A stretch of 64,000 bases of DNA from Clostridia bacterium. GTDB lineage: Bacteria; Bacillota; Clostridia; UBA1381; UMGS1253. Shown one piece after another: positions 1 through 64,000 of the stretch. Numbering within the stretch: the stretch's first letter is position 1; each line of letters starts with the position of its first letter. The stretch lies in NCBI GenBank assembly GCA_045652745.1, contig JAZRUW010000015.1, positions 3,120 through 67,119 on the forward strand, read 5' to 3'. The notes beneath the pieces are model-generated. The model ran no database searches, was not told the DNA's origin, and saw nothing but the letters and a program-made list of their open reading frames with translations. A program made the position numbers and the translations under genes.

Positions 1-650
1 TGAATATCAATATCGGGACGCTGAATCAAAGCAGTATTGAAGCCATGTTTATTGCAGGCACAAAATCAAAGCAACTCGGACATGTGGTTTTGCTTGACCC
101 GGTGGGTGCAGGCGCAAGCAAACTAAGAACAGAAACGGCACTTAAAATTATGAAGGAAATCAAGCCCAATGTGATTAGAGGAAATATATCGGAGATTAAA
201 ACGCTTGCTCTTGGAAGCGGAACAACCAAGGGTGTAGATGCAGATGCCGCAGATATTGTATCAGAAGAAAATCTTGACGCAATGGTAGAGTTTGCAAAAG
301 CATTTTCAGAAAAGACGGACGCAGTTATTGCAATAACCGGAGCGATAGATTTGGTGGCTGATTGCAAAAAGTGCTATGTAATTCGAAACGGATCACCTAT
401 GATGAGCCGTATTACAGGAACCGGTTGTATGCTTTCGGGCCTGGCTACTGCCTACGCAGTTGCAAATCCTGATCATATAACCGAAGCAGTTGCGGCATCC
501 GTATGCGTGATGGGTCTTGCCGGCGAGATAGGTGTATCTAATATGAAAGACGGGGAAGGAAATTCAAGTCTTCGTAATCACATTATAGATGCGATATACA
601 ACATGGATGCAGAAATTCTCAACAAAGGAGCAAAATATGAACTGCAATAA
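1..650 (+). CDS. thiM: hydroxyethylthiazole kinase (5' end cut by window edge)
   Basis: Reading frame is open back to position 3 (..NINIGTLNQSSIEAMFIAG..). ThiM-like motifs are present (ITGTGCMLSG). thiE and thiD follow directly. Confidence 0.85.
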   Translation, partial: NINIGTLNQSSIEAMFIAGTKSKQLGHVVLLDPVGAGASKLRTETALKIMKEIKPNVIRGNISEIKTLALGSGTTKGVDADAADIVSEENLDAMVEFAKAFSEKTDAVIAITGAIDLVADCKKCYVIRNGSPMMSRITGTGCMLSGLATAYAVANPDHITEAVAASVCVMGLAGEIGVSNMKDGEGNSSLRNHIIDAIYNMDAEILNKGAKYELQ

Positions 651-1278
651 AAAATCATTGCTTTTATATGCGGTAACCGACCGCACGTGGCTAGACGGCG
701 AAACTTTATATGAACAGGTTGAAAAGGCAATACAAGGCGGTGTTACATTTGTTCAGCTTCGTGAAAAAAACCTTGATGAAGAAAGTTTTCTGAATGAAGC
801 ATTAGAAATACAGAAACTTTGCAGGAAGCATAACATCCCTTTTGTTATCAATGACCATGTTGAAATTGCAAGAAAGATAGATGCTGATGGTGTTCATGTG
901 GGACAAAGCGACATGAAAGCCGGAAATGTGCGAGCAATTCTCGGTGAAGGTAAGATACTTGGTGTGTCGGCGCAAACGGTAGAACAAGCTCTGCTTGCTG
1001 AAAAAGAAGGCGCAGATTATCTTGGCGTGGGCGCCGTATTTCCGACAGGTTCAAAAGCAGATGCAGAAGATGTAAGCCTTGACACCTTAAAAGAAATATG
1101 CCGTGCGGTGAGCATTCCTGTGGTTGCCATTGGTGGAATTGGTGCGGGAAATGTATCCAAACTTGAAAACAGCGGTATATCGGGAATAGCAGTAATCAGT
1201 GCAATTTTTGCAGCAGAGGATATTGAATCTGCTACAAAAAACTTAAAAGAGTTAACCCAAAAGGTGGTGGCTGAATGA
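637..1278 (+). CDS. thiE: thiamine-phosphate synthase
   Basis: ATG at 637 is preceded by AAAGGAG; the track start at 589 would overlap thiM. Motifs LYAVTDR, VQLREK, GVHVGQSD, GVGAVFPT and VAIGGI are present. Confidence 0.9.
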   Translation: MNCNKKSLLLYAVTDRTWLDGETLYEQVEKAIQGGVTFVQLREKNLDEESFLNEALEIQKLCRKHNIPFVINDHVEIARKIDADGVHVGQSDMKAGNVRAILGEGKILGVSAQTVEQALLAEKEGADYLGVGAVFPTGSKADAEDVSLDTLKEICRAVSIPVVAIGGIGAGNVSKLENSGISGIAVISAIFAAEDIESATKNLKELTQKVVAE

Positions 1279-2708
1279 TAAAGGGCGCAATTTTTGATTT
1301 AGACGGAACTTTAATTGACTCTATGTTTATTTGGGATACTATTGGAGAAGATTATTTGAAATCTTTCGGTATAGAACCAAAAGAAAACCTTGCGGAAATT
1401 TTTAAAACATTTACGCTTGAACAAGCCGCAGAGTATTATCGAAAGCAGTATGGGGTTACACTTTCTGTTGAGGAAATCGTAGATGGCATAAATAATATGG
1501 TGGCAGAAATATATCGGACAAAAGTAATGCTTAAACCGGGTGCAAGTGATTTTTTGAAAAGATTGCAGAGGTCGGATGTGAAAATGTGTATTGCAACCGT
1601 AACAGACAGACCTATTGCAGAAGATGTTTTGAAACGGTTGAATGTTCGTGAATACTTTTCTGCAATATTCACTTGTGCTGAGGTTGGATATAACAAAGAA
1701 ACACCCGAAATTTACAGAGAAGCGCTAAATCATCTTGGAACTCCCAAAACGGAAACCGTCGTTTTTGAAGACGTGCTTCACGCCATAAAAACGGCTAAGG
1801 AAGATGGGTTTAAGGTGGCGGCAGTTTATGATGCACACGAACCCAAACAAGAGGAAATAAAAGAAGTTTCAGATTATTACATAATGGATTTTGGTAGTTT
1901 TTGTTTTAAGACGAAAATGAAAACGGCGCTTACGATTGCAGGCAGTGATTCCAGTGGCGGCGCAGGTGTTCAAGCCGATATTAAAACCATGACAATGCAT
2001 GGGGTTTATGCAATGAGTGCAATTACGGCACTGACGGCACAAAACACGCTTGGAGTAAGAGCGATTTTAGAGGTGGCACCTGACTTTTTAAAACAACAAC
2101 TTGATGCGGTGTTTGAAGACATATTCCCGGATAGCGTGAAAATCGGAATGGTGTCATCAAGTGCATTGATAGAAGTAATCGCAGAACGGCTAAAACATTA
2201 TAATGCAAAAAACATTGTAGTAGATCCCGTAATGGTAGCAACAAGCGGCTCTGCGCTCATAAAGACAGAGGCAATAAACACATTGGCTGAAAAGTTATTG
2301 CCCATTGCAACCCTTGTAACTCCAAACATTCCCGAAGCAGAAATCTTATCAGATATGAAAATCAAGAGTAAGGACGATATGATCAAAGCTGCAGAATTCA
2401 TTGACAAAAGCTATGGATGTAGTGTTCTGTTAAAAGGTGGTCATAGCATAAACGATGCAAATGACCTTCTGTGTGAAAACGGCCGATTTGTATGGGTTGA
2501 TGGTAAAAGGATTGATAATCCTAACACACATGGAACGGGATGCACTTTGTCAAGTGCCATTGCATCCAATCTTGCTAAAGGATTTCGCCTCGTGGATGCG
2601 GTGAGAAAAGCGAAAGATTACATATCTGATGCACTTTCAGCAGGCCTTGATTTAGGGGATGGTTCGGGGCCAATAAAACATAATTTTAAAATAAATAGTG
2701 GTATCTAA
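1275..2708 (+). CDS. thiD: fusion protein: N-terminal HAD-IA phosphatase domain + hydroxymethylpyrimidine/phosphomethylpyrimidine kinase
   Basis: ATGA overlap with the thiE stop. The N-terminus has the HAD motif FDLDGTLIDS and a later EDVLHAIKTAKEDG segment. From about residue 215 it reads as typical ThiD (LTIAGSDSSGGAGVQADIKT ... GTGCTLSSAIA). There is no stop codon between the two halves. Confidence 0.85.
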   Translation: MIKGAIFDLDGTLIDSMFIWDTIGEDYLKSFGIEPKENLAEIFKTFTLEQAAEYYRKQYGVTLSVEEIVDGINNMVAEIYRTKVMLKPGASDFLKRLQRSDVKMCIATVTDRPIAEDVLKRLNVREYFSAIFTCAEVGYNKETPEIYREALNHLGTPKTETVVFEDVLHAIKTAKEDGFKVAAVYDAHEPKQEEIKEVSDYYIMDFGSFCFKTKMKTALTIAGSDSSGGAGVQADIKTMTMHGVYAMSAITALTAQNTLGVRAILEVAPDFLKQQLDAVFEDIFPDSVKIGMVSSSALIEVIAERLKHYNAKNIVVDPVMVATSGSALIKTEAINTLAEKLLPIATLVTPNIPEAEILSDMKIKSKDDMIKAAEFIDKSYGCSVLLKGGHSINDANDLLCENGRFVWVDGKRIDNPNTHGTGCTLSSAIASNLAKGFRLVDAVRKAKDYISDALSAGLDLGDGSGPIKHNFKINSGI

Positions 2709-2783
2709 ACCATTCGGCCTACCAACCAAAGAAGCACCCATGCGGGTGCTTTTTTGTTGGTATATGAAACTCAAAATGCTTTA

Positions 2784-3866
2784 TTATTTCAGCATTTGAC
2801 GGAGCTTTCTTCTCGTTCGGTTTATATGCCGTTCAAAATCGCCCTTTGCGATAAATTCTGCAAGCACATATTGCTCAAAGACAGGTACGGTACAGGAGTA
2901 AAATCCCATTTTGTTATAAAACGGCTGGACAAGGTCTTTCGGCAATACCATGTAACCGATTCTCATGGAGGGCGCAATGGTTTTTGTGAAGGTATTTACA
3001 TAGATTACACTGCGCGTGGGCTCAAGCGAAAAAACGGTGTCTTCATTTTTGGTGGATATTGTAAATTCCGAATTGAAGTCATCTTCAATAATTACGCCAC
3101 CCCGGTCCTTTGCCCATTGTATATACTCATTTCGCTTTGAGGCGCTTGCAGTGATGCCGCTCGGAAAGCTTCTGAAAGGGGTTATATGCAGGACGGATGC
3201 ACCGGTTTTTGCAAGTTGTGATGTTAAAATGCCGTCCTTGCCCAATTTGAGCAAATCACACCGGGCACCGTTGGCTCTGTATACGGAGTGAATCTTTTCG
3301 TAGGACGGATTTTCCAGGGCATATATTTTATCACGGCCCAAAAACTGCACGATCAGGCCGTAGAGATATTCTGCGCCTGAGCCGATTACAATCTGGTTAT
3401 ATCCAACATGAATGCCTTTGCTTCTGGCAAGATAATCCGCAATTGCTTTTCGAAGCTCGGTGCATCCGGCGTTCGGAGATTTTATCAAAATGTTTTCTCC
3501 GTGTTTTGATATTACATTGCGCATTGTCTTGGCAAGTACGGAAAACGGGAAATCGTTTGTTTGCTCATGCGGGAGTTTTGCGGGCATATCGGGCACATCA
3601 TTTTCTGCAATCGGCACAAAATCGTTTTTTCGGTAGGCAACAAAGTAGCCTCTGCGTTCTTGCGCTTCGATGTAGCCTTCATCACATAAAATTCCGTAAG
3701 CGTGCTCAACGGTAATTACACTTGTTCGTGTTTCCTCTGCAAGAATACGCTTGGAAGGCAGTTTGTCTGCGTATTTATACAGGGAATTTATGATGTCGCT
3801 TCGGAGTTGTTCGTACAGCTGCATATATGCTTTTTTTGGGGATTTTGCATCAATGGAATATTTCAT
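2784..3866 (-). CDS. MocR/PdxR-type regulator (GntR wHTH + fold-type I aminotransferase-like domain), short form
   Basis: N-terminal GntR-type wHTH (LPSKRILAEETRTSVITVEHAYGILCDEGYI). The aminotransferase-like body carries a PLP-lysine-type motif (NTFTKTIAPSMRIGY). At 360 aa it is shorter than I expect for this family. Confidence 0.75.
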   Translation of the reverse strand: MKYSIDAKSPKKAYMQLYEQLRSDIINSLYKYADKLPSKRILAEETRTSVITVEHAYGILCDEGYIEAQERRGYFVAYRKNDFVPIAENDVPDMPAKLPHEQTNDFPFSVLAKTMRNVISKHGENILIKSPNAGCTELRKAIADYLARSKGIHVGYNQIVIGSGAEYLYGLIVQFLGRDKIYALENPSYEKIHSVYRANGARCDLLKLGKDGILTSQLAKTGASVLHITPFRSFPSGITASASKRNEYIQWAKDRGGVIIEDDFNSEFTISTKNEDTVFSLEPTRSVIYVNTFTKTIAPSMRIGYMVLPKDLVQPFYNKMGFYSCTVPVFEQYVLAEFIAKGDFERHINRTRRKLRQMLK

Positions 3867-3957
3867 CTGGCTATATTAAATTCTCCTCAATTGGTAATTG
3901 CGATATGTTCAGAATTATTATATAATAAACAAAAATTTTTGTAAAGGGGTTTTCGAA

Positions 3958-4455
3958 ATGAAAACAAACACACAAAAAATTGTAACGGCGTCCATGCTTG
4001 CAGCGCTTTGCTGTGTAGCGACAATGATTATCAAAATACCGTCGCCGCTTAAAGGATATCTGAATTTAGGTGACTGCGTTGTGCTTCTTTCCGGTTGGCT
4101 TTTGACCCCGGCATATGGACTTGCGGCTGCGGGCATCGGTTCTGCACTTGCAGATTTGTTCTCCGGTTATGCGGTATATGCGCCTGCAACTTTCATCATC
4201 AAGGGTCTTATGGCACTAATTGCGCATTTTTGTTTTAAAGGTATACATAATAAGATTGGCAATACGCCTGCAAGAGTGATTGGCGGTGCGCTTGCTGAAA
4301 TTGCAATGATCCTCGGTTATTTTGTTTTTGAAGGATTTATGTATGGCTTTGCACCGTCCGCGGTAAATATACCCGCAAACGGCGTGCAAGGCATTGCAGG
4401 GTTCATTATTGGACTGGTACTTGTGAAAATATTTGAGAAATCAAAGATGTTTTGA
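3958..4455 (+). CDS. ECF-transporter S component (substrate-capture subunit), substrate unknown
   Basis: ATG at 3958 follows AAAGGGG; the track start at 3898 is less likely. About 165 aa, multi-pass and hydrophobic, with an ECF-S-like core (LNLGDCVVLLSGWLLTPAYG..GSALADLFSGYAVYAPATFIIKG). Divergent from the MocR-type regulator. Confidence 0.65.
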   Translation: MKTNTQKIVTASMLAALCCVATMIIKIPSPLKGYLNLGDCVVLLSGWLLTPAYGLAAAGIGSALADLFSGYAVYAPATFIIKGLMALIAHFCFKGIHNKIGNTPARVIGGALAEIAMILGYFVFEGFMYGFAPSAVNIPANGVQGIAGFIIGLVLVKIFEKSKMF

Positions 4456-4490
4456 GTCCGGATGGCGGTATTTTCATTATATTACTCTAT

Positions 4491-4518
4491 AAAAGAGCAC
4501 TTACAGAGTGCTCTTTTG
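4491..4518 (+). terminator. intrinsic terminator after the ECF S-component gene
   Basis: Hairpin AGAGCACT/AGTGCTCT followed by TTTT. Confidence 0.7.
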
Positions 4519-4520
4519 GT

Positions 4521-4598
4521 ATTTAGAAAAAAATCTAAATAGCTATTGACAAAACAATTAAGCCATGATATATTGTATTTAGATAATTATCTAAATAC
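4521..4598 (+). promoter_or_regulatory. promoter flanked by two palindromic operators for the ArsR/SdpR-type repressor
   Basis: ATTTAGAAAAAAATCTAAAT lies at 4521-4540. A perfect 24-bp palindrome GTATTTAGATAATTATCTAAATAC lies at 4575-4598. Together they bracket TTGACA(4547-4552)-17-TATATT. Confidence 0.6.
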
Positions 4599-4618
4599 CG
4601 GCAGAAGGGGGTATGTAT

Positions 4619-4888
4619 ATGGGCATGAATGAAACATTAAAAGCAATTTCCGATCCGATACGCAGAGATATTTTACAAATGCTGAAGGGCGGAAGGAAAT
4701 CCGCAGGTGAAATTGCGGAGAAATTTGATTTGACGGGGGCGACGGTGTCGTATCATTTGTCCAAACTCAAAAGCGCGGATTTGATTGCCGAACAAAAGTA
4801 CAAAAACTTTATTTATTACGAACTCAACACATCGGTTTTCGAAGAGGTTTTAAGTTGGATTTATACTTTGGGAGGGAAGCAAAAATGA
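4619..4888 (+). CDS. ArsR/SdpR-family transcriptional repressor
   Basis: Winged-HTH motifs are present (ISDPIRRDILQML...AGEIAEKFDLTGATVSYHLSKLKSADLI). The start could be 4613, 4619 or 4625. The 3' end overlaps the next gene by 4 nt. Confidence 0.8.
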   Translation: MGMNETLKAISDPIRRDILQMLKGGRKSAGEIAEKFDLTGATVSYHLSKLKSADLIAEQKYKNFIYYELNTSVFEEVLSWIYTLGGKQK

Positions 4889-5499
4889 AAAAGATAAAAT
4901 GGAAATATCTCTTGCTGACTTGTGCGGTTTGTCTTTTGCCGATTGCGTTCGGCGTAGTTTTATGGGAAAAATTGCCGCAGACCATCGCTACACATTTTAA
5001 TATACACAACGAGCCGGACGGGTTTTCTTCCAAAGCCTTTGCGGTGTTCGGTTTGCCGGTGCTGATGGCGGTTTTGCAGGCGATTTGCTGTTTGATTAAC
5101 GATTTCAATGCGGCAAAGCACGGTGAACGCAAGAAATTTGAACATGCGACGAAATGGATTATTCCGGTAATGAGTATCCTGTTGCAGGGCGCAATATTTG
5201 CGTATGCCCTGGGTTTGGCGATAGATATTCACAAGGTGGCGTGTGTGATTGTCGGCGCGGTATTTTTGGTTGTCGGCAACTATCTGCCGAAATTCGATTA
5301 TGTGAAAAACTATGATTTAGATACGCAGAAAGCGAGAAAAATCAATCGTTTTATCGGTTATGAAAGTTTTGTGATGGGACTGTTGTTTCTGATCAGCATC
5401 TTTATGCCGCCGGCGTTTAGTATTGCCTGTCTCATTTTGTTAATCCCGTATGCAGTTCTCAGTATTGTTTACAGTATTTGGGTTATAAAAAGAGGATAA
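4885..5499 (+). CDS. SdpI-family / DUF1648-type integral membrane protein
   Basis: ATG at 4885 (MKKIKWKYLLL..). Multi-pass membrane protein with an N-terminal segment WEKLPQTIATHFNIHNEPDGF. Paired with an ArsR/SdpR-type gene, as in sdpR-sdpI modules. Confidence 0.65.
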   Translation: MKKIKWKYLLLTCAVCLLPIAFGVVLWEKLPQTIATHFNIHNEPDGFSSKAFAVFGLPVLMAVLQAICCLINDFNAAKHGERKKFEHATKWIIPVMSILLQGAIFAYALGLAIDIHKVACVIVGAVFLVVGNYLPKFDYVKNYDLDTQKARKINRFIGYESFVMGLLFLISIFMPPAFSIACLILLIPYAVLSIVYSIWVIKRG

Positions 5500-5560
5500 C
5501 TTGCATAATTACATCCGAAGCTACACATACTTATCGTATCAAAACAAAGGATGTGAAAGT

Positions 5561-5995
5561 ATGGTAGAACAGGATACAATTAAGCTTTTGCGTGAATGTG
5601 ATGCAGGCGTGAAGATGGGGATTGACTCCATTGACGATGTGCTCGATTCGGTTCAGAGCGATTCGCTCAAGCAAATCCTGACAAAATGCAAAGACGAGCA
5701 CGACAAGCTCGATGCGCAGATTCAGTCGCTTCTGGATTCTTACCAAGATGAGGGCAAGGAGCCGGCGGCGATTGCACAGGGAATGTCGTGGATGAAAACG
5801 AATTTCAAGCTTGCGATGGACAACTCGGATGCTACGGTGGCGGATTTGATGACGGACGGTTGCAATATGGGCGTAAAATCGCTTTCCAAATATTTAAACC
5901 AGTATGCGGCGGCGGACGAAAAAAGCAAGGATATTACAAAATCCCTCATTCATTTGGAAGAACGGTTGGCTGTGTCGCTTCGGGATTATTTGTAA
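5561..5995 (+). CDS. hypothetical helical protein
   Basis: ATG at 5561 follows AAAGGATGTGA. The 144-aa sequence is rich in charged helices and has no motif I can name. A terminator lies at 6007-6040. Confidence 0.5.
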   Translation: MVEQDTIKLLRECDAGVKMGIDSIDDVLDSVQSDSLKQILTKCKDEHDKLDAQIQSLLDSYQDEGKEPAAIAQGMSWMKTNFKLAMDNSDATVADLMTDGCNMGVKSLSKYLNQYAAADEKSKDITKSLIHLEERLAVSLRDYL

Positions 5996-6006
5996 AAAAC
6001 AATTTC

Positions 6007-6040
6007 AAAACGCACCTGATTGTTGCAGGTGCGTTTTTTT
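6007..6040 (+). terminator. intrinsic terminator
   Basis: AACGCACCTG/CAGGTGCGTT hairpin followed by a T7 run. Confidence 0.8.
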
Positions 6041-6155
6041 ATACCCGTGAGGCTGAATTGACAATCTGGGCATACTGTGATAACATAGTACATAGATATT
6101 GAAATAATAAGCGGGGTTCAATTGCGCTTTTGCATTTAAGAAGGAGGACAACGGT

Positions 6156-6734
6156 ATGAATATTTGTGTATACGGAGCATCGAGTAACAGCATCGATAAA
6201 ATATATTTGGATACGGCTTATGCGTTGGCTTGTGAGATGGCCAAACGCGGACACACCTTGATTTATGGTGGCGGCGGCAATGGCGTGATGGGTGCCTGCG
6301 CACGCGGCGCAAACGATAACGGCGGCAAAATCGTCGGTGTTTCGCCGAAGTTTTTTACGGTGGACGGTGTGCTTTATGACCACTGCACCGAGTTTATCTT
6401 CACCGAAACCATGCGCGAGCGAAAAAAGATTTTGGAAGACCGTTCCGATGCGTTTATTATTGCGCCGGGCGGCATTGGCACGTTTGACGAGTTTTTTGAA
6501 ATTTTAACACTCAAGCAACTTGAGCGTCACAATAAGCCGATTGCGATTTTCAATGTAAACGGCTATTACGATGCCATGCTTGAAATGCTCAAAAAGACGG
6601 CTGACGGCAAGTTTATGACGCAAAAAAGTTTAGAGCTTTTTGAAGTTTTTGACGAGGCTGGTGCAATGCTGGATTATATCGAAAACTATGATGATGCACC
6701 GATGGATATTCGCGAGTTAAAGGATATTGGTTGA
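6156..6734 (+). CDS. LOG-family nucleotide phosphoribohydrolase (TIGR00730-type)
   Basis: Motifs GGGGNGVMG and PGGIGTFDEFFE are present. Length is 192 aa. Confidence 0.8.
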   Translation: MNICVYGASSNSIDKIYLDTAYALACEMAKRGHTLIYGGGGNGVMGACARGANDNGGKIVGVSPKFFTVDGVLYDHCTEFIFTETMRERKKILEDRSDAFIIAPGGIGTFDEFFEILTLKQLERHNKPIAIFNVNGYYDAMLEMLKKTADGKFMTQKSLELFEVFDEAGAMLDYIENYDDAPMDIRELKDIG

Positions 6735-6846
6735 AAATTGGAGGCGCGTTTGCGTTGACCGCTGTCTTATTCGGCAGTGGACTTGCGGAAACCGCGTATG
6801 CGGCATCCGAACGGGACGGTATATTAAACGTTTGAGGTGACAAAAC

Positions 6847-7899
6847 ATGTGTAATATAGCAGGTTACATCGGTAAAAAACAGGCGGCTCCCATCCTGTGT
6901 AAAATGATGAAAAAGCAGGAGGGCTTCGGCGCCGGGTACTATACGGGCATCACCACGCATGACGGCATGAGCATGCACACGGTCAAGGTGCTCGGCAATA
7001 TGAAAAACCTGCTCGAAGAAACGAAAGCCGTTACATTTCCCGGCACAATCGGCTTTTTGCACAGCCGTTCCAAATCGGGCGGCGGTGTAGAGTGGGGACA
7101 TCCGTTTACCGCAAAAGGCGGTGACTTATCCTATATTGCCAATGGTGCTGCCGGCAGATTTTTGACGGAAGAGCATAAACAAAAACGTTGCGCATTGGCA
7201 CTCGAACTTGAAAAGAAAGGGTACGAATTTTTGTCCAGATGCGAGGGTGTCATTGGAGATTATCCTGCGCTTTCGGACGGTACGGCAATTCACATGAGTG
7301 ATTTGATGTGTCAGTATATTGCGTGCCTGATCGATGAAGGCTATTCGCCTACGGCGGCGATGAGCAAGGCAAATTCTGATTTGCCGAGTGAGGTTGTCGG
7401 ACTTGTGATGCGTAAGGAAAATCCGAGAAGCATTTTTATTACACGCATAAATTATCCGATGATGATCGGTACGGCATGTGACGGGGATATTTATCTTGCG
7501 ACAACAGCCTTGGCCTTTCCGGAAGATGTGCAATTTCGCAGTATTGAACTTTTGCCGCCGTGTACAACCTTTGAGGTGTCGGACGGCGGTTACCGCACAG
7601 CGACCGAGCCGGTGCTCATTGATAATATTGCGTCGCTTACGCCGGATATTTATATGAAAGCGTATCCGAAAGTGGTGGACTATTTGCAGGGCAAGCAGGA
7701 CAATCCGCCTTCGTTTTGGGATGTGGTTGAAAACTGCGCCAATGTGTGGCCGGAGGGCAAAATCGGTCAAGAGGAACCGCTGATTTATGAAATCTTGCGC
7801 GCTCTTCATACCGAGGGCAGACTCGGCATTGTCTATGCCGAGGAAGACGGCGCATTTGAAGGTTACAAGATGGACAAATTCAGAGTCTATTTAAAGTAA
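6847..7899 (+). CDS. class-II (Ntn-type) glutamine amidotransferase-like protein
   Basis: The N-terminus is MCNIAGYIG, i.e. Cys directly after the initiator Met, as in GlmS/PurF-type amidotransferase domains. No recognisable synthase domain follows. Confidence 0.6.
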   Translation: MCNIAGYIGKKQAAPILCKMMKKQEGFGAGYYTGITTHDGMSMHTVKVLGNMKNLLEETKAVTFPGTIGFLHSRSKSGGGVEWGHPFTAKGGDLSYIANGAAGRFLTEEHKQKRCALALELEKKGYEFLSRCEGVIGDYPALSDGTAIHMSDLMCQYIACLIDEGYSPTAAMSKANSDLPSEVVGLVMRKENPRSIFITRINYPMMIGTACDGDIYLATTALAFPEDVQFRSIELLPPCTTFEVSDGGYRTATEPVLIDNIASLTPDIYMKAYPKVVDYLQGKQDNPPSFWDVVENCANVWPEGKIGQEEPLIYEILRALHTEGRLGIVYAEEDGAFEGYKMDKFRVYLK

Positions 7900-7902
7900 T
7901 TT

Positions 7903-7929
7903 AAAGGAGAGCCTGCGCTCTCCTTTTTC
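7903..7929 (+). terminator. intrinsic terminator
   Basis: AAAGGAGAGC/GCTCTCCTTT hairpin followed by TTT. Confidence 0.8.
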
Positions 7930-8021
7930 GTGCCCTAAAAAGTGATAAACTGTTGACAATAGGGGAAAAATATGATATATAAATAAGATAGGTTTGTATA
8001 TTAAAAATGAGGTGCACGGAT

Positions 8022-9395
8022 ATGTATATTAGTGAACTTTTCCAGAAAAAAGATGAGTTTCTCGGTAAGGAAGTCACCATAAGCGGCTGGGTGAGAAATC
8101 ACCGTAAGCAAAAGAACATGGGCTTTATCGATTTTTATGATGGTACTGCATTTAACCTCTTGCAGCTTGTATATGATACCTCCAATACGGCGGTGCAGGC
8201 AGTTGCAAGCACATTAAAGGTAGGCTGTAGCGCAAAGGTTACAGGTAAGGTGGTTGTAAACGAAGGCAACGGCTCGATTGAAATTGAACTTTCCGCCGCT
8301 GAAATTTTGGGCACTTGTGATGAAGATTATCCGATTCAGCCGAAAAAGCACTCTTTGGAATTTCTCAGAGAAAATGCGTATCTGCGCCCGAGAACAAGAT
8401 TATTCCAGGCGGTATTTAAAATCCGCAGCGTGGCATCCATGGCGATTCATGAGTATTTTCAAAATAACGGCTATGTTTATGTGCATACGCCGCTGTTTAC
8501 CGCAAACGATGCCGAGGGTGCAGGCAGCACCTTTACCGTAACGACCTTAGACCCCATCAGCACCGAAAAGCAGGATTATGCAGACGATTTCTTCGGTCAG
8601 CATACCTCCTTGGCCGTAACCGGTCAGCTCGAGGGTGAAACATTTGCGCTGGCATTTTCCAAGATTTACACCTTTGGTCCGACCTTCAGAGCGGAAAATT
8701 CCAACACCCGTACCCATGCATCCGAATTCTGGATGATTGAGCCGGAAATCGCTTTTGCCGACCTCTCCGATTTGATGGATGTCGAGGAGGATTTCTTAAA
8801 GAGCATCCTTAAAACCATCATGGAGCGTTGCCCGCTCGAGCTCGAATTCCTTGAAAAATACAACGGCGTTGCGCTCCGTGAGCGAATGACCGCTTTGATA
8901 AATTCCGATATCGTGCGTCTGCGCTTTGAAGATGCCATCACCATCTTAAAAGAAGCCGATGCAACCGAAAACTTTGAATTCAAGCCGGACTACAACGAAG
9001 ACCTTGCACGTGAGCATGAAAAGTACCTCACCGAAAAGCACTTCAATGCACCTGTCTTTGTCTATGACTGGCCGAAGGAATTCAAAGCCTTCTACATGTA
9101 TCAAAACGACGACGGCAAAACCGTTGCCGCCGTTGACCTTCTCGTTCCTGCTGCCGGCGAACTCATGGGCGGCAGTCAGCGTGAAACCCGTTACGACCGT
9201 CTTACCGGCCGCATGAACGAACTCGGCATCGCCCCCGACTCCCTCTGGTGGTACTGCAACCTCCGCAAATACGGCGGCTGTACCCACTCCGGCTTCGGTA
9301 TGGGCTTCGAGCGACTCTTAATTTATGTAACCGGTATGGAAAACATCCGTGATGTAATACCTTACCACAGAACCCCGCGCAGCTGCGATTTCTAA
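8022..9395 (+). CDS. asnS: asparagine--tRNA ligase
   Basis: ATG at 8022 (MYISELF). N-terminal OB-fold region, class II motif 2 (FRAENSNTRTHASEFWMIEPE) and motif 3 (GFGMGFERL) are present. Confidence 0.9.
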   Translation: MYISELFQKKDEFLGKEVTISGWVRNHRKQKNMGFIDFYDGTAFNLLQLVYDTSNTAVQAVASTLKVGCSAKVTGKVVVNEGNGSIEIELSAAEILGTCDEDYPIQPKKHSLEFLRENAYLRPRTRLFQAVFKIRSVASMAIHEYFQNNGYVYVHTPLFTANDAEGAGSTFTVTTLDPISTEKQDYADDFFGQHTSLAVTGQLEGETFALAFSKIYTFGPTFRAENSNTRTHASEFWMIEPEIAFADLSDLMDVEEDFLKSILKTIMERCPLELEFLEKYNGVALRERMTALINSDIVRLRFEDAITILKEADATENFEFKPDYNEDLAREHEKYLTEKHFNAPVFVYDWPKEFKAFYMYQNDDGKTVAAVDLLVPAAGELMGGSQRETRYDRLTGRMNELGIAPDSLWWYCNLRKYGGCTHSGFGMGFERLLIYVTGMENIRDVIPYHRTPRSCDF

Positions 9396-9608
9396 TCTGA
9401 AAGGTAAATTTTGCACAATACTTCGTTGGCATCCTCGCGCATATAAGAATATAGCGCTGTGGTGCGCCTCGTCTTGCATCAAAATTTCCTCTTTCAGCAG
9501 ATGCAAGATGGTTTGCCGCCGTTTGCGCCTGGTACTGCATCCAAATTTCATAAGGCAAGTTTGAGACTGAGGGATTGTAATATTAAACAAAGAAAGGGAG
9601 GTTTTCGT

Positions 9609-10616
9609 ATGAAAAGATCGTTTATTCCGGACGGCTATGTACCGCCGCTGGACGATTATGATATGCAAAGAGCGATTGAAAGCGTTAAGTCGGTATTCCA
9701 GAAGGAGTTTGCCGAGGCGCTGAATTTAAAGCGCGTTTCTGCGCCGCTGTTTGTAACGGAAAGCTCCGGCTTAAATGATAACTTAACCGGTTCCGAGCGT
9801 CCGGTATCCTTTGATATTCCGGCGGTAGGCAAGGATGCGCAGATTGTGCAATCGCTTGCCAAGTGGAAGAGATTGGCATTAAAACGCTATAACTTCACCG
9901 TGGGCAAGGGTCTTTACACCGATATGAATGCGATTCGCCGTGATGAAGACTTAGATAATATCCATTCCATCTATGTAGACCAATGGGATTGGGAAAAGAT
10001 TATTCCGCGCGAAAAGCGCACGCTTGACTATTTAAAGAAAGTGGTAACTGCGATTGTAGAGGCGATTTGCGAAACCTGTGACCAGCTGCACGCAAAGTAT
10101 CCGCAACTGAAGACCTCGCTTTCCCGTGATGTGAAATTTATCACCTCGCAGGAGCTTGAGGATATGTATCCGCACATGACCGGACACGAAAGAGAAAATG
10201 CATATACCAAGGAGCACAAGACCGTATTTATCATGCAAATCGGCGAAAAACTGCGTTCGGGCAAGCCGCACGATAACAGAGCGCCGGACTATGACGACTG
10301 GCAGTTAAACGGCGATTTGCTGTTCTGGAATGAACCGCTCGATGCGGCGCTGGAGATTTCGTCGATGGGTATTCGCGTAGATGCGCAGTCGCTCGATTAC
10401 CAGCTCAATGCGGCAAATTGCAATGACCGTCGTGAATTGGAATTCCACCGTATGCTTTTAAATGATGAGCTTCCGCTCACCATCGGCGGCGGCATCGGAC
10501 AGTCGCGTCTTTGTATGCTGATGATTGGCTGTGCGCACATCGGTGAGGTGCAGTCGAGTATCTGGGATGCGCATACCGTGCAGCTTTGCCAAAGATGTGG
10601 CGTAAAGTTATTATAA
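9609..10616 (+). CDS. asnA: aspartate--ammonia ligase (asparagine synthetase A)
   Basis: ATG at 9609 follows AAGGGAGG. AsnA-type sequence (RVSAPLFV..SGLNDNL ... GGGIGQSRLCM), 335 aa. The upstream in-frame extension from 9459 was rejected. Confidence 0.9.
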   Translation: MKRSFIPDGYVPPLDDYDMQRAIESVKSVFQKEFAEALNLKRVSAPLFVTESSGLNDNLTGSERPVSFDIPAVGKDAQIVQSLAKWKRLALKRYNFTVGKGLYTDMNAIRRDEDLDNIHSIYVDQWDWEKIIPREKRTLDYLKKVVTAIVEAICETCDQLHAKYPQLKTSLSRDVKFITSQELEDMYPHMTGHERENAYTKEHKTVFIMQIGEKLRSGKPHDNRAPDYDDWQLNGDLLFWNEPLDAALEISSMGIRVDAQSLDYQLNAANCNDRRELEFHRMLLNDELPLTIGGGIGQSRLCMLMIGCAHIGEVQSSIWDAHTVQLCQRCGVKLL

Positions 10617-10632
10617 ACGATACAGTGACTTG

Positions 10633-10676
10633 AAGACGTATCAAAACAAACACCTTTTGTTTTGATACGTCTTTTC
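10633..10676 (+). terminator. intrinsic terminator after asnA
   Basis: An 18-bp stem AAGACGTATCAAAACAAA/TTTGTTTTGATACGTCTT followed by TTC. Confidence 0.85.
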
Positions 10677-10695
10677 ATAAAAAGGAGATGGATTT

Positions 10696-11487
10696 ATGAG
10701 CACACTCAAAGAGAAAAAACTGTTTTTGCTGGATATGGACGGCACAATTTATTTAGACAACGATTTGTTTGACGGCACACTTGAATTTCTGGAGTATGTA
10801 AAGTCCATCGGCGGCAGATATATTTTTTTGACGAACAATTCATCCAAAGGTACGGATAAGTACGTAGAAAAACTTGCAAAGCTCGGTATCACGGCAACCG
10901 ATGCGGATTTTCTGACTTCGGTGCACGCGACGGTGGTGCATTTGCAGGCGAAAAACTACAAAAAGATTTATGCCTTCGGTACAAAATCTTTTGTCGGTCA
11001 GCTTGCGGCGGCAGGTCTGCCTGTAACGGACAGCCTGCAAGACGATATTGATTGTCTTTGTATGGGGTATGATACGGAAATGACGTATCAGAAACTCGAA
11101 GATGCGTGTATTCTTTTGGGCAGGGGTGTGGATTATATCGCAACCAATCCGGATTGGGTGTGCCCGACGTGGTACGGCTTTGTGCCGGATTGCGGATCGG
11201 TGAGCGAGATGCTTTTTAATGCAACGAAGCGCCGTCCGATTTTCATAGGAAAGCCGCAGCCTGCGATGGTGGAGCTGGCGCTTGCCAAAACCGGATATAA
11301 AAAAGAAGAGGCGGTCGTTATCGGTGACCGACTCTATACAGATATTGCCTGCGGCGTGAATGCCGGCATCAGCAGTATTTTTGTGCTTTCCGGCGAAGGT
11401 ACGATGGAAGATTTGGAAAGAAGCGAGGAAAAGCCGGAGTTTGTTTATGACAACATCCGTGCAATTCTTGAGGATTTGAAAAATTAA
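10696..11487 (+). CDS. HAD-IIA family sugar-phosphate phosphatase (NagD-like)
   Basis: Motifs LLDMDGTIY, FLTNNS, IGKP and GDRLYTDI are present. Confidence 0.8.
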   Translation: MSTLKEKKLFLLDMDGTIYLDNDLFDGTLEFLEYVKSIGGRYIFLTNNSSKGTDKYVEKLAKLGITATDADFLTSVHATVVHLQAKNYKKIYAFGTKSFVGQLAAAGLPVTDSLQDDIDCLCMGYDTEMTYQKLEDACILLGRGVDYIATNPDWVCPTWYGFVPDCGSVSEMLFNATKRRPIFIGKPQPAMVELALAKTGYKKEEAVVIGDRLYTDIACGVNAGISSIFVLSGEGTMEDLERSEEKPEFVYDNIRAILEDLKN

Positions 11488-11547
11488 AACGTTTGGGAGA
11501 AATCCGGACGCTGCGCACGTGCTTTTAATAAAAATTTTAAAAAAGTA

Positions 11548-11576
11548 TTGACAAATGCTTTTTGAGGGCATATAAT
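11548..11576 (+). promoter_or_regulatory. sigma-A promoter of the T-box leader
   Basis: TTGACA (11548-11553), 17-nt spacer, TATAAT (11571-11576). Confidence 0.75.
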
Positions 11577-11599
11577 CATTATAAATTTGAATATCACAA

Positions 11600-11866
11600 A
11601 AAGACTGTGACGAGGACGGTCGGATTGCGAAACCTTGAGAGAGTTGCCGGACGGTGCGAGGCAATGGCGGAGCTTTCCAATGACCTATCACCTCTGAGTC
11701 GAAGGACCGAAAACGAAAGTGAGTAGACTCCTTCCGTATTGCTGCGTAAAGGCAAAGGGCTTGTTGGAGCTCGGTGAGTGACGGAATAAATTTTTATTTC
11801 CGTAATTTGAGTGGTACCGCGGGTGATTATAACTCGTCTCAAAGTTTTCTTTGAGACGGGTTTTTT
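11600..11866 (+). promoter_or_regulatory. T-box leader RNA (tRNA-sensing transcription attenuator), probable AUC (Ile) specifier
   Basis: The conserved T-box sequence AATTTGAGTGGTACCGCGGG lies at 11804-11823. Stem I has a GA/K-turn (GUGACGA..CUGA), an AGAGAG bulge and a GGUGCGA distal loop. A terminator CGTCTCAAAG/CTTTGAGACG plus T6 lies at 11835-11866. The specifier loop 3' side reads U-AUC-A (AUC at 11687-11689). Confidence 0.85.
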
Positions 11867-11925
11867 GTTTTATTCAGATTTGTAACCACATATTAGATTT
11901 GTCAGAATGGAAAGGGGACAAAACC

Positions 11926-14226
11926 ATGGATTACAGTTTGAAAGAGGTAGCGGGCAGAATCGTGGAATTGCGCGAGGCAAAAGGCTACACGCAGGAAGAA
12001 CTTGCAAAACTTACCGGCGTAACGGTAGAGGATTACAAGGTTTTGGAGCAGGGCGAAACAGACTTTAGTTTTACTTTTATCTACAAATGCGCCAAGGCCT
12101 GCGGCGTAGAAGTTGTAGATTTGCTCGAAGGCACAAGTACAACGCTTAAATCGTTTGCGATTACGAGAAAAGGCGAAGGTCTTAAAATCTTAAAGAAGCA
12201 CGGCGTGGAGTATGACAACCTTGCACCGAAGTTTAAAAATAAACTTGCAGAGCCGTTCCTTGTTAAGTTTCCGTATCTGGAAGAAGAGCAGAATGCACCG
12301 ATTAAGCTGAGCTCGCATAAGGGTCAGGAATTTGACGTCATTGTCAAGGGTGCGCTCAAGGTGCAGGTAGGCAGCCACGTTGATGTTTTGCGTGAGGGTG
12401 ACTCCATTTTCTATGACAGCACCATTCCGCACGGTATGATTGCGGCAAGCGAGGGCGGCTGTGAATTTCACGCGGTTGTTTTGAATCCGCAGGACGGTCA
12501 GGTCAGCGAGGAGTATCCGGAAACGCCGTACACCGCAGTTAAAGTAGCAGATAAAAAGGCAAAGTACGAAACGGTTGCAGATAAATATGTCGAGTCTTCC
12601 TATGATGAAAACGGCGTGTTTAACGGCATCACGTTTAAAAACGAAGACAAATTTAACTTCGCGTTCGACTGTGTGGATGCGATTGCGAAAAAGAACCCCG
12701 ACAAGCTGGCGATGATGTGGGTGGCAAATGACAAGACGGACAGAAAATTCACCTTCAGCGACATGAAAAAGTATTCTGCAAAAACCGCGAACTACTTTGA
12801 ATCGCTCGGTATCAAAAAAGGCGATACGGTTATGCTTGTCTTAAAAAGACATTATCAGTTCTGGTTTAGTATGCTTGCGCTTCATAAAATCGGCGCGATT
12901 GCAATTCCGGCAACCAATCAGCTTGTAGAGCATGACTTTGATTACAGATATAAGGCGGCCAAGGTAAAAGCCATCGTTTGTACCGCAGACGGTGAGGTTT
13001 CGGATGAGGCGGAAAAGGCGGCTGCAAATTATCCGGGCATGGTGAAAGTTTTGGTTGGGGGGAAAAAAGACGGTTGGCACGATTTCAATGTGGAAATGGA
13101 GCGCTTCAGTACGCACTATTACCGCACGGAAAACACACCTTGCGGCGATGCGCCGATGCTGATGCTCTTTACATCGGGCACAACGGGATATCCGAGAATT
13201 GCAACGCATTCGTACAAATATGCACTCGGCCACTATCCGACCGCAAAGCACTGGCACAACGTAAATCCGGACGGACTCCACTTTACAATCTCCGATACCG
13301 GCTGGGGTAAGGCACTCTGGGGTAAACTTTACGGACAGTGGCTTTGCGAGGCAGGCATATTTACCTACGATTTTGACAGATTCCATTCGGAAGATATTTT
13401 GCCGATGTTTGCAAAATACAATATCACCACCTTCTGCGCTCCGCCGACGATGTACCGATTCTTTATCAAAGAAGATTTGTCCAAGTATGACCTTTCTTCG
13501 ATCGAGTATGCGACAACAGCGGGTGAAGCATTGAATCCGGAAGTGTTCAATCAGTTTAAAAAAGCAACAGGCCTTACCATTATGGAAGGCTTCGGCCAGA
13601 CGGAAACAACGCTCTCCATCGCAAACTTTGTCGGCTCCAAACCGAAAATCGGCTCCATGGGCAGACCGAGTCCGTTGTATGACGTTGTTGTTTTAGATCC
13701 GGACGGCAATGAATGCAAAACGGGCGACGCAGGTGAAATCTGCATCCGCGTCAAAGACGAAGTACCTTGCGGTCTTTTTATCGGCTACTACTTGGATGAA
13801 GAAAAAACCAAAGAAGTATGGCATGACGGTTATTACCATACCGGCGACCAGGCGACGATGGATGAAGACGGCTATTTGTGGTATGTCGGCAGAATTGATG
13901 ATGTTATCAAATCCTCCGGTTACCGCATCGGACCTTTTGAAATCGAAAGCGTTATCATGGAGCTTCCGTATGTTTTAGAGTGCGCAATCACACCGGTGCC
14001 GGATGAAGTGCGTGGTCAGATTGTAAAAGCGACTATCGTGCTTGTGAAAGGTACAGAGGGAACGGACGCACTGAAGAAGGAAATTCAGGAATATGTAAAA
14101 ACGCATACTGCGCCGTACAAATATCCGAGAATTGTCGAGTTTGTGGAAGAACTTCCGAAAACCATCAGCGGTAAAGTAAGACGTGTTGAAATCCGTAAAA
14201 ACGACTTGGAAAAATTGAATAAATAA
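11926..14226 (+). CDS. fusion protein: XRE-type HTH + cupin domain + AMP-forming medium-chain acyl-CoA synthetase
   Basis: ATG at 11926 follows GGAAAGGGG. HTH segment (GYTQEELAKLTGVTVEDYKVLEQGE), cupin segment (GDSIFYDSTIPHGM), then adenylate-forming motifs (LFTSGTTGYPR, SDTGWGKALWG, GYYHTGD, PKTISGKVRR). Confidence 0.85.
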   Translation: MDYSLKEVAGRIVELREAKGYTQEELAKLTGVTVEDYKVLEQGETDFSFTFIYKCAKACGVEVVDLLEGTSTTLKSFAITRKGEGLKILKKHGVEYDNLAPKFKNKLAEPFLVKFPYLEEEQNAPIKLSSHKGQEFDVIVKGALKVQVGSHVDVLREGDSIFYDSTIPHGMIAASEGGCEFHAVVLNPQDGQVSEEYPETPYTAVKVADKKAKYETVADKYVESSYDENGVFNGITFKNEDKFNFAFDCVDAIAKKNPDKLAMMWVANDKTDRKFTFSDMKKYSAKTANYFESLGIKKGDTVMLVLKRHYQFWFSMLALHKIGAIAIPATNQLVEHDFDYRYKAAKVKAIVCTADGEVSDEAEKAAANYPGMVKVLVGGKKDGWHDFNVEMERFSTHYYRTENTPCGDAPMLMLFTSGTTGYPRIATHSYKYALGHYPTAKHWHNVNPDGLHFTISDTGWGKALWGKLYGQWLCEAGIFTYDFDRFHSEDILPMFAKYNITTFCAPPTMYRFFIKEDLSKYDLSSIEYATTAGEALNPEVFNQFKKATGLTIMEGFGQTETTLSIANFVGSKPKIGSMGRPSPLYDVVVLDPDGNECKTGDAGEICIRVKDEVPCGLFIGYYLDEEKTKEVWHDGYYHTGDQATMDEDGYLWYVGRIDDVIKSSGYRIGPFEIESVIMELPYVLECAITPVPDEVRGQIVKATIVLVKGTEGTDALKKEIQEYVKTHTAPYKYPRIVEFVEELPKTISGKVRRVEIRKNDLEKLNK

Positions 14227-14344
14227 TATGAAAAGACGGGCGTTTTTAAAACGTTCGTCTTTTTTGTGCATATTTTGTATTGAAATGAATATCGTTTTGT
14301 GATATAGTATACGCTGTAGATTTTTGGGAATTGAGGTAAAACGT

Positions 14345-15721
14345 ATGTTAAAAAAATTATTTGGCCCACAGGATATGCTGACGGGCGCACCGTGGAAAGG
14401 CATCGTGTCTTTTACACTGCCGATGCTCCTCGGTAACATTGCGCAACAACTTTACAGCACAGTAGACAGCATCGTGGTCGGCAAGTATGTCGGCGATAAC
14501 GCCTTGGCAGCCGTTGGCTCGGCGATGCCGATTTTAAATTTGCTTTTGGTGCTCTTTATCGGTATTTCCGCGGGTGCGAGCATCATGGTATCGCAGTATT
14601 TCGGGGCAAAAAACCGCGAAAGCTTATCAAAAACCATCGGTAACTGTATCACCGTAACGCTGATTGCCTGTGTGGGGCTGGTTGTGATTGCTCTGCCGTT
14701 TATCTGGCCGCTTCTGCGTATGTTAAACACGCCGGAGAGTATCATCGCCGATTGCGCAGGTTACCTGACGATTTCTTTGGTGGGTATTGCAGGTCTTGCG
14801 TATTACAATATTTTGTCGGGTATCATCCGTGGTATGGGTGACTCGGTATCTGTGTTGATTTATCTTTTGGTAGCAACCGTAATTAACATTGTACTCGATA
14901 TTTATTTTGTGGCATCCCTCGGCATGGGTGTGCCGGGTGTGGCATTGGCGACGGTAATTGCGCAGGCGATTTCCTCCGTACTCTGTTTAATCAAACTGTC
15001 GAGAATGCGTGAGCATTTTGACTTTAAGTTCAAATATTTAAAACCGGCCGGCGAATATGTAAAAACACTCGTTAGGCTCGGTCTTCCGTCCGGTGCGACG
15101 CAGGCAATTATGTCTTCTGCCATGATTATCGTGCAGTCGCTGACCAACCAGTTCGGTGAGCAGTTTATTGCCGCAAACATCATCATTATGCGTGTCGACG
15201 GCTTTGCCATGATGCCGAACTTTTCCTTCGGCATGGCATTGACGACCTATGCAGGCCAGAATGTCGGTGCAGGTCTTTATGACCGCGTTACGCAAGGCGC
15301 AAAGCAGGGCACATGGATTGCGGTGGCTTGTTCCGCAGTGATTACGGGTATTATTTTGCTGTTCGGTAAAGGCTTGATGGGACTGTTTACGGACACGAAA
15401 GAATTGGTGGATTTAAGTTATAATCTCATGAAAATTCTGGCGGTCGGCTATATTGCCATGGCGGTGACGCAGAGCTTGTCGGGCATCATGCGCGGCGCAG
15501 GCGACACCGTAACGCCGATGTGGATTTCTTTAATCACAACTGTATTTTTGCGTATCCCGTTTGCTTACGGTATTTCTTGGGCGACCAGAACGCCGGAATT
15601 GCCGCATGGTCAGAGCGTATGTATTCAGATTTCGCTTTTGATTACCTGGGTACTCGGTGCAGTCATCACGGCAATCTTTTATGCCCGTGGTAAGTGGAAG
15701 GATAAAGCAATTGCAAAATAA
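14345..15721 (+). CDS. MATE-family efflux transporter
   Basis: ATG at 14345 follows GAGGTAA. Twelve-TM-like profile with a MATE N-terminus (FTLPMLLGNIAQQLYSTVDSIVVGKYVG). Confidence 0.8.
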   Translation: MLKKLFGPQDMLTGAPWKGIVSFTLPMLLGNIAQQLYSTVDSIVVGKYVGDNALAAVGSAMPILNLLLVLFIGISAGASIMVSQYFGAKNRESLSKTIGNCITVTLIACVGLVVIALPFIWPLLRMLNTPESIIADCAGYLTISLVGIAGLAYYNILSGIIRGMGDSVSVLIYLLVATVINIVLDIYFVASLGMGVPGVALATVIAQAISSVLCLIKLSRMREHFDFKFKYLKPAGEYVKTLVRLGLPSGATQAIMSSAMIIVQSLTNQFGEQFIAANIIIMRVDGFAMMPNFSFGMALTTYAGQNVGAGLYDRVTQGAKQGTWIAVACSAVITGIILLFGKGLMGLFTDTKELVDLSYNLMKILAVGYIAMAVTQSLSGIMRGAGDTVTPMWISLITTVFLRIPFAYGISWATRTPELPHGQSVCIQISLLITWVLGAVITAIFYARGKWKDKAIAK

Positions 15722-15723
15722 TA

Positions 15724-15761
15724 AAAAAGTTTGTTCCCGGAGAGCGGGAACAAACTTTTTT
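15724..15761. terminator. bidirectional intrinsic terminator between convergent genes
   Basis: AAAAAGTTTGTTCCCG/CGGGAACAAACTTTTTT, with A/T runs on both sides. Confidence 0.85.
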
Positions 15762-15779
15762 CGTTTTGCCTCTTTTGGA

Positions 15780-16631
15780 TTAAAATAATAATGCAATAAA
15801 TATGCCAGCAAGCACAATGGCGGTGCAAAACAGTTTGTAGACAATGTGTTTTTCTTTGAAAATCAGCCAGCCGGACAGTACCGTAACCACAACGGAGGAT
15901 TGCTTGATGATGGTCATTAACGTGACCTGACTGTTGGGGTCGGCATTGGCCTCAAACAAAAGACGATCGCCGAACACCAGCGACAGGCTCATAATCGGAA
16001 TCCAGTAGTTTGTTTTGATGCTTTTTACCGAAATTTTCTCTTTGCGCACAAGCAAAATGCAGCCGTAGATGAGCGCAGAAAAAAGCATAAACCAAAACTG
16101 CAACTGTGCGGAGGTCATATACTGCATCAAAATTTTATCCATTGTGCCGGAAACGGCATTGAAAAAGCAGTTTAAAAGTGCCGCCGTCAGTGTAACTGCG
16201 GTTACACCCTTGGCCGAGGTGCTCTTTTTTAAATTCACTAAGAGCAAACCGACAATAACAAGCGAAAGACCGATGTATTTTGCGGTAGTCATCTGCTCGC
16301 CGAGCACGAACACGCCGAGCAACGTTGAAAATACCACACGTGACAAATCCATAATACCGTACAGGCTGACGGTCATGGCCTTGAGTGCCCAGAGCGCAAA
16401 CAGCCAGGCGGCGGAAACGGCGCAGGCTTTTACAAAAGACCAGAAAATAAAAGCCGGTGCAACCGAGAATGCGCCTTGGGAAAACGGCAAGGTTAAAATA
16501 AAACCGATCAGCGTGTAGAAAAACAGAATTTCATTTGAACTGCTCTTTTTGAGCGCCGCCTTTTTCATGCCGTCGCGTGAGCCCTTTAATAAACTGTATA
16601 TCACAATATAAAGAATCCATAAATATTGCAT
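15780..16631 (-). CDS. EamA/DMT-family transporter
   Basis: ATG at 16631 follows GGGGTGA; the track start at 16646 is a TTG. Ten-TM-like duplicated EamA profile. Confidence 0.7.
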   Translation of the reverse strand: MQYLWILYIVIYSLLKGSRDGMKKAALKKSSSNEILFFYTLIGFILTLPFSQGAFSVAPAFIFWSFVKACAVSAAWLFALWALKAMTVSLYGIMDLSRVVFSTLLGVFVLGEQMTTAKYIGLSLVIVGLLLVNLKKSTSAKGVTAVTLTAALLNCFFNAVSGTMDKILMQYMTSAQLQFWFMLFSALIYGCILLVRKEKISVKSIKTNYWIPIMSLSLVFGDRLLFEANADPNSQVTLMTIIKQSSVVVTVLSGWLIFKEKHIVYKLFCTAIVLAGIFIALLF

Positions 16632-16734
16632 AATTTCACCCCACAAAGAGGTATTGTACTACGCATGAAAGAAAAAATCAAGATTTGTTTACTTTTTCAT
16701 TCAGATGTGCTATAATGGTTCACGGTGATAAAAA

Positions 16735-16923
16735 ATGGCGGACAAAAAGAAAATTACACAGTGTGAAAGCTGTGCGTATTACGATTATGATGACGAGATG
16801 GATGCGTATATTTGTCTTGTCAATTTCGATGAAGACGAAATGGTGAGTATGTTCGGTGCACATCGTTGTTGTCCGTACTATCGGTTCTATGACGAATATA
16901 AAATGGTTCAAAAACAGAATTGA
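16735..16923 (+). CDS. small Cys-rich protein (62 aa), function unknown
   Basis: Contains CESC ... C ... CC spacing plus an acidic/aromatic composition. Sits directly upstream of the M20 peptidase gene. Confidence 0.5.
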   Translation: MADKKKITQCESCAYYDYDDEMDAYICLVNFDEDEMVSMFGAHRCCPYYRFYDEYKMVQKQN

Positions 16924-16935
16924 GGAGAAAAAGAA

Positions 16936-18072
16936 ATGGAAAAATTATTTGCAGCAGTAGATGCACTCAATGAAGAATATATAAAAATATGGGAAGATGT
17001 ATGTAACATTGAAAGCCCGACAAAATACAAGGCGGGCGTAGATGCGGTGTGCAAATATTTTTGTGACCTTGCCCGTAAGCGTGGCTGGAAGGTGGAAGAA
17101 TATACGCAGGAGACATTGGGTAACTATGCGTGTATCACCTTAAATCCGGATGCAACGGGGCAAGCATTTTCTTTGAGCGGACATATGGATACCGTGCAGG
17201 AGGTCGGCTCCTGCGGCACGCCGGCGGTGCGCATTGAGGGCGGAAAAATTTTCGGCCCCGGCGTAGTAGACTGCAAAGGCGGTATTGTGGCAGGCCTTCT
17301 GGCGATGGACGCGCTTGACAAGTGTGGTTTTCGTGCACGTCCCGTGCATATGATTTTGCAAAGTGACGAGGAGACAAGCAGTCAAGGAAAGGGGATTTCT
17401 TTGATGCTTGAAAAAGGAAAAGAGTCGGTTGCGTTTATCAATCTGGAAGGGCATACCGAGGGCAAAGTTTGTTTGCAAAGAAAAGGCATCCGTACGTTTA
17501 CATTCACGGTACACGGCGTAGAAGGGCATGCCGCTCAATGCGCAAAAATCGGTGCCAATGCGATTGCGGAGGCGGCGTCTAAAATTCTGGAGATTGAAAA
17601 AATCAAGGACCATGACGGTATTACTTGCTGTACAAGCCTTATCAGCGGCGGCACAACTGCCAACACCATACCGGGACAGTGCGAGTTTAAAGTAAATGTC
17701 CGTTTTGCAACGGCCGAGCAGGAAAAATGGATTTGTACGCGTATGCAGGAAATTGCGGATATGGTTACAATCCCGGGTTGCAAGACGACATTGAGTCATC
17801 CTGCGGGCAGACCGGCTATGGAACTGGTGGATAGAAATCTTGTGTTTTTTGAAACTTTAAATACAATTTGGGAAACTTGCGGTCTTTCACGCATGGAGTA
17901 CAATATGCGCCAAGGCGGTTCGGATGCGGCGCAGATTACGGCGGCCGGCATTCCGTGCATCGACAATCTGGGGGCAGCGGGCGGTAAAATTCACACGATT
18001 TACGAGTACGGCGAATTAGACAGTCTGGCGGCAATGGCCAAACGTATGGCGGCGGCAATCTGGAATATTTGA
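16936..18072 (+). CDS. M20-family metallopeptidase (carboxypeptidase G2 / ArgE-DapE-like)
   Basis: RBS GAGGAG. Motifs SGHMDTV, GVVDCKGG and SDEETSS are present. Confidence 0.8.
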   Translation: MEKLFAAVDALNEEYIKIWEDVCNIESPTKYKAGVDAVCKYFCDLARKRGWKVEEYTQETLGNYACITLNPDATGQAFSLSGHMDTVQEVGSCGTPAVRIEGGKIFGPGVVDCKGGIVAGLLAMDALDKCGFRARPVHMILQSDEETSSQGKGISLMLEKGKESVAFINLEGHTEGKVCLQRKGIRTFTFTVHGVEGHAAQCAKIGANAIAEAASKILEIEKIKDHDGITCCTSLISGGTTANTIPGQCEFKVNVRFATAEQEKWICTRMQEIADMVTIPGCKTTLSHPAGRPAMELVDRNLVFFETLNTIWETCGLSRMEYNMRQGGSDAAQITAAGIPCIDNLGAAGGKIHTIYEYGELDSLAAMAKRMAAAIWNI

Positions 18073-18244
18073 AGAAAACATATACAAAAAACCTTGCAAA
18101 AAGCAAAGAGAAAAAGCAATGAAATTTCATTGCTTTTTCTTTGCCGAAAATTAGTTGACTTTTACAAAAATGGTGGTATAATAAGCCTTGTGCGTTTATT
18201 TGCATATATTATGATAGGTACATTTTTTCTTTGGGGGAATATAC

Positions 18245-19546
18245 ATGAGTACATTATTATCTGTATCCATCGCGCTTTTGGGCGGCCTTTTGATGACAAG
18301 ACTGTTCAAACCGCTGAAGTTGCCGAGTGTAACGGCATACTTGATTGCCGGTATTTTAATCGGTCCGTACTGCTTAGGGCAGCTCGGTATTGCCGGTCTC
18401 GGTTTTGAAAATGCGCAGGCAGTGCATGCTTTGGAGTTGGTTTCCAGCGTAGCGCTCGGCTTCATTGCTTTTTCCATCGGTAGTGAATTCCGTATGGAAG
18501 ATTTAAAGAAAATCGGTAAGCAGGCCTTTGTAATCGGTATTTTGCAAGCTTTGGTAGCAACCTTGTTTGTAGATATCGCCCTCTTTGTTGTACATATGAT
18601 TATGCCGGATAAGCTCAGCGTGCCGCAGGCAATTACCCTTGGCGCAATCGCAACGGCAACCGCACCGGCGGCAACACTTATGGTTGTACGTCAGTACAAA
18701 GCAAAGGGGCCGCTCACAGATTTGCTTTTGCCGATTGTAGCGCTCGACGACGCTGTAGGTTTGATTGTATTTGCGGTATGCTTCGGTATTGCAAAAACAC
18801 TCACCAGCGGTCAGGTGGATATGATTTCCATCCTGGTAAATCCGCTTGTGGAAATCGTGGCTTCTTTGGCGCTCGGCGCAATCATGGGTTGGGTACTTAC
18901 ACAGATTGAAAAACTGTTTAACTCCAATACCAACAGACTCAATATGTCTATCGCATTTGTATTTGTTACCGTAGCGCTTTCGATGGTGAAATTTAACATC
19001 GGTCCGGTGCATGTCGGCTTCTCTTCGTTGCTTGTATGCATGATGCTCGGTACGGTATTTTGCAACATCTGTCCGTTGTCGGAGGATGTTATGGAAAGAA
19101 CGGAAAAGTGGACTTCTCCGCTTTTGGCACTCTTCTTTGTAATCAGTGGTGCAGAACTTGAATTAAATGTATTTGCTGATTGGGCAATTGTGGTTATCGG
19201 TATGGTATACATCATCTTCCGTTCGATTGGTAAATATTCCGGTACATTTGTAAGTGCTAAGATGACAAAGTGCAGCCCGGAAATTTGCAAATATCTCGGC
19301 ATCACACTTTTGCCGCAGGCAGGTGTGGCACTCGGCATGTGTACAATTGCCGCAAGTGCTTGGCCGGCAGAGGGTTCGCTTATTCGAAACATCACGTTGT
19401 TTGCCGTGCTGATTTATGAACTGTTTGGCCCGCTCTTTACACGTATGGCGTTGCAGGCTGCGGGTGACATTCAGCCGATGAGCGACGAAGTGAAGATGCG
19501 CCGTCAGACAAAATTGGCAGAAGCAGAAAGCAAGAAGAATCAATAA
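18245..19546 (+). CDS. cation:proton antiporter (CPA2 family)
   Basis: Promoter TTGACT-17-TGgTATAAT lies at about 18154-18183. N-terminus LPSVTAYLIAGILIGPYCLG is typical of Kef/NapA-type exchangers. No C-terminal RCK/TrkA domain. Confidence 0.75.
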   Translation: MSTLLSVSIALLGGLLMTRLFKPLKLPSVTAYLIAGILIGPYCLGQLGIAGLGFENAQAVHALELVSSVALGFIAFSIGSEFRMEDLKKIGKQAFVIGILQALVATLFVDIALFVVHMIMPDKLSVPQAITLGAIATATAPAATLMVVRQYKAKGPLTDLLLPIVALDDAVGLIVFAVCFGIAKTLTSGQVDMISILVNPLVEIVASLALGAIMGWVLTQIEKLFNSNTNRLNMSIAFVFVTVALSMVKFNIGPVHVGFSSLLVCMMLGTVFCNICPLSEDVMERTEKWTSPLLALFFVISGAELELNVFADWAIVVIGMVYIIFRSIGKYSGTFVSAKMTKCSPEICKYLGITLLPQAGVALGMCTIAASAWPAEGSLIRNITLFAVLIYELFGPLFTRMALQAAGDIQPMSDEVKMRRQTKLAEAESKKNQ

Positions 19547-19601
19547 TTTGAAGCCGAACATCCTCCGATGTTCGGCTTTTCATTGAAAGAAGGGTGTATT
19601 T

Positions 19602-20858
19602 ATGGGAAATATAAAAAATAATCTGAAGTTCTCCTGGGACTATCTGAAAACCTTTTTAAAATGGATTTTGGTTGCGGTATTGGTTGGCGGTATCGGTGGC
19701 TGTATCGGCAGTGTGTTTCACCTTACGATTGATTATGTGACCGAGCTTCGCGCACAGTATACATGGATTTTATTTTTCCTGCCGGTTGGCGGTTTGGTGA
19801 TTGCAGGTATTTATGACATTTTCAAAAAGAAAGGCAAGCTGGATACCAACCGTGTGCTTTTGGCGGTAACGAGTGAGGAAAAGGTGCCCCTTGTCATGGC
19901 ACCGCTGATTTTTGTCAGCACCGTGCTTACACATTTGCTCGGCGGTTCGGCAGGCCGCGAGGGTGCGGCGCTGCAGCTGGGCGGCAGTATTGGTTACAAC
20001 ATCGGCCGAGCGGTACGCTTAAATCAAAGGGATATGCATATTGTGGTGATGGCGGGCATGAGTGCTGTGTTTGCCGCGCTCTTCGGTACACCGCTGACAG
20101 CGGCGATTTTTGCCATTGAGGTCGTTTGCGTCGGCGTGATGCATTATGCGGCGCTTTTGCCGTGTGTGCTTTCCGCGATGGTGGGCGCAGGACTTGCAAA
20201 GGCGTTTGGTCTGCACCCGGTACATTTTGAGGGCGTTGCGCTTTTAAATGTGGGCGCTTTGGATGTGGTCCGTGTAATTGCGGTGGCGGCGGCTTGTGCG
20301 TTGGTGAGTATTTTGTTTTGTAATTCCATTCACTACTGCGAACATTTCATGGAAAAAATCTTGAAAAATAAATATTTGCGCGCATTTGTCGGCGCAATTG
20401 TGATTGTGGGATTGACACTTTTGCTCGGCACACGCGATTACAACGGTGCAGGGATGGATGTGATTACACGCGCCATCGGAGGGCAGGCAAACTGGGAAGC
20501 CTTTGCACTTAAAATCATTTTCACGGCAATCACCATTGCCGCAGGATTTAAAGGCGGCGAAATCGTACCGGCCTTCTTTATTGGTTCGACCTTCGGTTGT
20601 GTACTTGGCTCGCTTTTGGGACTGGATGCCGGTTTCGCGGCGGCGGTTGGTTTTGTCGGCGTATTCTGCGGCGTAGTCAACTGTCCGATTGCATCGACGA
20701 TGCTTGCTCTGGAGGTGTTCGGCAGCGAAAATATTTTGCTGTTTGCACTTGTATGTGCAATTAGCTATATGCTTTCCGGCTGCTTCGGACTTTATAAAAG
20801 TCAGAAAATTGTGTATTCCAAATTGGATGCACACTATATTGACATAGATGCAAGATGA
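19602..20858 (+). CDS. ClC-family anion channel/antiporter (possibly fluoride-type CLC-F)
   Basis: Has GGSAGREGAALQLGG and GGEIVPAFFIG in place of the canonical GREGP and GxFxP. No GSGIP motif is seen. Confidence 0.75.
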   Translation: MGNIKNNLKFSWDYLKTFLKWILVAVLVGGIGGCIGSVFHLTIDYVTELRAQYTWILFFLPVGGLVIAGIYDIFKKKGKLDTNRVLLAVTSEEKVPLVMAPLIFVSTVLTHLLGGSAGREGAALQLGGSIGYNIGRAVRLNQRDMHIVVMAGMSAVFAALFGTPLTAAIFAIEVVCVGVMHYAALLPCVLSAMVGAGLAKAFGLHPVHFEGVALLNVGALDVVRVIAVAAACALVSILFCNSIHYCEHFMEKILKNKYLRAFVGAIVIVGLTLLLGTRDYNGAGMDVITRAIGGQANWEAFALKIIFTAITIAAGFKGGEIVPAFFIGSTFGCVLGSLLGLDAGFAAAVGFVGVFCGVVNCPIASTMLALEVFGSENILLFALVCAISYMLSGCFGLYKSQKIVYSKLDAHYIDIDAR

Positions 20859-20945
20859 AACGCAAAAGCCTATAAAAGGTTGAAAAAGAAAACGGCGTGT
20901 GATACAATGGGGCAAAATCAGGACAATCATGGGAGGAACATCTGT

Positions 20946-22316
20946 ATGCGCGGAAAATATGAGCTGGATATGTGTAACGGTCCGGTGCTGAAAAATGTGC
21001 TTTTGTTTGCAATTCCTTTGGTATTGGCAAGTGTTTTGCAGCTTTTATATAATGCGGCAGACTTGATTGTTGTCAGCCGTTTTGCTGGCTCTGCGGCTAT
21101 GGCGGCCGTGGGAGCGACGAGCTCGGTTTCAGGATTGATTACCAATGTGTTCATCGGCTTTTCACTCGGCGCAAGTGTCGCGGTTTCGCGTGCGTTCGGC
21201 GCAAGAGATGTAAAAGGAATTCATGAAGCGGTACATACGGCGATGCTGCTTTCTGTCATTGTCGGTTTGTTTGCCGGTGTTGTAGGCTTTGTATTTGCCC
21301 GTCCGCTTCTGGAGCTAATGGGTACGCCGGAGGGCGGCGTTTTAGACGGTGCGATTTTATATATGCGCATCATTTTCCTTGGTGTGCCGGCATCGCTTGT
21401 GTATAACTTCGGCGCGGCCATACTGCGCGCCATCGGCGACACGAAAAGACCGCTGTATATTTTGGCGGCAACCGGTGTAGTTAATGTAATTTTAAATTTG
21501 GTTTTGGTTATCGGTTTTCACATGGACGTAGCCGGCGTTGCGATTGCAACCATCGTAGCAAACTATTTGTCTGCGGCGGCAGTTTTAATGACGCTGATGC
21601 GTTCGGAGGGCGCGTATCGTTTGGATATCCGTTTACTGAAAATCCATAAACAATCCCTCAAAGAAATTTTGCGTGTAGGTTTGCCGGCAGGTATACAGTC
21701 CTCCTTTTTTGCGCTGTCTAATACAGTGGTGCAGGCAGGTGTAAATTCCTTTGGTGAGATTACAATTGCAGGCGCGACAGCGGGGAGCAATATCGAGGGC
21801 TTTGTCTATGTGTCTATGAATGCGTTTTATCAGGCAACTCTGACCGGCGTAAGCCAGAATTACGGTGCAAAAAATGAGAAAAATATAAAAAAGTATATGT
21901 ATATTCCGATGATTTGTGCGGTGTTTGCAGGGGTTGTGCTTGGCGGTTTGTGCATCGTGTTTTCCCGTCCGCTTTTGGGTATTTACATTACGGACTCTGC
22001 GGAGGCAATTGAAATTGGAGTTGTCCGTTTGTGGATGACAACGGCACCGTATTTTTTGGTCGGTATTATGGAATGTTTGGTGGGTGCAATTCGCGGACTC
22101 GGTTCTTCCACCATTCCGGCAATTACGAGCTTCTTGGGCACCTGCGGTGTGCGCATGATGTGGGTGTTTTTAGTGATGACGTTGCCGGCATGGCACACGC
22201 ATGAGCTTTTGTTTGTCGCATGGCCGGTTTCGTGGATGTTCGTTATTGCTTGTCATGCGATAACGCTGGCGATTATCAAACCGCGTGCGCTTCGCAAAAT
22301 GCGGGAACAGCAATAA
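20946..22316 (+). CDS. MATE-family efflux transporter
   Basis: ATG at 20946 follows GGGAGG. MATE N-terminus (LLFAIPLVLASVLQLLYNAADLIVVSRF). Confidence 0.8.
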   Translation: MRGKYELDMCNGPVLKNVLLFAIPLVLASVLQLLYNAADLIVVSRFAGSAAMAAVGATSSVSGLITNVFIGFSLGASVAVSRAFGARDVKGIHEAVHTAMLLSVIVGLFAGVVGFVFARPLLELMGTPEGGVLDGAILYMRIIFLGVPASLVYNFGAAILRAIGDTKRPLYILAATGVVNVILNLVLVIGFHMDVAGVAIATIVANYLSAAAVLMTLMRSEGAYRLDIRLLKIHKQSLKEILRVGLPAGIQSSFFALSNTVVQAGVNSFGEITIAGATAGSNIEGFVYVSMNAFYQATLTGVSQNYGAKNEKNIKKYMYIPMICAVFAGVVLGGLCIVFSRPLLGIYITDSAEAIEIGVVRLWMTTAPYFLVGIMECLVGAIRGLGSSTIPAITSFLGTCGVRMMWVFLVMTLPAWHTHELLFVAWPVSWMFVIACHAITLAIIKPRALRKMREQQ

Positions 22317-22412
22317 TTTTACAAGGCGCGTCGGCGCCTTTTTTATTGCTTTTTTTCAAATTTTCCTTTATAATAGAAAGGAATGGATATACTGTTAACG
22401 GAGGCGAAAAAC

Positions 22413-23855
22413 ATGGGAAATTTATCTGCGCTTGAACCGAAGCGCGTATTTGAATATTTTGAAGAAATATGCTCGATTCCGCACGGCTCGGGCGACATGG
22501 AAAAAATCAGCACGTACTGCCTGGATTTTGCAAGATTGCATGGGCTGAAGGCGGTGCGCGACAGCGCAAACAATGTCATTATTTATAAAAATGCTACGCC
22601 CGGATATGAGGCGGCCGCGCCGGTGATTTTGCAGGGGCATTTGGATATGGTATGCCAAAAAACACCGGAGAGCAATGTGGATTTTGAACAAGACGGAATT
22701 TGCCCGTATATCGATGGTGATTTTGTAAAGGCGAAGGGTACGACGCTCGGCGCAGACAACGGCATTGCCGTAGCCATGGCGCTGGCGATTTTAGCAAGTG
22801 ATGATATTGCGCACCCTGCGATTGAGGCGCTGTTTACCACGGACGAGGAAACCGGCATGTACGGTGCAATGGCGCTGGATGCCAAACTTTTAAAGGGGAA
22901 GAAGATGCTCAACATTGATGCCGAAGAGCCGGGCACGGTGACGGTATCTTGCGCCGGAGGCAGTAATTTTCATATGACGATGCCGTTTGTGCGTGAGCGC
23001 GTACGCGGTACACACATAACGGTGCGTATTGCGGGATTACTCGGTGGTCATTCCGGTATTGAAATCCATAAAGGGAGAGTCAATGCGGATATTTTGATGG
23101 GCAGACTCTTAAGTGAGGCCAAATCCGTTGCTGATTACAGACTCATTTGCGTAGACGGCGGTGATAAGGGCAATGCGATTCCGCTTTCGTGTACGGCTCA
23201 GCTTGTGGTGGAAAATCCGCAGGTGTTTGCGCCGAAGCTGCAGTATTGTATGGATATGATTTGCAGGGAAATTGCTGACCGCGAGCCGCAGGCCGAGCTT
23301 TCGGTCCAAATCGGACAAATCGGTGAATTTGACATTTTGCCGTTGCAGACGAGCGATGCGCTGACAGCGCTTCTGTTATGCGCGCCGAATGGTGTACAGA
23401 CGATGAGTGCAAGCATTGACGGCCTGGTGGAAACCTCGTTAAATCTCGGTGTTTTAAAGACACAGGATGCGGCTTTGGAACTTTTGTTTACCCTGCGCTC
23501 CAACAAGCAATCCGCGCTTGACTTTTTGGAAAAGAGATTGTTTGCACTTGCAAAACTGTTCGGTTGCAAAACAAAAACGGATGGGCACTATCCGCCGTGG
23601 GAGTATAAGGCTGATTCTGAATTGCGCGAACTTTATAAGACCTGCTACCGCGAGATGTGCGGCGAGGAAGCGAAGGTGGAGGCTATTCATGCAGGGCTGG
23701 AATGTGGTGTGTTTGCTTCTAAGATTGCAGATTTGGATTGTATTGCCATCGGACCGGCACTCTTTGATGTGCATACCGTAAACGAGCGCCTCAGTATTTC
23801 GTCTACGGCGCAGACTTATGAACTTGTAAAGCAAATTTTGGCGGCTTGCAAATAA
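22413..23855 (+). CDS. pepD: aminoacyl-histidine (Xaa-His) dipeptidase
   Basis: ATG at 22413 follows ACGGAGG. Motifs IPHGSG, LQGHLDMV, GADNGIA and TTDEETGM are present. Confidence 0.85.
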   Translation: MGNLSALEPKRVFEYFEEICSIPHGSGDMEKISTYCLDFARLHGLKAVRDSANNVIIYKNATPGYEAAAPVILQGHLDMVCQKTPESNVDFEQDGICPYIDGDFVKAKGTTLGADNGIAVAMALAILASDDIAHPAIEALFTTDEETGMYGAMALDAKLLKGKKMLNIDAEEPGTVTVSCAGGSNFHMTMPFVRERVRGTHITVRIAGLLGGHSGIEIHKGRVNADILMGRLLSEAKSVADYRLICVDGGDKGNAIPLSCTAQLVVENPQVFAPKLQYCMDMICREIADREPQAELSVQIGQIGEFDILPLQTSDALTALLLCAPNGVQTMSASIDGLVETSLNLGVLKTQDAALELLFTLRSNKQSALDFLEKRLFALAKLFGCKTKTDGHYPPWEYKADSELRELYKTCYREMCGEEAKVEAIHAGLECGVFASKIADLDCIAIGPALFDVHTVNERLSISSTAQTYELVKQILAACK

Positions 23856-23932
23856 AGGTTTACAACTGCCGCGATTTATGGTACAATAAGTCGAATCAAA
23901 TAGCCGCACTTTGCGGCGGAACGGAGTAAAAT

Positions 23933-25837
23933 ATGAACAACAATCAAAACTTCAAGCCGTATATTCCGGCGGAGAAGGTAACACCGGAAATTACGGTGAC
24001 CTCCATTATTATGGGTATTCTCCTTTCGGTCATTTTCGGCGCGGCCAATGCATATCTTGGCCTCAGAGTCGGTATGACGGTTTCGGCCTCCATTCCGGCT
24101 GCCGTAATCGCGATGGGTGTTATCCGCGTGATTATGCGCAAAAACTCGATTCTGGAAAGCAACATTGTACAGACCGTAGGCTCTGCGGGTGAGTCCCTGG
24201 CGGCAGGTGCAATCTTCACCTTGCCGGCGTTGTTTTTGTGGGCAGCGGAAGGCACAATGGACAAACCGGATATCATCAGCATTACGCTGATTGCGCTTTT
24301 GGGCGGTCTTTTGGGCGTATTCTTTATGGTGCCGCTTCGTAATGCGCTGATTGTAAAAGAGCACGGCATTTTGCCGTATCCGGAAGGCACGGCATGTGCA
24401 GAAGTGCTTTTGGCGGGTGAAGAAGGCGGCGCAAAGGCTTCTACCGTATTTGCAGGTATGGGCTTTGCCGCAGTATTTAAATTTATCATCGACGGCTTAA
24501 AACTTGTTGCAGGTGAGATTTCCTATACGTTTAAGGGTTTTGCAGGAACAATCGGTACACAGATTTATCCGGCAGTTATGAGCGTAGGTTACATCTGCGG
24601 TGCAAGAATTTCTTCGTATATGTTTGCCGGCGGTCTGCTTAGCTGGATGGTTATCATTCCGCTGATGATGCTCTTTGGTGCAGATGCGACATTGGCTCCG
24701 GGTACGGCACCGATTGGTGCTTTGTTTGCAGAGGGCGGTGCCGGCGCACTTTGGGGCACTTACGTACGTTACATTGGTGCAGGTGCACTTGCGGCCGGCG
24801 GTATTATCAGCCTCATCAAATCGCTTCCGCTGATTGTAAAGACATTTGCGGGCGCAATGAAGAGCGTAGCCGGCACAAAGGGCGGCTCGAACTTGCGTAC
24901 CGAGCAGGATATGAGCTTGAAGGTTGTGCTGATTGCTATCGCAATTCTGACCTTGCTTGTATGGCTCGTTCCGGCAATTCCGGTAACACTTATTGGTGCG
25001 GTAATTGTTGTTATTTTCGGTTTCTTCTTCGCAACCGTATCTTCCAGAATGGTTGGTCTGGTCGGCAGCAGTAACAATCCGGTTTCCGGTATGGCGATTG
25101 CTACGCTGCTTATTACAACACTTATTTTGAAGTTTACGGGTATGGCAGGCGCAACCGGTATGCAAAGTGCAATTGCCATCGGTTCGATTATCTGTATCGT
25201 ATCTGCTATCGCAGGTGATACCTCGCAGGACTTAAAGACAGGCTTCCTGCTTGGTGCAACGCCGAGAAAGCAGCAAATCGGTGAAATTATCGGTGTTGTT
25301 GCGGCGGCATTTGCCATTGGCGGTACGCTTTATCTGCTCGACTCCGCTTGGGGCTTCGGTAGTGACGAACTTGCGGCACCGCAGGCAACACTTATGAAAC
25401 TGATTATCGAAGGCGTTATGGAAGGCAATCTGCCGTGGTCTTTGGTATTCGTGGGTGTATGTATTGCTATTGTGGTAGAGGTTATCGGTATTCCGGTGCT
25501 TCCGTTTGCCATCGGTGTATATCTGCCGGTACAGCTCAACGCTTGCATTATGGTCGGCGGCTTGTTGCGTTTGGCAATGGATAAGATGAGAAAGCCGGAA
25601 GAAGAAAAGAAAACCATCACAAATGATGGCGTGCTCTTCTGCTCGGGTATGATTGCAGGTGAAGGCCTTGTGGGTATTTTGCTTGCTGTACTTGCCGTAT
25701 TCGGTGTAGGCGAAGCCATTGACCTTTCTGCAAAACTTTCGCTCTCCCCGGCATTTATGAACATTGGCGGCCTCGTGGTATTTGCGCTCGTGATTTTGTC
25801 GGTGCTCAAATTCTCCCTGTGGAAGAAGCGTAAGTAA
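23933..25837 (+). CDS. OPT-family oligopeptide transporter
   Basis: 634-aa polytopic protein with an OPT-type N-terminus (ITVTSIIMGILLSVIFGAANAYLGLRVGMTVSASIPAAV). Confidence 0.8.
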   Translation: MNNNQNFKPYIPAEKVTPEITVTSIIMGILLSVIFGAANAYLGLRVGMTVSASIPAAVIAMGVIRVIMRKNSILESNIVQTVGSAGESLAAGAIFTLPALFLWAAEGTMDKPDIISITLIALLGGLLGVFFMVPLRNALIVKEHGILPYPEGTACAEVLLAGEEGGAKASTVFAGMGFAAVFKFIIDGLKLVAGEISYTFKGFAGTIGTQIYPAVMSVGYICGARISSYMFAGGLLSWMVIIPLMMLFGADATLAPGTAPIGALFAEGGAGALWGTYVRYIGAGALAAGGIISLIKSLPLIVKTFAGAMKSVAGTKGGSNLRTEQDMSLKVVLIAIAILTLLVWLVPAIPVTLIGAVIVVIFGFFFATVSSRMVGLVGSSNNPVSGMAIATLLITTLILKFTGMAGATGMQSAIAIGSIICIVSAIAGDTSQDLKTGFLLGATPRKQQIGEIIGVVAAAFAIGGTLYLLDSAWGFGSDELAAPQATLMKLIIEGVMEGNLPWSLVFVGVCIAIVVEVIGIPVLPFAIGVYLPVQLNACIMVGGLLRLAMDKMRKPEEEKKTITNDGVLFCSGMIAGEGLVGILLAVLAVFGVGEAIDLSAKLSLSPAFMNIGGLVVFALVILSVLKFSLWKKRK

Positions 25838-25840
25838 GTT

Positions 25841-26191
25841 ATGAAAAAAAAGAAAAACATCATCACACAAAATTATCTGGAAAAAATCCCGATGCGCCCG
25901 CCGCAGCTTGCATGGAATGCAGATGCGGAAGGTAAAGTGACATTGGAGATTGAAAATAAAGGTGCATTTAACCGCATAGCGCAAAAACTTTTTAAAAAGC
26001 CGCGCGTAAGTTATGTGCATTTAGATGAAACCGGCAGTTTTGTCTGGCCGCTTTTGGACGGTGAAAAAGACATCATTGCCATCGGTAAGCTCGTTGAAGA
26101 AGAGTTCGGCGAAAAGGCAAATCCGCTGTATGAACGTCTTGCAAAATATTTTCAGATTTTAGATAGTTACGGATTTATCTTTTGGAAGTAA
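25841..26191 (+). CDS. PqqD-family (RRE-like) protein
   Basis: Starts 3 nt after the OPT stop. C-terminal half LDETGSFVWPLLDGEKDIIAIGKLVEEEFGEKANPLYERLAKYFQILDSYGFI matches the PqqD pattern. Confidence 0.65.
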   Translation: MKKKKNIITQNYLEKIPMRPPQLAWNADAEGKVTLEIENKGAFNRIAQKLFKKPRVSYVHLDETGSFVWPLLDGEKDIIAIGKLVEEEFGEKANPLYERLAKYFQILDSYGFIFWK

Positions 26192-26330
26192 ACAGTCAAA
26201 AGCGACTCGGTTCAGGCGAAGGCCTTTTCGAGTCGCTTTTGTTATTTTTGCTTAATGATTTAACCGCAGACATTTATCCGTGGGGGAAAAAGGTGCTTCG
26301 GATTTATAGAGTGTAGGAGATTCAATTAAC

Positions 26331-26374
26331 AAAAAATCCTTTGGGTTGAAACTGAAAACCCAAAGGATTTTTTT
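26331..26374. terminator. bidirectional terminator (mnmE 3' end)
   Basis: AAAAATCCTTTGGGTT/AACCCAAAGGATTTTT with flanking A/T runs. Confidence 0.8.
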
Positions 26375-27755
26375 ATTTGCCAACGCAGAAATTTGCGAAG
26401 ATTTCATTTACAATGTCGGCGGAAACGCTTAGGCCTGTAATTAACCCCAAATGCTCCAGTGCGGCATTTACGTCAATAACGCACATATCGGCCGGCATAC
26501 CGTCTGCAAGCGTCTGTGCGGCCGCGCAAAGCGCCGTACGTGCATCGCGCAGTGCACGGATGTGGCGCAGGTTGGAAAGCACGTTGTCCGCGGCGCGAAT
26601 TTGCTTTGTGCGACAGATTTCACAGATGGTATTACGAAGTACATCCAGCCCCTCGCCCGAGTGCGTGCTGATTTGCACCAAAGGTGCATCTGTCCGCAGG
26701 GTAGAAGCAGCATCTGCATCTGTCTTGGTTTCTAAATCGGATTTGTTTAACACGATAATGCACGGCTTGTCCGCAATGGCCTCGGCACATTCTCTGTCCT
26801 CGTCCGACAAAGCGCTGTTGCTGTCTAAAAGCAATAAAACAAGGTCGGCAGCCTGAATATAGTCAAGCGTTTTTTGTACGCCGATTTGTTCTACTGCGTC
26901 GGCCGTTTCGCGAATGCCGGCAGTGTCAAACAAACGCAGAGCAATACCGTCTATGGTAACAGTCTGCTCTATGACATCGCGCGTTGTACCCTGAATGTCG
27001 GTAACAATCGCACGGTCAGAATGGGTTAGCGCGTTTAAAAGCGAACTTTTACCCGTATTCGGCTTGCCGGCAATTACACAGGTGATGCCGTTTTTCGCCA
27101 TACAGCCGTCCTGTGCGGTGGCAAGCAGACTGTCGCAATCCGCAATAGCCTTTTCTAAAATTTCAGAAAGCTTTTCCTCGGTCAGCTCCGCAATGTCATC
27201 ATCGGGATAATCTACAGCAGCGGCAAACTGTGCACAGCAGTATAACAGTGGTTCACGGATTTTGTTAATTCTGCGCGCCAAACCACCGTCGAGTTGCGCA
27301 ATGGCACTCTTGAGTGATGCATCGGAATCGGCATGAATCACATCCAGCACGGCTTCGGCACGCGTTAAGTCAATTCTGCCGTTTAAAAAGGCACGTTTGG
27401 TAAATTCACCGGCCTCGGCCATGCGCACGCCGCTACCGAGCAATACATCCATCACTTTGGACAGTACCGTCGGCGAGCCGTGCGTGGAAATTTCAACGAC
27501 ATCCTCTGCGGTAAAGGTACGTGGTGCACGCATCAGCGTGACAAGGACCTCGTCAATTTTTTCTTTTGTTTCCGGATTGTGTACAAAACCGTAATGCACG
27601 GTGTGTGTTTCCCTTTCGGCAAGGCTCCTTTTATCTGCGGCCCGGAAGATGCGGTCGGCCGCAGAAACGGCATCCGGTCCGCTGATGCGGATGGTACCAA
27701 TACCGCCTACGCCCTGTGGTGTGGCAATTGCCGCAATTGTATCTGTAGTGTTCAT
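26373..27755 (-). CDS. mnmE: tRNA modification GTPase MnmE
   Basis: G1 motif GKPNTGKSSLLN, DTAGIRE, NKSD and the C-terminal CVGK are present. Confidence 0.95.
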   Translation of the reverse strand: MNTTDTIAAIATPQGVGGIGTIRISGPDAVSAADRIFRAADKRSLAERETHTVHYGFVHNPETKEKIDEVLVTLMRAPRTFTAEDVVEISTHGSPTVLSKVMDVLLGSGVRMAEAGEFTKRAFLNGRIDLTRAEAVLDVIHADSDASLKSAIAQLDGGLARRINKIREPLLYCCAQFAAAVDYPDDDIAELTEEKLSEILEKAIADCDSLLATAQDGCMAKNGITCVIAGKPNTGKSSLLNALTHSDRAIVTDIQGTTRDVIEQTVTIDGIALRLFDTAGIRETADAVEQIGVQKTLDYIQAADLVLLLLDSNSALSDEDRECAEAIADKPCIIVLNKSDLETKTDADAASTLRTDAPLVQISTHSGEGLDVLRNTICEICRTKQIRAADNVLSNLRHIRALRDARTALCAAAQTLADGMPADMCVIDVNAALEHLGLITGLSVSADIVNEIFANFCVGK

Positions 27756-27827
27756 ATTCCCACCTTCGTTTCTATAGCCATGTTGATAATAAAGGGATGT
27801 AAACTTGTTTACATCCCTTTGGTTTTC

Positions 27828-28481
27828 TTATTTTTCTTTGTCCTTTAATACAACCACGAGCTTGCGGTTTGGGTCTTCACCGATGGAGTAGGTGGTTACA
27901 TTTTCGTAAGACTGTAGCTTCGAGTGGATGATGCGTCTTTCGTACGGATTCATCGGCTCAAAGGTGTGGCGTCTGCCGGTTCTTTCTACCTTGTTTGCAA
28001 TGCGAACTGCAAGCGCTTCCAATGCTTCTTTGCGCTTTTCTCTGTAGTTTTCGGTATCAATCGTTACCTTGATGTAACTGCCTTTGCCGCTGTTGACAAC
28101 GAGGCTGGTTAAGTATTGAATAGAGTCAAGTGTATCGCCGCGCTTACCGATGATAATGCCCATGTCGTTGCCGCTCAAGTTGATATTCAGCGCATCGCCG
28201 TCAAAATCCGCATCGATTTGTACACGGATACCCATGCTCAAGAACAAATCGCTCAAAAAAGCGGTTGCCTTGTCTGCCGGAGAATCTTTTTTGGTTACGA
28301 TAACACGCGCCTGTGTACCGCCGAGGATACCGAACAGACCCTTACTGCCTTCGTCCAATACTTCGATTTCTACTTGACTTCTGGTTGCGCCGAGTTCTGC
28401 AAGCGCCAGTTCTATTGCGTCGTCCACTGTTTTAGCGGTTTTTTCTGTTCTTTTTAATTGTGTCGATAACAACGATCTCAT
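27828..28481 (-). CDS. jag: Jag/KhpB RNA-binding protein (Jag_N + KH + R3H)
   Basis: N-terminus TVDDAIELALAELG. C-terminal R3H-like segment (EPMNPYERRIIHSKL). The true start is uncertain: the only ATG overlaps yidC by 50 nt, and a downstream GTG is possible. Confidence 0.8.
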   Translation of the reverse strand: MRSLLSTQLKRTEKTAKTVDDAIELALAELGATRSQVEIEVLDEGSKGLFGILGGTQARVIVTKKDSPADKATAFLSDLFLSMGIRVQIDADFDGDALNINLSGNDMGIIIGKRGDTLDSIQYLTSLVVNSGKGSYIKVTIDTENYREKRKEALEALAVRIANKVERTGRRHTFEPMNPYERRIIHSKLQSYENVTTYSIGEDPNRKLVVVLKDKEK

Positions 28482-29430
28482 CCTCCCTTTTATTAAACAT
28501 CACTGCCGTTACATACTGCTGAATCATCTGGACTACGTTGGAAACGATCCAGTAAAGACCAATACCCGACGGAAGGGTATACGAGAAGAATAAACTCATC
28601 AGCGGCATCATAATGGTCATGGATTTATTCATTTGTGCAGAGGTATCCTCCGCCTGCGCAGTTGCAGTCTGTGTTTTTTGTTTATTTTGGGTCATCTTTG
28701 CCAAAATCCAACTGGTCACGCCGGCCAAAACCGGAATAGCCAGAAGCGGTAAGGTCGTCCATACGGTTTCCATCGGAATCGGGGCCCCGCCGAAGAGAAA
28801 GCTCCAAATCGGGAATTCGCTCGGATATCTCGACAAATCAAGACCGAGGAAATTAAAGTTGACTTTCCAATCAGCAAACTGTGTGTAACCCATCTCGGCC
28901 AGCTTCGCCGCGAAACTACTCATTTCAATCTGGAAATTGTTTGCAAGCGTTTCCATGGTGGAGCCGAGGAACGTATTGCCTGCTTTTTCTGCCAGTTCCG
29001 GAATACCCTTTACAATGCGCTGTAAGTCAAGCACTTTGTTGATGTTTTCCGGTGCATTAAAGTTTACGCCGCGCATGAATGAAAGCGGCATACGCAATAC
29101 CTGGTAAAGACCGATAATGAGCGGGAACTGAATGAGCATCGGCAGACAACCCGCAGTCGGGGAAGCGCCGTTTTCTTTGTAGAGCTTCATGAGTTCCTGG
29201 CTCTGCTTTTCCTTGTCATGCGCATACTTTTTTTGAATCTCCTGCATCAACGGCTGGAGCTTCTGCTGTTTGAGCATTGCCTTTTGCGATTTGATGTTCA
29301 AAGGCAAAATCAAAAGTTTAATAAGTACGGTAAAAGCAATGAGTGCAAGACCGTAGTTTTGAATGAAGGTATACAGCACCTGCAAAATCCAACCCATTGG
29401 GCGGAAAATTAAAATCGAAAACAAATTCAT
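28432..29430 (-). CDS. yidC: membrane protein insertase YidC
   Basis: Motifs LLILPLNIKSQKAM, GCLPMLIQFPLIIGLYQ and LYWIVSN are present. RBS GAGGT. Confidence 0.9.
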   Translation of the reverse strand: MNLFSILIFRPMGWILQVLYTFIQNYGLALIAFTVLIKLLILPLNIKSQKAMLKQQKLQPLMQEIQKKYAHDKEKQSQELMKLYKENGASPTAGCLPMLIQFPLIIGLYQVLRMPLSFMRGVNFNAPENINKVLDLQRIVKGIPELAEKAGNTFLGSTMETLANNFQIEMSSFAAKLAEMGYTQFADWKVNFNFLGLDLSRYPSEFPIWSFLFGGAPIPMETVWTTLPLLAIPVLAGVTSWILAKMTQNKQKTQTATAQAEDTSAQMNKSMTIMMPLMSLFFSYTLPSGIGLYWIVSNVVQMIQQYVTAVMFNKREDEIVVIDTIKKNRKNR

Positions 29431-29460
29431 AGTCGTACCTCACACATAGATTGTAATAGG

Positions 29461-29685
29461 TCATTTCTTTTTCGGCGGCACAGGGTCATATCCGCCTCGG
29501 CTGAAAGGGTTACAGCGCAAAATGCGCCGGATTGCCAGCAAAAGTCCGCAGAAAACGCCGTGCGTTTCTATGGCTTCGTAGGCATAAGCCGAGCAGGTCG
29601 GAATATATTTACATGTAGCTTGTCCCTTGTTCGGGGAGATATACTTTCGGTACATGCGAATGCACCAAAGAAAAGTCCTTTTCAT
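29461..29685 (-). CDS. yidD: membrane protein insertion efficiency factor YidD
   Basis: ATG at 29685 follows GAAAGG. Motifs YRKYISP..C.Y.PTCS.YA..A and [12 protein letters not shown] are present. Confidence 0.85.
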
Positions 29686-29722
29686 ATAAGTACCTTTCAA
29701 GCAAAATAAGGGGACTGATAAA

Positions 29723-30061
29723 TCATTCCCCGATAATGCCGCTTTTTTTCAGCAAATAACTTAAGTCGCGCCCGATTTTTTCGAAATCCGCATCCGCGGC
29801 ACGGTTGCGCGCAACCAAAACCATATTGTAGCCGATGTGCATCTCATTTTCGCGCAAACGATAGCATTCGCGGATGAGCCGTCGCACGCGGTTGCGGACA
29901 ACCGCCTTGCCGAGTTTTTTGGTTACGGTAATGCCGAGAACATTTTTTTCGAGCTTATTCTTTTGATAATACAGGACCAAATACCCTGCCGCGATGGATT
30001 TACCGCGGCTGTATAGCCGCTTGAAATCGCGGTTGTATTTCATCGAAATCGTATAGTTCAT
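29723..30061 (-). CDS. rnpA: ribonuclease P protein component
   Basis: Basic 112-aa protein with the [17 protein letters not shown] motif, located between rpmH and yidD. Confidence 0.9.
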
Positions 30062-30113
30062 CGTTTCACCGCCAAAAACATCTAACTACAAGAAAAGACC
30101 ACAAAGTGGCCTT

Positions 30114-30248
30114 TTACGCTGACAATCTTTTTCTACCTTTGAGTCTTCTTCTAGCCAGAACCTTTCTGCCGTTAGCAGTGCTCATTCTTTTTCTGAAGCC
30201 GTGTACCTTGCTTCTCTGTCTCTTTTTAGGTTGGTATGTTCTAAGCAT
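30114..30248 (-). CDS. rpmH: 50S ribosomal protein L34
   Basis: [55 protein letters not shown]. The track ORF is N-terminally over-extended. Confidence 0.95.
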
Positions 30249-30346
30249 GTTTGCACCTCCTGCCGAATCTTTCGTTTCTATGGAAAGCGCGTGTGCGCAC
30301 TCCGTCTTTGGTAAAACGTTCAAATTTGAACGCGAATACGTTTAAT

Positions 30347-30375
30347 ATTATACCGCCATGCGGAGAAAATGTCAA
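30347..30375 (-). promoter_or_regulatory. sigma-A promoter of rpmH operon
   Basis: On the minus strand: TTGACA (30375-30370), 17-nt spacer, TATAAT (30352-30347). Confidence 0.7.
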
Positions 30376-30506
30376 GTATTTTTTGCATAGAATGAGGAAA
30401 AAATTTCTTTGCGCAATTTCTTGTGGTCGCGCACTTTAAAAGCGCAAGATTTAGTCTTTAAGTTTATTCCACAGGCCGATAAATAACTTTGCGCACACGG
30501 AAATGA

Positions 30507-31238
30507 TTACAATGCCGGCTTAAAACTCGGCATCAGTTCGAGCTTAAACAAATTCATCTTATGCTTGCGGTCGATGATTGCTTTTTTATCGGCATCGGCG
30601 ATTTCGCCCGTGCGGATGTATATGTCCAATTCGGCATAGGTAAAGCCGAGATTTTCTTCGTCCGTCTTACCGCAAAGGCCGTCAATCGGTGTTTTTTCTA
30701 CGAGCACGTCCGGCAAGCCTAAGAGGTGGCCGATTTGCTTGATTTCCGTTACGGTCAGGTGCGAGAGCGGTGAAAAGTCGCCCGCGGCATCGCCGTAGCG
30801 TGTAGAGTAGCCTACCCAGTCCTCCGAGAGGTTGCAGGTATTGCACACGCGGCCGTTGTTGGACTGGCCTACGGCATAGAGCGTTGCCATACGGATGCGT
30901 GGCGGAATGTTTTGCTTCGTCTGCGCCGTAATTTCAAAATCCGACGGCATTGCAGAAAGCAGCCCGTCAACTGCCGCCCTGATGTTGATTTTGTAGTGGC
31001 GGATGCCGAGGTGGTTTACTAAAAGCTCGGCCATATCAATATCGTGCTGTACGCCGCACGGCATCAAAACGCCGATGACGCGGTCGCGTCCGAGCGCTTC
31101 TACGCACAGTGCCGCGGCAATAGAGGAGTCTTTGCCGCCGGAAATGCCGACGATGGCATTACAGCCCTTGCCGTTTTCTTCAAAGAAATTTCGAATCCAT
31201 TCTACACATTCGTTTTTTACTTTTTCTGCATTAAACAT
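30507..31238 (-). CDS. nadE: ammonia-dependent NAD+ synthetase
   Basis: PP-loop motif GISGGKDSS. Length 243 aa. RBS GGGAGG. Confidence 0.9.
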   Translation of the reverse strand: MFNAEKVKNECVEWIRNFFEENGKGCNAIVGISGGKDSSIAAALCVEALGRDRVIGVLMPCGVQHDIDMAELLVNHLGIRHYKINIRAAVDGLLSAMPSDFEITAQTKQNIPPRIRMATLYAVGQSNNGRVCNTCNLSEDWVGYSTRYGDAAGDFSPLSHLTVTEIKQIGHLLGLPDVLVEKTPIDGLCGKTDEENLGFTYAELDIYIRTGEIADADKKAIIDRKHKMNLFKLELMPSFKPAL

Positions 31239-31385
31239 AGTTTAGCCTCCCGAAAAGCATATCAAAAGTTTAGGCTTTAAATCAATTTCTGCAAATAGTA
31301 TAACACAGTCTTTGAAAAAAGAAAAGAGGAGATTGCTTTTTGTAAAACAGAAAAAGCAACCATCATACGATGATTGCTTTTTTCT

Positions 31386-31463
<78 letters not shown>

Positions 31464-31541
31464 ATATTGTTCGCTCTTGCGACTATGACAGTATAGCACA
31501 CATTTTTTCATTTGTAAAGCCTTTTTTGAAAATTTGATGAT

Positions 31542-31823
31542 TTATATGTTTTCAGTATGTTCGTTTAATGCATTTTTATACCGTAAATATTTTTCACGTG
31601 TGGCCATGCCGCCGCGGATGTGGCGCTCTTCTTTGTTGTTTTCCAGCACGGCCGCTACTGCTCTGTGCAGTGTGGAATTTATATGCATCAGTCGCTCGGT
31701 AACATCTTTATGTACGGTTGATTTAGAAACGCCGAAGCGCGCGGCGGTTTCACGCACAGTGGCCTTGTTTTCGACGATGTATTCGGCGAGAATTTTCACG
31801 CGTCGGCAAATATATGCATTCAT
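31542..31823 (-). CDS. spoIIID: sporulation transcriptional regulator SpoIIID
   Basis: 93 aa with the HTH segment ATVRETAARFGVSKSTVHKDV and the C-terminal basic segment GGMATREKY. Confidence 0.9.
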   Translation of the reverse strand: MNAYICRRVKILAEYIVENKATVRETAARFGVSKSTVHKDVTERLMHINSTLHRAVAAVLENNKEERHIRGGMATREKYLRYKNALNEHTENI

Positions 31824-31891
31824 TTTTGTCCCCCGAAATCCTAGTTGTTACATCTATATGCAATGTAAGCGGGGAATAGAAGAAGAGTTAC

Positions 31892-31927
31892 AAAAAAGGT
31901 ATCTTCACGGATGGAAGATACCTTTTT
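31892..31927. terminator. bidirectional terminator (3' of pfp)
   Basis: AAAAAGGTATCTTC/GAAGATACCTTTTT. Confidence 0.8.
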
Positions 31928-31937
31928 AAGTTTCAAA

Positions 31938-33602
31938 TTATTCTTTTTCGAGTGCCAGCGTTTTGGTGGTGATGTCGCAAACCTCAGCCGGACCGTAGTA
32001 CTGAATTGCACCCGGATACAGGTAAGCGGTTTCTACAGCCCAAGTCTCTCTGTTGGCTTCGAAGAACTTGAACGGCTTACCGTCGAGCTCAACGAGCGCC
32101 TTTTTGATAACCGGTTTGTCTTCGCCGTGTCTTCTTTCAATGTTCATCATCTTGGTAATCGGCATACCGCCTGCAACCCACTCGTCTGCCGGCTTGGACA
32201 GGTTGGAAATCTTGGAAAGATAACCGTTGTAGCCGTACTGGATGAGCATGAATGCATTGTAGCCCAAGGAGTAGCAGTAGTCCGCATCAAAATTGGACGG
32301 GAATGCGCATCTGCCTTCGTAACCGAAGAAGTGATGCTGTGCGGAGAACTTGCCTTTGTATGTGCCTGCAGCCTTTCTCGCGGCAAGATTGTCTGCAACG
32401 AGTGCGGAGAAGAGCTTTTCGGAGTCGATTAAGGATACCTGAACATTACCGTGCGGGTCTCTTTCGAGGAAGAGCTGCTGTTGGATGCTCTGCGGCAGGA
32501 TAGCAAATACTTCCCAAGAGGCTGCGGAGAGACCTTCCTTAATAAATGCGCTCTTTTCATCCCAAGTCGGGAGTGCGTTGAAGGCTTCAGCCTTCTTGCC
32601 TGCGAGCAATTCGTTGATTTCTGCAATCAATGCGGAGAATTCCGGAACAAATTCCACAACACCTTCCGGAATGATAGCCACACCGAAGTTCATGCCGTTT
32701 GCGGCTCTCTTTTCAACGGAGTCTGCGATATAGTCGGCAATCTGGGAAAGGGACATCTTCTTTTCGGCAACTTCCTCGGAAACAAGGCAGATGTTCGGCT
32801 GTGTCCTGAGTGCACACTCAAGGGCAACGTGGGAAGCGGAACGACCCATTACCTTAATGAAGTGCCAGTATTTTTTCGCAGAGTTTGCGTCTCTTTGAAT
32901 ATTACCGATGAGTTCGCTGTATGTCTTTGTAGCGGTATCAAAACCGAAGGAGCATTCAATGTCTTCGTTTTTGAGGTCGCCGTCGATGGTCTTCGGGCAA
33001 CCGATTACCTGTACGCCGGTGTTGTGTGCGGCAAAGTATTCAGCCAGCACTGCGGCGTTGGTGTTGGAGTCGTCACCGCCGATGATAACGACTGCAGTGA
33101 TTCCATGCTTTTTGCAAACCTCGGCAACAACGGCAAACTGCTCGTTGGTTTCGAGCTTTGTTCTGCCGGAACCGATGATATCAAAACCGCCGGTGTTTCT
33201 GTATGCATCAATGTATGCATCGTCAAAAATAATATAGTTGTCTTCCAAAAGACCGCTCGGGCCGCCCTTGAAGCCGTAGAGCTCGTTTGCCGGGTTGGTG
33301 GACTTTAATGCGTCGTAGAGACCGCAAACAACATTGTGTCCGCCCGGAGCCTGACCGCCGGAGAGGATGACACCGACCTTCTGTACTTTTGCTGCAGAAG
33401 TGTTTTCGCCTTTTTGGAAAATGATTTCCTTTTTACCGTAGGTGTTCGGGAACAGCGCCGCGATTTTTTCGCAGTCTGCTGCGCTTGTGGTAGCTGCACC
33501 TTCCGAAACTGCGATTTCCGCGATGCCGTTTCTCAGCATTTTCGGCAGTTTTGGTTCATATGCATATCTCGCCTTCTGTAACGGTGAATATTCCATGTTC
33601 AT
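31938..33602 (-). CDS. pfp: diphosphate--fructose-6-phosphate 1-phosphotransferase (PPi-PFK, long type)
   Basis: 554 aa. GGDDSNTNA (Asp where ATP-dependent PFKs have Gly) and PKTIDGDLK are present. Confidence 0.9.
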
Positions 33603-33681
33603 TACTCCTTACTGTTGTTTTCTGTTTTTCAACATCTCTCGTAGTATACCACAATCGTTTGTAAATGTAAAGCGGAATTGT

Positions 33682-34860
33682 TTAAAATTTCACAAACCAT
33701 TTTGCAAATTTGCGCACAATTTTAAACGGTGTACGTTCGAGTTCTTTTTGTGCATCCGCTAATTTTTCGCGGATGGGGATGCCCTGCGGACAGTGCTGTT
33801 CGCATTTGCCGCACCCGATGCAGTTGCAGGCTGCGGTGGAGGTTTTTCGCAGGGTGGTGCACATAATGTATTCCTTTGTGCCGGCAAACCAACCCTCGCT
33901 GTGGAGGCGGTTGTACGCCGCGAAGGTGCCGGGAATATCGACGTTTTTCGGGCAGGGGACACAGTAGCCGCAACCCGTACAGCCGACCTTCATTTTTGCA
34001 TTGATGGTGGCGCTGACCGAGTGCAGCATCGCCTCATCCTCTGCGGTCAGTTCTCCGACCTTGGCGTCGGAGGCGGTCGCTAAATTATCTTCAACCATTT
34101 CGAGCGAATTCATACCCGACAGCACACAGGTAACCTCCGGCTGATTAAACAGCCAGCGAAACGCCCATTGGGCAGGCGTATGCTTAACGGTGTGTGTTTC
34201 AAAGATGCGCTTTGCTTCTTCGGGCAGGCGGCTGACGAGCTTGCCGCCGCGCAACGGCTCCATAATCATCACGGGGATGCCCTTGGCGTTTGCGTATTTA
34301 AGGCCGCGCTTGCCGGCCTGCGAATGTTCGTCCATATAGTTGTATTGAATCATACAGAAATCCCAGTCATAGGCATCGACTAAGCGGCAAAACATTTCGG
34401 TGTTGCCGTGGTAGGAAAAGCCGATTTGGCGGATTTGTCCTGCGGCCTTCTTTTCTTCGAGCCACTTATCTACGCCGAGCGATTTCATGCGTTCCCAAGC
34501 ATCAATGTCCGTGAGCATATGCATCAGATAGTAGTCCACATAATCCGTGCGCAGGCGGCGCAGTTCTTCATTAAACAGTTTTTCCGCGGCCTCGCGGCTT
34601 TTGATTAAATAGTGCGGCAATTTGGTCGCAATATTTAAATTTTTGCGGATGCCGTTTTTTTCAAAAATTTCACCGATGAGCGCTTCGCTGCCCGGATAGA
34701 TATAGGCGGTATCAAAATAATTTACACCACCATTGTAAGCGGCTAAAATCTCCCGCTCCGCTTTGTCGAAATCGGTCTTGCCGAGTTTGGTCGTAAATCG
34801 CATACAGCCAAAGCCGAGCACGGATAAGTCATTTCCGTATTTGTCCTTGCGGTATTGCAT
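33682..34860 (-). CDS. aldo/keto reductase with C-terminal 4Fe-4S ferredoxin-type domain
   Basis: AKR N-terminus (LGFGCMRF..YFDTAYIY). Two Cys clusters: CTGCGYCVPCP and CIGCGKCEQHCP. Confidence 0.8.
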   Translation of the reverse strand: MQYRKDKYGNDLSVLGFGCMRFTTKLGKTDFDKAEREILAAYNGGVNYFDTAYIYPGSEALIGEIFEKNGIRKNLNIATKLPHYLIKSREAAEKLFNEELRRLRTDYVDYYLMHMLTDIDAWERMKSLGVDKWLEEKKAAGQIRQIGFSYHGNTEMFCRLVDAYDWDFCMIQYNYMDEHSQAGKRGLKYANAKGIPVMIMEPLRGGKLVSRLPEEAKRIFETHTVKHTPAQWAFRWLFNQPEVTCVLSGMNSLEMVEDNLATASDAKVGELTAEDEAMLHSVSATINAKMKVGCTGCGYCVPCPKNVDIPGTFAAYNRLHSEGWFAGTKEYIMCTTLRKTSTAACNCIGCGKCEQHCPQGIPIREKLADAQKELERTPFKIVRKFAKWFVKF

Positions 34861-35032
34861 AAAATCACCTCATTATTATTGTAGCATAATAAAAGAGAAA
34901 AATAAATATAAGCGTGTCAATTTTTGTTCAATATGACAAAATCCGCAAACGGAATAATTTTTCATTGATTTTTTTGTAAAAAAGTGGTATGCTATTTAGG
35001 TAGAAATTTTGAGTTAAAAGGAGTTTTGTTGT

Positions 35033-35716
35033 ATGAAAAAGTTATACGAAGGTAAAACCAAAGACGTTTACGAGTTGGAAAACGGTAACGTGATGCTCAA
35101 GTTCAAGGATGACTGCACCGGTAAAGACGGCGTATTCGATCCGGGTGAAAACAGCGTCGGCTTGAAAATCGAGGGTATCGGCAAGGCAAATCTCCGTACA
35201 TCCGTATATTATTTCGACCTTTTAAAGAAGGCCGGCATCAAGACACACTACGTAAATGCAAACGTAGAAGAGGCTGAAATGGAAGTGCTTCCGGCAACCG
35301 TATTCGGTCACGGTCTGGAAGTCATCTGCCGTTTGGTTGCGACCGGCAGCTTTATCCGCAGATACGGTGAATATATTGAAGACGGCACCGTGCTCGAAGG
35401 TGGCTATGTAGAATGCACATTTAAAAATGATGCAAAGGGCGACCCGCTCGTAACAAGCGAAGGTCTTGCAGCGCTCGGCGTAATGACCGAGGAAATGTTT
35501 GCAAGCATGAAAGAGCAGACACTCAAAATCACCAAGATTGTAGCGGACGATTTAAAGACCATCGGTCTGGATTTGTGGGACATCAAGTTCGAGTTTGGTT
35601 ACAACAACGGCGAGGTTATCTTGATTGACGAAATCGCTTCGGGCAATATGCGCGTATACAAGGGCGACAAGATTGTAGAGCCGGTTGAACTTACAAAGCT
35701 GATTTTGAACAGATAA
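35033..35716 (+). CDS. purC: phosphoribosylaminoimidazole-succinocarboxamide synthase
   Basis: N-terminus [11 protein letters not shown]. Motifs DFKFEFG and LIDEI are present. Confidence 0.9.
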
Positions 35717-35780
35717 ATAAGGGATTGTGAAAAGGGAGCAGAGATCTGCTCCTTTTTTGTGCACACATTTACACCAACAC

Positions 35781-35851
35781 TGTAGGGCAGGGGCTTGCTC
35801 CTGCCGTGCGTTTGTGCGATATTCGCGGGCGATTCGTGAATCGCCCCTACG
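35781..35851. repeat. REP-like GC-rich nested-hairpin intergenic element
   Basis: Outer stem GTAGGG...CCCTAC encloses the hairpins GGCAGG/CCTGCC and GGGCGATTC-GT-GAATCGCCC. It lies between convergent purC and the S24 peptidase gene. Confidence 0.55.
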
Positions 35852-35878
35852 AACACAAATTAAAAAAACCTTTGGTCA

Positions 35879-36301
35879 TTAAGAACAAAGGATTTTTTTT
35901 ACATACAGTTTTAATTTTTTTATCCACAAATCTTTGTATTGGCTTTTTCTTCTGGCAAATGGTTTTGGGTTGCCGTTTGCATCTTTGGCATCGACGATTT
36001 TGGCGAGCATAGCCTCCGGATAAATCGGGTACTCGATCATGTTTTCATTGTCGCCGCACAGCATATAACCACCGCGCAGTTTGCCGACGATACGGTGCAG
36101 GGTATATTTACCGCTCGGGCGCTTGTAGAAAACAACGTCGCCGATTTTTGGCTTTTTGCATGGCGCAAGCGTTATGGTATCTTTTCCGTTTTCAAAGGTC
36201 GGGAGCATACTGTCACCGAACGGGGTAAAAGAAAAAGTCTTGCCGAGGGCGAATGCGTCTTGCATACACTCGACAAGAACTTCGATATCGATGTAATCCA
36301 T
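35879..36301 (-). CDS. S24/S26-family serine peptidase (soluble, Ser/His SipW-like variant)
   Basis: ATG at 36301 lies 4 nt after the PqqD stop. Motifs FGDSMLPTF, LHRIVG (His where bacterial SPase I has Lys) and CGDNE are present. No N-terminal TM segment. Confidence 0.7.
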   Translation of the reverse strand: MDYIDIEVLVECMQDAFALGKTFSFTPFGDSMLPTFENGKDTITLAPCKKPKIGDVVFYKRPSGKYTLHRIVGKLRGGYMLCGDNENMIEYPIYPEAMLAKIVDAKDANGNPKPFARRKSQYKDLWIKKLKLYVKKILCS

Positions 36302-36305
36302 AGGC

Positions 36306-36575
36306 TTATTCTTCCTCGAGCATATTGGCATCGCGCAGCTTGGTAATAAAACGCTTCAAGTCTGCCGCCGCATAGTCACGCTCTACATTATACTCCGCCA
36401 AAAGGGCATCTAACAGTTCTGCTTCGGTAGCGCCTGCCTGCAGTTTTTCCCAAAGATATGCCGCACTGCCGGAGAGCGTAATGACACCGTTAAAGGAAAC
36501 GGTTGCATCCCCGATGGGCACAACAATCTTACTGCCGGCTACGGTTTTAAGCAGAAATCCATCTTTTAATTTCAT
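36306..36575 (-). CDS. PqqD-family (RRE-like) protein
   Basis: RBS AAGGAGGG. Sequence LSGSAAYLWEKLQAGATEAELLDALLAEYNVERDYAAADLKRFITKLRDANML fits the PqqD pattern. Confidence 0.7.
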   Translation of the reverse strand: MKLKDGFLLKTVAGSKIVVPIGDATVSFNGVITLSGSAAYLWEKLQAGATEAELLDALLAEYNVERDYAAADLKRFITKLRDANMLEEE

Positions 36576-36749
36576 ACAACATACCCTCCTTATATCAACA
36601 TGGGTACTAATTCTATATCAGTATAACAAACGGAGATTTAACTGTCAATGAATGGTAAAAGAATGTAAGGAGAATGTAAAAAACGGCTTGCTTTTCAAAG
36701 AAAAAAAGCGTACAATACAAGTATAATATACGAAGCAGGAGGTATATAT

Positions 36750-36974
36750 ATGTTTGGTTTCGGGAAAAAAGAGACAAAAACATTTTTAGTAGAGGGTATG
36801 GCCTGTCCGCGTTGCAGTGCGGCGGTGAAAACGGCGTTGGAAAAGAACAAGGGCGTAAAAGCGGAAATTGATTTGGAAAAAGGCACGGTTGCTGTAACGG
36901 CAAAGCAGGTGTCGGAAGCAACAGTCAAAGCGGTTGTGGAAGCGTGTGGTTTTACATTTAAGGGCGAAGCATAA
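36750..36974 (+). CDS. heavy-metal-associated (HMA) domain metallochaperone, CopZ-like
   Basis: GMACPRC metal-binding motif. 74 aa. RBS AGGAGG. Confidence 0.8.
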   Translation: MFGFGKKETKTFLVEGMACPRCSAAVKTALEKNKGVKAEIDLEKGTVAVTAKQVSEATVKAVVEACGFTFKGEA

Positions 36975-37010
36975 AAAATGGCTTGGGAAAATTCTCCCAA
37001 GCCATTTTTT
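36974..37010. terminator. bidirectional terminator
   Basis: AAAAAATGGCTTGGGA/TCCCAAGCCATTTTTT. Confidence 0.85.
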
Positions 37011-38193
37011 ATCTGCCTAAGCAGGTATATATTACGTTTTTGAGTCGTGGCAGATACCATTCTTCACGAGGGTTTAAGCAATGCTGTGCAAAGAATACGG
37101 CGAGATTGATTTCGCTGTCGATGATGCAGGCCGAACCTGCCGCACCGCACCACCCGAATTCGCCGAGGTTGCAGGCATGTCCGGCTTCGGTCTTTTCGAT
37201 GCATGTACGAACGCCTAGCCCGTAACCATAGCCGGTGAGCTGTTTCCAGTTCATGTATTTTCTCTGCGCTTCGGTTAAGCGGTTGGTTTTCATGAGGTCC
37301 ACGGTGTTTGGCGACAAAATGCGTTCACCGGATAAGCCCATACCTTTGTTGGCGAGCGCCGCAAGGACTTTTACGTAGTCGGAAATCGTTGTGGTAATGC
37401 CGGCACCGCCGCTGTCGTACTCACTGCCGAATACGAAGCCGGGAACTTTGCTGACTTTAATGAAATGTCCTTCTTTTGCATTGCCGTGCTTTTGTGCCTC
37501 TACGGCATTAAAATTGCTGTCGCCACCAGTTGGAACGAATCTGTACACGGATGCCATGTTGTCTGCAATGGCAGGTGTGTGATGGTACACCGTTCGGTTC
37601 ATACCGAGCGGCTCGAAGATGTTTGCATCTACGTAGTCGCGGAATTTTTTTCCGCTGACCACTTCTACCAGACAAGCGAGTACGTCGTGGCAAAAACTGT
37701 ATTGCCAGCGTGCGCCGGGTTCGAAATCGAGCGGATCTTCCGCCAACGTGCGAATGACTGTACGGGTATCCATTTTGCCGTCTGTCCGTGCGTGTGCCTT
37801 TTCGATAAACGGTGCTGTGGAGTTATAGTTAAAACCGGCAGTCATGGAAAACAAATCTCCGACCGTAATGGGGTTTTGGGCTTCCGTTAAAGTGCCGTCC
37901 GCTTGCTTAACGGACATGTGGCGAAATTCCGGCATATATTCATACACAGGGTCGTTTAGCATAAACTTGCCCTGCTCTAACAGCTGTGCACCTGCGGCGC
38001 AGGTGGTAACTTTGGAGCAGGAATAAACATTAAAATGCTCTGTGCCGCGCAGAACTTCTTTGGTTTCTAAATCGGAATAGCCTGCTTCGTAGCGGAATAC
38101 ACGTTCACCGCCGAGATATACCTGAATCGCACAACCCGGTGTGCGTTCGCGTGCCATCAGATCCATAAACTCTTTCAAATAAGTAAAATCCAT
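37009..38193 (-). CDS. beta-lactamase-fold serine hydrolase (class C / esterase family)
   Basis: SxxK motif (YSCSKVTT). ATG at 38193 follows GGAGGT; the track start at 38211 is also possible. Confidence 0.75.
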   Translation of the reverse strand: MDFTYLKEFMDLMARERTPGCAIQVYLGGERVFRYEAGYSDLETKEVLRGTEHFNVYSCSKVTTCAAGAQLLEQGKFMLNDPVYEYMPEFRHMSVKQADGTLTEAQNPITVGDLFSMTAGFNYNSTAPFIEKAHARTDGKMDTRTVIRTLAEDPLDFEPGARWQYSFCHDVLACLVEVVSGKKFRDYVDANIFEPLGMNRTVYHHTPAIADNMASVYRFVPTGGDSNFNAVEAQKHGNAKEGHFIKVSKVPGFVFGSEYDSGGAGITTTISDYVKVLAALANKGMGLSGERILSPNTVDLMKTNRLTEAQRKYMNWKQLTGYGYGLGVRTCIEKTEAGHACNLGEFGWCGAAGSACIIDSEINLAVFFAQHCLNPREEWYLPRLKNVIYTCLGR

Positions 38194-38308
38194 ATTGCTG
38201 TCAACCTCCATATATTACTTAGGTTAGTTTATCATACGGAAAAGACCTTGTCAAAGGGAATATTTTTTGGTACAATACGCTTAGAAACGTCAAAGGAGAA
38301 TTTGACTT

Positions 38309-39682
38309 ATGGAGCTGAAAACTGAAATCAAGAAAAATGATATATACGAAACAGAAATCGTGGACCAGGCTTCCAGCGGTGACGGCGTTTGTCGCATCGG
38401 CGGATTTGCCGTGTTTGTGCCGCGTACTGTCAAGGGGGATATTGCACGCATCCGTATCGTAAAAATGAACAAGACCTACGGGTTCGGCAGACTCGAAGCG
38501 CTTTTGCAGCCGTCGCCGGCAAGAGTGCAGCCGCCTTGCGCCGTGTTTGACAAATGCGGCGGCTGTGATTTCATGCATATTGATTACAAAACGCAGCTTA
38601 CGCTCAAGCAAAAGCAGGTGCAGGATGCCATTTCCCGCTTGGGCGGATTTAAAGATGTAACCGTGGAACCGACGCGCGGCATGGCGGAGCCGTATGCGTA
38701 CAGAAACAAGACGCAGATGCCGGTCGGTATGGATAAAGATGGTAAAACCATTTGCGGTTTTTACCGCCGACACAGTCATGATTTGGTGGAAACGTCGCAT
38801 TGCTCGGTATGCGCACCTGCGGCGATGCGGGCGGCAGAATGCGTTAAAGAATATATGCGTATTGCCAAGGTAAAGCCATACGATGAAAAGTCACATTCGG
38901 GCGTAATTCGCAATGTGTTTGTACGTACGGCAAAGGACGGCGCGGTGATGGTGGTTGTTGTAGCCAATGCTTTGTTTTTGCCCAAGCCTGAATTGCTCGT
39001 TTCGCTTTTGCGCGAGGGCGTAGAGGGATTGGTAAGTGTGCAGCACAATATCCATACGGAGAAAACCAATCTGGTGCTCGGAAAAAATAACGATGTACTT
39101 TGGGGCGAGCCGACACTTTGCGATAGTATCGGCGATTTGGAATTTGAAATTTCGCCACACAGTTTCTTTCAGGTCAATCCGATACAGACACAGGTACTTT
39201 ATGAAACGGCGGTAACGATGGCGAATATCCAAAAGACAGATACCGTCTTTGACCTTTATTGCGGTATCGGTACGATTTCTTTGTTTGCGGCAAAGCGCGC
39301 AGGTAAAGTTATCGGCGTGGAAATCGTAGAAGATGCGGTGCGCGATGCAAAGAAAAATGCCGTGCGCAACGGGATTGCAAACGCCGCTTTTTACTGCGGT
39401 GATGTGCAAAAAAGCATACAGGATTTGTATGGGCAGGGCGAGCGAGCTGACGTGGTGATTTTAGATCCGCCGCGCAAAGGCTCGGACGAAACAACGCTTG
39501 AAATTATTTTAAATATGCAGCCGGAGCGCATCGTATATGTTTCCTGCAATCCGGCCACACTTGCACGCGATTTGAAATATTTGTGCGCAAGCGGGGAGTA
39601 TAAGATTGACACAGTCGTTCCCGTAGACATGTTTCCGCATACGGTGCATGTGGAGTGCTGTGTGCTACTATGTCGCACATAG
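38309..39682 (+). CDS. 23S rRNA (uracil-C5)-methyltransferase, RlmD/RumA family
   Basis: TRAM N-terminus, Fe-S Cys cluster (CAVFDKCGGCDFMH ... C), SAM motifs (DLYCGIGTISL, ILDPPRKG) and a catalytic C-terminus (YVSCNPATLARD). Confidence 0.85.
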   Translation: MELKTEIKKNDIYETEIVDQASSGDGVCRIGGFAVFVPRTVKGDIARIRIVKMNKTYGFGRLEALLQPSPARVQPPCAVFDKCGGCDFMHIDYKTQLTLKQKQVQDAISRLGGFKDVTVEPTRGMAEPYAYRNKTQMPVGMDKDGKTICGFYRRHSHDLVETSHCSVCAPAAMRAAECVKEYMRIAKVKPYDEKSHSGVIRNVFVRTAKDGAVMVVVVANALFLPKPELLVSLLREGVEGLVSVQHNIHTEKTNLVLGKNNDVLWGEPTLCDSIGDLEFEISPHSFFQVNPIQTQVLYETAVTMANIQKTDTVFDLYCGIGTISLFAAKRAGKVIGVEIVEDAVRDAKKNAVRNGIANAAFYCGDVQKSIQDLYGQGERADVVILDPPRKGSDETTLEIILNMQPERIVYVSCNPATLARDLKYLCASGEYKIDTVVPVDMFPHTVHVECCVLLCRT

Positions 39683-39688
39683 CACTCA

Positions 39689-39864
39689 TCGATATAAATC
39701 TCTTGCGAGATTTTCGATATATCCTAACGGATTCGATATGTGCTAACGCACTCGATATGTTTCCTTTGGAAACGAGATTTATATCATATCGAAACCGAGT
39801 AAAGCGAGGTTATATCGAATTTTGCGAAGCAAAATATATCGAACACGCAAAGCGTGTATATCGA
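39689..39864 (+). repeat. array of 7 short variable hairpins separated by 8 copies of a 7-mer (4x TCGATAT, then 4x its complement ATATCGA)
   Basis: TCGATAT occurs at 39689, 39714, 39733 and 39752. ATATCGA occurs at 39786, 39812, 39836 and 39858. The intervening palindromes are AAATCTC-TTGC-GAGATTT, ATCC-TAAC-GGAT, GTGC-TAAC-GCAC, GTTTCC-TTT-GGAAAC, AACC..GGTT, ATTTTGC-GAA-GCAAAAT and ACACGC-AAA-GCGTGT. Confidence 0.8.
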
Positions 39865-39882
39865 TAAAGGAGATTATACTAT

Positions 39883-40233
39883 ATGGAAACCAACAAAAAC
39901 ACATTACGAGAAGAAACCATCAATTTTGCAATAGAAATATCTGATATTTGTGATAACATCAAAGGTTGTTCAGTATATATTAACCAGCTATTGAGATGTT
40001 CTTCATCTATCGGGGCTAATCTTCACGAGGCAAAATATGCACAAAGCAAAGCCGACTTTATAAATAAATTAGAAGTTGCATTAAAAGAAAGTTTTGAAAC
40101 GGAATATTGGTTAGAATTGTTATTTCGTAAGAATAGGATTGACGAAACTACATATAAAGGTTTAATTAACAAATGCGGAACGATAAGAAGAAAATTAATT
40201 GCATCTGTCACTACTGCGAAGAACAAACAATAA
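39883..40233 (+). CDS. four-helix-bundle protein (23S rRNA intervening-sequence protein family)
   Basis: RBS AAAGGAG. Motifs QLLRCSSSIGANLHEA and FETEYWLELL are typical of this family. The gene is strongly AT-rich compared with its neighbours. Confidence 0.7.
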   Translation: METNKNTLREETINFAIEISDICDNIKGCSVYINQLLRCSSSIGANLHEAKYAQSKADFINKLEVALKESFETEYWLELLFRKNRIDETTYKGLINKCGTIRRKLIASVTTAKNKQ

Positions 40234-40252
40234 AATATGGGAGATGATAAAT

Positions 40253-40615
40253 ATGTATATGCCTATATGGATATTATATTGGTTTCCATTCTTTTTGCCT
40301 ATAAACTATGGTATCAAATTTGCTGTTATTAATATTGTTTTATGGATTTGCAAAAAAGTGATGAATATTAATGATATATATAGTATATCTACTGCAATAA
40401 AAAGTTTCTGTTTAACTATCGTGGCAGAACTGGTAGGGATAGCAATGTTCTATATCATTGAAATGAATACTGAAACTGATTTTTACTATGGAAATTATTT
40501 GGCATTTTGTCTATTAGTATTTTTTAGTGTCTCCATATTAAATTTCATACTAAACTATATATTTGTTTTTAGGAAAATAAATGTTTCAACAAAACAAAGT
40601 TTCATCCTTGCATAA
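40253..40615 (+). CDS. small hydrophobic membrane protein, unknown function
   Basis: ATG at 40253 follows GGGAGATGA. It has 3-4 predicted TM segments and is AT-rich. Confidence 0.45.
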   Translation: MYMPIWILYWFPFFLPINYGIKFAVINIVLWICKKVMNINDIYSISTAIKSFCLTIVAELVGIAMFYIIEMNTETDFYYGNYLAFCLLVFFSVSILNFILNYIFVFRKINVSTKQSFILA

Positions 40616-40667
40616 GGTATATCAATAAAAACAATCAGAAAAATTTAGGCTATAGAGGGAAATCTGA

Positions 40668-40742
40668 AACACATTTGTTGAATTGCATGTTAACTACATT
40701 ATTCCTTGGTCAAAGGGCGGTGAAACAAAAATAGATAATTGA
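40668..40742 (+). pseudogene. remnant of an HNH-endonuclease gene (C-terminal ~24 codons)
   Basis: Translates as NTFVELHVNYIIPWSKGGETKIDN*, which resembles the HNH core (..DHIIPxSKGGxxxxxN). It is bounded upstream by an in-frame TGA and has no start codon. Confidence 0.4.
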
Positions 40743-40781
40743 CATTACCAATAAGCATATACATAATTTGAGGTGACGAAA

Positions 40782-41309
40782 ATGAATGCAATTGTCATTT
40801 ACAAATCAAAATACGGCTCGACCAAAGCGTACGCCGAGTGGATTGCCGAGGAAATCAGTTGCAGTGCTGTGGATGCAAAGACCGTCAAGGCGGCGGAATT
40901 GCAAAACTACGATACGATTATTTATGGTGGCGGGCTGTACGCGGAAATGATTGCGGGCGTAAGTCTGATTACAAAAAATTTTGATGCGCTCCAAGACAAA
41001 AAACTAGTTGTATATACTACGGGGCTGACGCCGCTTGACTGCCGCGACTATTATGATAAAATGGTTTTGGAAAAAAACTTTAAGCCGCATATGACAGAAA
41101 AAATCAAAGTGTTTAATTTTATGGGCAAGATGATAATAGAGGAATTGAGCCTGCCGCACAAGGCGGCGATTGTAGCCTTAAAGAAAATCATGTCCGGCAA
41201 GGAAAATCCGAACGAAATGGAGAAATTGCTTATCAAACTTTGCGATGAGAGCGGCGATTTTACCGACAGAGCGGCGATTGCTGACTTGGTCCGTTATGTA
41301 AAAGAATAA
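40782..41309 (+). CDS. flavodoxin-domain protein
   Basis: ATG at 40782 follows GAGGTGA. N-terminus IVIYKSKYGSTKAYAEWIAEE, with YDTIIYGGGLY further on. Confidence 0.7.
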   Translation: MNAIVIYKSKYGSTKAYAEWIAEEISCSAVDAKTVKAAELQNYDTIIYGGGLYAEMIAGVSLITKNFDALQDKKLVVYTTGLTPLDCRDYYDKMVLEKNFKPHMTEKIKVFNFMGKMIIEELSLPHKAAIVALKKIMSGKENPNEMEKLLIKLCDESGDFTDRAAIADLVRYVKE

Positions 41310-41310
41310 G

Positions 41311-41350
41311 AAAACCAAAAGCGATACCCGACGGGTATCGCTTTTGGTTT
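41311..41350. terminator. bidirectional terminator shared by the flavodoxin gene and the NTPase operon
   Basis: AACCAAAAGCGATACCCG/CGGGTATCGCTTTTGGTT. Confidence 0.85.
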
Positions 41351-41353
41351 ATC

Positions 41354-42175
41354 CTAATTGTTGAAAAAATCCTTTATGATTGCCAAAGTTAACTGCGCCG
41401 GCTCGAACGAGTTGACGTTGGGGACGGTGTCCATATATATGTATCGGTTGCGAATGGCATTTTTCCACTCGTCGTTTCCCATAGCCTCGCCGGCCCTCTG
41501 TTTTGCTGGTTTTTGGGAGGGATGGGTGTTTTGGTCGTCGAGAAGATTGTAGTATTGGATAAAGCCTTCGCGCAGGTAATTTCGGCACATATCATCCGAG
41601 CTAAACCAAGCGCCGTATAATTTTTTCCAGTTGTCAAATGCTTTTTGAGTATTTGAAATACGGTTTGACAGACAATTTTCAACAAGCTCCAGCCACGTTT
41701 TCGTGTGGTCATAAAGTCGTTCGAGCGCCGTTTGCCAATCTTCTTCTTCCATACGGAATTGCCAGCCATTTTTCACATCCGGATCTACGCCAAAATAGGT
41801 CCTGAAGCCTTTGTCAATCCAATCCTGCCGTTCGCGATTTACAGACAAATCATCATTGACCATGTGGCAATAATACAAACGCATATTGCGCAGAAAACAG
41901 ATAAACCTATCAAAGCGCGTGCAATCTCGTTCGGTAAAGCCGATATCTTGCAAAAAGTCGTTTTTGTCATCGTTGTTCCACATGCCGGGCATACACTCGC
42001 GAAACAGGATGTGTATGTTAATGCATTCGCGCCAGAACATACTTTCCGTTGTGTTTGTTTCGCTATAGAGCGGATTCCAGTCCAAAAAGATGTAACATCT
42101 TTTTTTAGCATCCAGATCTGCCGCAAGGTCGTTTATGCGCGCTACGGTATCCCTAAACAAATCGGAGCTGTTCAT
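41354..42175 (-). CDS. hypothetical protein with R-x4-H dyad (candidate HEPN-like effector), second gene of NTPase operon
   Basis: ATG at 42175 overlaps the upstream stop in ATGA. 273 aa, helix-rich and Trp/Asp-rich. FLRNMRLYYCHM lies at 41864-41881. I recognise no other motif. Confidence 0.55.
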   Translation of the reverse strand: MNSSDLFRDTVARINDLAADLDAKKRCYIFLDWNPLYSETNTTESMFWRECINIHILFRECMPGMWNNDDKNDFLQDIGFTERDCTRFDRFICFLRNMRLYYCHMVNDDLSVNRERQDWIDKGFRTYFGVDPDVKNGWQFRMEEEDWQTALERLYDHTKTWLELVENCLSNRISNTQKAFDNWKKLYGAWFSSDDMCRNYLREGFIQYYNLLDDQNTHPSQKPAKQRAGEAMGNDEWKNAIRNRYIYMDTVPNVNSFEPAQLTLAIIKDFFNN

Positions 42176-45100
42176 TCGTGTGACACCTTCTCTCTTGTAG
42201 CGGAGACGCCCACGAAGCTCACGCCGATGCAAAGGTCTTCAATAATTTTATCGGTTTTCTTGTACTGTTCCAAATCCACTCTTTCGCTTCCAAAGATATT
42301 GTTGCGGTTAAAGAACACGTTGGATGCAATGTGGCGGCGATCCGGACCATAGATATCCATTCGGCCTTTGGTGGCGTTGGAATCTTCAAATTTGTGGATT
42401 TTTCCGGAGAATAATTTCGGCGTACCGTCCGCGTGGCAAAGCAAATATCTGGGAATATTGCGCATGGTCTGGTTGACATCTTCGCTTTCACCGCGCAGAG
42501 CGGAAAACTCACTGTTGCAAGCGGCTATATCGCCGAGCTGTGCATAGGCCAACGCGAGCACATAACGTAAATAAAATGTATTTTCGGTTGCCGGCAAATT
42601 CTTTGCCTGCTCACAGATGGAGAGCAGCTTACACCACTGTTCATCGGTAAAATAGGTTCTTTGACGTTCGCCGGAAACGAGAAGCGGTGTTTTGTTGTGC
42701 ATCAGCCAGAACAAACGCATCTGCAGATTCAGACAACGTGCATCCGGCGTGTAGTTTTTCAGATATTCTTCGCCGAAGAAACGGTCGTAAATCGCGCGCA
42801 CTGCCTCGGTATCGTCGACGGATTTCCATTCGATACAAGGCTCCGTGCGGATAAATCCGGCTCTGCGGCATGCCTGAAAAGCGCAGCAGTACAGCATCGC
42901 CGCCGTCGGTTTTTCGACGCGCATTTTCTCGGCAAGGGCATCGACGTCTAAAACGGAATCCATCATATTAAACAATTCGTTACATGCCTGCACAAACTGG
43001 GAATGGTTTGCAATGTCCTTGGTTTGTTGCAGAGCCGTAAAGATTTTTTCAAGGGTATCGGAAATGTACTCTTGTTTTTCGGTTTCCTCCAGCGTGGTTT
43101 TGAGCAGATGCGCCCGTGTCCATACCAAAGTGGAAATTGCGTGCTTCTGGGAAGCACCGGAAACTCTCAAAACCTTATCGCACAGTCTGCCGGCGGCTAC
43201 AAGCTGGTCGGCATTCGGATGCTCTTTGTTGCGCATCGCCATGGCGAGTCTGCCGTTGGCCATTTCGACGCGCAGTTGGTCGAAATAACTGCGAAGAGAC
43301 ATGTCCATGCCCTCTTCTGCCTGTAGGAATTTCTCGCCCTTTGTCGACTTATCTGCGAGATCGGGGATGTAGCTTTGTGCATGGTATGCCCTAAAGAAAT
43401 CATCGTCGATGCCTTCCTCCCAGTCACGCGCTTCGCGCATAATGCTTACAAAGGTTTCGTAATCGCAACATTCTGCCAGGGCTTCCGGCTTGCTTGTCAA
43501 CTCACGCGTGAGCGTCAATTCCTGTACGAGAATGCGCGGGTCACGGGTTTGTTCGCCCGCTGCGGACAGGGCATTAATCAGGCATGGTGCATATTTGTAA
43601 AAGTCGTTTGCCGCCCAACGCAGGCTCTCGTTTTCGCGGTTGTTCGGGCCTACGGCAGAAATAATGCGCGTTACCTTTTCGATGGCTTCATCTGCTGCCT
43701 CGGAGGCAAACTGTCCCGTTTCAATCATATATAAAAGTCTGCAAAGGTATACGGTGTAGAGATCTTTGTTGTGTCCGTGCGGACTCATCTGATGTGCACG
43801 CAGAAGCATTTCTGCCTCCAGACGGGAACGGACCTTATAGTGCCATACGCCGGCTTGCTCTGTGGCGATAAATATCGGCGCATTGAGCGCTTTGATTAAA
43901 CTGTCCTGATTTGCAGAGAACAGGCCGAAAATCATATCGAGCGACATCGACATATTAAAGTAGGTCAGAATTGCCGAGTAGATGGCAAATTCTTTGAGTT
44001 TGCTTTTCTGGTTGTCTTCTGTGTTCAGACTGGCAAGAAAACTGTTGAATTTTTCCTGATTGGCACGCATAACAAACTGGCCGAACATGCCCTCCTGTAC
44101 GGTGCAGGCTTCCTGTAAAACATCTTTGACGGTTTCGCGAAATTCTGCGTAAATTCCGCGGGAAATGTCGCTTCGGATATCGTAGAAAATATGATAAAGG
44201 ATCGCCAGGAAATTGTCTTCCTTGCTGTAGCGTAAAATGGCATCAATATCAGTGATGTCCAGATTGGTCTTGTTTTTCAAAATGGAGCGGAACTGCGTTC
44301 TTTCGTCCGGATCGAGCCGGATGTCAGCACAGATATCATAAAACTCCTGTTTGAGCGAGGCGTTTTTGTTGAGTTGGTAATTTGTGCCGACCAAGGTAAC
44401 GTTTAAGCCGCTGTTACGCAAGTGGGTATAGAGTCTGTGGTAATTTGTGCGCTCAAATTCGAAACCCGAACAATCCCAAATCAGCAGTACGGATTTGGCG
44501 TCGTATTTGTCTTGCAACATTTTGATTAAATTAAACAAAGCATTGTAGCGGACGGAAGCATCTGTGTTATCGCGGGAAAAACTGAAGGTCACATTCGGAT
44601 TTGTAATATAGATGACCGGAAATTTCTTTTCGTGAAAAATTTCATAGGCAAGCTGACCCACAGCTACACTTTTGCCGGCGCCGGACTGTCCGTGCAGTAA
44701 AATCGGGCGGTGCTCAAAATTGGCCGGATTTTCCAAAGATGCGCGTACGACATCGGTCAATTCCTTTTGGAAGCTGCGCTCTAAGGCGTATTTTTCTGCA
44801 TAACCGAACCACTTGGGGTAATTGGTGTTGTTTTTTAAGAACGAGGCAAAATACGACGGATGTAAATATTTCGGCTTTGGCGGCGGATTCATTTCATCGT
44901 AATCCAACAATCTTGCAAAAGACGAGATGTCTCTGAGGTCTTTTTTCTCGATGGAAGCGCTCTTTTTGCCGACGAAGAATAAGCACTGGTCGCTGTCAAC
45001 GGGTTCGTCAAAAAAGTCGTCCTCCCAAGCATCGGACGTATGTGTACTTGTGTTCAAAGGTGCCCATTGCTCTGCTAAAGATTCGTTTAAGAATTTAAAG

Positions 45101-45666
45101 CAGGTGCATCGGCCGTTTTCATCGGCAATCATTTCACGTAAATCCGCAAAATCCGCGTCGCTGCAACGGTCGATAAGGATACAGTCTTCGCGCTCGAAAA
45201 CGGCGTGCATGGCATCTAACAGATTTTCGGCTTTAAACCAACTGTCCTCGGTGAAGCCTACAAAATATGCGCATCCGAAACGAGCGATTGCCTGTGCACA
45301 GAATTTGTCAATCGTGTCTTTTGCAATGCGGCGGTTTGTGTTTAACGACTTGCCGGTTTCCTCATTTTCCGCCAGATACCAAAGCGCAATTACGTTCAGG
45401 TTGCGCGGGTCGAACTGTTGCGGAATTTTCTGGGCATCCTCCAGGTTGTTTTTTAATACATTTATACATCTGGTTTCGGTGTCCATCGCAAATTGCAGTT
45501 TGTCTACGTCTTCTCTTTTTTGCAGAAAGGTAAACACGGTATTCCATTTTAAATTCAGTACGGCCTTGTCTTTTTCAAAATCAAAATTATCGCCTATGAA
45601 CAGTATGTTGCGCGCCATCGGCTCGTCAAAATACGCATAGGCTTTTGCAAAATCAAAATCACTCAT
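42172..45666 (-). CDS. large NACHT/STAND-like P-loop NTPase with N-terminal Rossmann-like domain, long helical-repeat region and C-terminal beta-rich domain
   Basis: ATG at 45666 follows AAAGGCGGG; the track start at 45744 falls inside the promoter. Walker A GQSGAGKS lies at 44668-44691. Walker B SVLLIWDCSG is followed by NVTLVGTN. About 600 aa of helical repeats follow. Confidence 0.7.
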   Translation of the reverse strand: MSDFDFAKAYAYFDEPMARNILFIGDNFDFEKDKAVLNLKWNTVFTFLQKREDVDKLQFAMDTETRCINVLKNNLEDAQKIPQQFDPRNLNVIALWYLAENEETGKSLNTNRRIAKDTIDKFCAQAIARFGCAYFVGFTEDSWFKAENLLDAMHAVFEREDCILIDRCSDADFADLREMIADENGRCTCFKFLNESLAEQWAPLNTSTHTSDAWEDDFFDEPVDSDQCLFFVGKKSASIEKKDLRDISSFARLLDYDEMNPPPKPKYLHPSYFASFLKNNTNYPKWFGYAEKYALERSFQKELTDVVRASLENPANFEHRPILLHGQSGAGKSVAVGQLAYEIFHEKKFPVIYITNPNVTFSFSRDNTDASVRYNALFNLIKMLQDKYDAKSVLLIWDCSGFEFERTNYHRLYTHLRNSGLNVTLVGTNYQLNKNASLKQEFYDICADIRLDPDERTQFRSILKNKTNLDITDIDAILRYSKEDNFLAILYHIFYDIRSDISRGIYAEFRETVKDVLQEACTVQEGMFGQFVMRANQEKFNSFLASLNTEDNQKSKLKEFAIYSAILTYFNMSMSLDMIFGLFSANQDSLIKALNAPIFIATEQAGVWHYKVRSRLEAEMLLRAHQMSPHGHNKDLYTVYLCRLLYMIETGQFASEAADEAIEKVTRIISAVGPNNRENESLRWAANDFYKYAPCLINALSAAGEQTRDPRILVQELTLTRELTSKPEALAECCDYETFVSIMREARDWEEGIDDDFFRAYHAQSYIPDLADKSTKGEKFLQAEEGMDMSLRSYFDQLRVEMANGRLAMAMRNKEHPNADQLVAAGRLCDKVLRVSGASQKHAISTLVWTRAHLLKTTLEETEKQEYISDTLEKIFTALQQTKDIANHSQFVQACNELFNMMDSVLDVDALAEKMRVEKPTAAMLYCCAFQACRRAGFIRTEPCIEWKSVDDTEAVRAIYDRFFGEEYLKNYTPDARCLNLQMRLFWLMHNKTPLLVSGERQRTYFTDEQWCKLLSICEQAKNLPATENTFYLRYVLALAYAQLGDIAACNSEFSALRGESEDVNQTMRNIPRYLLCHADGTPKLFSGKIHKFEDSNATKGRMDIYGPDRRHIASNVFFNRNNIFGSERVDLEQYKKTDKIIEDLCIGVSFVGVSATREKVSHE

Positions 45667-45715
45667 TTTTATCCCGCCTTTCGGTTTTGTAAAAGGATAC
45701 AATACTACTGATTTT

Positions 45716-45744
45716 ATTATAGCCTTATTGATTTTCCGTGTCAA
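45716..45744 (-). promoter_or_regulatory. consensus sigma-A promoter of the NTPase operon
   Basis: On the minus strand: TTGACA (45744-45739), 17-nt spacer, TATAAT (45721-45716). Confidence 0.7.
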
Positions 45745-45765
45745 GAAAATATGCGTTATATGTAA

Positions 45766-45799
45766 ACAAAAAACCGATATGTCATGTGCATATCGGTTT
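45766..45799 (-). terminator. intrinsic terminator of carD
   Basis: AAACCGATATG/CATATCGGTTT hairpin followed by a T-run on the minus strand. Confidence 0.8.
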
Positions 45800-45809
45800 G
45801 ATTTCCTAT

Positions 45810-46304
45810 TTAGACGGCAACGACCTGTGCAACCGCATCAACAAGTTTTTCTTCTACGTCGCTTGCCTGCGCCGTGCCGGAAAGCACGAGTTCGCTGATT
45901 AAAATTTGTTTGGCGTTGGAGAGCATCTTGCGCTCACCCGTGGACAACCCCTTGATTTTATCGCGGAGCATCAGGCTTTTGACCACATCGAGCACCTTGT
46001 AGATGTCGCCGCTGCGCAAAAGGTCCATGTTGTCGCGATAGCGTTTGTTCCAGTTCGCGTCGTCCGTCTGGAATGCATCATAAATCGCTTTAAGTACCTT
46101 TTCGCCCTCGGCCGGTGTGATAATATCGCGCACCCCGATTTCGTTTAACTTTTTGATGGGGAGCATCACTTTCATATCCCCGGCAGGCAAGCGCACCACA
46201 TAGTACGAATGCTTTTCGCCGAGAATTTCCTGCTCCTCAATGGCTTCAATCGTACCTGCACCGTGCATCGGATATAAAATTCTGTCGCCAATTTTGTAAG
46301 ACAT
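45810..46304 (-). CDS. carD: CarD/CdnL-family RNA-polymerase-binding regulator
   Basis: N-terminus YKIGDRILYPMHGAGTIEAIEE..YYVV. Confidence 0.85.
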   Translation of the reverse strand: MSYKIGDRILYPMHGAGTIEAIEEQEILGEKHSYYVVRLPAGDMKVMLPIKKLNEIGVRDIITPAEGEKVLKAIYDAFQTDDANWNKRYRDNMDLLRSGDIYKVLDVVKSLMLRDKIKGLSTGERKMLSNAKQILISELVLSGTAQASDVEEKLVDAVAQVVAV

Positions 46305-46533
46305 GCTGTCGACCCCCGCTACCCCTTATCTTTGTTTAAGTAGTTGCCTATTATCTAAATTCTACCACAGATTAAAAAATTTGTCAAAAAGATATTGTAA
46401 AAAAATATTGACAAATCTGTGTGTGGTTTTAGATTTTCTTGTGTGCAGAATTGCAAACTTTGTTGAAAATCGGCATGTTTTATGTTAAAATGCTTACAAA
46501 GATGTATTGTTTGGAGGCGAAAAGGAGAAGGTT

Positions 46534-47757
46534 ATGGAAAATAGTTCTGTTTTAAAAAAGCGTTGGCTGTATCTGGCGGTTGGTGTGTTTGCCATGCTGT
46601 TTTCAGGCGTGCTGTATGCATGGTCGATTTTAAAAGTACCTTTTAAAGAAGTCTTTGCGTGGACGGATGCGGCATTGGCGCTCAATTTCACGCTGACGAT
46701 GTGCTTTTTCTGTTTAAGTGCTTTTTTCGGCAGTCTGCTGTGCAAGCGTTTCGGGCCGAAACTTTCGCTGATTTTTGCCGGACTTTTGGTGGGCATCGGC
46801 TTTGTGCTCACGGGATTTTTGAGCGCAGACACGCTGTATCTGCTCTATATCGGTTATGCGGTTCTGTCCGGCAGCGGTATCGGCATTTCTTATAATGTAG
46901 TTGTGTCGACGGTCAATGCATGGTTTCCGGACAGAAAGGGACTTTGTTCCGGTGCGCTGATGATGGGCTTTGGCGTGAGTACGCTTCTGCTTGGGGAAGT
47001 TATCAGCAAACTGTTTGCAAACCCACAGGTCGGTTTCGGCAAAACCTATATTTATTTGGGCATTGTCATCGGTGCGGTGCTGATTTTAGCAGCTCTGATT
47101 TTAAAAAGACCGGGCACGGATGTTGTTTTGCCGCAAGTTGAGCAGGGGAAACGCACGGTAAATGAGGATTTTGAGGTGCGTGATTTTACAACGGCCGAGA
47201 TGCTGAAAAATTTCACGTTCTGGCGCGCGTTTGTGTGCATGATGTTTATGACGGCGGTGGGCAATTCCGTCATCAGTTTTGCGCGAGAATTAGTGATTTC
47301 TGTAGATGCCGCGCCGGCGTTGGCAACGACATTGGTCGGCGTGTTGTCTGTGTTCAACGGCATTGGCCGAATTGTGACCGGTGCGGTCTATGATGCGCTC
47401 GGGCGCAGAACTACAATGATTGCCGCCAATGTTTTAACGATTGCGGCGGCAGGGATAACGCTGGTTGCGGTATTTGCTGCATCGTTGCCGCTTTGCATTG
47501 TCGGACTTTGTTTGACGGGACTTTCCTATGGTTCCTGCCCGACGGTGACCTCGGCATTTTCGGCATCGTTTTATGGACAAAAATATTTTTCGACCAATTA
47601 CAGTATCACGAATTTCAACCTGATTTTCGCCGCGTTTATTGCCAATGCGAGCAATGCGTTGCTTGGTGCGACCGGCGGGTATGTCGCACCGTTTATCCTG
47701 TTGCTTTGTCTGGCGGTTGTAGCGCTTCTGCTCAATTTCAGTATTCGCAGACCGTGA
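46534..47757 (+). CDS. MFS transporter (oxalate/formate antiporter-like)
   Basis: ATG at 46534 follows GGAGAAGG. Twelve-TM profile with N-terminus RWLYLAVGVFAMLFSGVLYAWSILK. Confidence 0.7.
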   Translation: MENSSVLKKRWLYLAVGVFAMLFSGVLYAWSILKVPFKEVFAWTDAALALNFTLTMCFFCLSAFFGSLLCKRFGPKLSLIFAGLLVGIGFVLTGFLSADTLYLLYIGYAVLSGSGIGISYNVVVSTVNAWFPDRKGLCSGALMMGFGVSTLLLGEVISKLFANPQVGFGKTYIYLGIVIGAVLILAALILKRPGTDVVLPQVEQGKRTVNEDFEVRDFTTAEMLKNFTFWRAFVCMMFMTAVGNSVISFARELVISVDAAPALATTLVGVLSVFNGIGRIVTGAVYDALGRRTTMIAANVLTIAAAGITLVAVFAASLPLCIVGLCLTGLSYGSCPTVTSAFSASFYGQKYFSTNYSITNFNLIFAAFIANASNALLGATGGYVAPFILLLCLAVVALLLNFSIRRP

Positions 47758-47881
47758 TACAAATAAAACGGACACAGACGTGTCCGTTTTTATTTGTCGA
47801 AAATCAAATTTTTCCTTACATAAAAATTCCTTGTTTGCACAAAATACGATTGTACAACAAATCAAAAGGAGCAATCTTATC

Positions 47882-48424
47882 ATGAAAGCAACGGGAATTG
47901 TAAGAAGAATAGATGATTTGGGAAGAGTGGTTATCCCGAAAGAAATCCGACGTACGATGCGCATCCGCGAGGGAGACCCGTTGGAAATCTTTACCAACCG
48001 CGACGGCGAGGTGATTTTTAAAAAATATTCGCCCATCGGTGAACTTGGGGAGTTTGCCGGGCAATATGCCGAATCGCTGGCGAAAACGAGTAATCTGCCC
48101 GCCTGCATCACCGACCGTGATACCGTTATTGCTGTCAGCGGTGCGTCCAGAAAAGAGATTTTAGAAAAGCCGGTCAGCACAGAACTCGAGCGTTTGATGG
48201 GCAATAAGGCGACATATGCCAAAAAGGTGGGAGAAACGAAGCTTATTTCGCTCATTGAAGGCAATGACAAACATTATGCAAGTGTGGTTTGTCCGATTGT
48301 AGCCGACGGCGATTGTCTGGGCAGTGTGGTATTCTTTTCCGATGAAAAGGCGGTTTCAAGTGAGGCCGAGGAAAAACTGGCGCAGGTTGCGGCAAACTTT
48401 TTTGCAAGACACATGGAAAACTGA
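47882..48424 (+). CDS. spoVT: stage V sporulation protein T (AbrB-type regulator with GAF-like domain)
   Basis: MKATGIVRRIDDLGRVVIPKEIRRTMRIREGDPLEIF. Length 180 aa. Confidence 0.9.
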   Translation: MKATGIVRRIDDLGRVVIPKEIRRTMRIREGDPLEIFTNRDGEVIFKKYSPIGELGEFAGQYAESLAKTSNLPACITDRDTVIAVSGASRKEILEKPVSTELERLMGNKATYAKKVGETKLISLIEGNDKHYASVVCPIVADGDCLGSVVFFSDEKAVSSEAEEKLAQVAANFFARHMEN

Positions 48425-48499
48425 AAATATAAAAGTCAAAAGGCATCCGCAGGCCTACGGGCTGTGGATGCCTTTTTGTTTCCTTAGTTTAGTGACGCA

Positions 48500-48775
48500 T
48501 CAGTTCCGCCTGCAAAAGCATGCCCGCAAAAGCAGGAAGATGATAAGCAGGATGGCAAACAGTACTGCTGCCGCAATAATGAGCGGAAGCGATGCACTCA
48601 AAGCCTGCGCAAAAACGATACCGAAAATGAGGCCGAGTGCAACGGCAAAGAGCGCTGCCAAAAGCGCCAGCACGATGGTGTAGCCGCAACCGCAGCCGAT
48701 GAGACTTCTTGCACTGCAACCGCAGGTGCGTGTTTCTTCGCGTGCGCAGGTTGTTTCGCTGTCAGAGATATACAT
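48500..48775 (-). CDS. small Cys-rich membrane protein, unknown function
   Basis: Strong RBS GGAGGTGG. N-terminal Cys cluster (C..CGC...GCGCG) followed by two hydrophobic helices. Confidence 0.5.
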   Translation of the reverse strand: MYISDSETTCAREETRTCGCSARSLIGCGCGYTIVLALLAALFAVALGLIFGIVFAQALSASLPLIIAAAVLFAILLIIFLLLRACFCRRN

Positions 48776-48832
48776 ATTTCCACCTCCTTCGCGTTTTCTT
48801 ACTTTATATTATGAAGAAGGACGAAAAAGGGT

Positions 48833-48864
48833 GAAAAAAGACGGTACGAAACTCGTACCGTCTT
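48833..48864 (-). terminator. intrinsic terminator of secG
   Basis: AAGACGGTACGA/CGTACCGTCTT hairpin plus a T-run on the minus strand. Confidence 0.8.
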
Positions 48865-48880
48865 GGGCATTCAATTTGAA

Positions 48881-49237
48881 TTATTCTGCAACCGGAGCTT
48901 CTGCTTCCGGTTCAACTTCTGTCTGCATCATTTCCATCAATGCATCCATGTTTACGTCCGAAGCGTCATTATTGGTCTTCGGTGCGCTCGTCATGGTCAT
49001 AACGATAACGGAAAGTGCAATGCTGGTTGCAAGGAAGATTACAGCGAATGCTGCGGTCCACTTACGCAGAACTGCATCGATGGTCTTGCCCTTGTTTTTA
49101 CCGAAGAAAGTTTCGGCGCCGCCTGCAATTGTGCCGGACAAACCTGCGGATTTACCGGACTGCATCAAAACAACCACGATAAGTACCAAAGAAGCGATGA
49201 TGTGAAGTACCATAACTATATTTCTAGCGATTTCCAT
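48881..49237 (-). CDS. secG: preprotein translocase subunit SecG (with acidic C-terminal extension)
   Basis: ATG at 49237 follows GGAGG. Motif VVVLMQSGKSAGLSGTIAGGAETFFGK is present. Confidence 0.8.
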   Translation of the reverse strand: MEIARNIVMVLHIIASLVLIVVVLMQSGKSAGLSGTIAGGAETFFGKNKGKTIDAVLRKWTAAFAVIFLATSIALSVIVMTMTSAPKTNNDASDVNMDALMEMMQTEVEPEAEAPVAE

Positions 49238-49392
49238 TGAAATTAACCTCCTAAAATTAAACATACAGTTTTCAAATATAGTACCTAATAAGTATACCAC
49301 ACTTTTCACGTTTTGCAAGTCTTTTTTGAATTTTTGCCAAAAAAGTATAGGCTAGAACAGTTTTTTGTGTTATACTAACTTTAGGTGATAAT

Positions 49393-50667
49393 ATGTTTGA
49401 AAATGAAGAAAAGAAAGAGCGTGTCATTTTAGCCGGTGTGCACATCGGTAGTTTAGATGTACTCGAAGATACAACCGAAGAATCGATTGCCGAGCTTGCA
49501 GAGCTTGCTGCGACAGCCGGCGCGGAAGTGGCAGGAGTGCTCGTGCAAAACCGACCTGCGCCCGATAATGCCACCTACTTGGGCGAAGGCAAGATTGACG
49601 AATTAAAGGCGGCGGCTGCCGAACTTGGTGCGCAGACGGTGGTTTTCGATGACGAACTTTCGCCGGTGCAGGTGAGAAACATTTCCGATGCAACCGAATT
49701 GAAAGTCCTCGACCGTACGGCGCTGATTTTAGATATTTTTGCCGCAAGAGCCAAAACCAAAGAAGGTAAGATTCAGGTGGAACTGGCACAGCTTAAGTAT
49801 ATGTTGCCAAGGTTGACGGGTATGGGCAGTGCGTTGTCGCGTTTGGGCGGCGGTATTGGTACGCGCGGCCCGGGTGAAACCAAACTGGAAACAGACCGCC
49901 GTCACATCCGCCGCAGAATTGAGTATTTGTCGGATGAACTTGCCGAAATTCAGAAGCACCGCGATTTACTGCGCAGTCGAAGAAAAAAGGACGGACAGAC
50001 CGTAGCGGCTATTGTGGGATATACCAATGCAGGCAAGTCTACATTGTTAAATCTTTTGACGGATGCCGACGTTTTGGCGGAAAACAAATTGTTTGCTACG
50101 CTGGACCCGACACAGAGAAATCTGACCTTGTCGGATAACCGTGAACTTTTGATGGTGGATACGGTCGGCTTTATACGCAAACTGCCGCATCATTTGGTCA
50201 AAGCGTTTAAATCCACGCTGGAAGAAGCGGCGCTTGCCGATGTACTTGTGCATGTGATTGATGCATCCAATCCGGAGTTTCGCCGTCATATTGAAGTTGT
50301 AAATATGATTTTATCCGAGCTTAAAGCCACGGGTAAGCCGACCTTGGCGGTGCTCAATAAAACGGATTTATGCACGGAACCGGAAAGTTTGCCGGCGGCG
50401 GTAGACGGCGCGGATAAAACCGTATTTATCAGCGCAAAGACGGGCGCCGGGATGGATAAATTCAGAGAGGTTTTGGAAGATATTGTACCCGGCAAGAAGC
50501 AGAAAGCGGTATTTCTTATTCCGTATAGCGAAGGCGCACTTTTGCCGATGCTGCATACCGATCAGATGGTGCTTTCGGAGGAATATACCGAAAACGGTAC
50601 GCGTATTGAGGCGTTGGTGGATGAAATCTGCTATGCTAAACTTCGAAATTATGTATTGAGGGATTAA
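49393..50667 (+). CDS. hflX: GTPase HflX
   Basis: GGGIGTRGPGETKLE, G1 motif GYTNAGKSTLLN, DTVGF and NKTD are present. Confidence 0.9.
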   Translation: MFENEEKKERVILAGVHIGSLDVLEDTTEESIAELAELAATAGAEVAGVLVQNRPAPDNATYLGEGKIDELKAAAAELGAQTVVFDDELSPVQVRNISDATELKVLDRTALILDIFAARAKTKEGKIQVELAQLKYMLPRLTGMGSALSRLGGGIGTRGPGETKLETDRRHIRRRIEYLSDELAEIQKHRDLLRSRRKKDGQTVAAIVGYTNAGKSTLLNLLTDADVLAENKLFATLDPTQRNLTLSDNRELLMVDTVGFIRKLPHHLVKAFKSTLEEAALADVLVHVIDASNPEFRRHIEVVNMILSELKATGKPTLAVLNKTDLCTEPESLPAAVDGADKTVFISAKTGAGMDKFREVLEDIVPGKKQKAVFLIPYSEGALLPMLHTDQMVLSEEYTENGTRIEALVDEICYAKLRNYVLRD

Positions 50668-50668
50668 G

Positions 50669-51292
50669 ATGAAAACTGAGTATAAAACCATTCGCAGCCG
50701 TGCAAGCGCGGAAATGATAGAGCGGCGTTCCCGTTTTATCGCCCACGTTTTGCCGGTGCAGACGGAGCAGGAGGCGCTTGCTTTTATTAATGCGCTACGC
50801 AGCGAATACTACGATGCGACACACAATGTGTACGCCTATATTATTGATGACAATAACATTTGCCGTTACAGCGATGACGGTGAGCCGTCCGGAACGGCAG
50901 GCATACCTGTTCTGGATGTGCTTCGCAAGGAAAATCTGACGAACCTGTGCGTTGTGGTAACGCGCTATTTCGGCGGCGTTTTGCTTGGCGGCGGCGGTCT
51001 GGTGCGTGCATACGGCGCGAGTGCAAAACTTGGCGTAGATGCCGGTGGCATTATCACGCGTGTGCTTTGCGATGTAGTTGAGGTCAGTTGTGACTATACA
51101 CTTCTGGGGAAACTTCGCTACGAGGCGGAATCGCGCGGACATACCATAAAAGACATTACCTATACGGATAAAGCGCAGATGTATGTGTATACGAAAACGG
51201 AGCAAACAGATGCCTTCTTAAAGGCGATGTGTGAGGCATCCAACGGGCGCGCGGTATGCAACATCGTAGAGCGGGATTATCTGGATTTATAA
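50669..51292 (+). CDS. yigZ: YigZ/IMPACT-family protein
   Basis: Motifs RSRFIAHV, ATHNVYAY and DDGEPSGTAGIP are present. Confidence 0.85.
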   Translation: MKTEYKTIRSRASAEMIERRSRFIAHVLPVQTEQEALAFINALRSEYYDATHNVYAYIIDDNNICRYSDDGEPSGTAGIPVLDVLRKENLTNLCVVVTRYFGGVLLGGGGLVRAYGASAKLGVDAGGIITRVLCDVVEVSCDYTLLGKLRYEAESRGHTIKDITYTDKAQMYVYTKTEQTDAFLKAMCEASNGRAVCNIVERDYLDL

Positions 51293-51335
51293 AAATCGGT
51301 ATTTTTGAATATAGTAAGTATAAGGAGGGCTACGT

Positions 51336-51656
51336 ATGGCAACAATTCATTTTGACACACAGAGTTTTCAGGAGGCGCTTGCTTCCGGAAAGCCGGTTTT
51401 AGCAGACTTTTTTGCAACGTGGTGCGGACCGTGCAAGATGATGGGACCGATTGTGGATGAACTTGCGGATTTGTTTGACGGCAAGGCCATTGTGGGCAAA
51501 ATTGATGTTGACGAGTGTATGGAACTTGCAGAGGAGTATGAAATTACAACCGTGCCGACTTTTATGTTTTTTAAACACGGTGAACTCGTACATCGGTTTT
51601 CCGGTATCAGTTCGGCGGCAGATTTGGAAGCCATGTTAAATCAACTATGCGAATAA
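51336..51656 (+). CDS. trxA: thioredoxin
   Basis: WCGPCK active site. 106 aa. RBS AAGGAGGG. Confidence 0.95.
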   Translation: MATIHFDTQSFQEALASGKPVLADFFATWCGPCKMMGPIVDELADLFDGKAIVGKIDVDECMELAEEYEITTVPTFMFFKHGELVHRFSGISSAADLEAMLNQLCE

Positions 51657-51690
51657 TAAAAAATCCGAGGAAATTTCCTCGGATTTTTTA
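51657..51690. terminator. bidirectional terminator
   Basis: AAAAATCCGAGGAAA/TTTCCTCGGATTTTT. Confidence 0.85.
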
Positions 51691-52173
51691 TTACATAGAA
51701 ATGTTGATGTAGTTTGCAAGCGGTTTGCATTTTGCACGAACGAATTTTTGCTCTTCGGCCGGTACTTCCGGATTTAAGCAACGGTAGATTTTTCCGTCCT
51801 CAGCAATTTTGTCACCGAAAATTCTGTCCTGTGCACCGTCTTGGTAGGTTAAAATGATTTCAAATTCCGGCACAAAATCTTCCGACGGCAACTTGCTTAC
51901 ATTACGGCGTCTGGTGCAGTTGTCTAAGATATAATAGGCGGTATACATATCCGCTTTGCCCGGAAAGGAAACCGATTGGCTCAAATCCGGGGCGCCCAGT
52001 TCCAGTTCTTCGGCAGAAGGTTTGCCTGCCGGATTTTTCGTAATGGTTACATCGACTACATTTTCCATAGGTTGGGAAAGCATCGGGTCTGCCTCGAAAA
52101 TCAGACAGAGGGCGACAATCAAAACAATAACAGCCAGCGCAACACCTGCGCCGATTAAAATTTTCTTTTTCAT
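51691..52173 (-). CDS. membrane-anchored hypothetical protein
   Basis: RBS AGGAGAG. N-terminal TM anchor (KKKILIGAGVALAVIVLIVALCLIF) followed by a soluble domain with no motif I can name. Confidence 0.5.
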   Translation of the reverse strand: MKKKILIGAGVALAVIVLIVALCLIFEADPMLSQPMENVVDVTITKNPAGKPSAEELELGAPDLSQSVSFPGKADMYTAYYILDNCTRRRNVSKLPSEDFVPEFEIILTYQDGAQDRIFGDKIAEDGKIYRCLNPEVPAEEQKFVRAKCKPLANYINISM

Positions 52174-52243
52174 ATGTATCTCTCCTAAAATGTACTGATT
52201 TAACTATACAGGAATTCTACGAAAAAGTCAAGGACACTGTTTT

Positions 52244-53101
52244 TTATTTTTGATTAAATTCATTTCTGCGTTCTGTCGAAATACGCATCATACTGCGCAT
52301 TTCCTCGCGGTCGTTGTTTTTAACGCAGTTGTAGAGTTTATCGAAAGTGTTTCTGTATTTTTCCATCTCTTTTAAGAGTGCGTCGCGGTTGGACAGGAAA
52401 AGCTCGCTCCACATTTCGTCGTTGATACGTGCAATTCTCGTTAAGTCGCGGAACGAGTCGCCCGTATAGAGCACAAGGCCGGGGTTATCGTTTGCGCACA
52501 TTAAAGATACAGCGATACAGTGCGTAAGCTGGGACAGAAAGGCAATCATTTCATCATGCTTTTCCGGATTCAAAACCGAAATACGTGCAAAGCCTAAAAT
52601 TTCACCGAGCTGTTTGCACAGTTCAATCGCACCGAATGTGTTCTTTTCGGTAGGTACAACAATGTAGTTTGCGCCTTGGAAAATCTTGTCATCGCTGTTT
52701 TGCACACCGCTGACCTCGCGCCCTGCCATCGGGTGCGCCGAGATAAATTCCACACCCGGTTTGAGCAGATTTTGGATTTCGTGAACGATACAACCTTTCA
52801 CACCGGTGACATCGGTAATCACAGTACCTTCTTTAATCAAATCACCATAGGTCTTTATCCAATCGGCAAAGGTGTGCGGATACAGCGCAAATACAATGAT
52901 GTCAGCCGTCTGTATGAGGCTTTTATCTGCAGAAGTACTGCCTTGGTCAATTAAGTTGTTTTCGAGTGCATAATCAATGTCTTCTTGGTTTTTGGTGATT
53001 GCGGTTACGAAAAACCCTTTCTTCTTCAGTGCCATCGCATAGCAACCGCCCAAAAGACCTAAACCGACAATTAAAAATTTTTTAGATGCATCTATTTTCA
53101 T
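52244..53101 (-). CDS. tyrA: prephenate dehydrogenase
   Basis: Rossmann motif IVGLGLLGG and the HPMAG motif, in aro operon context. Confidence 0.85.
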   Translation of the reverse strand: MKIDASKKFLIVGLGLLGGCYAMALKKKGFFVTAITKNQEDIDYALENNLIDQGSTSADKSLIQTADIIVFALYPHTFADWIKTYGDLIKEGTVITDVTGVKGCIVHEIQNLLKPGVEFISAHPMAGREVSGVQNSDDKIFQGANYIVVPTEKNTFGAIELCKQLGEILGFARISVLNPEKHDEMIAFLSQLTHCIAVSLMCANDNPGLVLYTGDSFRDLTRIARINDEMWSELFLSNRDALLKEMEKYRNTFDKLYNCVKNNDREEMRSMMRISTERRNEFNQK

Positions 53102-53105
53102 GGTG

Positions 53106-54311
53106 TCACTCCTGTTTTTGCATTTTTATACCCAGTTTTTCGATTGTTTCAAAAAAGTCGGGATAGCTTTTTGCTACGGCTTGGGCGCCTTCGATTTCGC
53201 CGCCGGTGACGGTGCACAAAAGTGCGAGTGCCATAACAATACGATGGTCGTTGTGTCCGTTCAAGGTTGTCTGCGGTGTTTGCAGTTTACCGTGATGAAT
53301 GGTTACGGCATTGTCTTCAACGGTGGTCTTTATGCCGAATTTTAAAAGTTCCTCCGCCATCGCCGTTGCACGATCGCTTTCCTTGATTTTCAGCCGTGCC
53401 GTACCCGTAAATTTCGCGCCGCCGCAATAGGCGGCCATAGCAAACAATACCGGTGCAAGGTCGGGACAATCGGAAAGGTCAAAACTTTTTTTGCCGTCTG
53501 CAAGAGCATGGAATATATCAGCATAAACACGGTCGCCCTGCAGGCTGTCTTTGTTTAGACCGCGCACCTTTACCGTACCGCCAAGAAGGTTAAAGCCTTC
53601 TAAGAATGCGGCGTTGGAGCAATCGCCTTCGACGCATGCTGCAGCATTTTTGTAGGCTTGCTTGCCGCGGACGTAAAACACGTTGTCTTTGCGCTGTATG
53701 TCTATGCCAAAGGTGTTTAAGGCGGACAGCGTCAGGTCAATATAGGATGCGCTTTCAAATTTGCCCGTTACGGTCAGCGTGCTGTCACCGGAAAGCAACG
53801 GCAGGACAAACAGAAGACCCGTAATAAACTGACTTGAAATGTTGCCGGGAACGGTGTAATTGCCCGGTTTTAATTTGCCGCAAACCGTAACGCCGGTTTC
53901 GCTTTTTTCAAACAATATCCCTTGGTCTTTGCAGATTTGCTTATAGACCGACAGCGGTCTTTCGAAAAGCCTTGCGCTGCCTGTCAGTGTTATTTTTTTG
54001 ACTGCAAACAGACAGAGGGGGAGTAAAAATCTTAAAGTTGAGCCGCTTTCATCGCAAAATAAAGTTGTATTTGCAGGGATGTTTTCCGGCTGCAAACCGC
54101 CGATTTTTGCGGTTGCCCCGTCAAAGCAAGCTGTTGCGCCCAGAGCCTGCAAGCAGGCAATGGTCGCCGAAATATCTTTGGATGCGGCCAAGTTTTCAAT
54201 GCGGCTTTCACCGCTCAGTGCACCGCAGATGAGCATGCGGTGCGCTATGCTTTTGGACGGTGGCGCATCAGCGTATCCTTTGGCTATTGATTTATGGATA
54301 ATGACTTTCAT
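53106..54311 (-). CDS. aroA: 3-phosphoshikimate 1-carboxyvinyltransferase (EPSP synthase)
   Basis: PPSKSIAHR, ESGSTLRF and DHRIVMALA motifs are present. Confidence 0.9.
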   Translation of the reverse strand: MKVIIHKSIAKGYADAPPSKSIAHRMLICGALSGESRIENLAASKDISATIACLQALGATACFDGATAKIGGLQPENIPANTTLFCDESGSTLRFLLPLCLFAVKKITLTGSARLFERPLSVYKQICKDQGILFEKSETGVTVCGKLKPGNYTVPGNISSQFITGLLFVLPLLSGDSTLTVTGKFESASYIDLTLSALNTFGIDIQRKDNVFYVRGKQAYKNAAACVEGDCSNAAFLEGFNLLGGTVKVRGLNKDSLQGDRVYADIFHALADGKKSFDLSDCPDLAPVLFAMAAYCGGAKFTGTARLKIKESDRATAMAEELLKFGIKTTVEDNAVTIHHGKLQTPQTTLNGHNDHRIVMALALLCTVTGGEIEGAQAVAKSYPDFFETIEKLGIKMQKQE

Positions 54312-54326
54312 TTGGTTTCACCGCAC

Positions 54327-55415
54327 TTAAATATGTATTTCTTTTTCAAAAGTGCCGACCACTTTCAAGTGGGCACAGCAGGTTTTCAATTCCTCAAGCA
54401 TGGCTTTGCCGTACGGGCTGTTAATGCTGCCTTCGCCCTCAACAAAGAAAAAGTAGTCCCAGACAAGTTCTTTTGTAGGGCGGCTTTTAAGTGCACGCAG
54501 GTTAAAGCCGTGACGGCCGATGACGGAAATCGCATTGCCAAGTGCACCGGCCGAATTTTTTACGGTAAAGAGCATAATAAATCTTTCGTCCGTCGGCATA
54601 CTTGCGCGGCTTGACCGTGAAAATACCGCAAATCTTGTTGTATTGGTATTGCTGTCGTTGATGTGCGAGGCCAATACGGTCAGGCCGAATTTTTGTGCAG
54701 CTTCTTCGCTTGCAATCGCTGCTATGCTTTTATCTGCAGTCTTTGCCACTGTTTTAGCGGCACCTGCCGTATTGACTGCATCCTCCGTGTCAAAGCCGTG
54801 TTGGCGGATGTAGGCGGCACATTGGCCGAGCGCCTGCGGATGGCTGACCACCTTTTTCACATCTTCGAGCGTAGCACCCGGCACACCTAAAAGGTTTTGC
54901 ACAATTTGGGCTTCGTAAACGCCGTTTATGTAAAGCGAACCGAAAAAGGCCAGGTCAAGCACATTGCCCACGTCGCCGTTGTGGCTGTTTTCTATCGGTA
55001 AAACCACACAATCGCAGTCTCCGTTTTCGCAGGCTTTGTAGGCGGCTTTGAAGTCGGCATAGGGCAGACAAATGGCATCCGGGAAAATCCTTTGCGCTAC
55101 GATGCCTGCAAATGCGCCTTCCACGCCGGCAAAGCCGACGCGCATGCCCTCTAAAAGCTTGTGCTGCATATCTTTAGACAACTTGATATTATTTTTCAGG
55201 AAGTTCACGTAGTAACTTTTATATTCTTCATTTTCGATAAGTTCGGCATTTTTTTGCAGAATTTCGGTTTCTCTGCCGAAATCATCTATCGGAATGCCGT
55301 TTGCCTTTTTGTAGGCCGTAACCAGCTTGACTGCATCCATTCGTTTTTCAAATAACGCTGCCATCTCGCGGTCAACTTCATTTATAGTTTTTCTTGCTTG
55401 TTCAAGTTCGTTCAT
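54327..55415 (-). CDS. pheA: bifunctional chorismate mutase / prephenate dehydratase
   Basis: N-terminal CM helix segment (INEVDREMAALFEKRM). PDT domain (ENSHNGDV, TRFAVF). C-terminal ACT domain (GALGNAISVIGRHGFNL). Confidence 0.85.
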   Translation of the reverse strand: MNELEQARKTINEVDREMAALFEKRMDAVKLVTAYKKANGIPIDDFGRETEILQKNAELIENEEYKSYYVNFLKNNIKLSKDMQHKLLEGMRVGFAGVEGAFAGIVAQRIFPDAICLPYADFKAAYKACENGDCDCVVLPIENSHNGDVGNVLDLAFFGSLYINGVYEAQIVQNLLGVPGATLEDVKKVVSHPQALGQCAAYIRQHGFDTEDAVNTAGAAKTVAKTADKSIAAIASEEAAQKFGLTVLASHINDSNTNTTRFAVFSRSSRASMPTDERFIMLFTVKNSAGALGNAISVIGRHGFNLRALKSRPTKELVWDYFFFVEGEGSINSPYGKAMLEELKTCCAHLKVVGTFEKEIHI

Positions 55416-55433
55416 GTTTCTGCTCCTCTCGGG

Positions 55434-56462
55434 TTACAGTTTTTCTGCGATTTCGTAAATGAGATTTTCGGTCTTTTCCCAGCCGAGACATGGATCGGTG
55501 ATGGATTTGCCGAATACGTGTTCACCGACACTTTGTGCGCCGTCTTCCAGATAACTTTCAATCATCAGTCCTTTAACAAGTCGTTTGATATCGCCGTTCT
55601 GGTTACGGCTGTGGACGATATCTTTTGCTATACGAATTTGTTCTAGATATTTTTTGCCGGAGTTATTGTGGTTTGTGTCTACAATAACGGACGGATTTGT
55701 AAGCTTGGATTGTTCGTAAAGTTCTTTGACGCGCAGAAGGTCTTCGTAGTGATAGTTCGAGCAGTTGCGTCCCGCGTAGTCGATATAGCCGCGCAAAATA
55801 GCATGCGCATAAGGATTGCCGTCGCTGGTGACCTCCCAGCCGCGATAGAGGAAGGTATGGCTGCTTTGAGCGGCAACGATGGAATTCATCATCACGCTTA
55901 AATCGCCGCTTGTAGGATTTTTCATACCGACCGGAGCTTCGATACCGCTGGCAGTGAGGCGATGCTGTTGATTTTCCACGGAGCGCGCACCGATGGCTAC
56001 ATAGGACAAAAGGTCGGAAAGATAGCGATAGTTTTCCGGATAAAGCATTTCATCGGCACAGGTGAAACTGTAATCGCGCAGTGCCGTAAGATGCAGGTCG
56101 CGGATGGCAACGATACCTTTGTACATGTCCGGCTTTGCATCCGGATCGGGCTGGTGAAGCATACCTTTATAGCCCTGACCGGTTGTGCGCGGTTTATTGG
56201 TGTAAATTCTGGGAATCATGATGATTTTATCCGATACACGGTCTGCCACCTTGCGCAAGCGGGAAAGGTATTCCAAAACAGGCTCTCGGTGGTCAGCCGA
56301 GCATGGGCCGATGATTAAAATGAATTTATCATCGGTGCCGTCAAAGATGGCCTTGATTTTTGCATCGCGCTCAGTTTTCGTATTGACCATGCACTCTGTA
56401 AGCGAATATTCTTTTTTTACCTCCTGCGGAATGGGGAGTTTTCTGTGGAATGTCATTGCCAT
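55434..56462 (-). CDS. aroG: 3-deoxy-7-phosphoheptulonate (DAHP) synthase
   Basis: 342 aa. IIGPCS, KPRT and DTNHNNSGK-type motifs are present. First gene of the aro operon. Confidence 0.85.
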   Translation of the reverse strand: MAMTFHRKLPIPQEVKKEYSLTECMVNTKTERDAKIKAIFDGTDDKFILIIGPCSADHREPVLEYLSRLRKVADRVSDKIIMIPRIYTNKPRTTGQGYKGMLHQPDPDAKPDMYKGIVAIRDLHLTALRDYSFTCADEMLYPENYRYLSDLLSYVAIGARSVENQQHRLTASGIEAPVGMKNPTSGDLSVMMNSIVAAQSSHTFLYRGWEVTSDGNPYAHAILRGYIDYAGRNCSNYHYEDLLRVKELYEQSKLTNPSVIVDTNHNNSGKKYLEQIRIAKDIVHSRNQNGDIKRLVKGLMIESYLEDGAQSVGEHVFGKSITDPCLGWEKTENLIYEIAEKL

Positions 56463-56483
56463 TTAGATTACCTCTGCTTTCTA

Positions 56484-56546
56484 AAATAAAAAATCCGCAT
56501 TATTTATGCCAAAAGCATAACGAATGCGGACTGTCCGTTGCGGAAC
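56484..56546 (-). terminator. leader attenuator: intrinsic terminator with overlapping alternative pairings
   Basis: In the minus-strand RNA, GUUCCG-CAA-CGGAC-A-GUCCGCAUU..(inner hairpin)..AAUGCGGA is followed by UUUUUUAUUUU. CGGAC can pair with either the upstream UCCG or the downstream GUCCG, which is the 5' arm of the terminator. Confidence 0.7.
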
Positions 56547-56564
56547 ATGGTGTATATACACCGT

Positions 56565-56630
56565 TTAATTCGCGAGAGACGGGCAGCCCTGGACAAAGTA
56601 ATAAAAGAAATAAAAATACTTTTTCAACAT
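56565..56630 (-). CDS. aromatic-rich leader peptide MLKKYFYFFYYFVQGCPSLAN (21 aa)
   Basis: ATG at 56630 lies 10 nt after GGGAGG. Codons 5-12 are eight consecutive Tyr/Phe codons. It sits between the promoter and the leader terminator of the aromatic amino-acid operon. Confidence 0.6.
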   Translation of the reverse strand: MLKKYFYFFYYFVQGCPSLAN

Positions 56631-56665
56631 TATGACTGCGCCTCCCATTTGATTTATTACTGCAT

Positions 56666-56694
56666 ATTTTACGCCTGTTTTTGGTATTTGTCAA
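56666..56694 (-). promoter_or_regulatory. sigma-A promoter of aro operon leader
   Basis: On the minus strand: TTGACA (56694-56689), 17-nt spacer, TAAAAT (56671-56666). Confidence 0.7.
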
Positions 56695-56699
56695 TACTT

Positions 56700-56951
56700 T
56701 TAAATAAATTTATTTCAACATATCGATTTCCTGCAGACCTGCGACTGCTGAGCAGTTTGACCGTTGCTGTTGTACCAGCCACATAGGAAGTTTCGGTGAT
56801 TTTTCGCACAAAACTGTCTGCTGCATTTGCTGCACATATCCACGCCTGTTTTAAATTCGGTCGGGCTTTCGCAGTTGACAACCTGTCGCCAGAATTGCAG
56901 ATATTCGTCTTTCATACTGTCAATTATTTTTATGCGTTTACCCAAATCCAT
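56700..56951 (-). pseudogene. truncated/frameshifted remnant of an M20 peptidase paralog
   Basis: MDLGKRIKIIDSMKDEYLQFWRQVVNCESPTEFKTGVD parallels the N-terminus of the intact M20 gene at 16936 (..VDALNEEYIKIWEDVCNIESPTKYKAGVD). Similarity is lost after GVD and the ORF ends within about 40 codons. Confidence 0.5.
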
Positions 56952-57000
56952 TTTATCACCCCAAGGGAAAAAGGGCAGAAAAAATCTGCCCTTGGTTTCA

Positions 57001-60000
57001 TTAGTATTCAATTACGCCCTCGTATACGAGTTCTGCGTTACCCGTCAGGTATACAGCTTTATCTGTATAGCGAACGATGAGCTCGCCACCCTTGACGCGA
57101 ACAACGATGTCCTCGTCTTTTAAGCAGTAGCCGTTTTCAACAGCTGCAACTACGGCCGCACACGCGCCTGTACCGCAGGCCGGTGTTTCGCCGTTGCCGC
57201 GCTCCCATACGCGCATACGGATGGTTTTGTTGTCAACCACGCGTACGAATTCTGTATTGATACGTTCCGGGAAGAGTTCGCTGTTTTCAAATTGCGGTCC
57301 GATTTCGGCAACGTCAATATTGTCTACACGGTCGCAGAATACGACGCAGTGCGGATTGCCCATGGAAACACAGGAAATATTGTATGTCTTGCCGCCGATG
57401 GTGACAGGCTCGTTGATAATTTTTTCTTTATCAAAGTTTGCCGGCAGTTTTTCCGGTGCAAATTCTGCCTTGCCCATGTTCACACAAGCACTGCGCACCA
57501 GACCGTTGTAGAGGTATACTTTTACCTCTTTAATACCGCTGGCGGTTTCGATGGTCATCTTTTCTTTCTTGACAAAATCATTGTCGTAGAGATATTTAGC
57601 AACACAACGGATGGAGTTGCCGGCCATCTGACCTTCGCTGCCGTCTACGTTGAACATGCGCATCTTCATATCGGCAATGTGTGATTTTTCAATCAAAACC
57701 ATACCGTCGCCGCCGATGCCGTAATGACGGTCGGTAAAGTTGATAGCGAGCGGTTCCGGACAAGTGATTTTGCCCTTATAGTTGTCGAAGAAGATATAGT
57801 CATCGCCCGTGCCCTGCATTTTGAGGAACTTGAGTTTTTGTTTGTTTGTTCTGAGCGCGGTGATGTTTACAAGTTCGGTATTTTGTTGGTTAAAGCGACT
57901 TAAGATGATATCTGCGAGGGCATTTGCGGTATCCGGGCTGGTAAGACAGGCTACGGACAGACGAAGTGCCTGCATATGCAGTTTGATGTACGCTTCAATT
58001 TCCTCCGGCTTGCCGCCGTTGGTGTAAACGATGTAATCAAATGCCTTGTTTTCCAGCATTTCGCTGACGTTTTCATCGGCAACGGCAACGACATCAATGC
58101 CGAGCGCTTCGATTAATTCTGCGCATGCCGGAGCAGCATAGATTTTGATTTTTGCATCGTCGAATTTCTTTGCAAGCTGCAGAAGCTCGTAGCGGTCTTT
58201 CATGTGCATGTTGATATACACGCCGTTTCTGCCCTGCAGATTAAAGCCTGCGGAAACCAGACCCTTAAAGAGTGCTTCGTTTAAGGTTCTGCCGATACCG
58301 AGCACTTCACCGGTGGACTTCATTTCCGGACCGAGAATCGAGTTGATGCCCGAAAGCTTTTCAAACGAGAACACCGGTACCTTTACGGTAAAGTACGGGG
58401 AGGATTTATACAATCCCGTGCCGTAACCGAGCGATTTTAAAGGCTCGCCCTGCATTACGCGTGTCGCCAAATCGACCATCGGAACACCCGTTACCTTACT
58501 GATGTACGGTACGGTTCTCGATGCACGCGGATTTACCTCGATAACGTAAAGCTCATTTTGGTAAATGAGGTACTGAATGTTGATTAAGCCCTGTGTCTTT
58601 AAAGAAAGCGCAAGTTTTTCGGAGCAGGAGATAATCTTTTCGAGCATGATGTCGCTTACGCTAAACGGCGGATATACGGCAATCGAGTCACCGCTGTGTA
58701 CGCCGGCACGTTCTACGTGTTCCATGATACCCGGAATGAGGACATCTTCACCGTCGGAGATAACGTCCACCTCGAGTTCCTTACCCATCATATATTTGTC
58801 GATGAGCACCGGATTTTCTATTCTTTGCGCCAAAATCATGTTCATGTAGCGTTCTACGTCTTCGTTGGTATGTGCGATGGTCATGTTCTGACCGCCGATA
58901 ACATAGGACGGACGAAGCAGTACCGGGAAGCCTAAAGTGTTTGCCGCTTCAAGCGCACCTGCCATATCCATAGCGGTGAGCGCCTGCGGACGCTTGATGG
59001 AAAAACGCTCCAAAAGTGCGTCAAACTGTTCGCGGTCTTCGGCCATATCAATGCTCTCCGCGCTGGTACCTAAAATCTTGATACCGCTTTCGGATAAGAA
59101 TTTAACCAGCTTGATTGCAGTCTGGCCACCGAAGGCAACTACGACACCGCTCGGCTTTTCCACCTCAATGACGTTCATAACGTCTTCCGGTGTCAGCGGT
59201 TCGAAATACAAACGGTCTGCTGTATCGAAGTCTGTGGAAACGGTTTCCGGATTGTTATTGATAATGACAACCTCGTAGCCCATTTTCTTGAGTGTCCATA
59301 CACAGTGTACGGAAGAGTAGTCAAACTCAATACCCTGGCCGATACGAATCGGGCCGGAGCCGAGCACGATGATTTTTTCGCCGGTAGTTTCCAGTTCGCG
59401 CGCTTCACAATGGTTGTCGTAACTGGAGTAGAAATACGGGGTTTGCGCCTTAAACTCGCCGCCGCAGGTATCTACCATCTTGTAGACACAACTTTTGTGC
59501 ATCGGCACTTTGCAGCCCGAAAGTCTTTCCAATGCTGCATCCGGATAGCCGAGTTTTTTACCTTCCAGATATTTTGCTTCATCTAAATTGCCCGGAAGCG
59601 AATTCTCGAATGCAACCAGATTTAAAAGTTTAGACAAAAACCACTTGTCAATTCTGGTGATTTCGTGAATTCTGTCCAGACTTACGCCGCGGCGAAGCGC
59701 TTCGTAAACTGCAAAAATTCTCTGGTCGTCCATGCGCGCCATTGCGGCTTCGATGTCCTCTTCTTCCTGCATCTTCTTCAGTTGCAGGGTGTCGAGGCCG
59801 ATTTCTGCACCGCGTACCGCTTTCATAATCGCCATTTCAAAAGTCGGACCGATGGACATAACCTCACCGGTGGCTTTCATGGCTGTGCCGAGCTTGCGCT
59901 GTGCGTAAACGAACTTATCAAACGGCCATTTCGGGAATTTTACAACAATATAGTCAACAGCCGGCTCGAAGCACGCCCATGTGCTGCCGGTTACGTCGTT

Positions 60001-61014
60001 TCTGATTTCGTCTAAGGTATAGCCAAGCGCAATTTTGGTGGTTACCTTTGCAATCGGATAGCCTGTTGCCTTACTTGCAAGCGCACTTGAACGCGATACG
60101 CGCGGGTTTACCTCGATAACCGCATAGTCAAAGCTGTTCGGGTCAAGGGCAAACTGTACGTTACAGCCGCCTTCGATTTTCAGCGCGGTGATGATGTCGA
60201 GCGCCGCCTGGCTGAGCATAGTGTATTCTTTTTTGGAGAGTGTTACGGCCGGAGCCACAACGATGGAGTCACCGGTATGAATACCTACCGGGTCAAAGTT
60301 TTCCATCGAGCAGATGGTGATGGCGTTGCCGGCGGCATCGCGCATAACCTCAAACTCTACTTCTTTCCAGCCGTAGATGTATTTTTCTACAAGAATCTGT
60401 GTAATCGGGGAGAGCAAAAGACCATTTGCGGCGATTTTGCGGAATTCATCCTCATTATAGGCCACACCGCCGCCTGCACCGCCTAAGGTAAAGGCCGGAC
60501 GGATGATGACCGGATAGCCGATGCGCGTTGCAATTTCGGTTGCAGCCTCCAAATCCGTTGCAATATCTGACGGGATACACGGCTGACCGAGTTCGAGCAT
60601 CGTCTGCTTAAACAAATCGCGGTCTTCGGCTTTGATGATGGCTTCTTCATTTGTACCGATGAGTTTTACACCCATGCGGGACAAAAAGCCTTCCTCGGAA
60701 AGTTGCATTGCAATTGTCAGACCGGTCTGCCCGCCGAGAGAAGCGAGCAAACTGTCCGGACGCTCTTTTTCAATAATACGCTTAATGGTTTCCGGCGTAA
60801 GCGGCTCTAAATAGATTTCGTCCGCCATGGCCTTATCGGTCATGATGGTTGCCGGATTGGAATTCACAAGCACGATGTCGAGGCCCGCGTCTTTTAATAC
60901 GCGGCAAGCCTGCGTGCCTGCATAGTCAAATTCTGCGGCCTGGCCGATTACAATCGGGCCGGAGCCGATGACGAGTACTTTTTTAATATTCGGATTTAAC
61001 GGCATATCATTCAC
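57001..61014 (-). CDS. carB: carbamoyl-phosphate synthase large subunit fused in-frame to diaminopimelate epimerase
   Basis: Residues 1 to about 1055 read as a full CarB (two ATP-grasp halves plus an MGS-like domain). Then, with no stop, comes KLKFLKMQGTGDDYIFFD ... GNSIRC ... VSMGNPH ... ERGNGETPACGTGACA, which is a complete DapF. 1337 aa in total. Confidence 0.8.
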   Translation of the reverse strand: MNDMPLNPNIKKVLVIGSGPIVIGQAAEFDYAGTQACRVLKDAGLDIVLVNSNPATIMTDKAMADEIYLEPLTPETIKRIIEKERPDSLLASLGGQTGLTIAMQLSEEGFLSRMGVKLIGTNEEAIIKAEDRDLFKQTMLELGQPCIPSDIATDLEAATEIATRIGYPVIIRPAFTLGGAGGGVAYNEDEFRKIAANGLLLSPITQILVEKYIYGWKEVEFEVMRDAAGNAITICSMENFDPVGIHTGDSIVVAPAVTLSKKEYTMLSQAALDIITALKIEGGCNVQFALDPNSFDYAVIEVNPRVSRSSALASKATGYPIAKVTTKIALGYTLDEIRNDVTGSTWACFEPAVDYIVVKFPKWPFDKFVYAQRKLGTAMKATGEVMSIGPTFEMAIMKAVRGAEIGLDTLQLKKMQEEEDIEAAMARMDDQRIFAVYEALRRGVSLDRIHEITRIDKWFLSKLLNLVAFENSLPGNLDEAKYLEGKKLGYPDAALERLSGCKVPMHKSCVYKMVDTCGGEFKAQTPYFYSSYDNHCEARELETTGEKIIVLGSGPIRIGQGIEFDYSSVHCVWTLKKMGYEVVIINNNPETVSTDFDTADRLYFEPLTPEDVMNVIEVEKPSGVVVAFGGQTAIKLVKFLSESGIKILGTSAESIDMAEDREQFDALLERFSIKRPQALTAMDMAGALEAANTLGFPVLLRPSYVIGGQNMTIAHTNEDVERYMNMILAQRIENPVLIDKYMMGKELEVDVISDGEDVLIPGIMEHVERAGVHSGDSIAVYPPFSVSDIMLEKIISCSEKLALSLKTQGLINIQYLIYQNELYVIEVNPRASRTVPYISKVTGVPMVDLATRVMQGEPLKSLGYGTGLYKSSPYFTVKVPVFSFEKLSGINSILGPEMKSTGEVLGIGRTLNEALFKGLVSAGFNLQGRNGVYINMHMKDRYELLQLAKKFDDAKIKIYAAPACAELIEALGIDVVAVADENVSEMLENKAFDYIVYTNGGKPEEIEAYIKLHMQALRLSVACLTSPDTANALADIILSRFNQQNTELVNITALRTNKQKLKFLKMQGTGDDYIFFDNYKGKITCPEPLAINFTDRHYGIGGDGMVLIEKSHIADMKMRMFNVDGSEGQMAGNSIRCVAKYLYDNDFVKKEKMTIETASGIKEVKVYLYNGLVRSACVNMGKAEFAPEKLPANFDKEKIINEPVTIGGKTYNISCVSMGNPHCVVFCDRVDNIDVAEIGPQFENSELFPERINTEFVRVVDNKTIRMRVWERGNGETPACGTGACAAVVAAVENGYCLKDEDIVVRVKGGELIVRYTDKAVYLTGNAELVYEGVIEY

Positions 61015-62035
61015 CTACCATTTCCATAAATTTATCAAACAGGAATGCGGCGCGCTGCGGCTCAAACTGCAGACCCATCGCCTTTTTGCTTTCGTAGAGT
61101 ACACCTTCGCAGGTTTCGTCGTTTGCATTGACGAAGCGAACGGTTGCATCTTCCGGAAGCGTGTCGGCTACAACGGCATAGCCGTGATTTTGCGCCGTGA
61201 TGTAAACTCTGCCGGTTTCTAAATCGCGCACCGGTACGTTGGCACCGCGGTGACCGACCTTTAATTTTTCGGTTTTTGCACCTGCGGCCAATGCTAAAAT
61301 TTGATGACCGAGGCCCATGCCCAAAATCGGCTTTTTGCCGAGGATAGAGCGCACGGTTTCGATGACATCCGTGTTTTCGGCCGGATTGCCCGGACCTGCA
61401 GACAGGACAATTGCGTCGTAGGTCAAAAGTTTGTCCGCTTCTATGTTATACGGAAGTTCAGTTACATGACAGCCGCGGGCATTAAACGTTTCTGCAAGCC
61501 CCTGCGTTGCACCGAGGTTTAACACGGCGATGCTGTATTTCGGATTTTCTGCCATGTGTACGTTCATTTTGCCGTCGGATACGGCTTGAACTGCATCGTG
61601 AATGGCAAAGTATTCTATCTTGCCATCCTCCGGAAGTTCGGAAACGATTTTAGCCGTCATGGAACCCTCTTCACGAAGAATACGTGTGAGTTCACGAGTG
61701 TCCACACCGTAGATACCTACGATGCCGCGCTCTTTTAAGAATGTATCCAGATCGCCTTCGCAACGGAAGTTGGACGGTGCGGTGCACAAATCGCGGATAA
61801 CATAACCTGCTGCGTATACCTTGTCGCTTTGGATATCTTCCGTGACTATGCCGTAGTTACCGATGAGCGGAAAGGTTTGCAGTACAATCTGACCGTAATA
61901 GCAGGCATCTGTCAGGGTTTCCATATAACTGCCCATCGTAGTGGTGAACACTAACTCGCCGAGTGCATCGCCCTCAGCGCCGAAGCGTGTACCTTCAAAA
62001 ACTTGTCCGTTTTTTAATACAATATATGCTTTCAT
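61007..62035 (-). CDS. carA: carbamoyl-phosphate synthase small (glutaminase) subunit
   Basis: ATG at 62035 follows GGGAGAA. The GLGHQILALA (catalytic Cys replaced? it reads G-L-G-H-Q) and GHRGANVPV motifs are present. Overlaps carB by 8 nt. Confidence 0.85.
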   Translation of the reverse strand: MKAYIVLKNGQVFEGTRFGAEGDALGELVFTTTMGSYMETLTDACYYGQIVLQTFPLIGNYGIVTEDIQSDKVYAAGYVIRDLCTAPSNFRCEGDLDTFLKERGIVGIYGVDTRELTRILREEGSMTAKIVSELPEDGKIEYFAIHDAVQAVSDGKMNVHMAENPKYSIAVLNLGATQGLAETFNARGCHVTELPYNIEADKLLTYDAIVLSAGPGNPAENTDVIETVRSILGKKPILGMGLGHQILALAAGAKTEKLKVGHRGANVPVRDLETGRVYITAQNHGYAVVADTLPEDATVRFVNANDETCEGVLYESKKAMGLQFEPQRAAFLFDKFMEMVGE

Positions 62036-62037
62036 AC

Positions 62038-62943
62038 TCATTCTCCCATGCATTTTACCAACACGGCTTTTTGCGCGTGCAGTCTGTTTTCTGCCTCGTC
62101 GAAAATTTCGTTTGCGTGTGCTTCAAATACCTCAGCAGTGATTTCCTCGCCGCGGTGTGCCGGCAGACAGTGCAGAACCATCGCATCCGGCTTTGCAACA
62201 GCCATTACGCTGTCATTGATTTGATAATCTTTAAAGATTTTCTTTCGCTCGGCTGCTTCGGCTTCCTGCCCCATGGAGGCCCATACGTCGGTGTAGAGCA
62301 CATCGGCATCCTTGGCCGCTTCCAATATGGAGTCGGTGCAGGTAAATTTCCCATTTTCACTTGCCCATTTCATTAAATCGGCATCCGGCTTGTAGTCCCC
62401 CGGGCAGGCAATTGCAACTTCCATGCCCATTTTGATGCCGCCGACAATTAAGGAGTTTGCCATGTTGTTACCGTCGCCGATGAAGCAAAGTTTTAAACCC
62501 TCCAGGCGTGTTTTGTGTTCGCGGATGGTCATTAAGTCAGCAAGTACCTGACACGGATGTGCGTAATCGGTAAGGCCGTTGATGACCGGAATGGAGCCGT
62601 ATTTTGCTAAATCCTCTACCTCTTTTTGGGTGTAGGTGCGAATCATAATGCCGTCAATAAATCTCGAAAGAACTCTTGCAGTATCCTCTACGGGTTCGCC
62701 ACGGCCGATTTGCAGGTCGTTGGAACTTAAAAACAACGGATATCCGCCGAGTTCGTACATACCGACCTCGAAGGAAACGCGCGTTCTGGTGGATGATTTT
62801 TCGAAAATCAGACCGAGTGTTTTGCCTTCGAGATGCTTGTGTGCAATCCCGTTCTTTTTTTCGTATTTGAGCTGATCTGCCAGATTGAGTGTATCCACAA
62901 TGTCTTTTGCGGACCAGTCAGAAAGCTTTAACAGATGCTTCAT
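62038..62943 (-). CDS. argF: ornithine carbamoyltransferase
   Basis: Motifs SSTRTRVSFE, SDLQIGRGE and HCLPAHRGEE are present. Confidence 0.9.
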   Translation of the reverse strand: MKHLLKLSDWSAKDIVDTLNLADQLKYEKKNGIAHKHLEGKTLGLIFEKSSTRTRVSFEVGMYELGGYPLFLSSNDLQIGRGEPVEDTARVLSRFIDGIMIRTYTQKEVEDLAKYGSIPVINGLTDYAHPCQVLADLMTIREHKTRLEGLKLCFIGDGNNMANSLIVGGIKMGMEVAIACPGDYKPDADLMKWASENGKFTCTDSILEAAKDADVLYTDVWASMGQEAEAAERKKIFKDYQINDSVMAVAKPDAMVLHCLPAHRGEEITAEVFEAHANEIFDEAENRLHAQKAVLVKCMGE

Positions 62944-64000
62944 GCTTCAATCACTCCTTTTAATATTTCAAGACCGTAGTCTAATTCTGCATAGGATATA
63001 TTCAGTGCCGGAAGCAGTCTGACTTTTGTCTTTGCTGTCAGCACGAGTAAGCCTTTTTCCATGCAAGCCTTTACAATGTCACCTGCGGGCTTGTCCGTTT
63101 CAATGCCGAGCATCAAGCCTTTGCCTGATACGGACTTGACACCGCGGATTTCGGAAAGCTTTTTGCAGATGTAGGCGCTTTTTTCGCGCACCTGCGCAAG
63201 CAGGGCATCGTCGATACGCTCTAAAATGCTCAGCGCGCCTGCGCAGCATACGGGGTTTCCGCCAAACGTGGAGCCGTGTGTGCTCGGTGGGAGAATATCT
63301 TTTAATTTTTCGTTAAACATGGTTGCGCCGAGCGGCAGACCGCCGGCAAGACCTTTTGCGGTGGATACAATGTCTGGTGTGAGGCAGGTGTCCATATAAG
63401 AATACAGATTGCCCGTTCTGCCGTTACCGGTCTGTACCTCATCTATAATAAGAAGTATATCTTTTTCTGTGGTGATTTTTTCAATACATGCCATAAATTC
63501 TTCGGTCAGCGGCATTACACCGCCCTCGCCCTGCACGGTTTCTACCATGATGGCTGCCGTACGTTCGCTTATTTTTTCCAAAAGTGCCGCGCAGTCGTTG
63601 GCCGGCGTATAAACAAACCCTTCGGTAAACGGCGTAAAGTTTTTGTGAAATACGTCCTGGCCGGTTGCAGAAAGCGTCGTCACCGTTCTGCCGTGGAAAC
63701 TGTTCACCAGCGTGATAATCTCATTTTTGTTTTCATCCGTGTCCGTACCGAATTTGCGCGCCGCCTTAATGGCACATTCATTTGCCTCTGCGCCCGAGTT
63801 GGAGAAAAACACCTTTGACATCCCTGTTTTTTCGCACAGCATCGCAGCCAAATCCGCGCACGGCTGTGTGTAGTAGAGATTGGAGGTGTGTGCCAACTTT
63901 GTAAGCTGCTCGGTTACGGCCTTTGTCCACGCCGCATCGCACAAACCGAATGTGTTTACCGCAATACCCGTTCCGAAATCGACATAGGTTTTGCCGTCCT
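62940..64000 (-). CDS. argD: acetylornithine aminotransferase (5' end beyond window)
   Basis: Class III aminotransferase motifs (FSNSGAEANE, IDEVQTGNGRTG, STAKGLAGG). The frame stays open to the window edge. ATGA-type overlap with argF. Confidence 0.85.
   Translation of the reverse strand, partial: DGKTYVDFGTGIAVNTFGLCDAAWTKAVTEQLTKLAHTSNLYYTQPCADLAAMLCEKTGMSKVFFSNSGAEANECAIKAARKFGTDTDENKNEIITLVNSFHGRTVTTLSATGQDVFHKNFTPFTEGFVYTPANDCAALLEKISERTAAIMVETVQGEGGVMPLTEEFMACIEKITTEKDILLIIDEVQTGNGRTGNLYSYMDTCLTPDIVSTAKGLAGGLPLGATMFNEKLKDILPPSTHGSTFGGNPVCCAGALSILERIDDALLAQVREKSAYICKKLSEIRGVKSVSGKGLMLGIETDKPAGDIVKACMEKGLLVLTAKTKVRLLPALNISYAELDYGLEILKGVIEA

Follow-up and report, generated by a model that had tools for sequence, protein, structure and literature searches.

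An uncatalogued family of predicted Phe/Tyr leader-peptide attenuators upstream of aroG operons in Clostridia

Introduction

Since the Clostridia of gut and rumen considered here are uncultured, almost nothing is known about how their genes are regulated. In the window, i.e. the whole 64-kb stretch of DNA analyzed in this work, an operon for the synthesis of Phe and Tyr is preceded by a small open reading frame (ORF) made up in good part of Tyr and Phe codons, which raises the question of whether translation of this leader could adjust expression of the operon to the supply of its two products. A first-pass annotation of the locus had proposed ribosome-mediated leader-peptide attenuation, and comparison of the 42 leaders listed here supports the core of that reading. 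Judging from these sequences, the aroG leader most likely represents an uncatalogued family with a classical mechanism, in a phylum where this mechanism has rarely been reported.

Results and Discussion

Organization of the aroG leader

All the elements named in the first-pass annotation were located on the minus strand, upstream of aroG-pheA-aroA-tyrA. The promoter (TTGACA-17-TAAAAT) matches 11 of the 12 consensus positions and is the top promoter-like site within 56000-57200; the 21-codon ORF with its own ribosome binding site (RBS) and eight consecutive Tyr/Phe codons lies at 56630-56565, and the hairpin 3' of the stop codon and the terminator with its U-run are at 56562-56549 and 56531-56483, respectively. 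Pfam domains agree with the assignment of the operon to both Phe (pheA) and Tyr (tyrA) synthesis. The features are as follows, with the RNA strands that can pair numbered as segments 1 to 4, segment 4 being the 3' arm of the terminator (plus the U-run):

56666..56694, minus strand: sigma-70/SigA-type promoter (TTGACA at 56694-56689, 17-nt spacer, TAAAAT at 56671-56666)
56646-56641, minus strand: Shine-Dalgarno (SD) sequence GGGAGG, 10 nt 5' of the leader ATG at 56630
56634..56646, minus strand: segment 1, the 5'UTR strand GGGAGGCGCAGUC including the leader SD, partner of segment 2 (pairing P1, the putative anti-antiterminator)
56565..56630, minus strand: leader ORF, 21 codons plus stop, predicted product MLKKYFYFFYYFVQGCPSLAN; homologous ORFs at 15 genome and at least about 24 metagenome loci
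56595..56618, minus strand: putative regulatory run, codons 5-12, eight consecutive codons, all Tyr/Phe, read from the sequence and conserved in homologues
56574..56589, minus strand: segment 2, GGGCUGCCCGUCUCUC (GGGCUGCCCGUCU…), from the last base of codon 14 to codon 19 (3' half of the ORF); pairs with segment 1 or segment 3
56549..56562, minus strand: apical hairpin GGUGUAUAUACACC of the antiterminator, 3' of the stop codon and between segments 2 and 3; fold and position kept in homologues
56528..56538, minus strand: segment 3, ACGGACAGUCC, antiterminator partner of segment 2 (RNAalifold consensus helix)
56483..56531, minus strand: intrinsic terminator GUCCGCAUU-CG-UUAUGCU-UUU-GGCAUAA-AU-AAUGCGGAU (stem 56531-56493), then U-run UUUUUUAUUUU to 56483
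52244..56474, minus strand: putative regulated operon (ORF calls and Pfam domains)
56474-56471, minus strand: aroG RBS, GAGG (from the sequence)
56462-55434, minus strand: aroG-type DAHP synthase (Pfam)
55415-54327, minus strand: pheA, CM-PDT-ACT, chorismate mutase/prephenate dehydratase (Pfam)
54311-53106, minus strand: aroA, EPSP synthase (Pfam)
53101-52244, minus strand: tyrA, prephenate dehydrogenase (Pfam)

The final four nucleotides of segment 3, GUCC, also form the base of the terminator stem, and 20 nt separate the end of the terminator U-run (56483) from the aroG ATG (56462). The fold of the 200-nt leader has a z-score of -2.8 with respect to dinucleotide-preserving shuffles. The same gene order, aroG-pheA-aroA-tyrA, was found in two independent assemblies.

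Conservation of the leader unit

The whole unit is found again in 15 Oscillospirales genome assemblies and at least about 24 metagenome contigs, giving at least 42 distinct sequences. This family count is a lower bound, obtained after a metagenome scan in which around 80% of the 120 loci listed were chance matches in GC-rich contigs, removed by requiring an aromatic ORF. Among the matches listed, the leader almost always precedes aroG, and in nearly all of them the AroG encoded downstream is 80-87% identical to that of the window. Alignment of the relatives' leaders, which the first-pass annotation had put forward as a check, revealed that the small ORF, its frame, the SD and the aromatic run are kept in the 42 distinct sequences listed, with the SD (mostly AGGAGG) 7-11 nt 5' of the start codon. 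A promoter with at least 9 of 12 consensus positions (mostly 11-12 of 12) and a 17-nt spacer is present at the same distance in all promoter-proximal leaders with enough upstream sequence except one (L132a), the end of the -10 box being 28-45 nt 5' of the leader ATG. Tandem leader pairs exist in some lineages, and the second copies have no such promoter.

Several loci depart from this pattern. In L007 the gene order has changed to leader-tyrA-aroG and the leader is still at the 5' end of the operon. In relatives with aroG as the first gene and lower identity (L005, L034-L079) no such leader was found, save for L046, where an aromatic leader of unrelated sequence and the same grammar lies 5' of aroG. 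A possible association with genes other than aroG concerns L103, with its pair of AMP-ligase and 2-oxoacid:ferredoxin oxidoreductase genes. In more distant loci, a conserved 'MKCGANCF' pseudo-ORF 5' of aroG was at first suspected to be an RNA element, and turned out to be the out-of-frame 3' end of tyrA, since gene order at those loci is tyrA-aroG; a search for T-boxes in these distant tyrA-aroG loci gave none. One of the loci carrying the leader (L012) does have a T-box, about 2 kb 5' of the leader and preceding an AMP-binding (PaaK-type)/ACT gene pair.

Stretches with at least seven aromatic codons out of eight are represented only once in the six frames of the 64-kb window, and shuffled windows (n = 100) contained a mean of 0.03; the aromatic run and the leader unit are not due to chance. 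Across the 42 sequences listed, the flanking codons vary while aromatic identity stays in frame. The four core positions of the run are 100% aromatic in 39 leaders, with Phe/Tyr swaps and synonymous TAT/TAC variation, which argues that the run is read as codons and that selection acts on them as such.

Three mutually exclusive pairings

The alternative pairing proposed in the first-pass annotation, UCCG/CGGAC/GUCCG, is specific to the window, UCCG…CGGA being absent from relatives, and the CGGAC-A-GUCCG hairpin was discarded, as it would have a loop of 1 nt and cannot form. On the broader question of whether alternative pairings are conserved, the comparison gave three exclusive pairings involving the 5'UTR with its SD, the ORF and the terminator, in which the CGGAC toggle is replaced by ACGGACAGUCC:GGGCUGCCCGU.

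The first of them, P1 (1:2), is present in the fold of a transcript ending before segment 3. Given that a whole-leader MAFFT alignment (A1) mis-registers the 5'UTR, P1 was scored through duplex energies with a cognate/swapped permutation, and through a second alignment (A2) of mini-constructs consisting of the 5'UTR, NNNNNN and segment 2, from which the covariation count was taken. The P1 duplex amounts to -19.7 kcal/mol in the window, the values for all 36 of 36 promoter-proximal leaders fall between -14 and -27 kcal/mol, and cognate 5' and 3' partners were stronger than swapped ones in all 20000 permutations (0/20000 contrary). For the outer helix, the share of paired cells is 77.7%, with changes on both sides in 9 of 11 pairs; A2 is in register for these outer 11 pairs only, and the figures exclude the inner GGCAGC:GCUGCC. 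Since the SD of the leader itself is sequestered in P1, this pairing could limit leader translation. Second copies of tandem pairs have no 1:2 pairing.

The conserved antiterminator (2:3) consists of ACGGACAGUCC paired with GGGCUGCCCGU inside the ORF. In the 15 genome sequences 96.7% of the cells of this helix are paired, against 41% at most in slid controls. Its columns are nearly invariant and there is no compensatory covariation (129 of 500 shuffles reach the observed value); because bases of segments 2 and 3 were fixed in the metagenome motif scan, the sequences retrieved with it are not usable for this purpose. At the top of the helix, all 41 of 41 leaders have a hairpin of unrelated sequence at the same position (mean -9.5 kcal/mol, mean z -2.45), and the stop codon falls inside the span of the 2:3 hairpin in 41/41, mostly in the apical loop.

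The terminator (3:4) has 91.3% of cells paired in the genome-only alignment, with 5 of 10 pairs changed on both sides, and none of 500 shuffles reached its covariation score or its percentage of pairing. The antiterminator, which involves the ORF region, and the terminator exclude each other through an overlap of only 4 nt (GUCC). When the 5' side is masked, the two folds are isoenergetic, with |ddG| of 3 kcal/mol or less in 34 of 38 cases, so the outcome would have to be decided kinetically. The dynamic range of the attenuator may be modest.

Proposed mechanism

The leader combines a short ORF led by an SD, a run of codons for the end products of the operon, an intrinsic terminator, an antiterminator and a 1:2 pairing that would pre-empt it, with 1:2 and 3:4 covarying. 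From this comparison we consider it likely that it works as a classical ribosome-mediated transcription attenuator sensing charged tRNA-Phe and tRNA-Tyr and gating aroG-pheA-aroA-tyrA, through a chain of mutually exclusive pairings 1:2, 2:3 and 3:4. If Phe or Tyr were scarce, the ribosome translating the ORF would stall early in the interleaved run, which is located in the 1:2 loop, blocking 1:2 and leaving segment 2 free just downstream. The freed segment 2 would capture segment 3 on its emergence, and with 2:3 formed the terminator would be deprived of the four basal pairs beside the U-tract, allowing RNA polymerase to continue into aroG. With plentiful Phe and Tyr, the ribosome would cross segment 2 and reach the stop codon at the apex of the 2:3 hairpin, preventing 2:3 so that 3:4 could form and transcription end. 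A ribosome placed on the stop codon leaves the GGGCUG part of segment 2 physically uncovered in most homologues, and exclusion of 2:3 under replete conditions is consequently a steric argument. When the leader is not translated, 1:2 would form and the SD would be sequestered as well, with 3:4 terminating transcription.

Such a mechanism requires the first ribosome to match the pace of RNA polymerase over some 165 nt. The Bacillota have been placed among the organisms with 'runaway transcription' (PMC13323073, PMC7858274), which makes synchrony between ribosome and polymerase non-trivial and calls for a hypothetical pause. A much more tentative proposal, which we regard as possible and rather doubtful, is that this gut Oscillospirales clade, within a 'runaway' phylum, relies on a true ribosome-coupled attenuator by enforcing local coupling through its design, as a dual sensor of Phe and Tyr whose family is missing from Rfam. 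The 1:2 helix and the stop-codon hairpin would then be programmed pause or hold points for RNA polymerase, the 4-nt toggle would be purely kinetic, and tandem units would act as a two-stage gate, where the second unit, devoid of promoter and 1:2, would sharpen the weak response of a single unit.

Alternative explanations

The same helices could in principle belong to a translation-independent RNA switch, whose state depends on a small molecule, tRNA or RNA-binding protein (a riboswitch, T-box-like or TRAP/PTB-like element) and carrying the small ORF incidentally. They are well supported without invoking translation, and the SD is sequestered by P1 as in many riboswitch expression platforms. 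However, no Rfam family accounts for the element. The window scanned with Rfam gave no match at gathering score, and cmscan of 56300-56900 on both strands returned, at E<=10, only chance-level unrelated families, with no Phe_leader (RF01859), leu-phe leader (RF01743) or T-box (RF00230), while the same tool detected the T-box of L012, used as positive control, at 110.6 bits. In TRAP-regulated leaders, 9-11 (G/U)AG triplets occur at intervals of 2-3 nt; only three widely spaced GAG/UAG triplets are found in the 238-nt leader. On these grounds T-box, TRAP and known leader families were rejected as candidates. Moreover, the P1 loop has no conserved structure and does retain aromatic identity in codon phase, through synonymous and Phe/Tyr changes, the arrangement of SD and ATG is conserved, and the position of the stop codon relative to the hairpin is kept in 41/41 leaders, all of which makes a switch of this kind highly unlikely.

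A second possibility is that the ribosome is arrested by the nascent peptide, aromatic-rich and with a conserved G-C-P after its run, in response to free Phe/Tyr (TnaC-like) instead of at hungry codons. G-C-P does follow the run in nearly all leaders, and in most of them the distance from there to the end of the ORF is a conserved 7-9 codons. Yet the GGC-UGC-CCG encoding it has no synonymous variants among 32-39 sequences, which fits a constraint on an RNA element, and selection on segment 2 as RNA, and not a constraint on the peptide. In one leader (L011) a G has been lost in segment 2 together with its partner U in segment 3, so that the frame shifts and the peptide becomes KAARLL with the pairing retained, and another (L006) has GCRHMR. 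Regulation would also be inverted, an arrest triggered by abundance inducing a biosynthetic operon, and we give this explanation very little credence.

Finally, absence of regulation, with a leaky 5' terminator or a transcript-stabilizing hairpin next to a fortuitous or micropeptide-coding ORF in a T-rich leader, would be in line with the ease with which TTT/TAT codons arise in T-rich sequence and with the isoenergetic terminator and antiterminator, but is extremely improbable in view of the uniqueness of the run in the window, its in-frame conservation between variable flanking codons in the 42 sequences listed, the three interlocking pairings, two of which covary, and the exclusive association of the element with aromatic-pathway operons among the matches listed.

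Implications

Ribosome-mediated attenuation being the preferred reading, these leaders add to the gut and rumen Clostridia an uncatalogued cis-regulatory family, with at least 42 unique examples and no Rfam model; no published description of the element was found in the literature searched, which covers few subscription journals. Classical leader-peptide attenuation would thus appear to exist alongside T-boxes in aromatic amino acid biosynthesis of Bacillota (cf. L012), and its conservation in a 'runaway transcription' phylum offers a compact natural test of whether, and how, local coupling is enforced. Interleaving of Phe and Tyr codons is predicted to make a single element into a two-input sensor, which fits an operon with both products. 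The tandem copies have counterparts in tandem riboswitches and T-boxes. The motif can be used to annotate operons and regulons in metagenome-assembled genomes, and could serve as a Phe/Tyr-responsive part.

Comparison with known systems

T-box leaders (RF00230), the usual solution in Firmicutes, serve the same purpose by tRNA-charging antitermination; the aroG leader differs in having no T-box sequence or structure and in that sensing would take place by codon translation and not by binding between tRNA and RNA. The Lactococcus leu/phe leader, Rfam RF01743, is a leader-peptide attenuator within the Firmicutes. The his operons of the Bacillus cereus group, Peptostreptococcaceae and Erysipelotrichales have also been predicted to carry attenuators of this type (PMC9413887). 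The phylum therefore offers precedents for the mechanism, although these His and leu/phe leaders differ from the aroG leader in amino acid or operon and in taxa, and have no sequence relationship with it. The opinion in the first-pass annotation that leader-peptide attenuation would be unusual for Firmicutes is fair but overstated, considering the predicted his leaders, the uORFC-13-1 motif predicted 5' of aroF in Acholeplasma, a lineage allied to Firmicutes (PMC8632094), and the Phe-Tyr-Phe leader of Corynebacterium glutamicum. The uORFC-13-1 motif is a predicted attenuator uORF and likewise combines Phe codons, promoter and RBS with a terminator next to it, 5' of a gene for DAHP synthase; it is set apart by its description as a U-run that codes for one Phe or more, is confined to Acholeplasma and environmental sequences, and, if included in Rfam 15, gave no match to the aroG leader.

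A mixed leader has also been described in Corynebacterium glutamicum, where aroR, with a Phe-Tyr-Phe leader, controls aroF, and there is experimental support for Phe-dependent read-through, whereas Tyr supply reportedly had no effect (PMC11802643, citing Neshat 2014). As described there, it is likewise a Phe/Tyr leader attenuating an operon headed by DAHP synthase; it differs in being Actinobacterial and in having three aromatic codons only, a comparison made by description and not by sequence.

Compared with E. coli pheL-pheA (RF01859) and attenuators of the trpL/hisL class, the aroG leader stands apart in matching none of the Rfam models in sequence or structure; its host belongs to the Clostridia and not to the Proteobacteria, and its run mixes Tyr and Phe and would control a combined aroG-pheA-aroA-tyrA operon. 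The layout also differs, segment 1 being a 5'UTR strand with its own SD, the regulatory codons lying in the 1:2 loop and not inside segment 1, and the stop codon being at the apex of the 2:3 hairpin. Common to both, however, are a short SD-led ORF bearing a series of regulatory codons, chained 1:2, 2:3 and 3:4 pairings, an intrinsic terminator and a biosynthetic operon downstream, and in both segments 1 and 3 are alike because each of them pairs with segment 2.

A Phe/Tyr leader upstream of the aromatic amino acid operon

The promoter, Shine-Dalgarno sequence (SD), 21-codon aromatic ORF, hairpin and terminator that the first-pass annotation had placed before aroG, the DAHP synthase gene heading the operon, are all present on the minus strand of the window:

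56694-56666, minus strand: promoter TTGACA-17-TAAAAT (score 11/12, top site within 56000-57200)
56646-56641, minus strand: SD GGGAGG
56630 (ATG) to 56567-56565 (stop), minus strand: leader ORF of 21 codons, MLKKYFYFFYYFVQGCPSLAN
56562-56549, minus strand: hairpin GGUGUAUAUACACC, 3' of the leader stop
56531-56493, U-run to 56483, minus strand: bipartite terminator hairpin, ending 20 nt upstream of the DAHP synthase gene
56715-57011, minus strand: 98-aa ORF, annotated as a gene in L201, an independent assembly
57001-61014, minus strand: 1337-aa carbamoyl-phosphate synthase large subunit-diaminopimelate epimerase fusion ORF

The promoter is ~20 nt from the SD, and the terminator is followed by genes for an aroG-type DAHP synthase, chorismate mutase/prephenate dehydratase, EPSP synthase and prephenate dehydrogenase, in this order. 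Codons 5-12 of the leader ORF are Tyr or Phe throughout; this run of eight, already pointed out in the first-pass annotation, is the only stretch with at least 7/8 aromatic codons in the six frames of the 64-kb window (mean of 0.03 in shuffled windows). The 200-nt leader folds more stably than its shuffles (z = -2.8).

Regarding the neighbouring genes, the fusion ORF comprises a complete carbamoyl-phosphate synthase large subunit and a C-terminal diaminopimelate epimerase with two DAP_epimerase domains, is likewise called in L201, and overlaps the end of carA (61007-62053), with argF and argD preceding. The 98-aa ORF gave no Pfam match, takes up most of the space separating carB-dapF from the leader promoter, and harbours a hairpin-plus-T terminator-like site (56993-56971); it could be a gene remnant.

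Distribution of the leader among relatives

With the AroG protein as query, 80 loci were collected from species-representative genomes, each belonging to Clostridia. Uncultured MAGs supply nearly all of them, with labels such as Acutalibacteraceae, Oscillospiraceae, Faecousia and similar; one (L073) was the isolate Pseudoramibacter porci. Alignment of aroG leaders across relatives, proposed earlier as a check, revealed a homologous small ORF with its aromatic run (for example MNSKFYSYFFYFMKGCPATV, MRANKFFYYFYYFAKGCPSSVNSRA and MFVSNASYYYYYFCKGCPSFVNAEL) in 15 of the 18 loci whose AroG is 76-86% identical to that of the window. Scanning metagenome contigs for the DNA motif yielded about 24 or more further true leaders among the 120 matches listed, the remainder being chance matches in GC-rich sequence, which brings the unique leaders to at least 42 from genomes and the metagenome matches listed. 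The downstream gene encodes an AroG 80-87% identical to that of the window in almost every leader with sequence available, and the window locus itself was found again in a Logan assembly.

Among the three close loci lacking the leader, L005 (AroG 83% identical, aroG at 3165) has a GNAT-like gene and its terminator abutting aroG, and L015 and L016 (77%) carry tyrA directly upstream of aroG. Within this clade, loss of the leader or rearrangement of the operon has happened more than once. In L007 the order is leader-tyrA-aroG, with the leader kept at the 5' end of the operon. In more distant loci tyrA is mostly immediately 5' of aroG, and neither leader nor T-box was found within 4 kb; a conserved 'MKCGANCF' reading, at first suspected to be an RNA element, turned out to be the out-of-frame 3' end of tyrA. 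In two loci (L008, 3897-4000; L012, 3865-3976), terminator and aroG are separated by an additional 126-186 nt that are GC-rich, look structured, have no Rfam match and do not occur in the window.

Selection on codons and on RNA

When leaders were anchored on their Cys codon and codons tabulated by relative position, positions -7 to -4 were aromatic in 39/39 leaders, position -8 in 95% and position -9 in 82%. The run is thus conserved as codons, with free Phe/Tyr exchange and synonymous TAT/TAC variation (20 TAT versus 16 TAC at one position). This pattern points to selection on amino acid class in the leader frame, since just two of the nine possible single-base changes of TTT keep an aromatic residue. 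The Gly-Cys-Pro codons after the run show zero synonymous change (GGC 32/32, UGC 39/39, CCG 37/37), which argues for constraint at the RNA level. In L011, one G is missing from this segment, altering the peptide to …NKAARLL, and the matching U is also missing from the downstream partner, so that the helix is kept; this double loss confirms the RNA constraint.

Pairings of the switch

The first-pass annotation had proposed alternative pairing among UCCG, CGGAC and GUCCG. Comparison replaces this scheme with four different segments, pairing as 1:2, 2:3 and 3:4. Segment 1 is the SD-containing 5'UTR (consensus AAUCACAAAGGAGGCAGC; window GGGAGGCGCAGUC); segment 2 is GGGCUGCCCGU, in the 3' half of the ORF, lengthened by CUUUUGUG in most relatives; segment 3, the antiterminator strand, is ACGGACAGUCC, with CAAAAAU just 5' of it in most relatives; and segment 4 is the 3' arm of the terminator.

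The 1:2 helix formed in 14/15 genome sequences when the transcript was folded as it stands before segment 3 is made, and the duplex reaches -14 to -27 kcal/mol in 36/36 promoter-proximal leaders. Within a leader, 5'UTR and segment 2 match each other more closely than when either is exchanged between species (permutation 0/20000, z = -6). In a two-strand-only alignment the outer 11 pairs are 77.7% paired, versus 45-61% in slid registers; both sides vary in nine pairs (CGUAUA/UAUGCG in L006 versus CACAAA/UUUGUG in most), and at most 4/500 shuffles reach the covariation measures. A strong promoter lies at a fixed distance upstream of all promoter-proximal leaders with enough upstream sequence but L132a, which puts segment 1 right at the transcript's 5' end.

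The 2:3 pairing is the consensus helix chosen by RNAalifold; 96.7% of its cells pair in the unbiased 15-sequence genome alignment, versus at most 41% with the partner slid. Its support lies in complementarity and conservation, without compensatory change, because the columns are nearly invariant and the few differences affect one side of a pair (G-U/A-U, U-A/U-G); L014 has U-A in place of a C·A mismatch. In the stretch that separates segment 2 from segment 3, an apical hairpin of unrelated sequence was present in 41/41 leaders (mean -9.5 kcal/mol, mean z -2.45), and the leader stop codon fell inside its span in all 41, usually in the apical loop; the window hairpin 3' of the stop is this element, with the stop codon at its 5' foot. 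Segment 3 ends in GUCC, and these four bases double as the base of the terminator stem. In the terminator, 91.3% of cells pair and 5/10 pairs are changed on both sides; 0/500 shuffles attain its covariation score or its percentage paired. For motif scans, it should be considered that a degenerate segment 2…segment 3 regular expression matches 56528-56589 on both strands, because the two segments are complementary, a trap for strand assignment.

Proposed mechanism

The conserved run and the 1:2/2:3/3:4 chain support the earlier interpretation as leader-peptide attenuation of a combined Phe/Tyr operon, with corrected pairings. A ribosome covers about 12 nt 3' of its A site. If Phe-tRNA or Tyr-tRNA were short, it would stall where the interleaved run first calls for the missing tRNA, in the 1:2 loop; with the A site at run codons 1-5, its edge would stop at least 5 nt short of segment 2, so that 1:2 would be blocked and segment 2 left free. 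Upon emergence of segment 3, 2:3 would form, the terminator hairpin would lack 4 bp and no longer adjoin the U-tract, and RNA polymerase would read through. With both amino acids available, the ribosome would melt through segment 2 to the stop codon at the 2:3 apex and prevent 2:3, so that 3:4 would terminate transcription. Without translation, 1:2 would form, hiding the SD, and 3:4 would again terminate. The mixed run would allow a response to either Phe or Tyr, fitting an operon that makes both.

When the 5' side is masked, the energy gap between the antiterminated and the terminated fold is at most 3 kcal/mol in 34/38 leaders, mostly below 0.5, and the choice between 2:3 and 3:4 must therefore be kinetic; a single leader unit may have a modest regulatory range. 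A ribosome at the stop codon leaves the GGGCUG part of segment 2 uncovered in most homologues, so the exclusion of 2:3 is a steric argument. Furthermore, a putative RNA polymerase pause would be needed, since Bacillota count among the organisms with runaway transcription (PMC13323073; review PMC7858274, citing Johnson et al. 2020). The element would gain interest if it proved to be a working ribosome-coupled switch in such a phylum.

Tandem leaders and other loci with possibly related control

Tandem leader-attenuator units precede aroG in L010 (3563-3992) and in L082, L093, L132, L137, L153 and L170. The first unit carries both a promoter and 1:2. The second, whose peptides end in …GCPQIEFKR or …GCPHLYEFK, lacks a promoter, has a weaker SD and does not form 1:2 (-2 to -9 versus -14 to -27 kcal/mol). 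The default of the second unit without translation would be read-through, and the pair may act as a two-stage gate.

Features of two further loci are:

L103, about 5360-5560, minus strand of the locus: leader, followed by a terminator and two non-aroG genes
L103, 3520-5160 and 1663-3435, minus strand of the locus: ORFs for an AMP-binding enzyme (547 aa) and a TPP/4Fe-4S 2-oxoacid:ferredoxin oxidoreductase subunit (591 aa, Pfam)
L012, 1416-1665, plus strand: T-box (Rfam, 110.6 bits)

In L103, about 200 nt with a promoter-like TATAAT separate the terminator from the next genes, and the gene pair could be a candidate arylacetate-to-arylpyruvate salvage route to Phe. The L012 T-box precedes genes for a PaaK-type AMP-binding enzyme (1733-3097) and an ACT-pair protein (3119-3547), immediately upstream of the leader-aroG unit, so that T-box and leader-peptide control stand side by side in one genome. 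In L046, whose lineage shows 68% AroG identity, the region before aroG (about 3760-4000, with aroG at 4001) contains another small ORF, MSKLMNVTYSYFYFNSWGYFTPVQFVVRQTSIG, which does not resemble the leader of the window in sequence. The 3' end of this ORF, GUGCGUCAAACAUC, pairs with the terminator 5' arm further downstream, GAUGUUUGCACAC, at -16.5 kcal/mol as long as the 3' arm has not been made; the locus apparently carries an independent aromatic leader attenuator.

Comparison with known systems

An Rfam scan (E<=10) of 56300-56900 gave no T-box, Phe_leader, leu/phe leader or other credible family, and at gathering thresholds the sole match across the whole window was a tRNA. A TRAP site is excluded because the leader has just three (G/U)AG triplets. 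The first-pass annotation had considered leader-peptide attenuation unusual for Firmicutes, whose aromatic and aminoacyl-tRNA-synthetase genes are T-box-regulated according to older comparative work, as reported in PMC1262725 and references therein. This novelty is tempered by predicted leader-peptide attenuators in the his operons of three Firmicutes lineages (PMC9413887) and by a predicted motif upstream of Acholeplasma aroF that combines a Phe-codon uORF with a terminator (uORFC-13-1, PMC8632094). The element fits no Rfam model, and a full-text literature search found no earlier description of it. The closest functional analogue with data is the Phe-responsive aroR of Corynebacterium glutamicum, a Phe-Tyr-Phe leader preceding aroF, in the account of PMC11802643 (citing Neshat 2014). 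Functionally, the element resembles pheL-pheA and trpL, yet fits no model for them, and comparison places it as a probable new family within an already known mechanism. It shares the 1:2/2:3/3:4 chain grammar of trp-, his- and phe-type attenuators, and differs from the textbook cases in that its own SD lies inside segment 1, the regulatory codons are in the 1:2 loop, the stop codon is at the 2:3 apex, the run would sense two amino acids, and tandem copies occur in several lineages.
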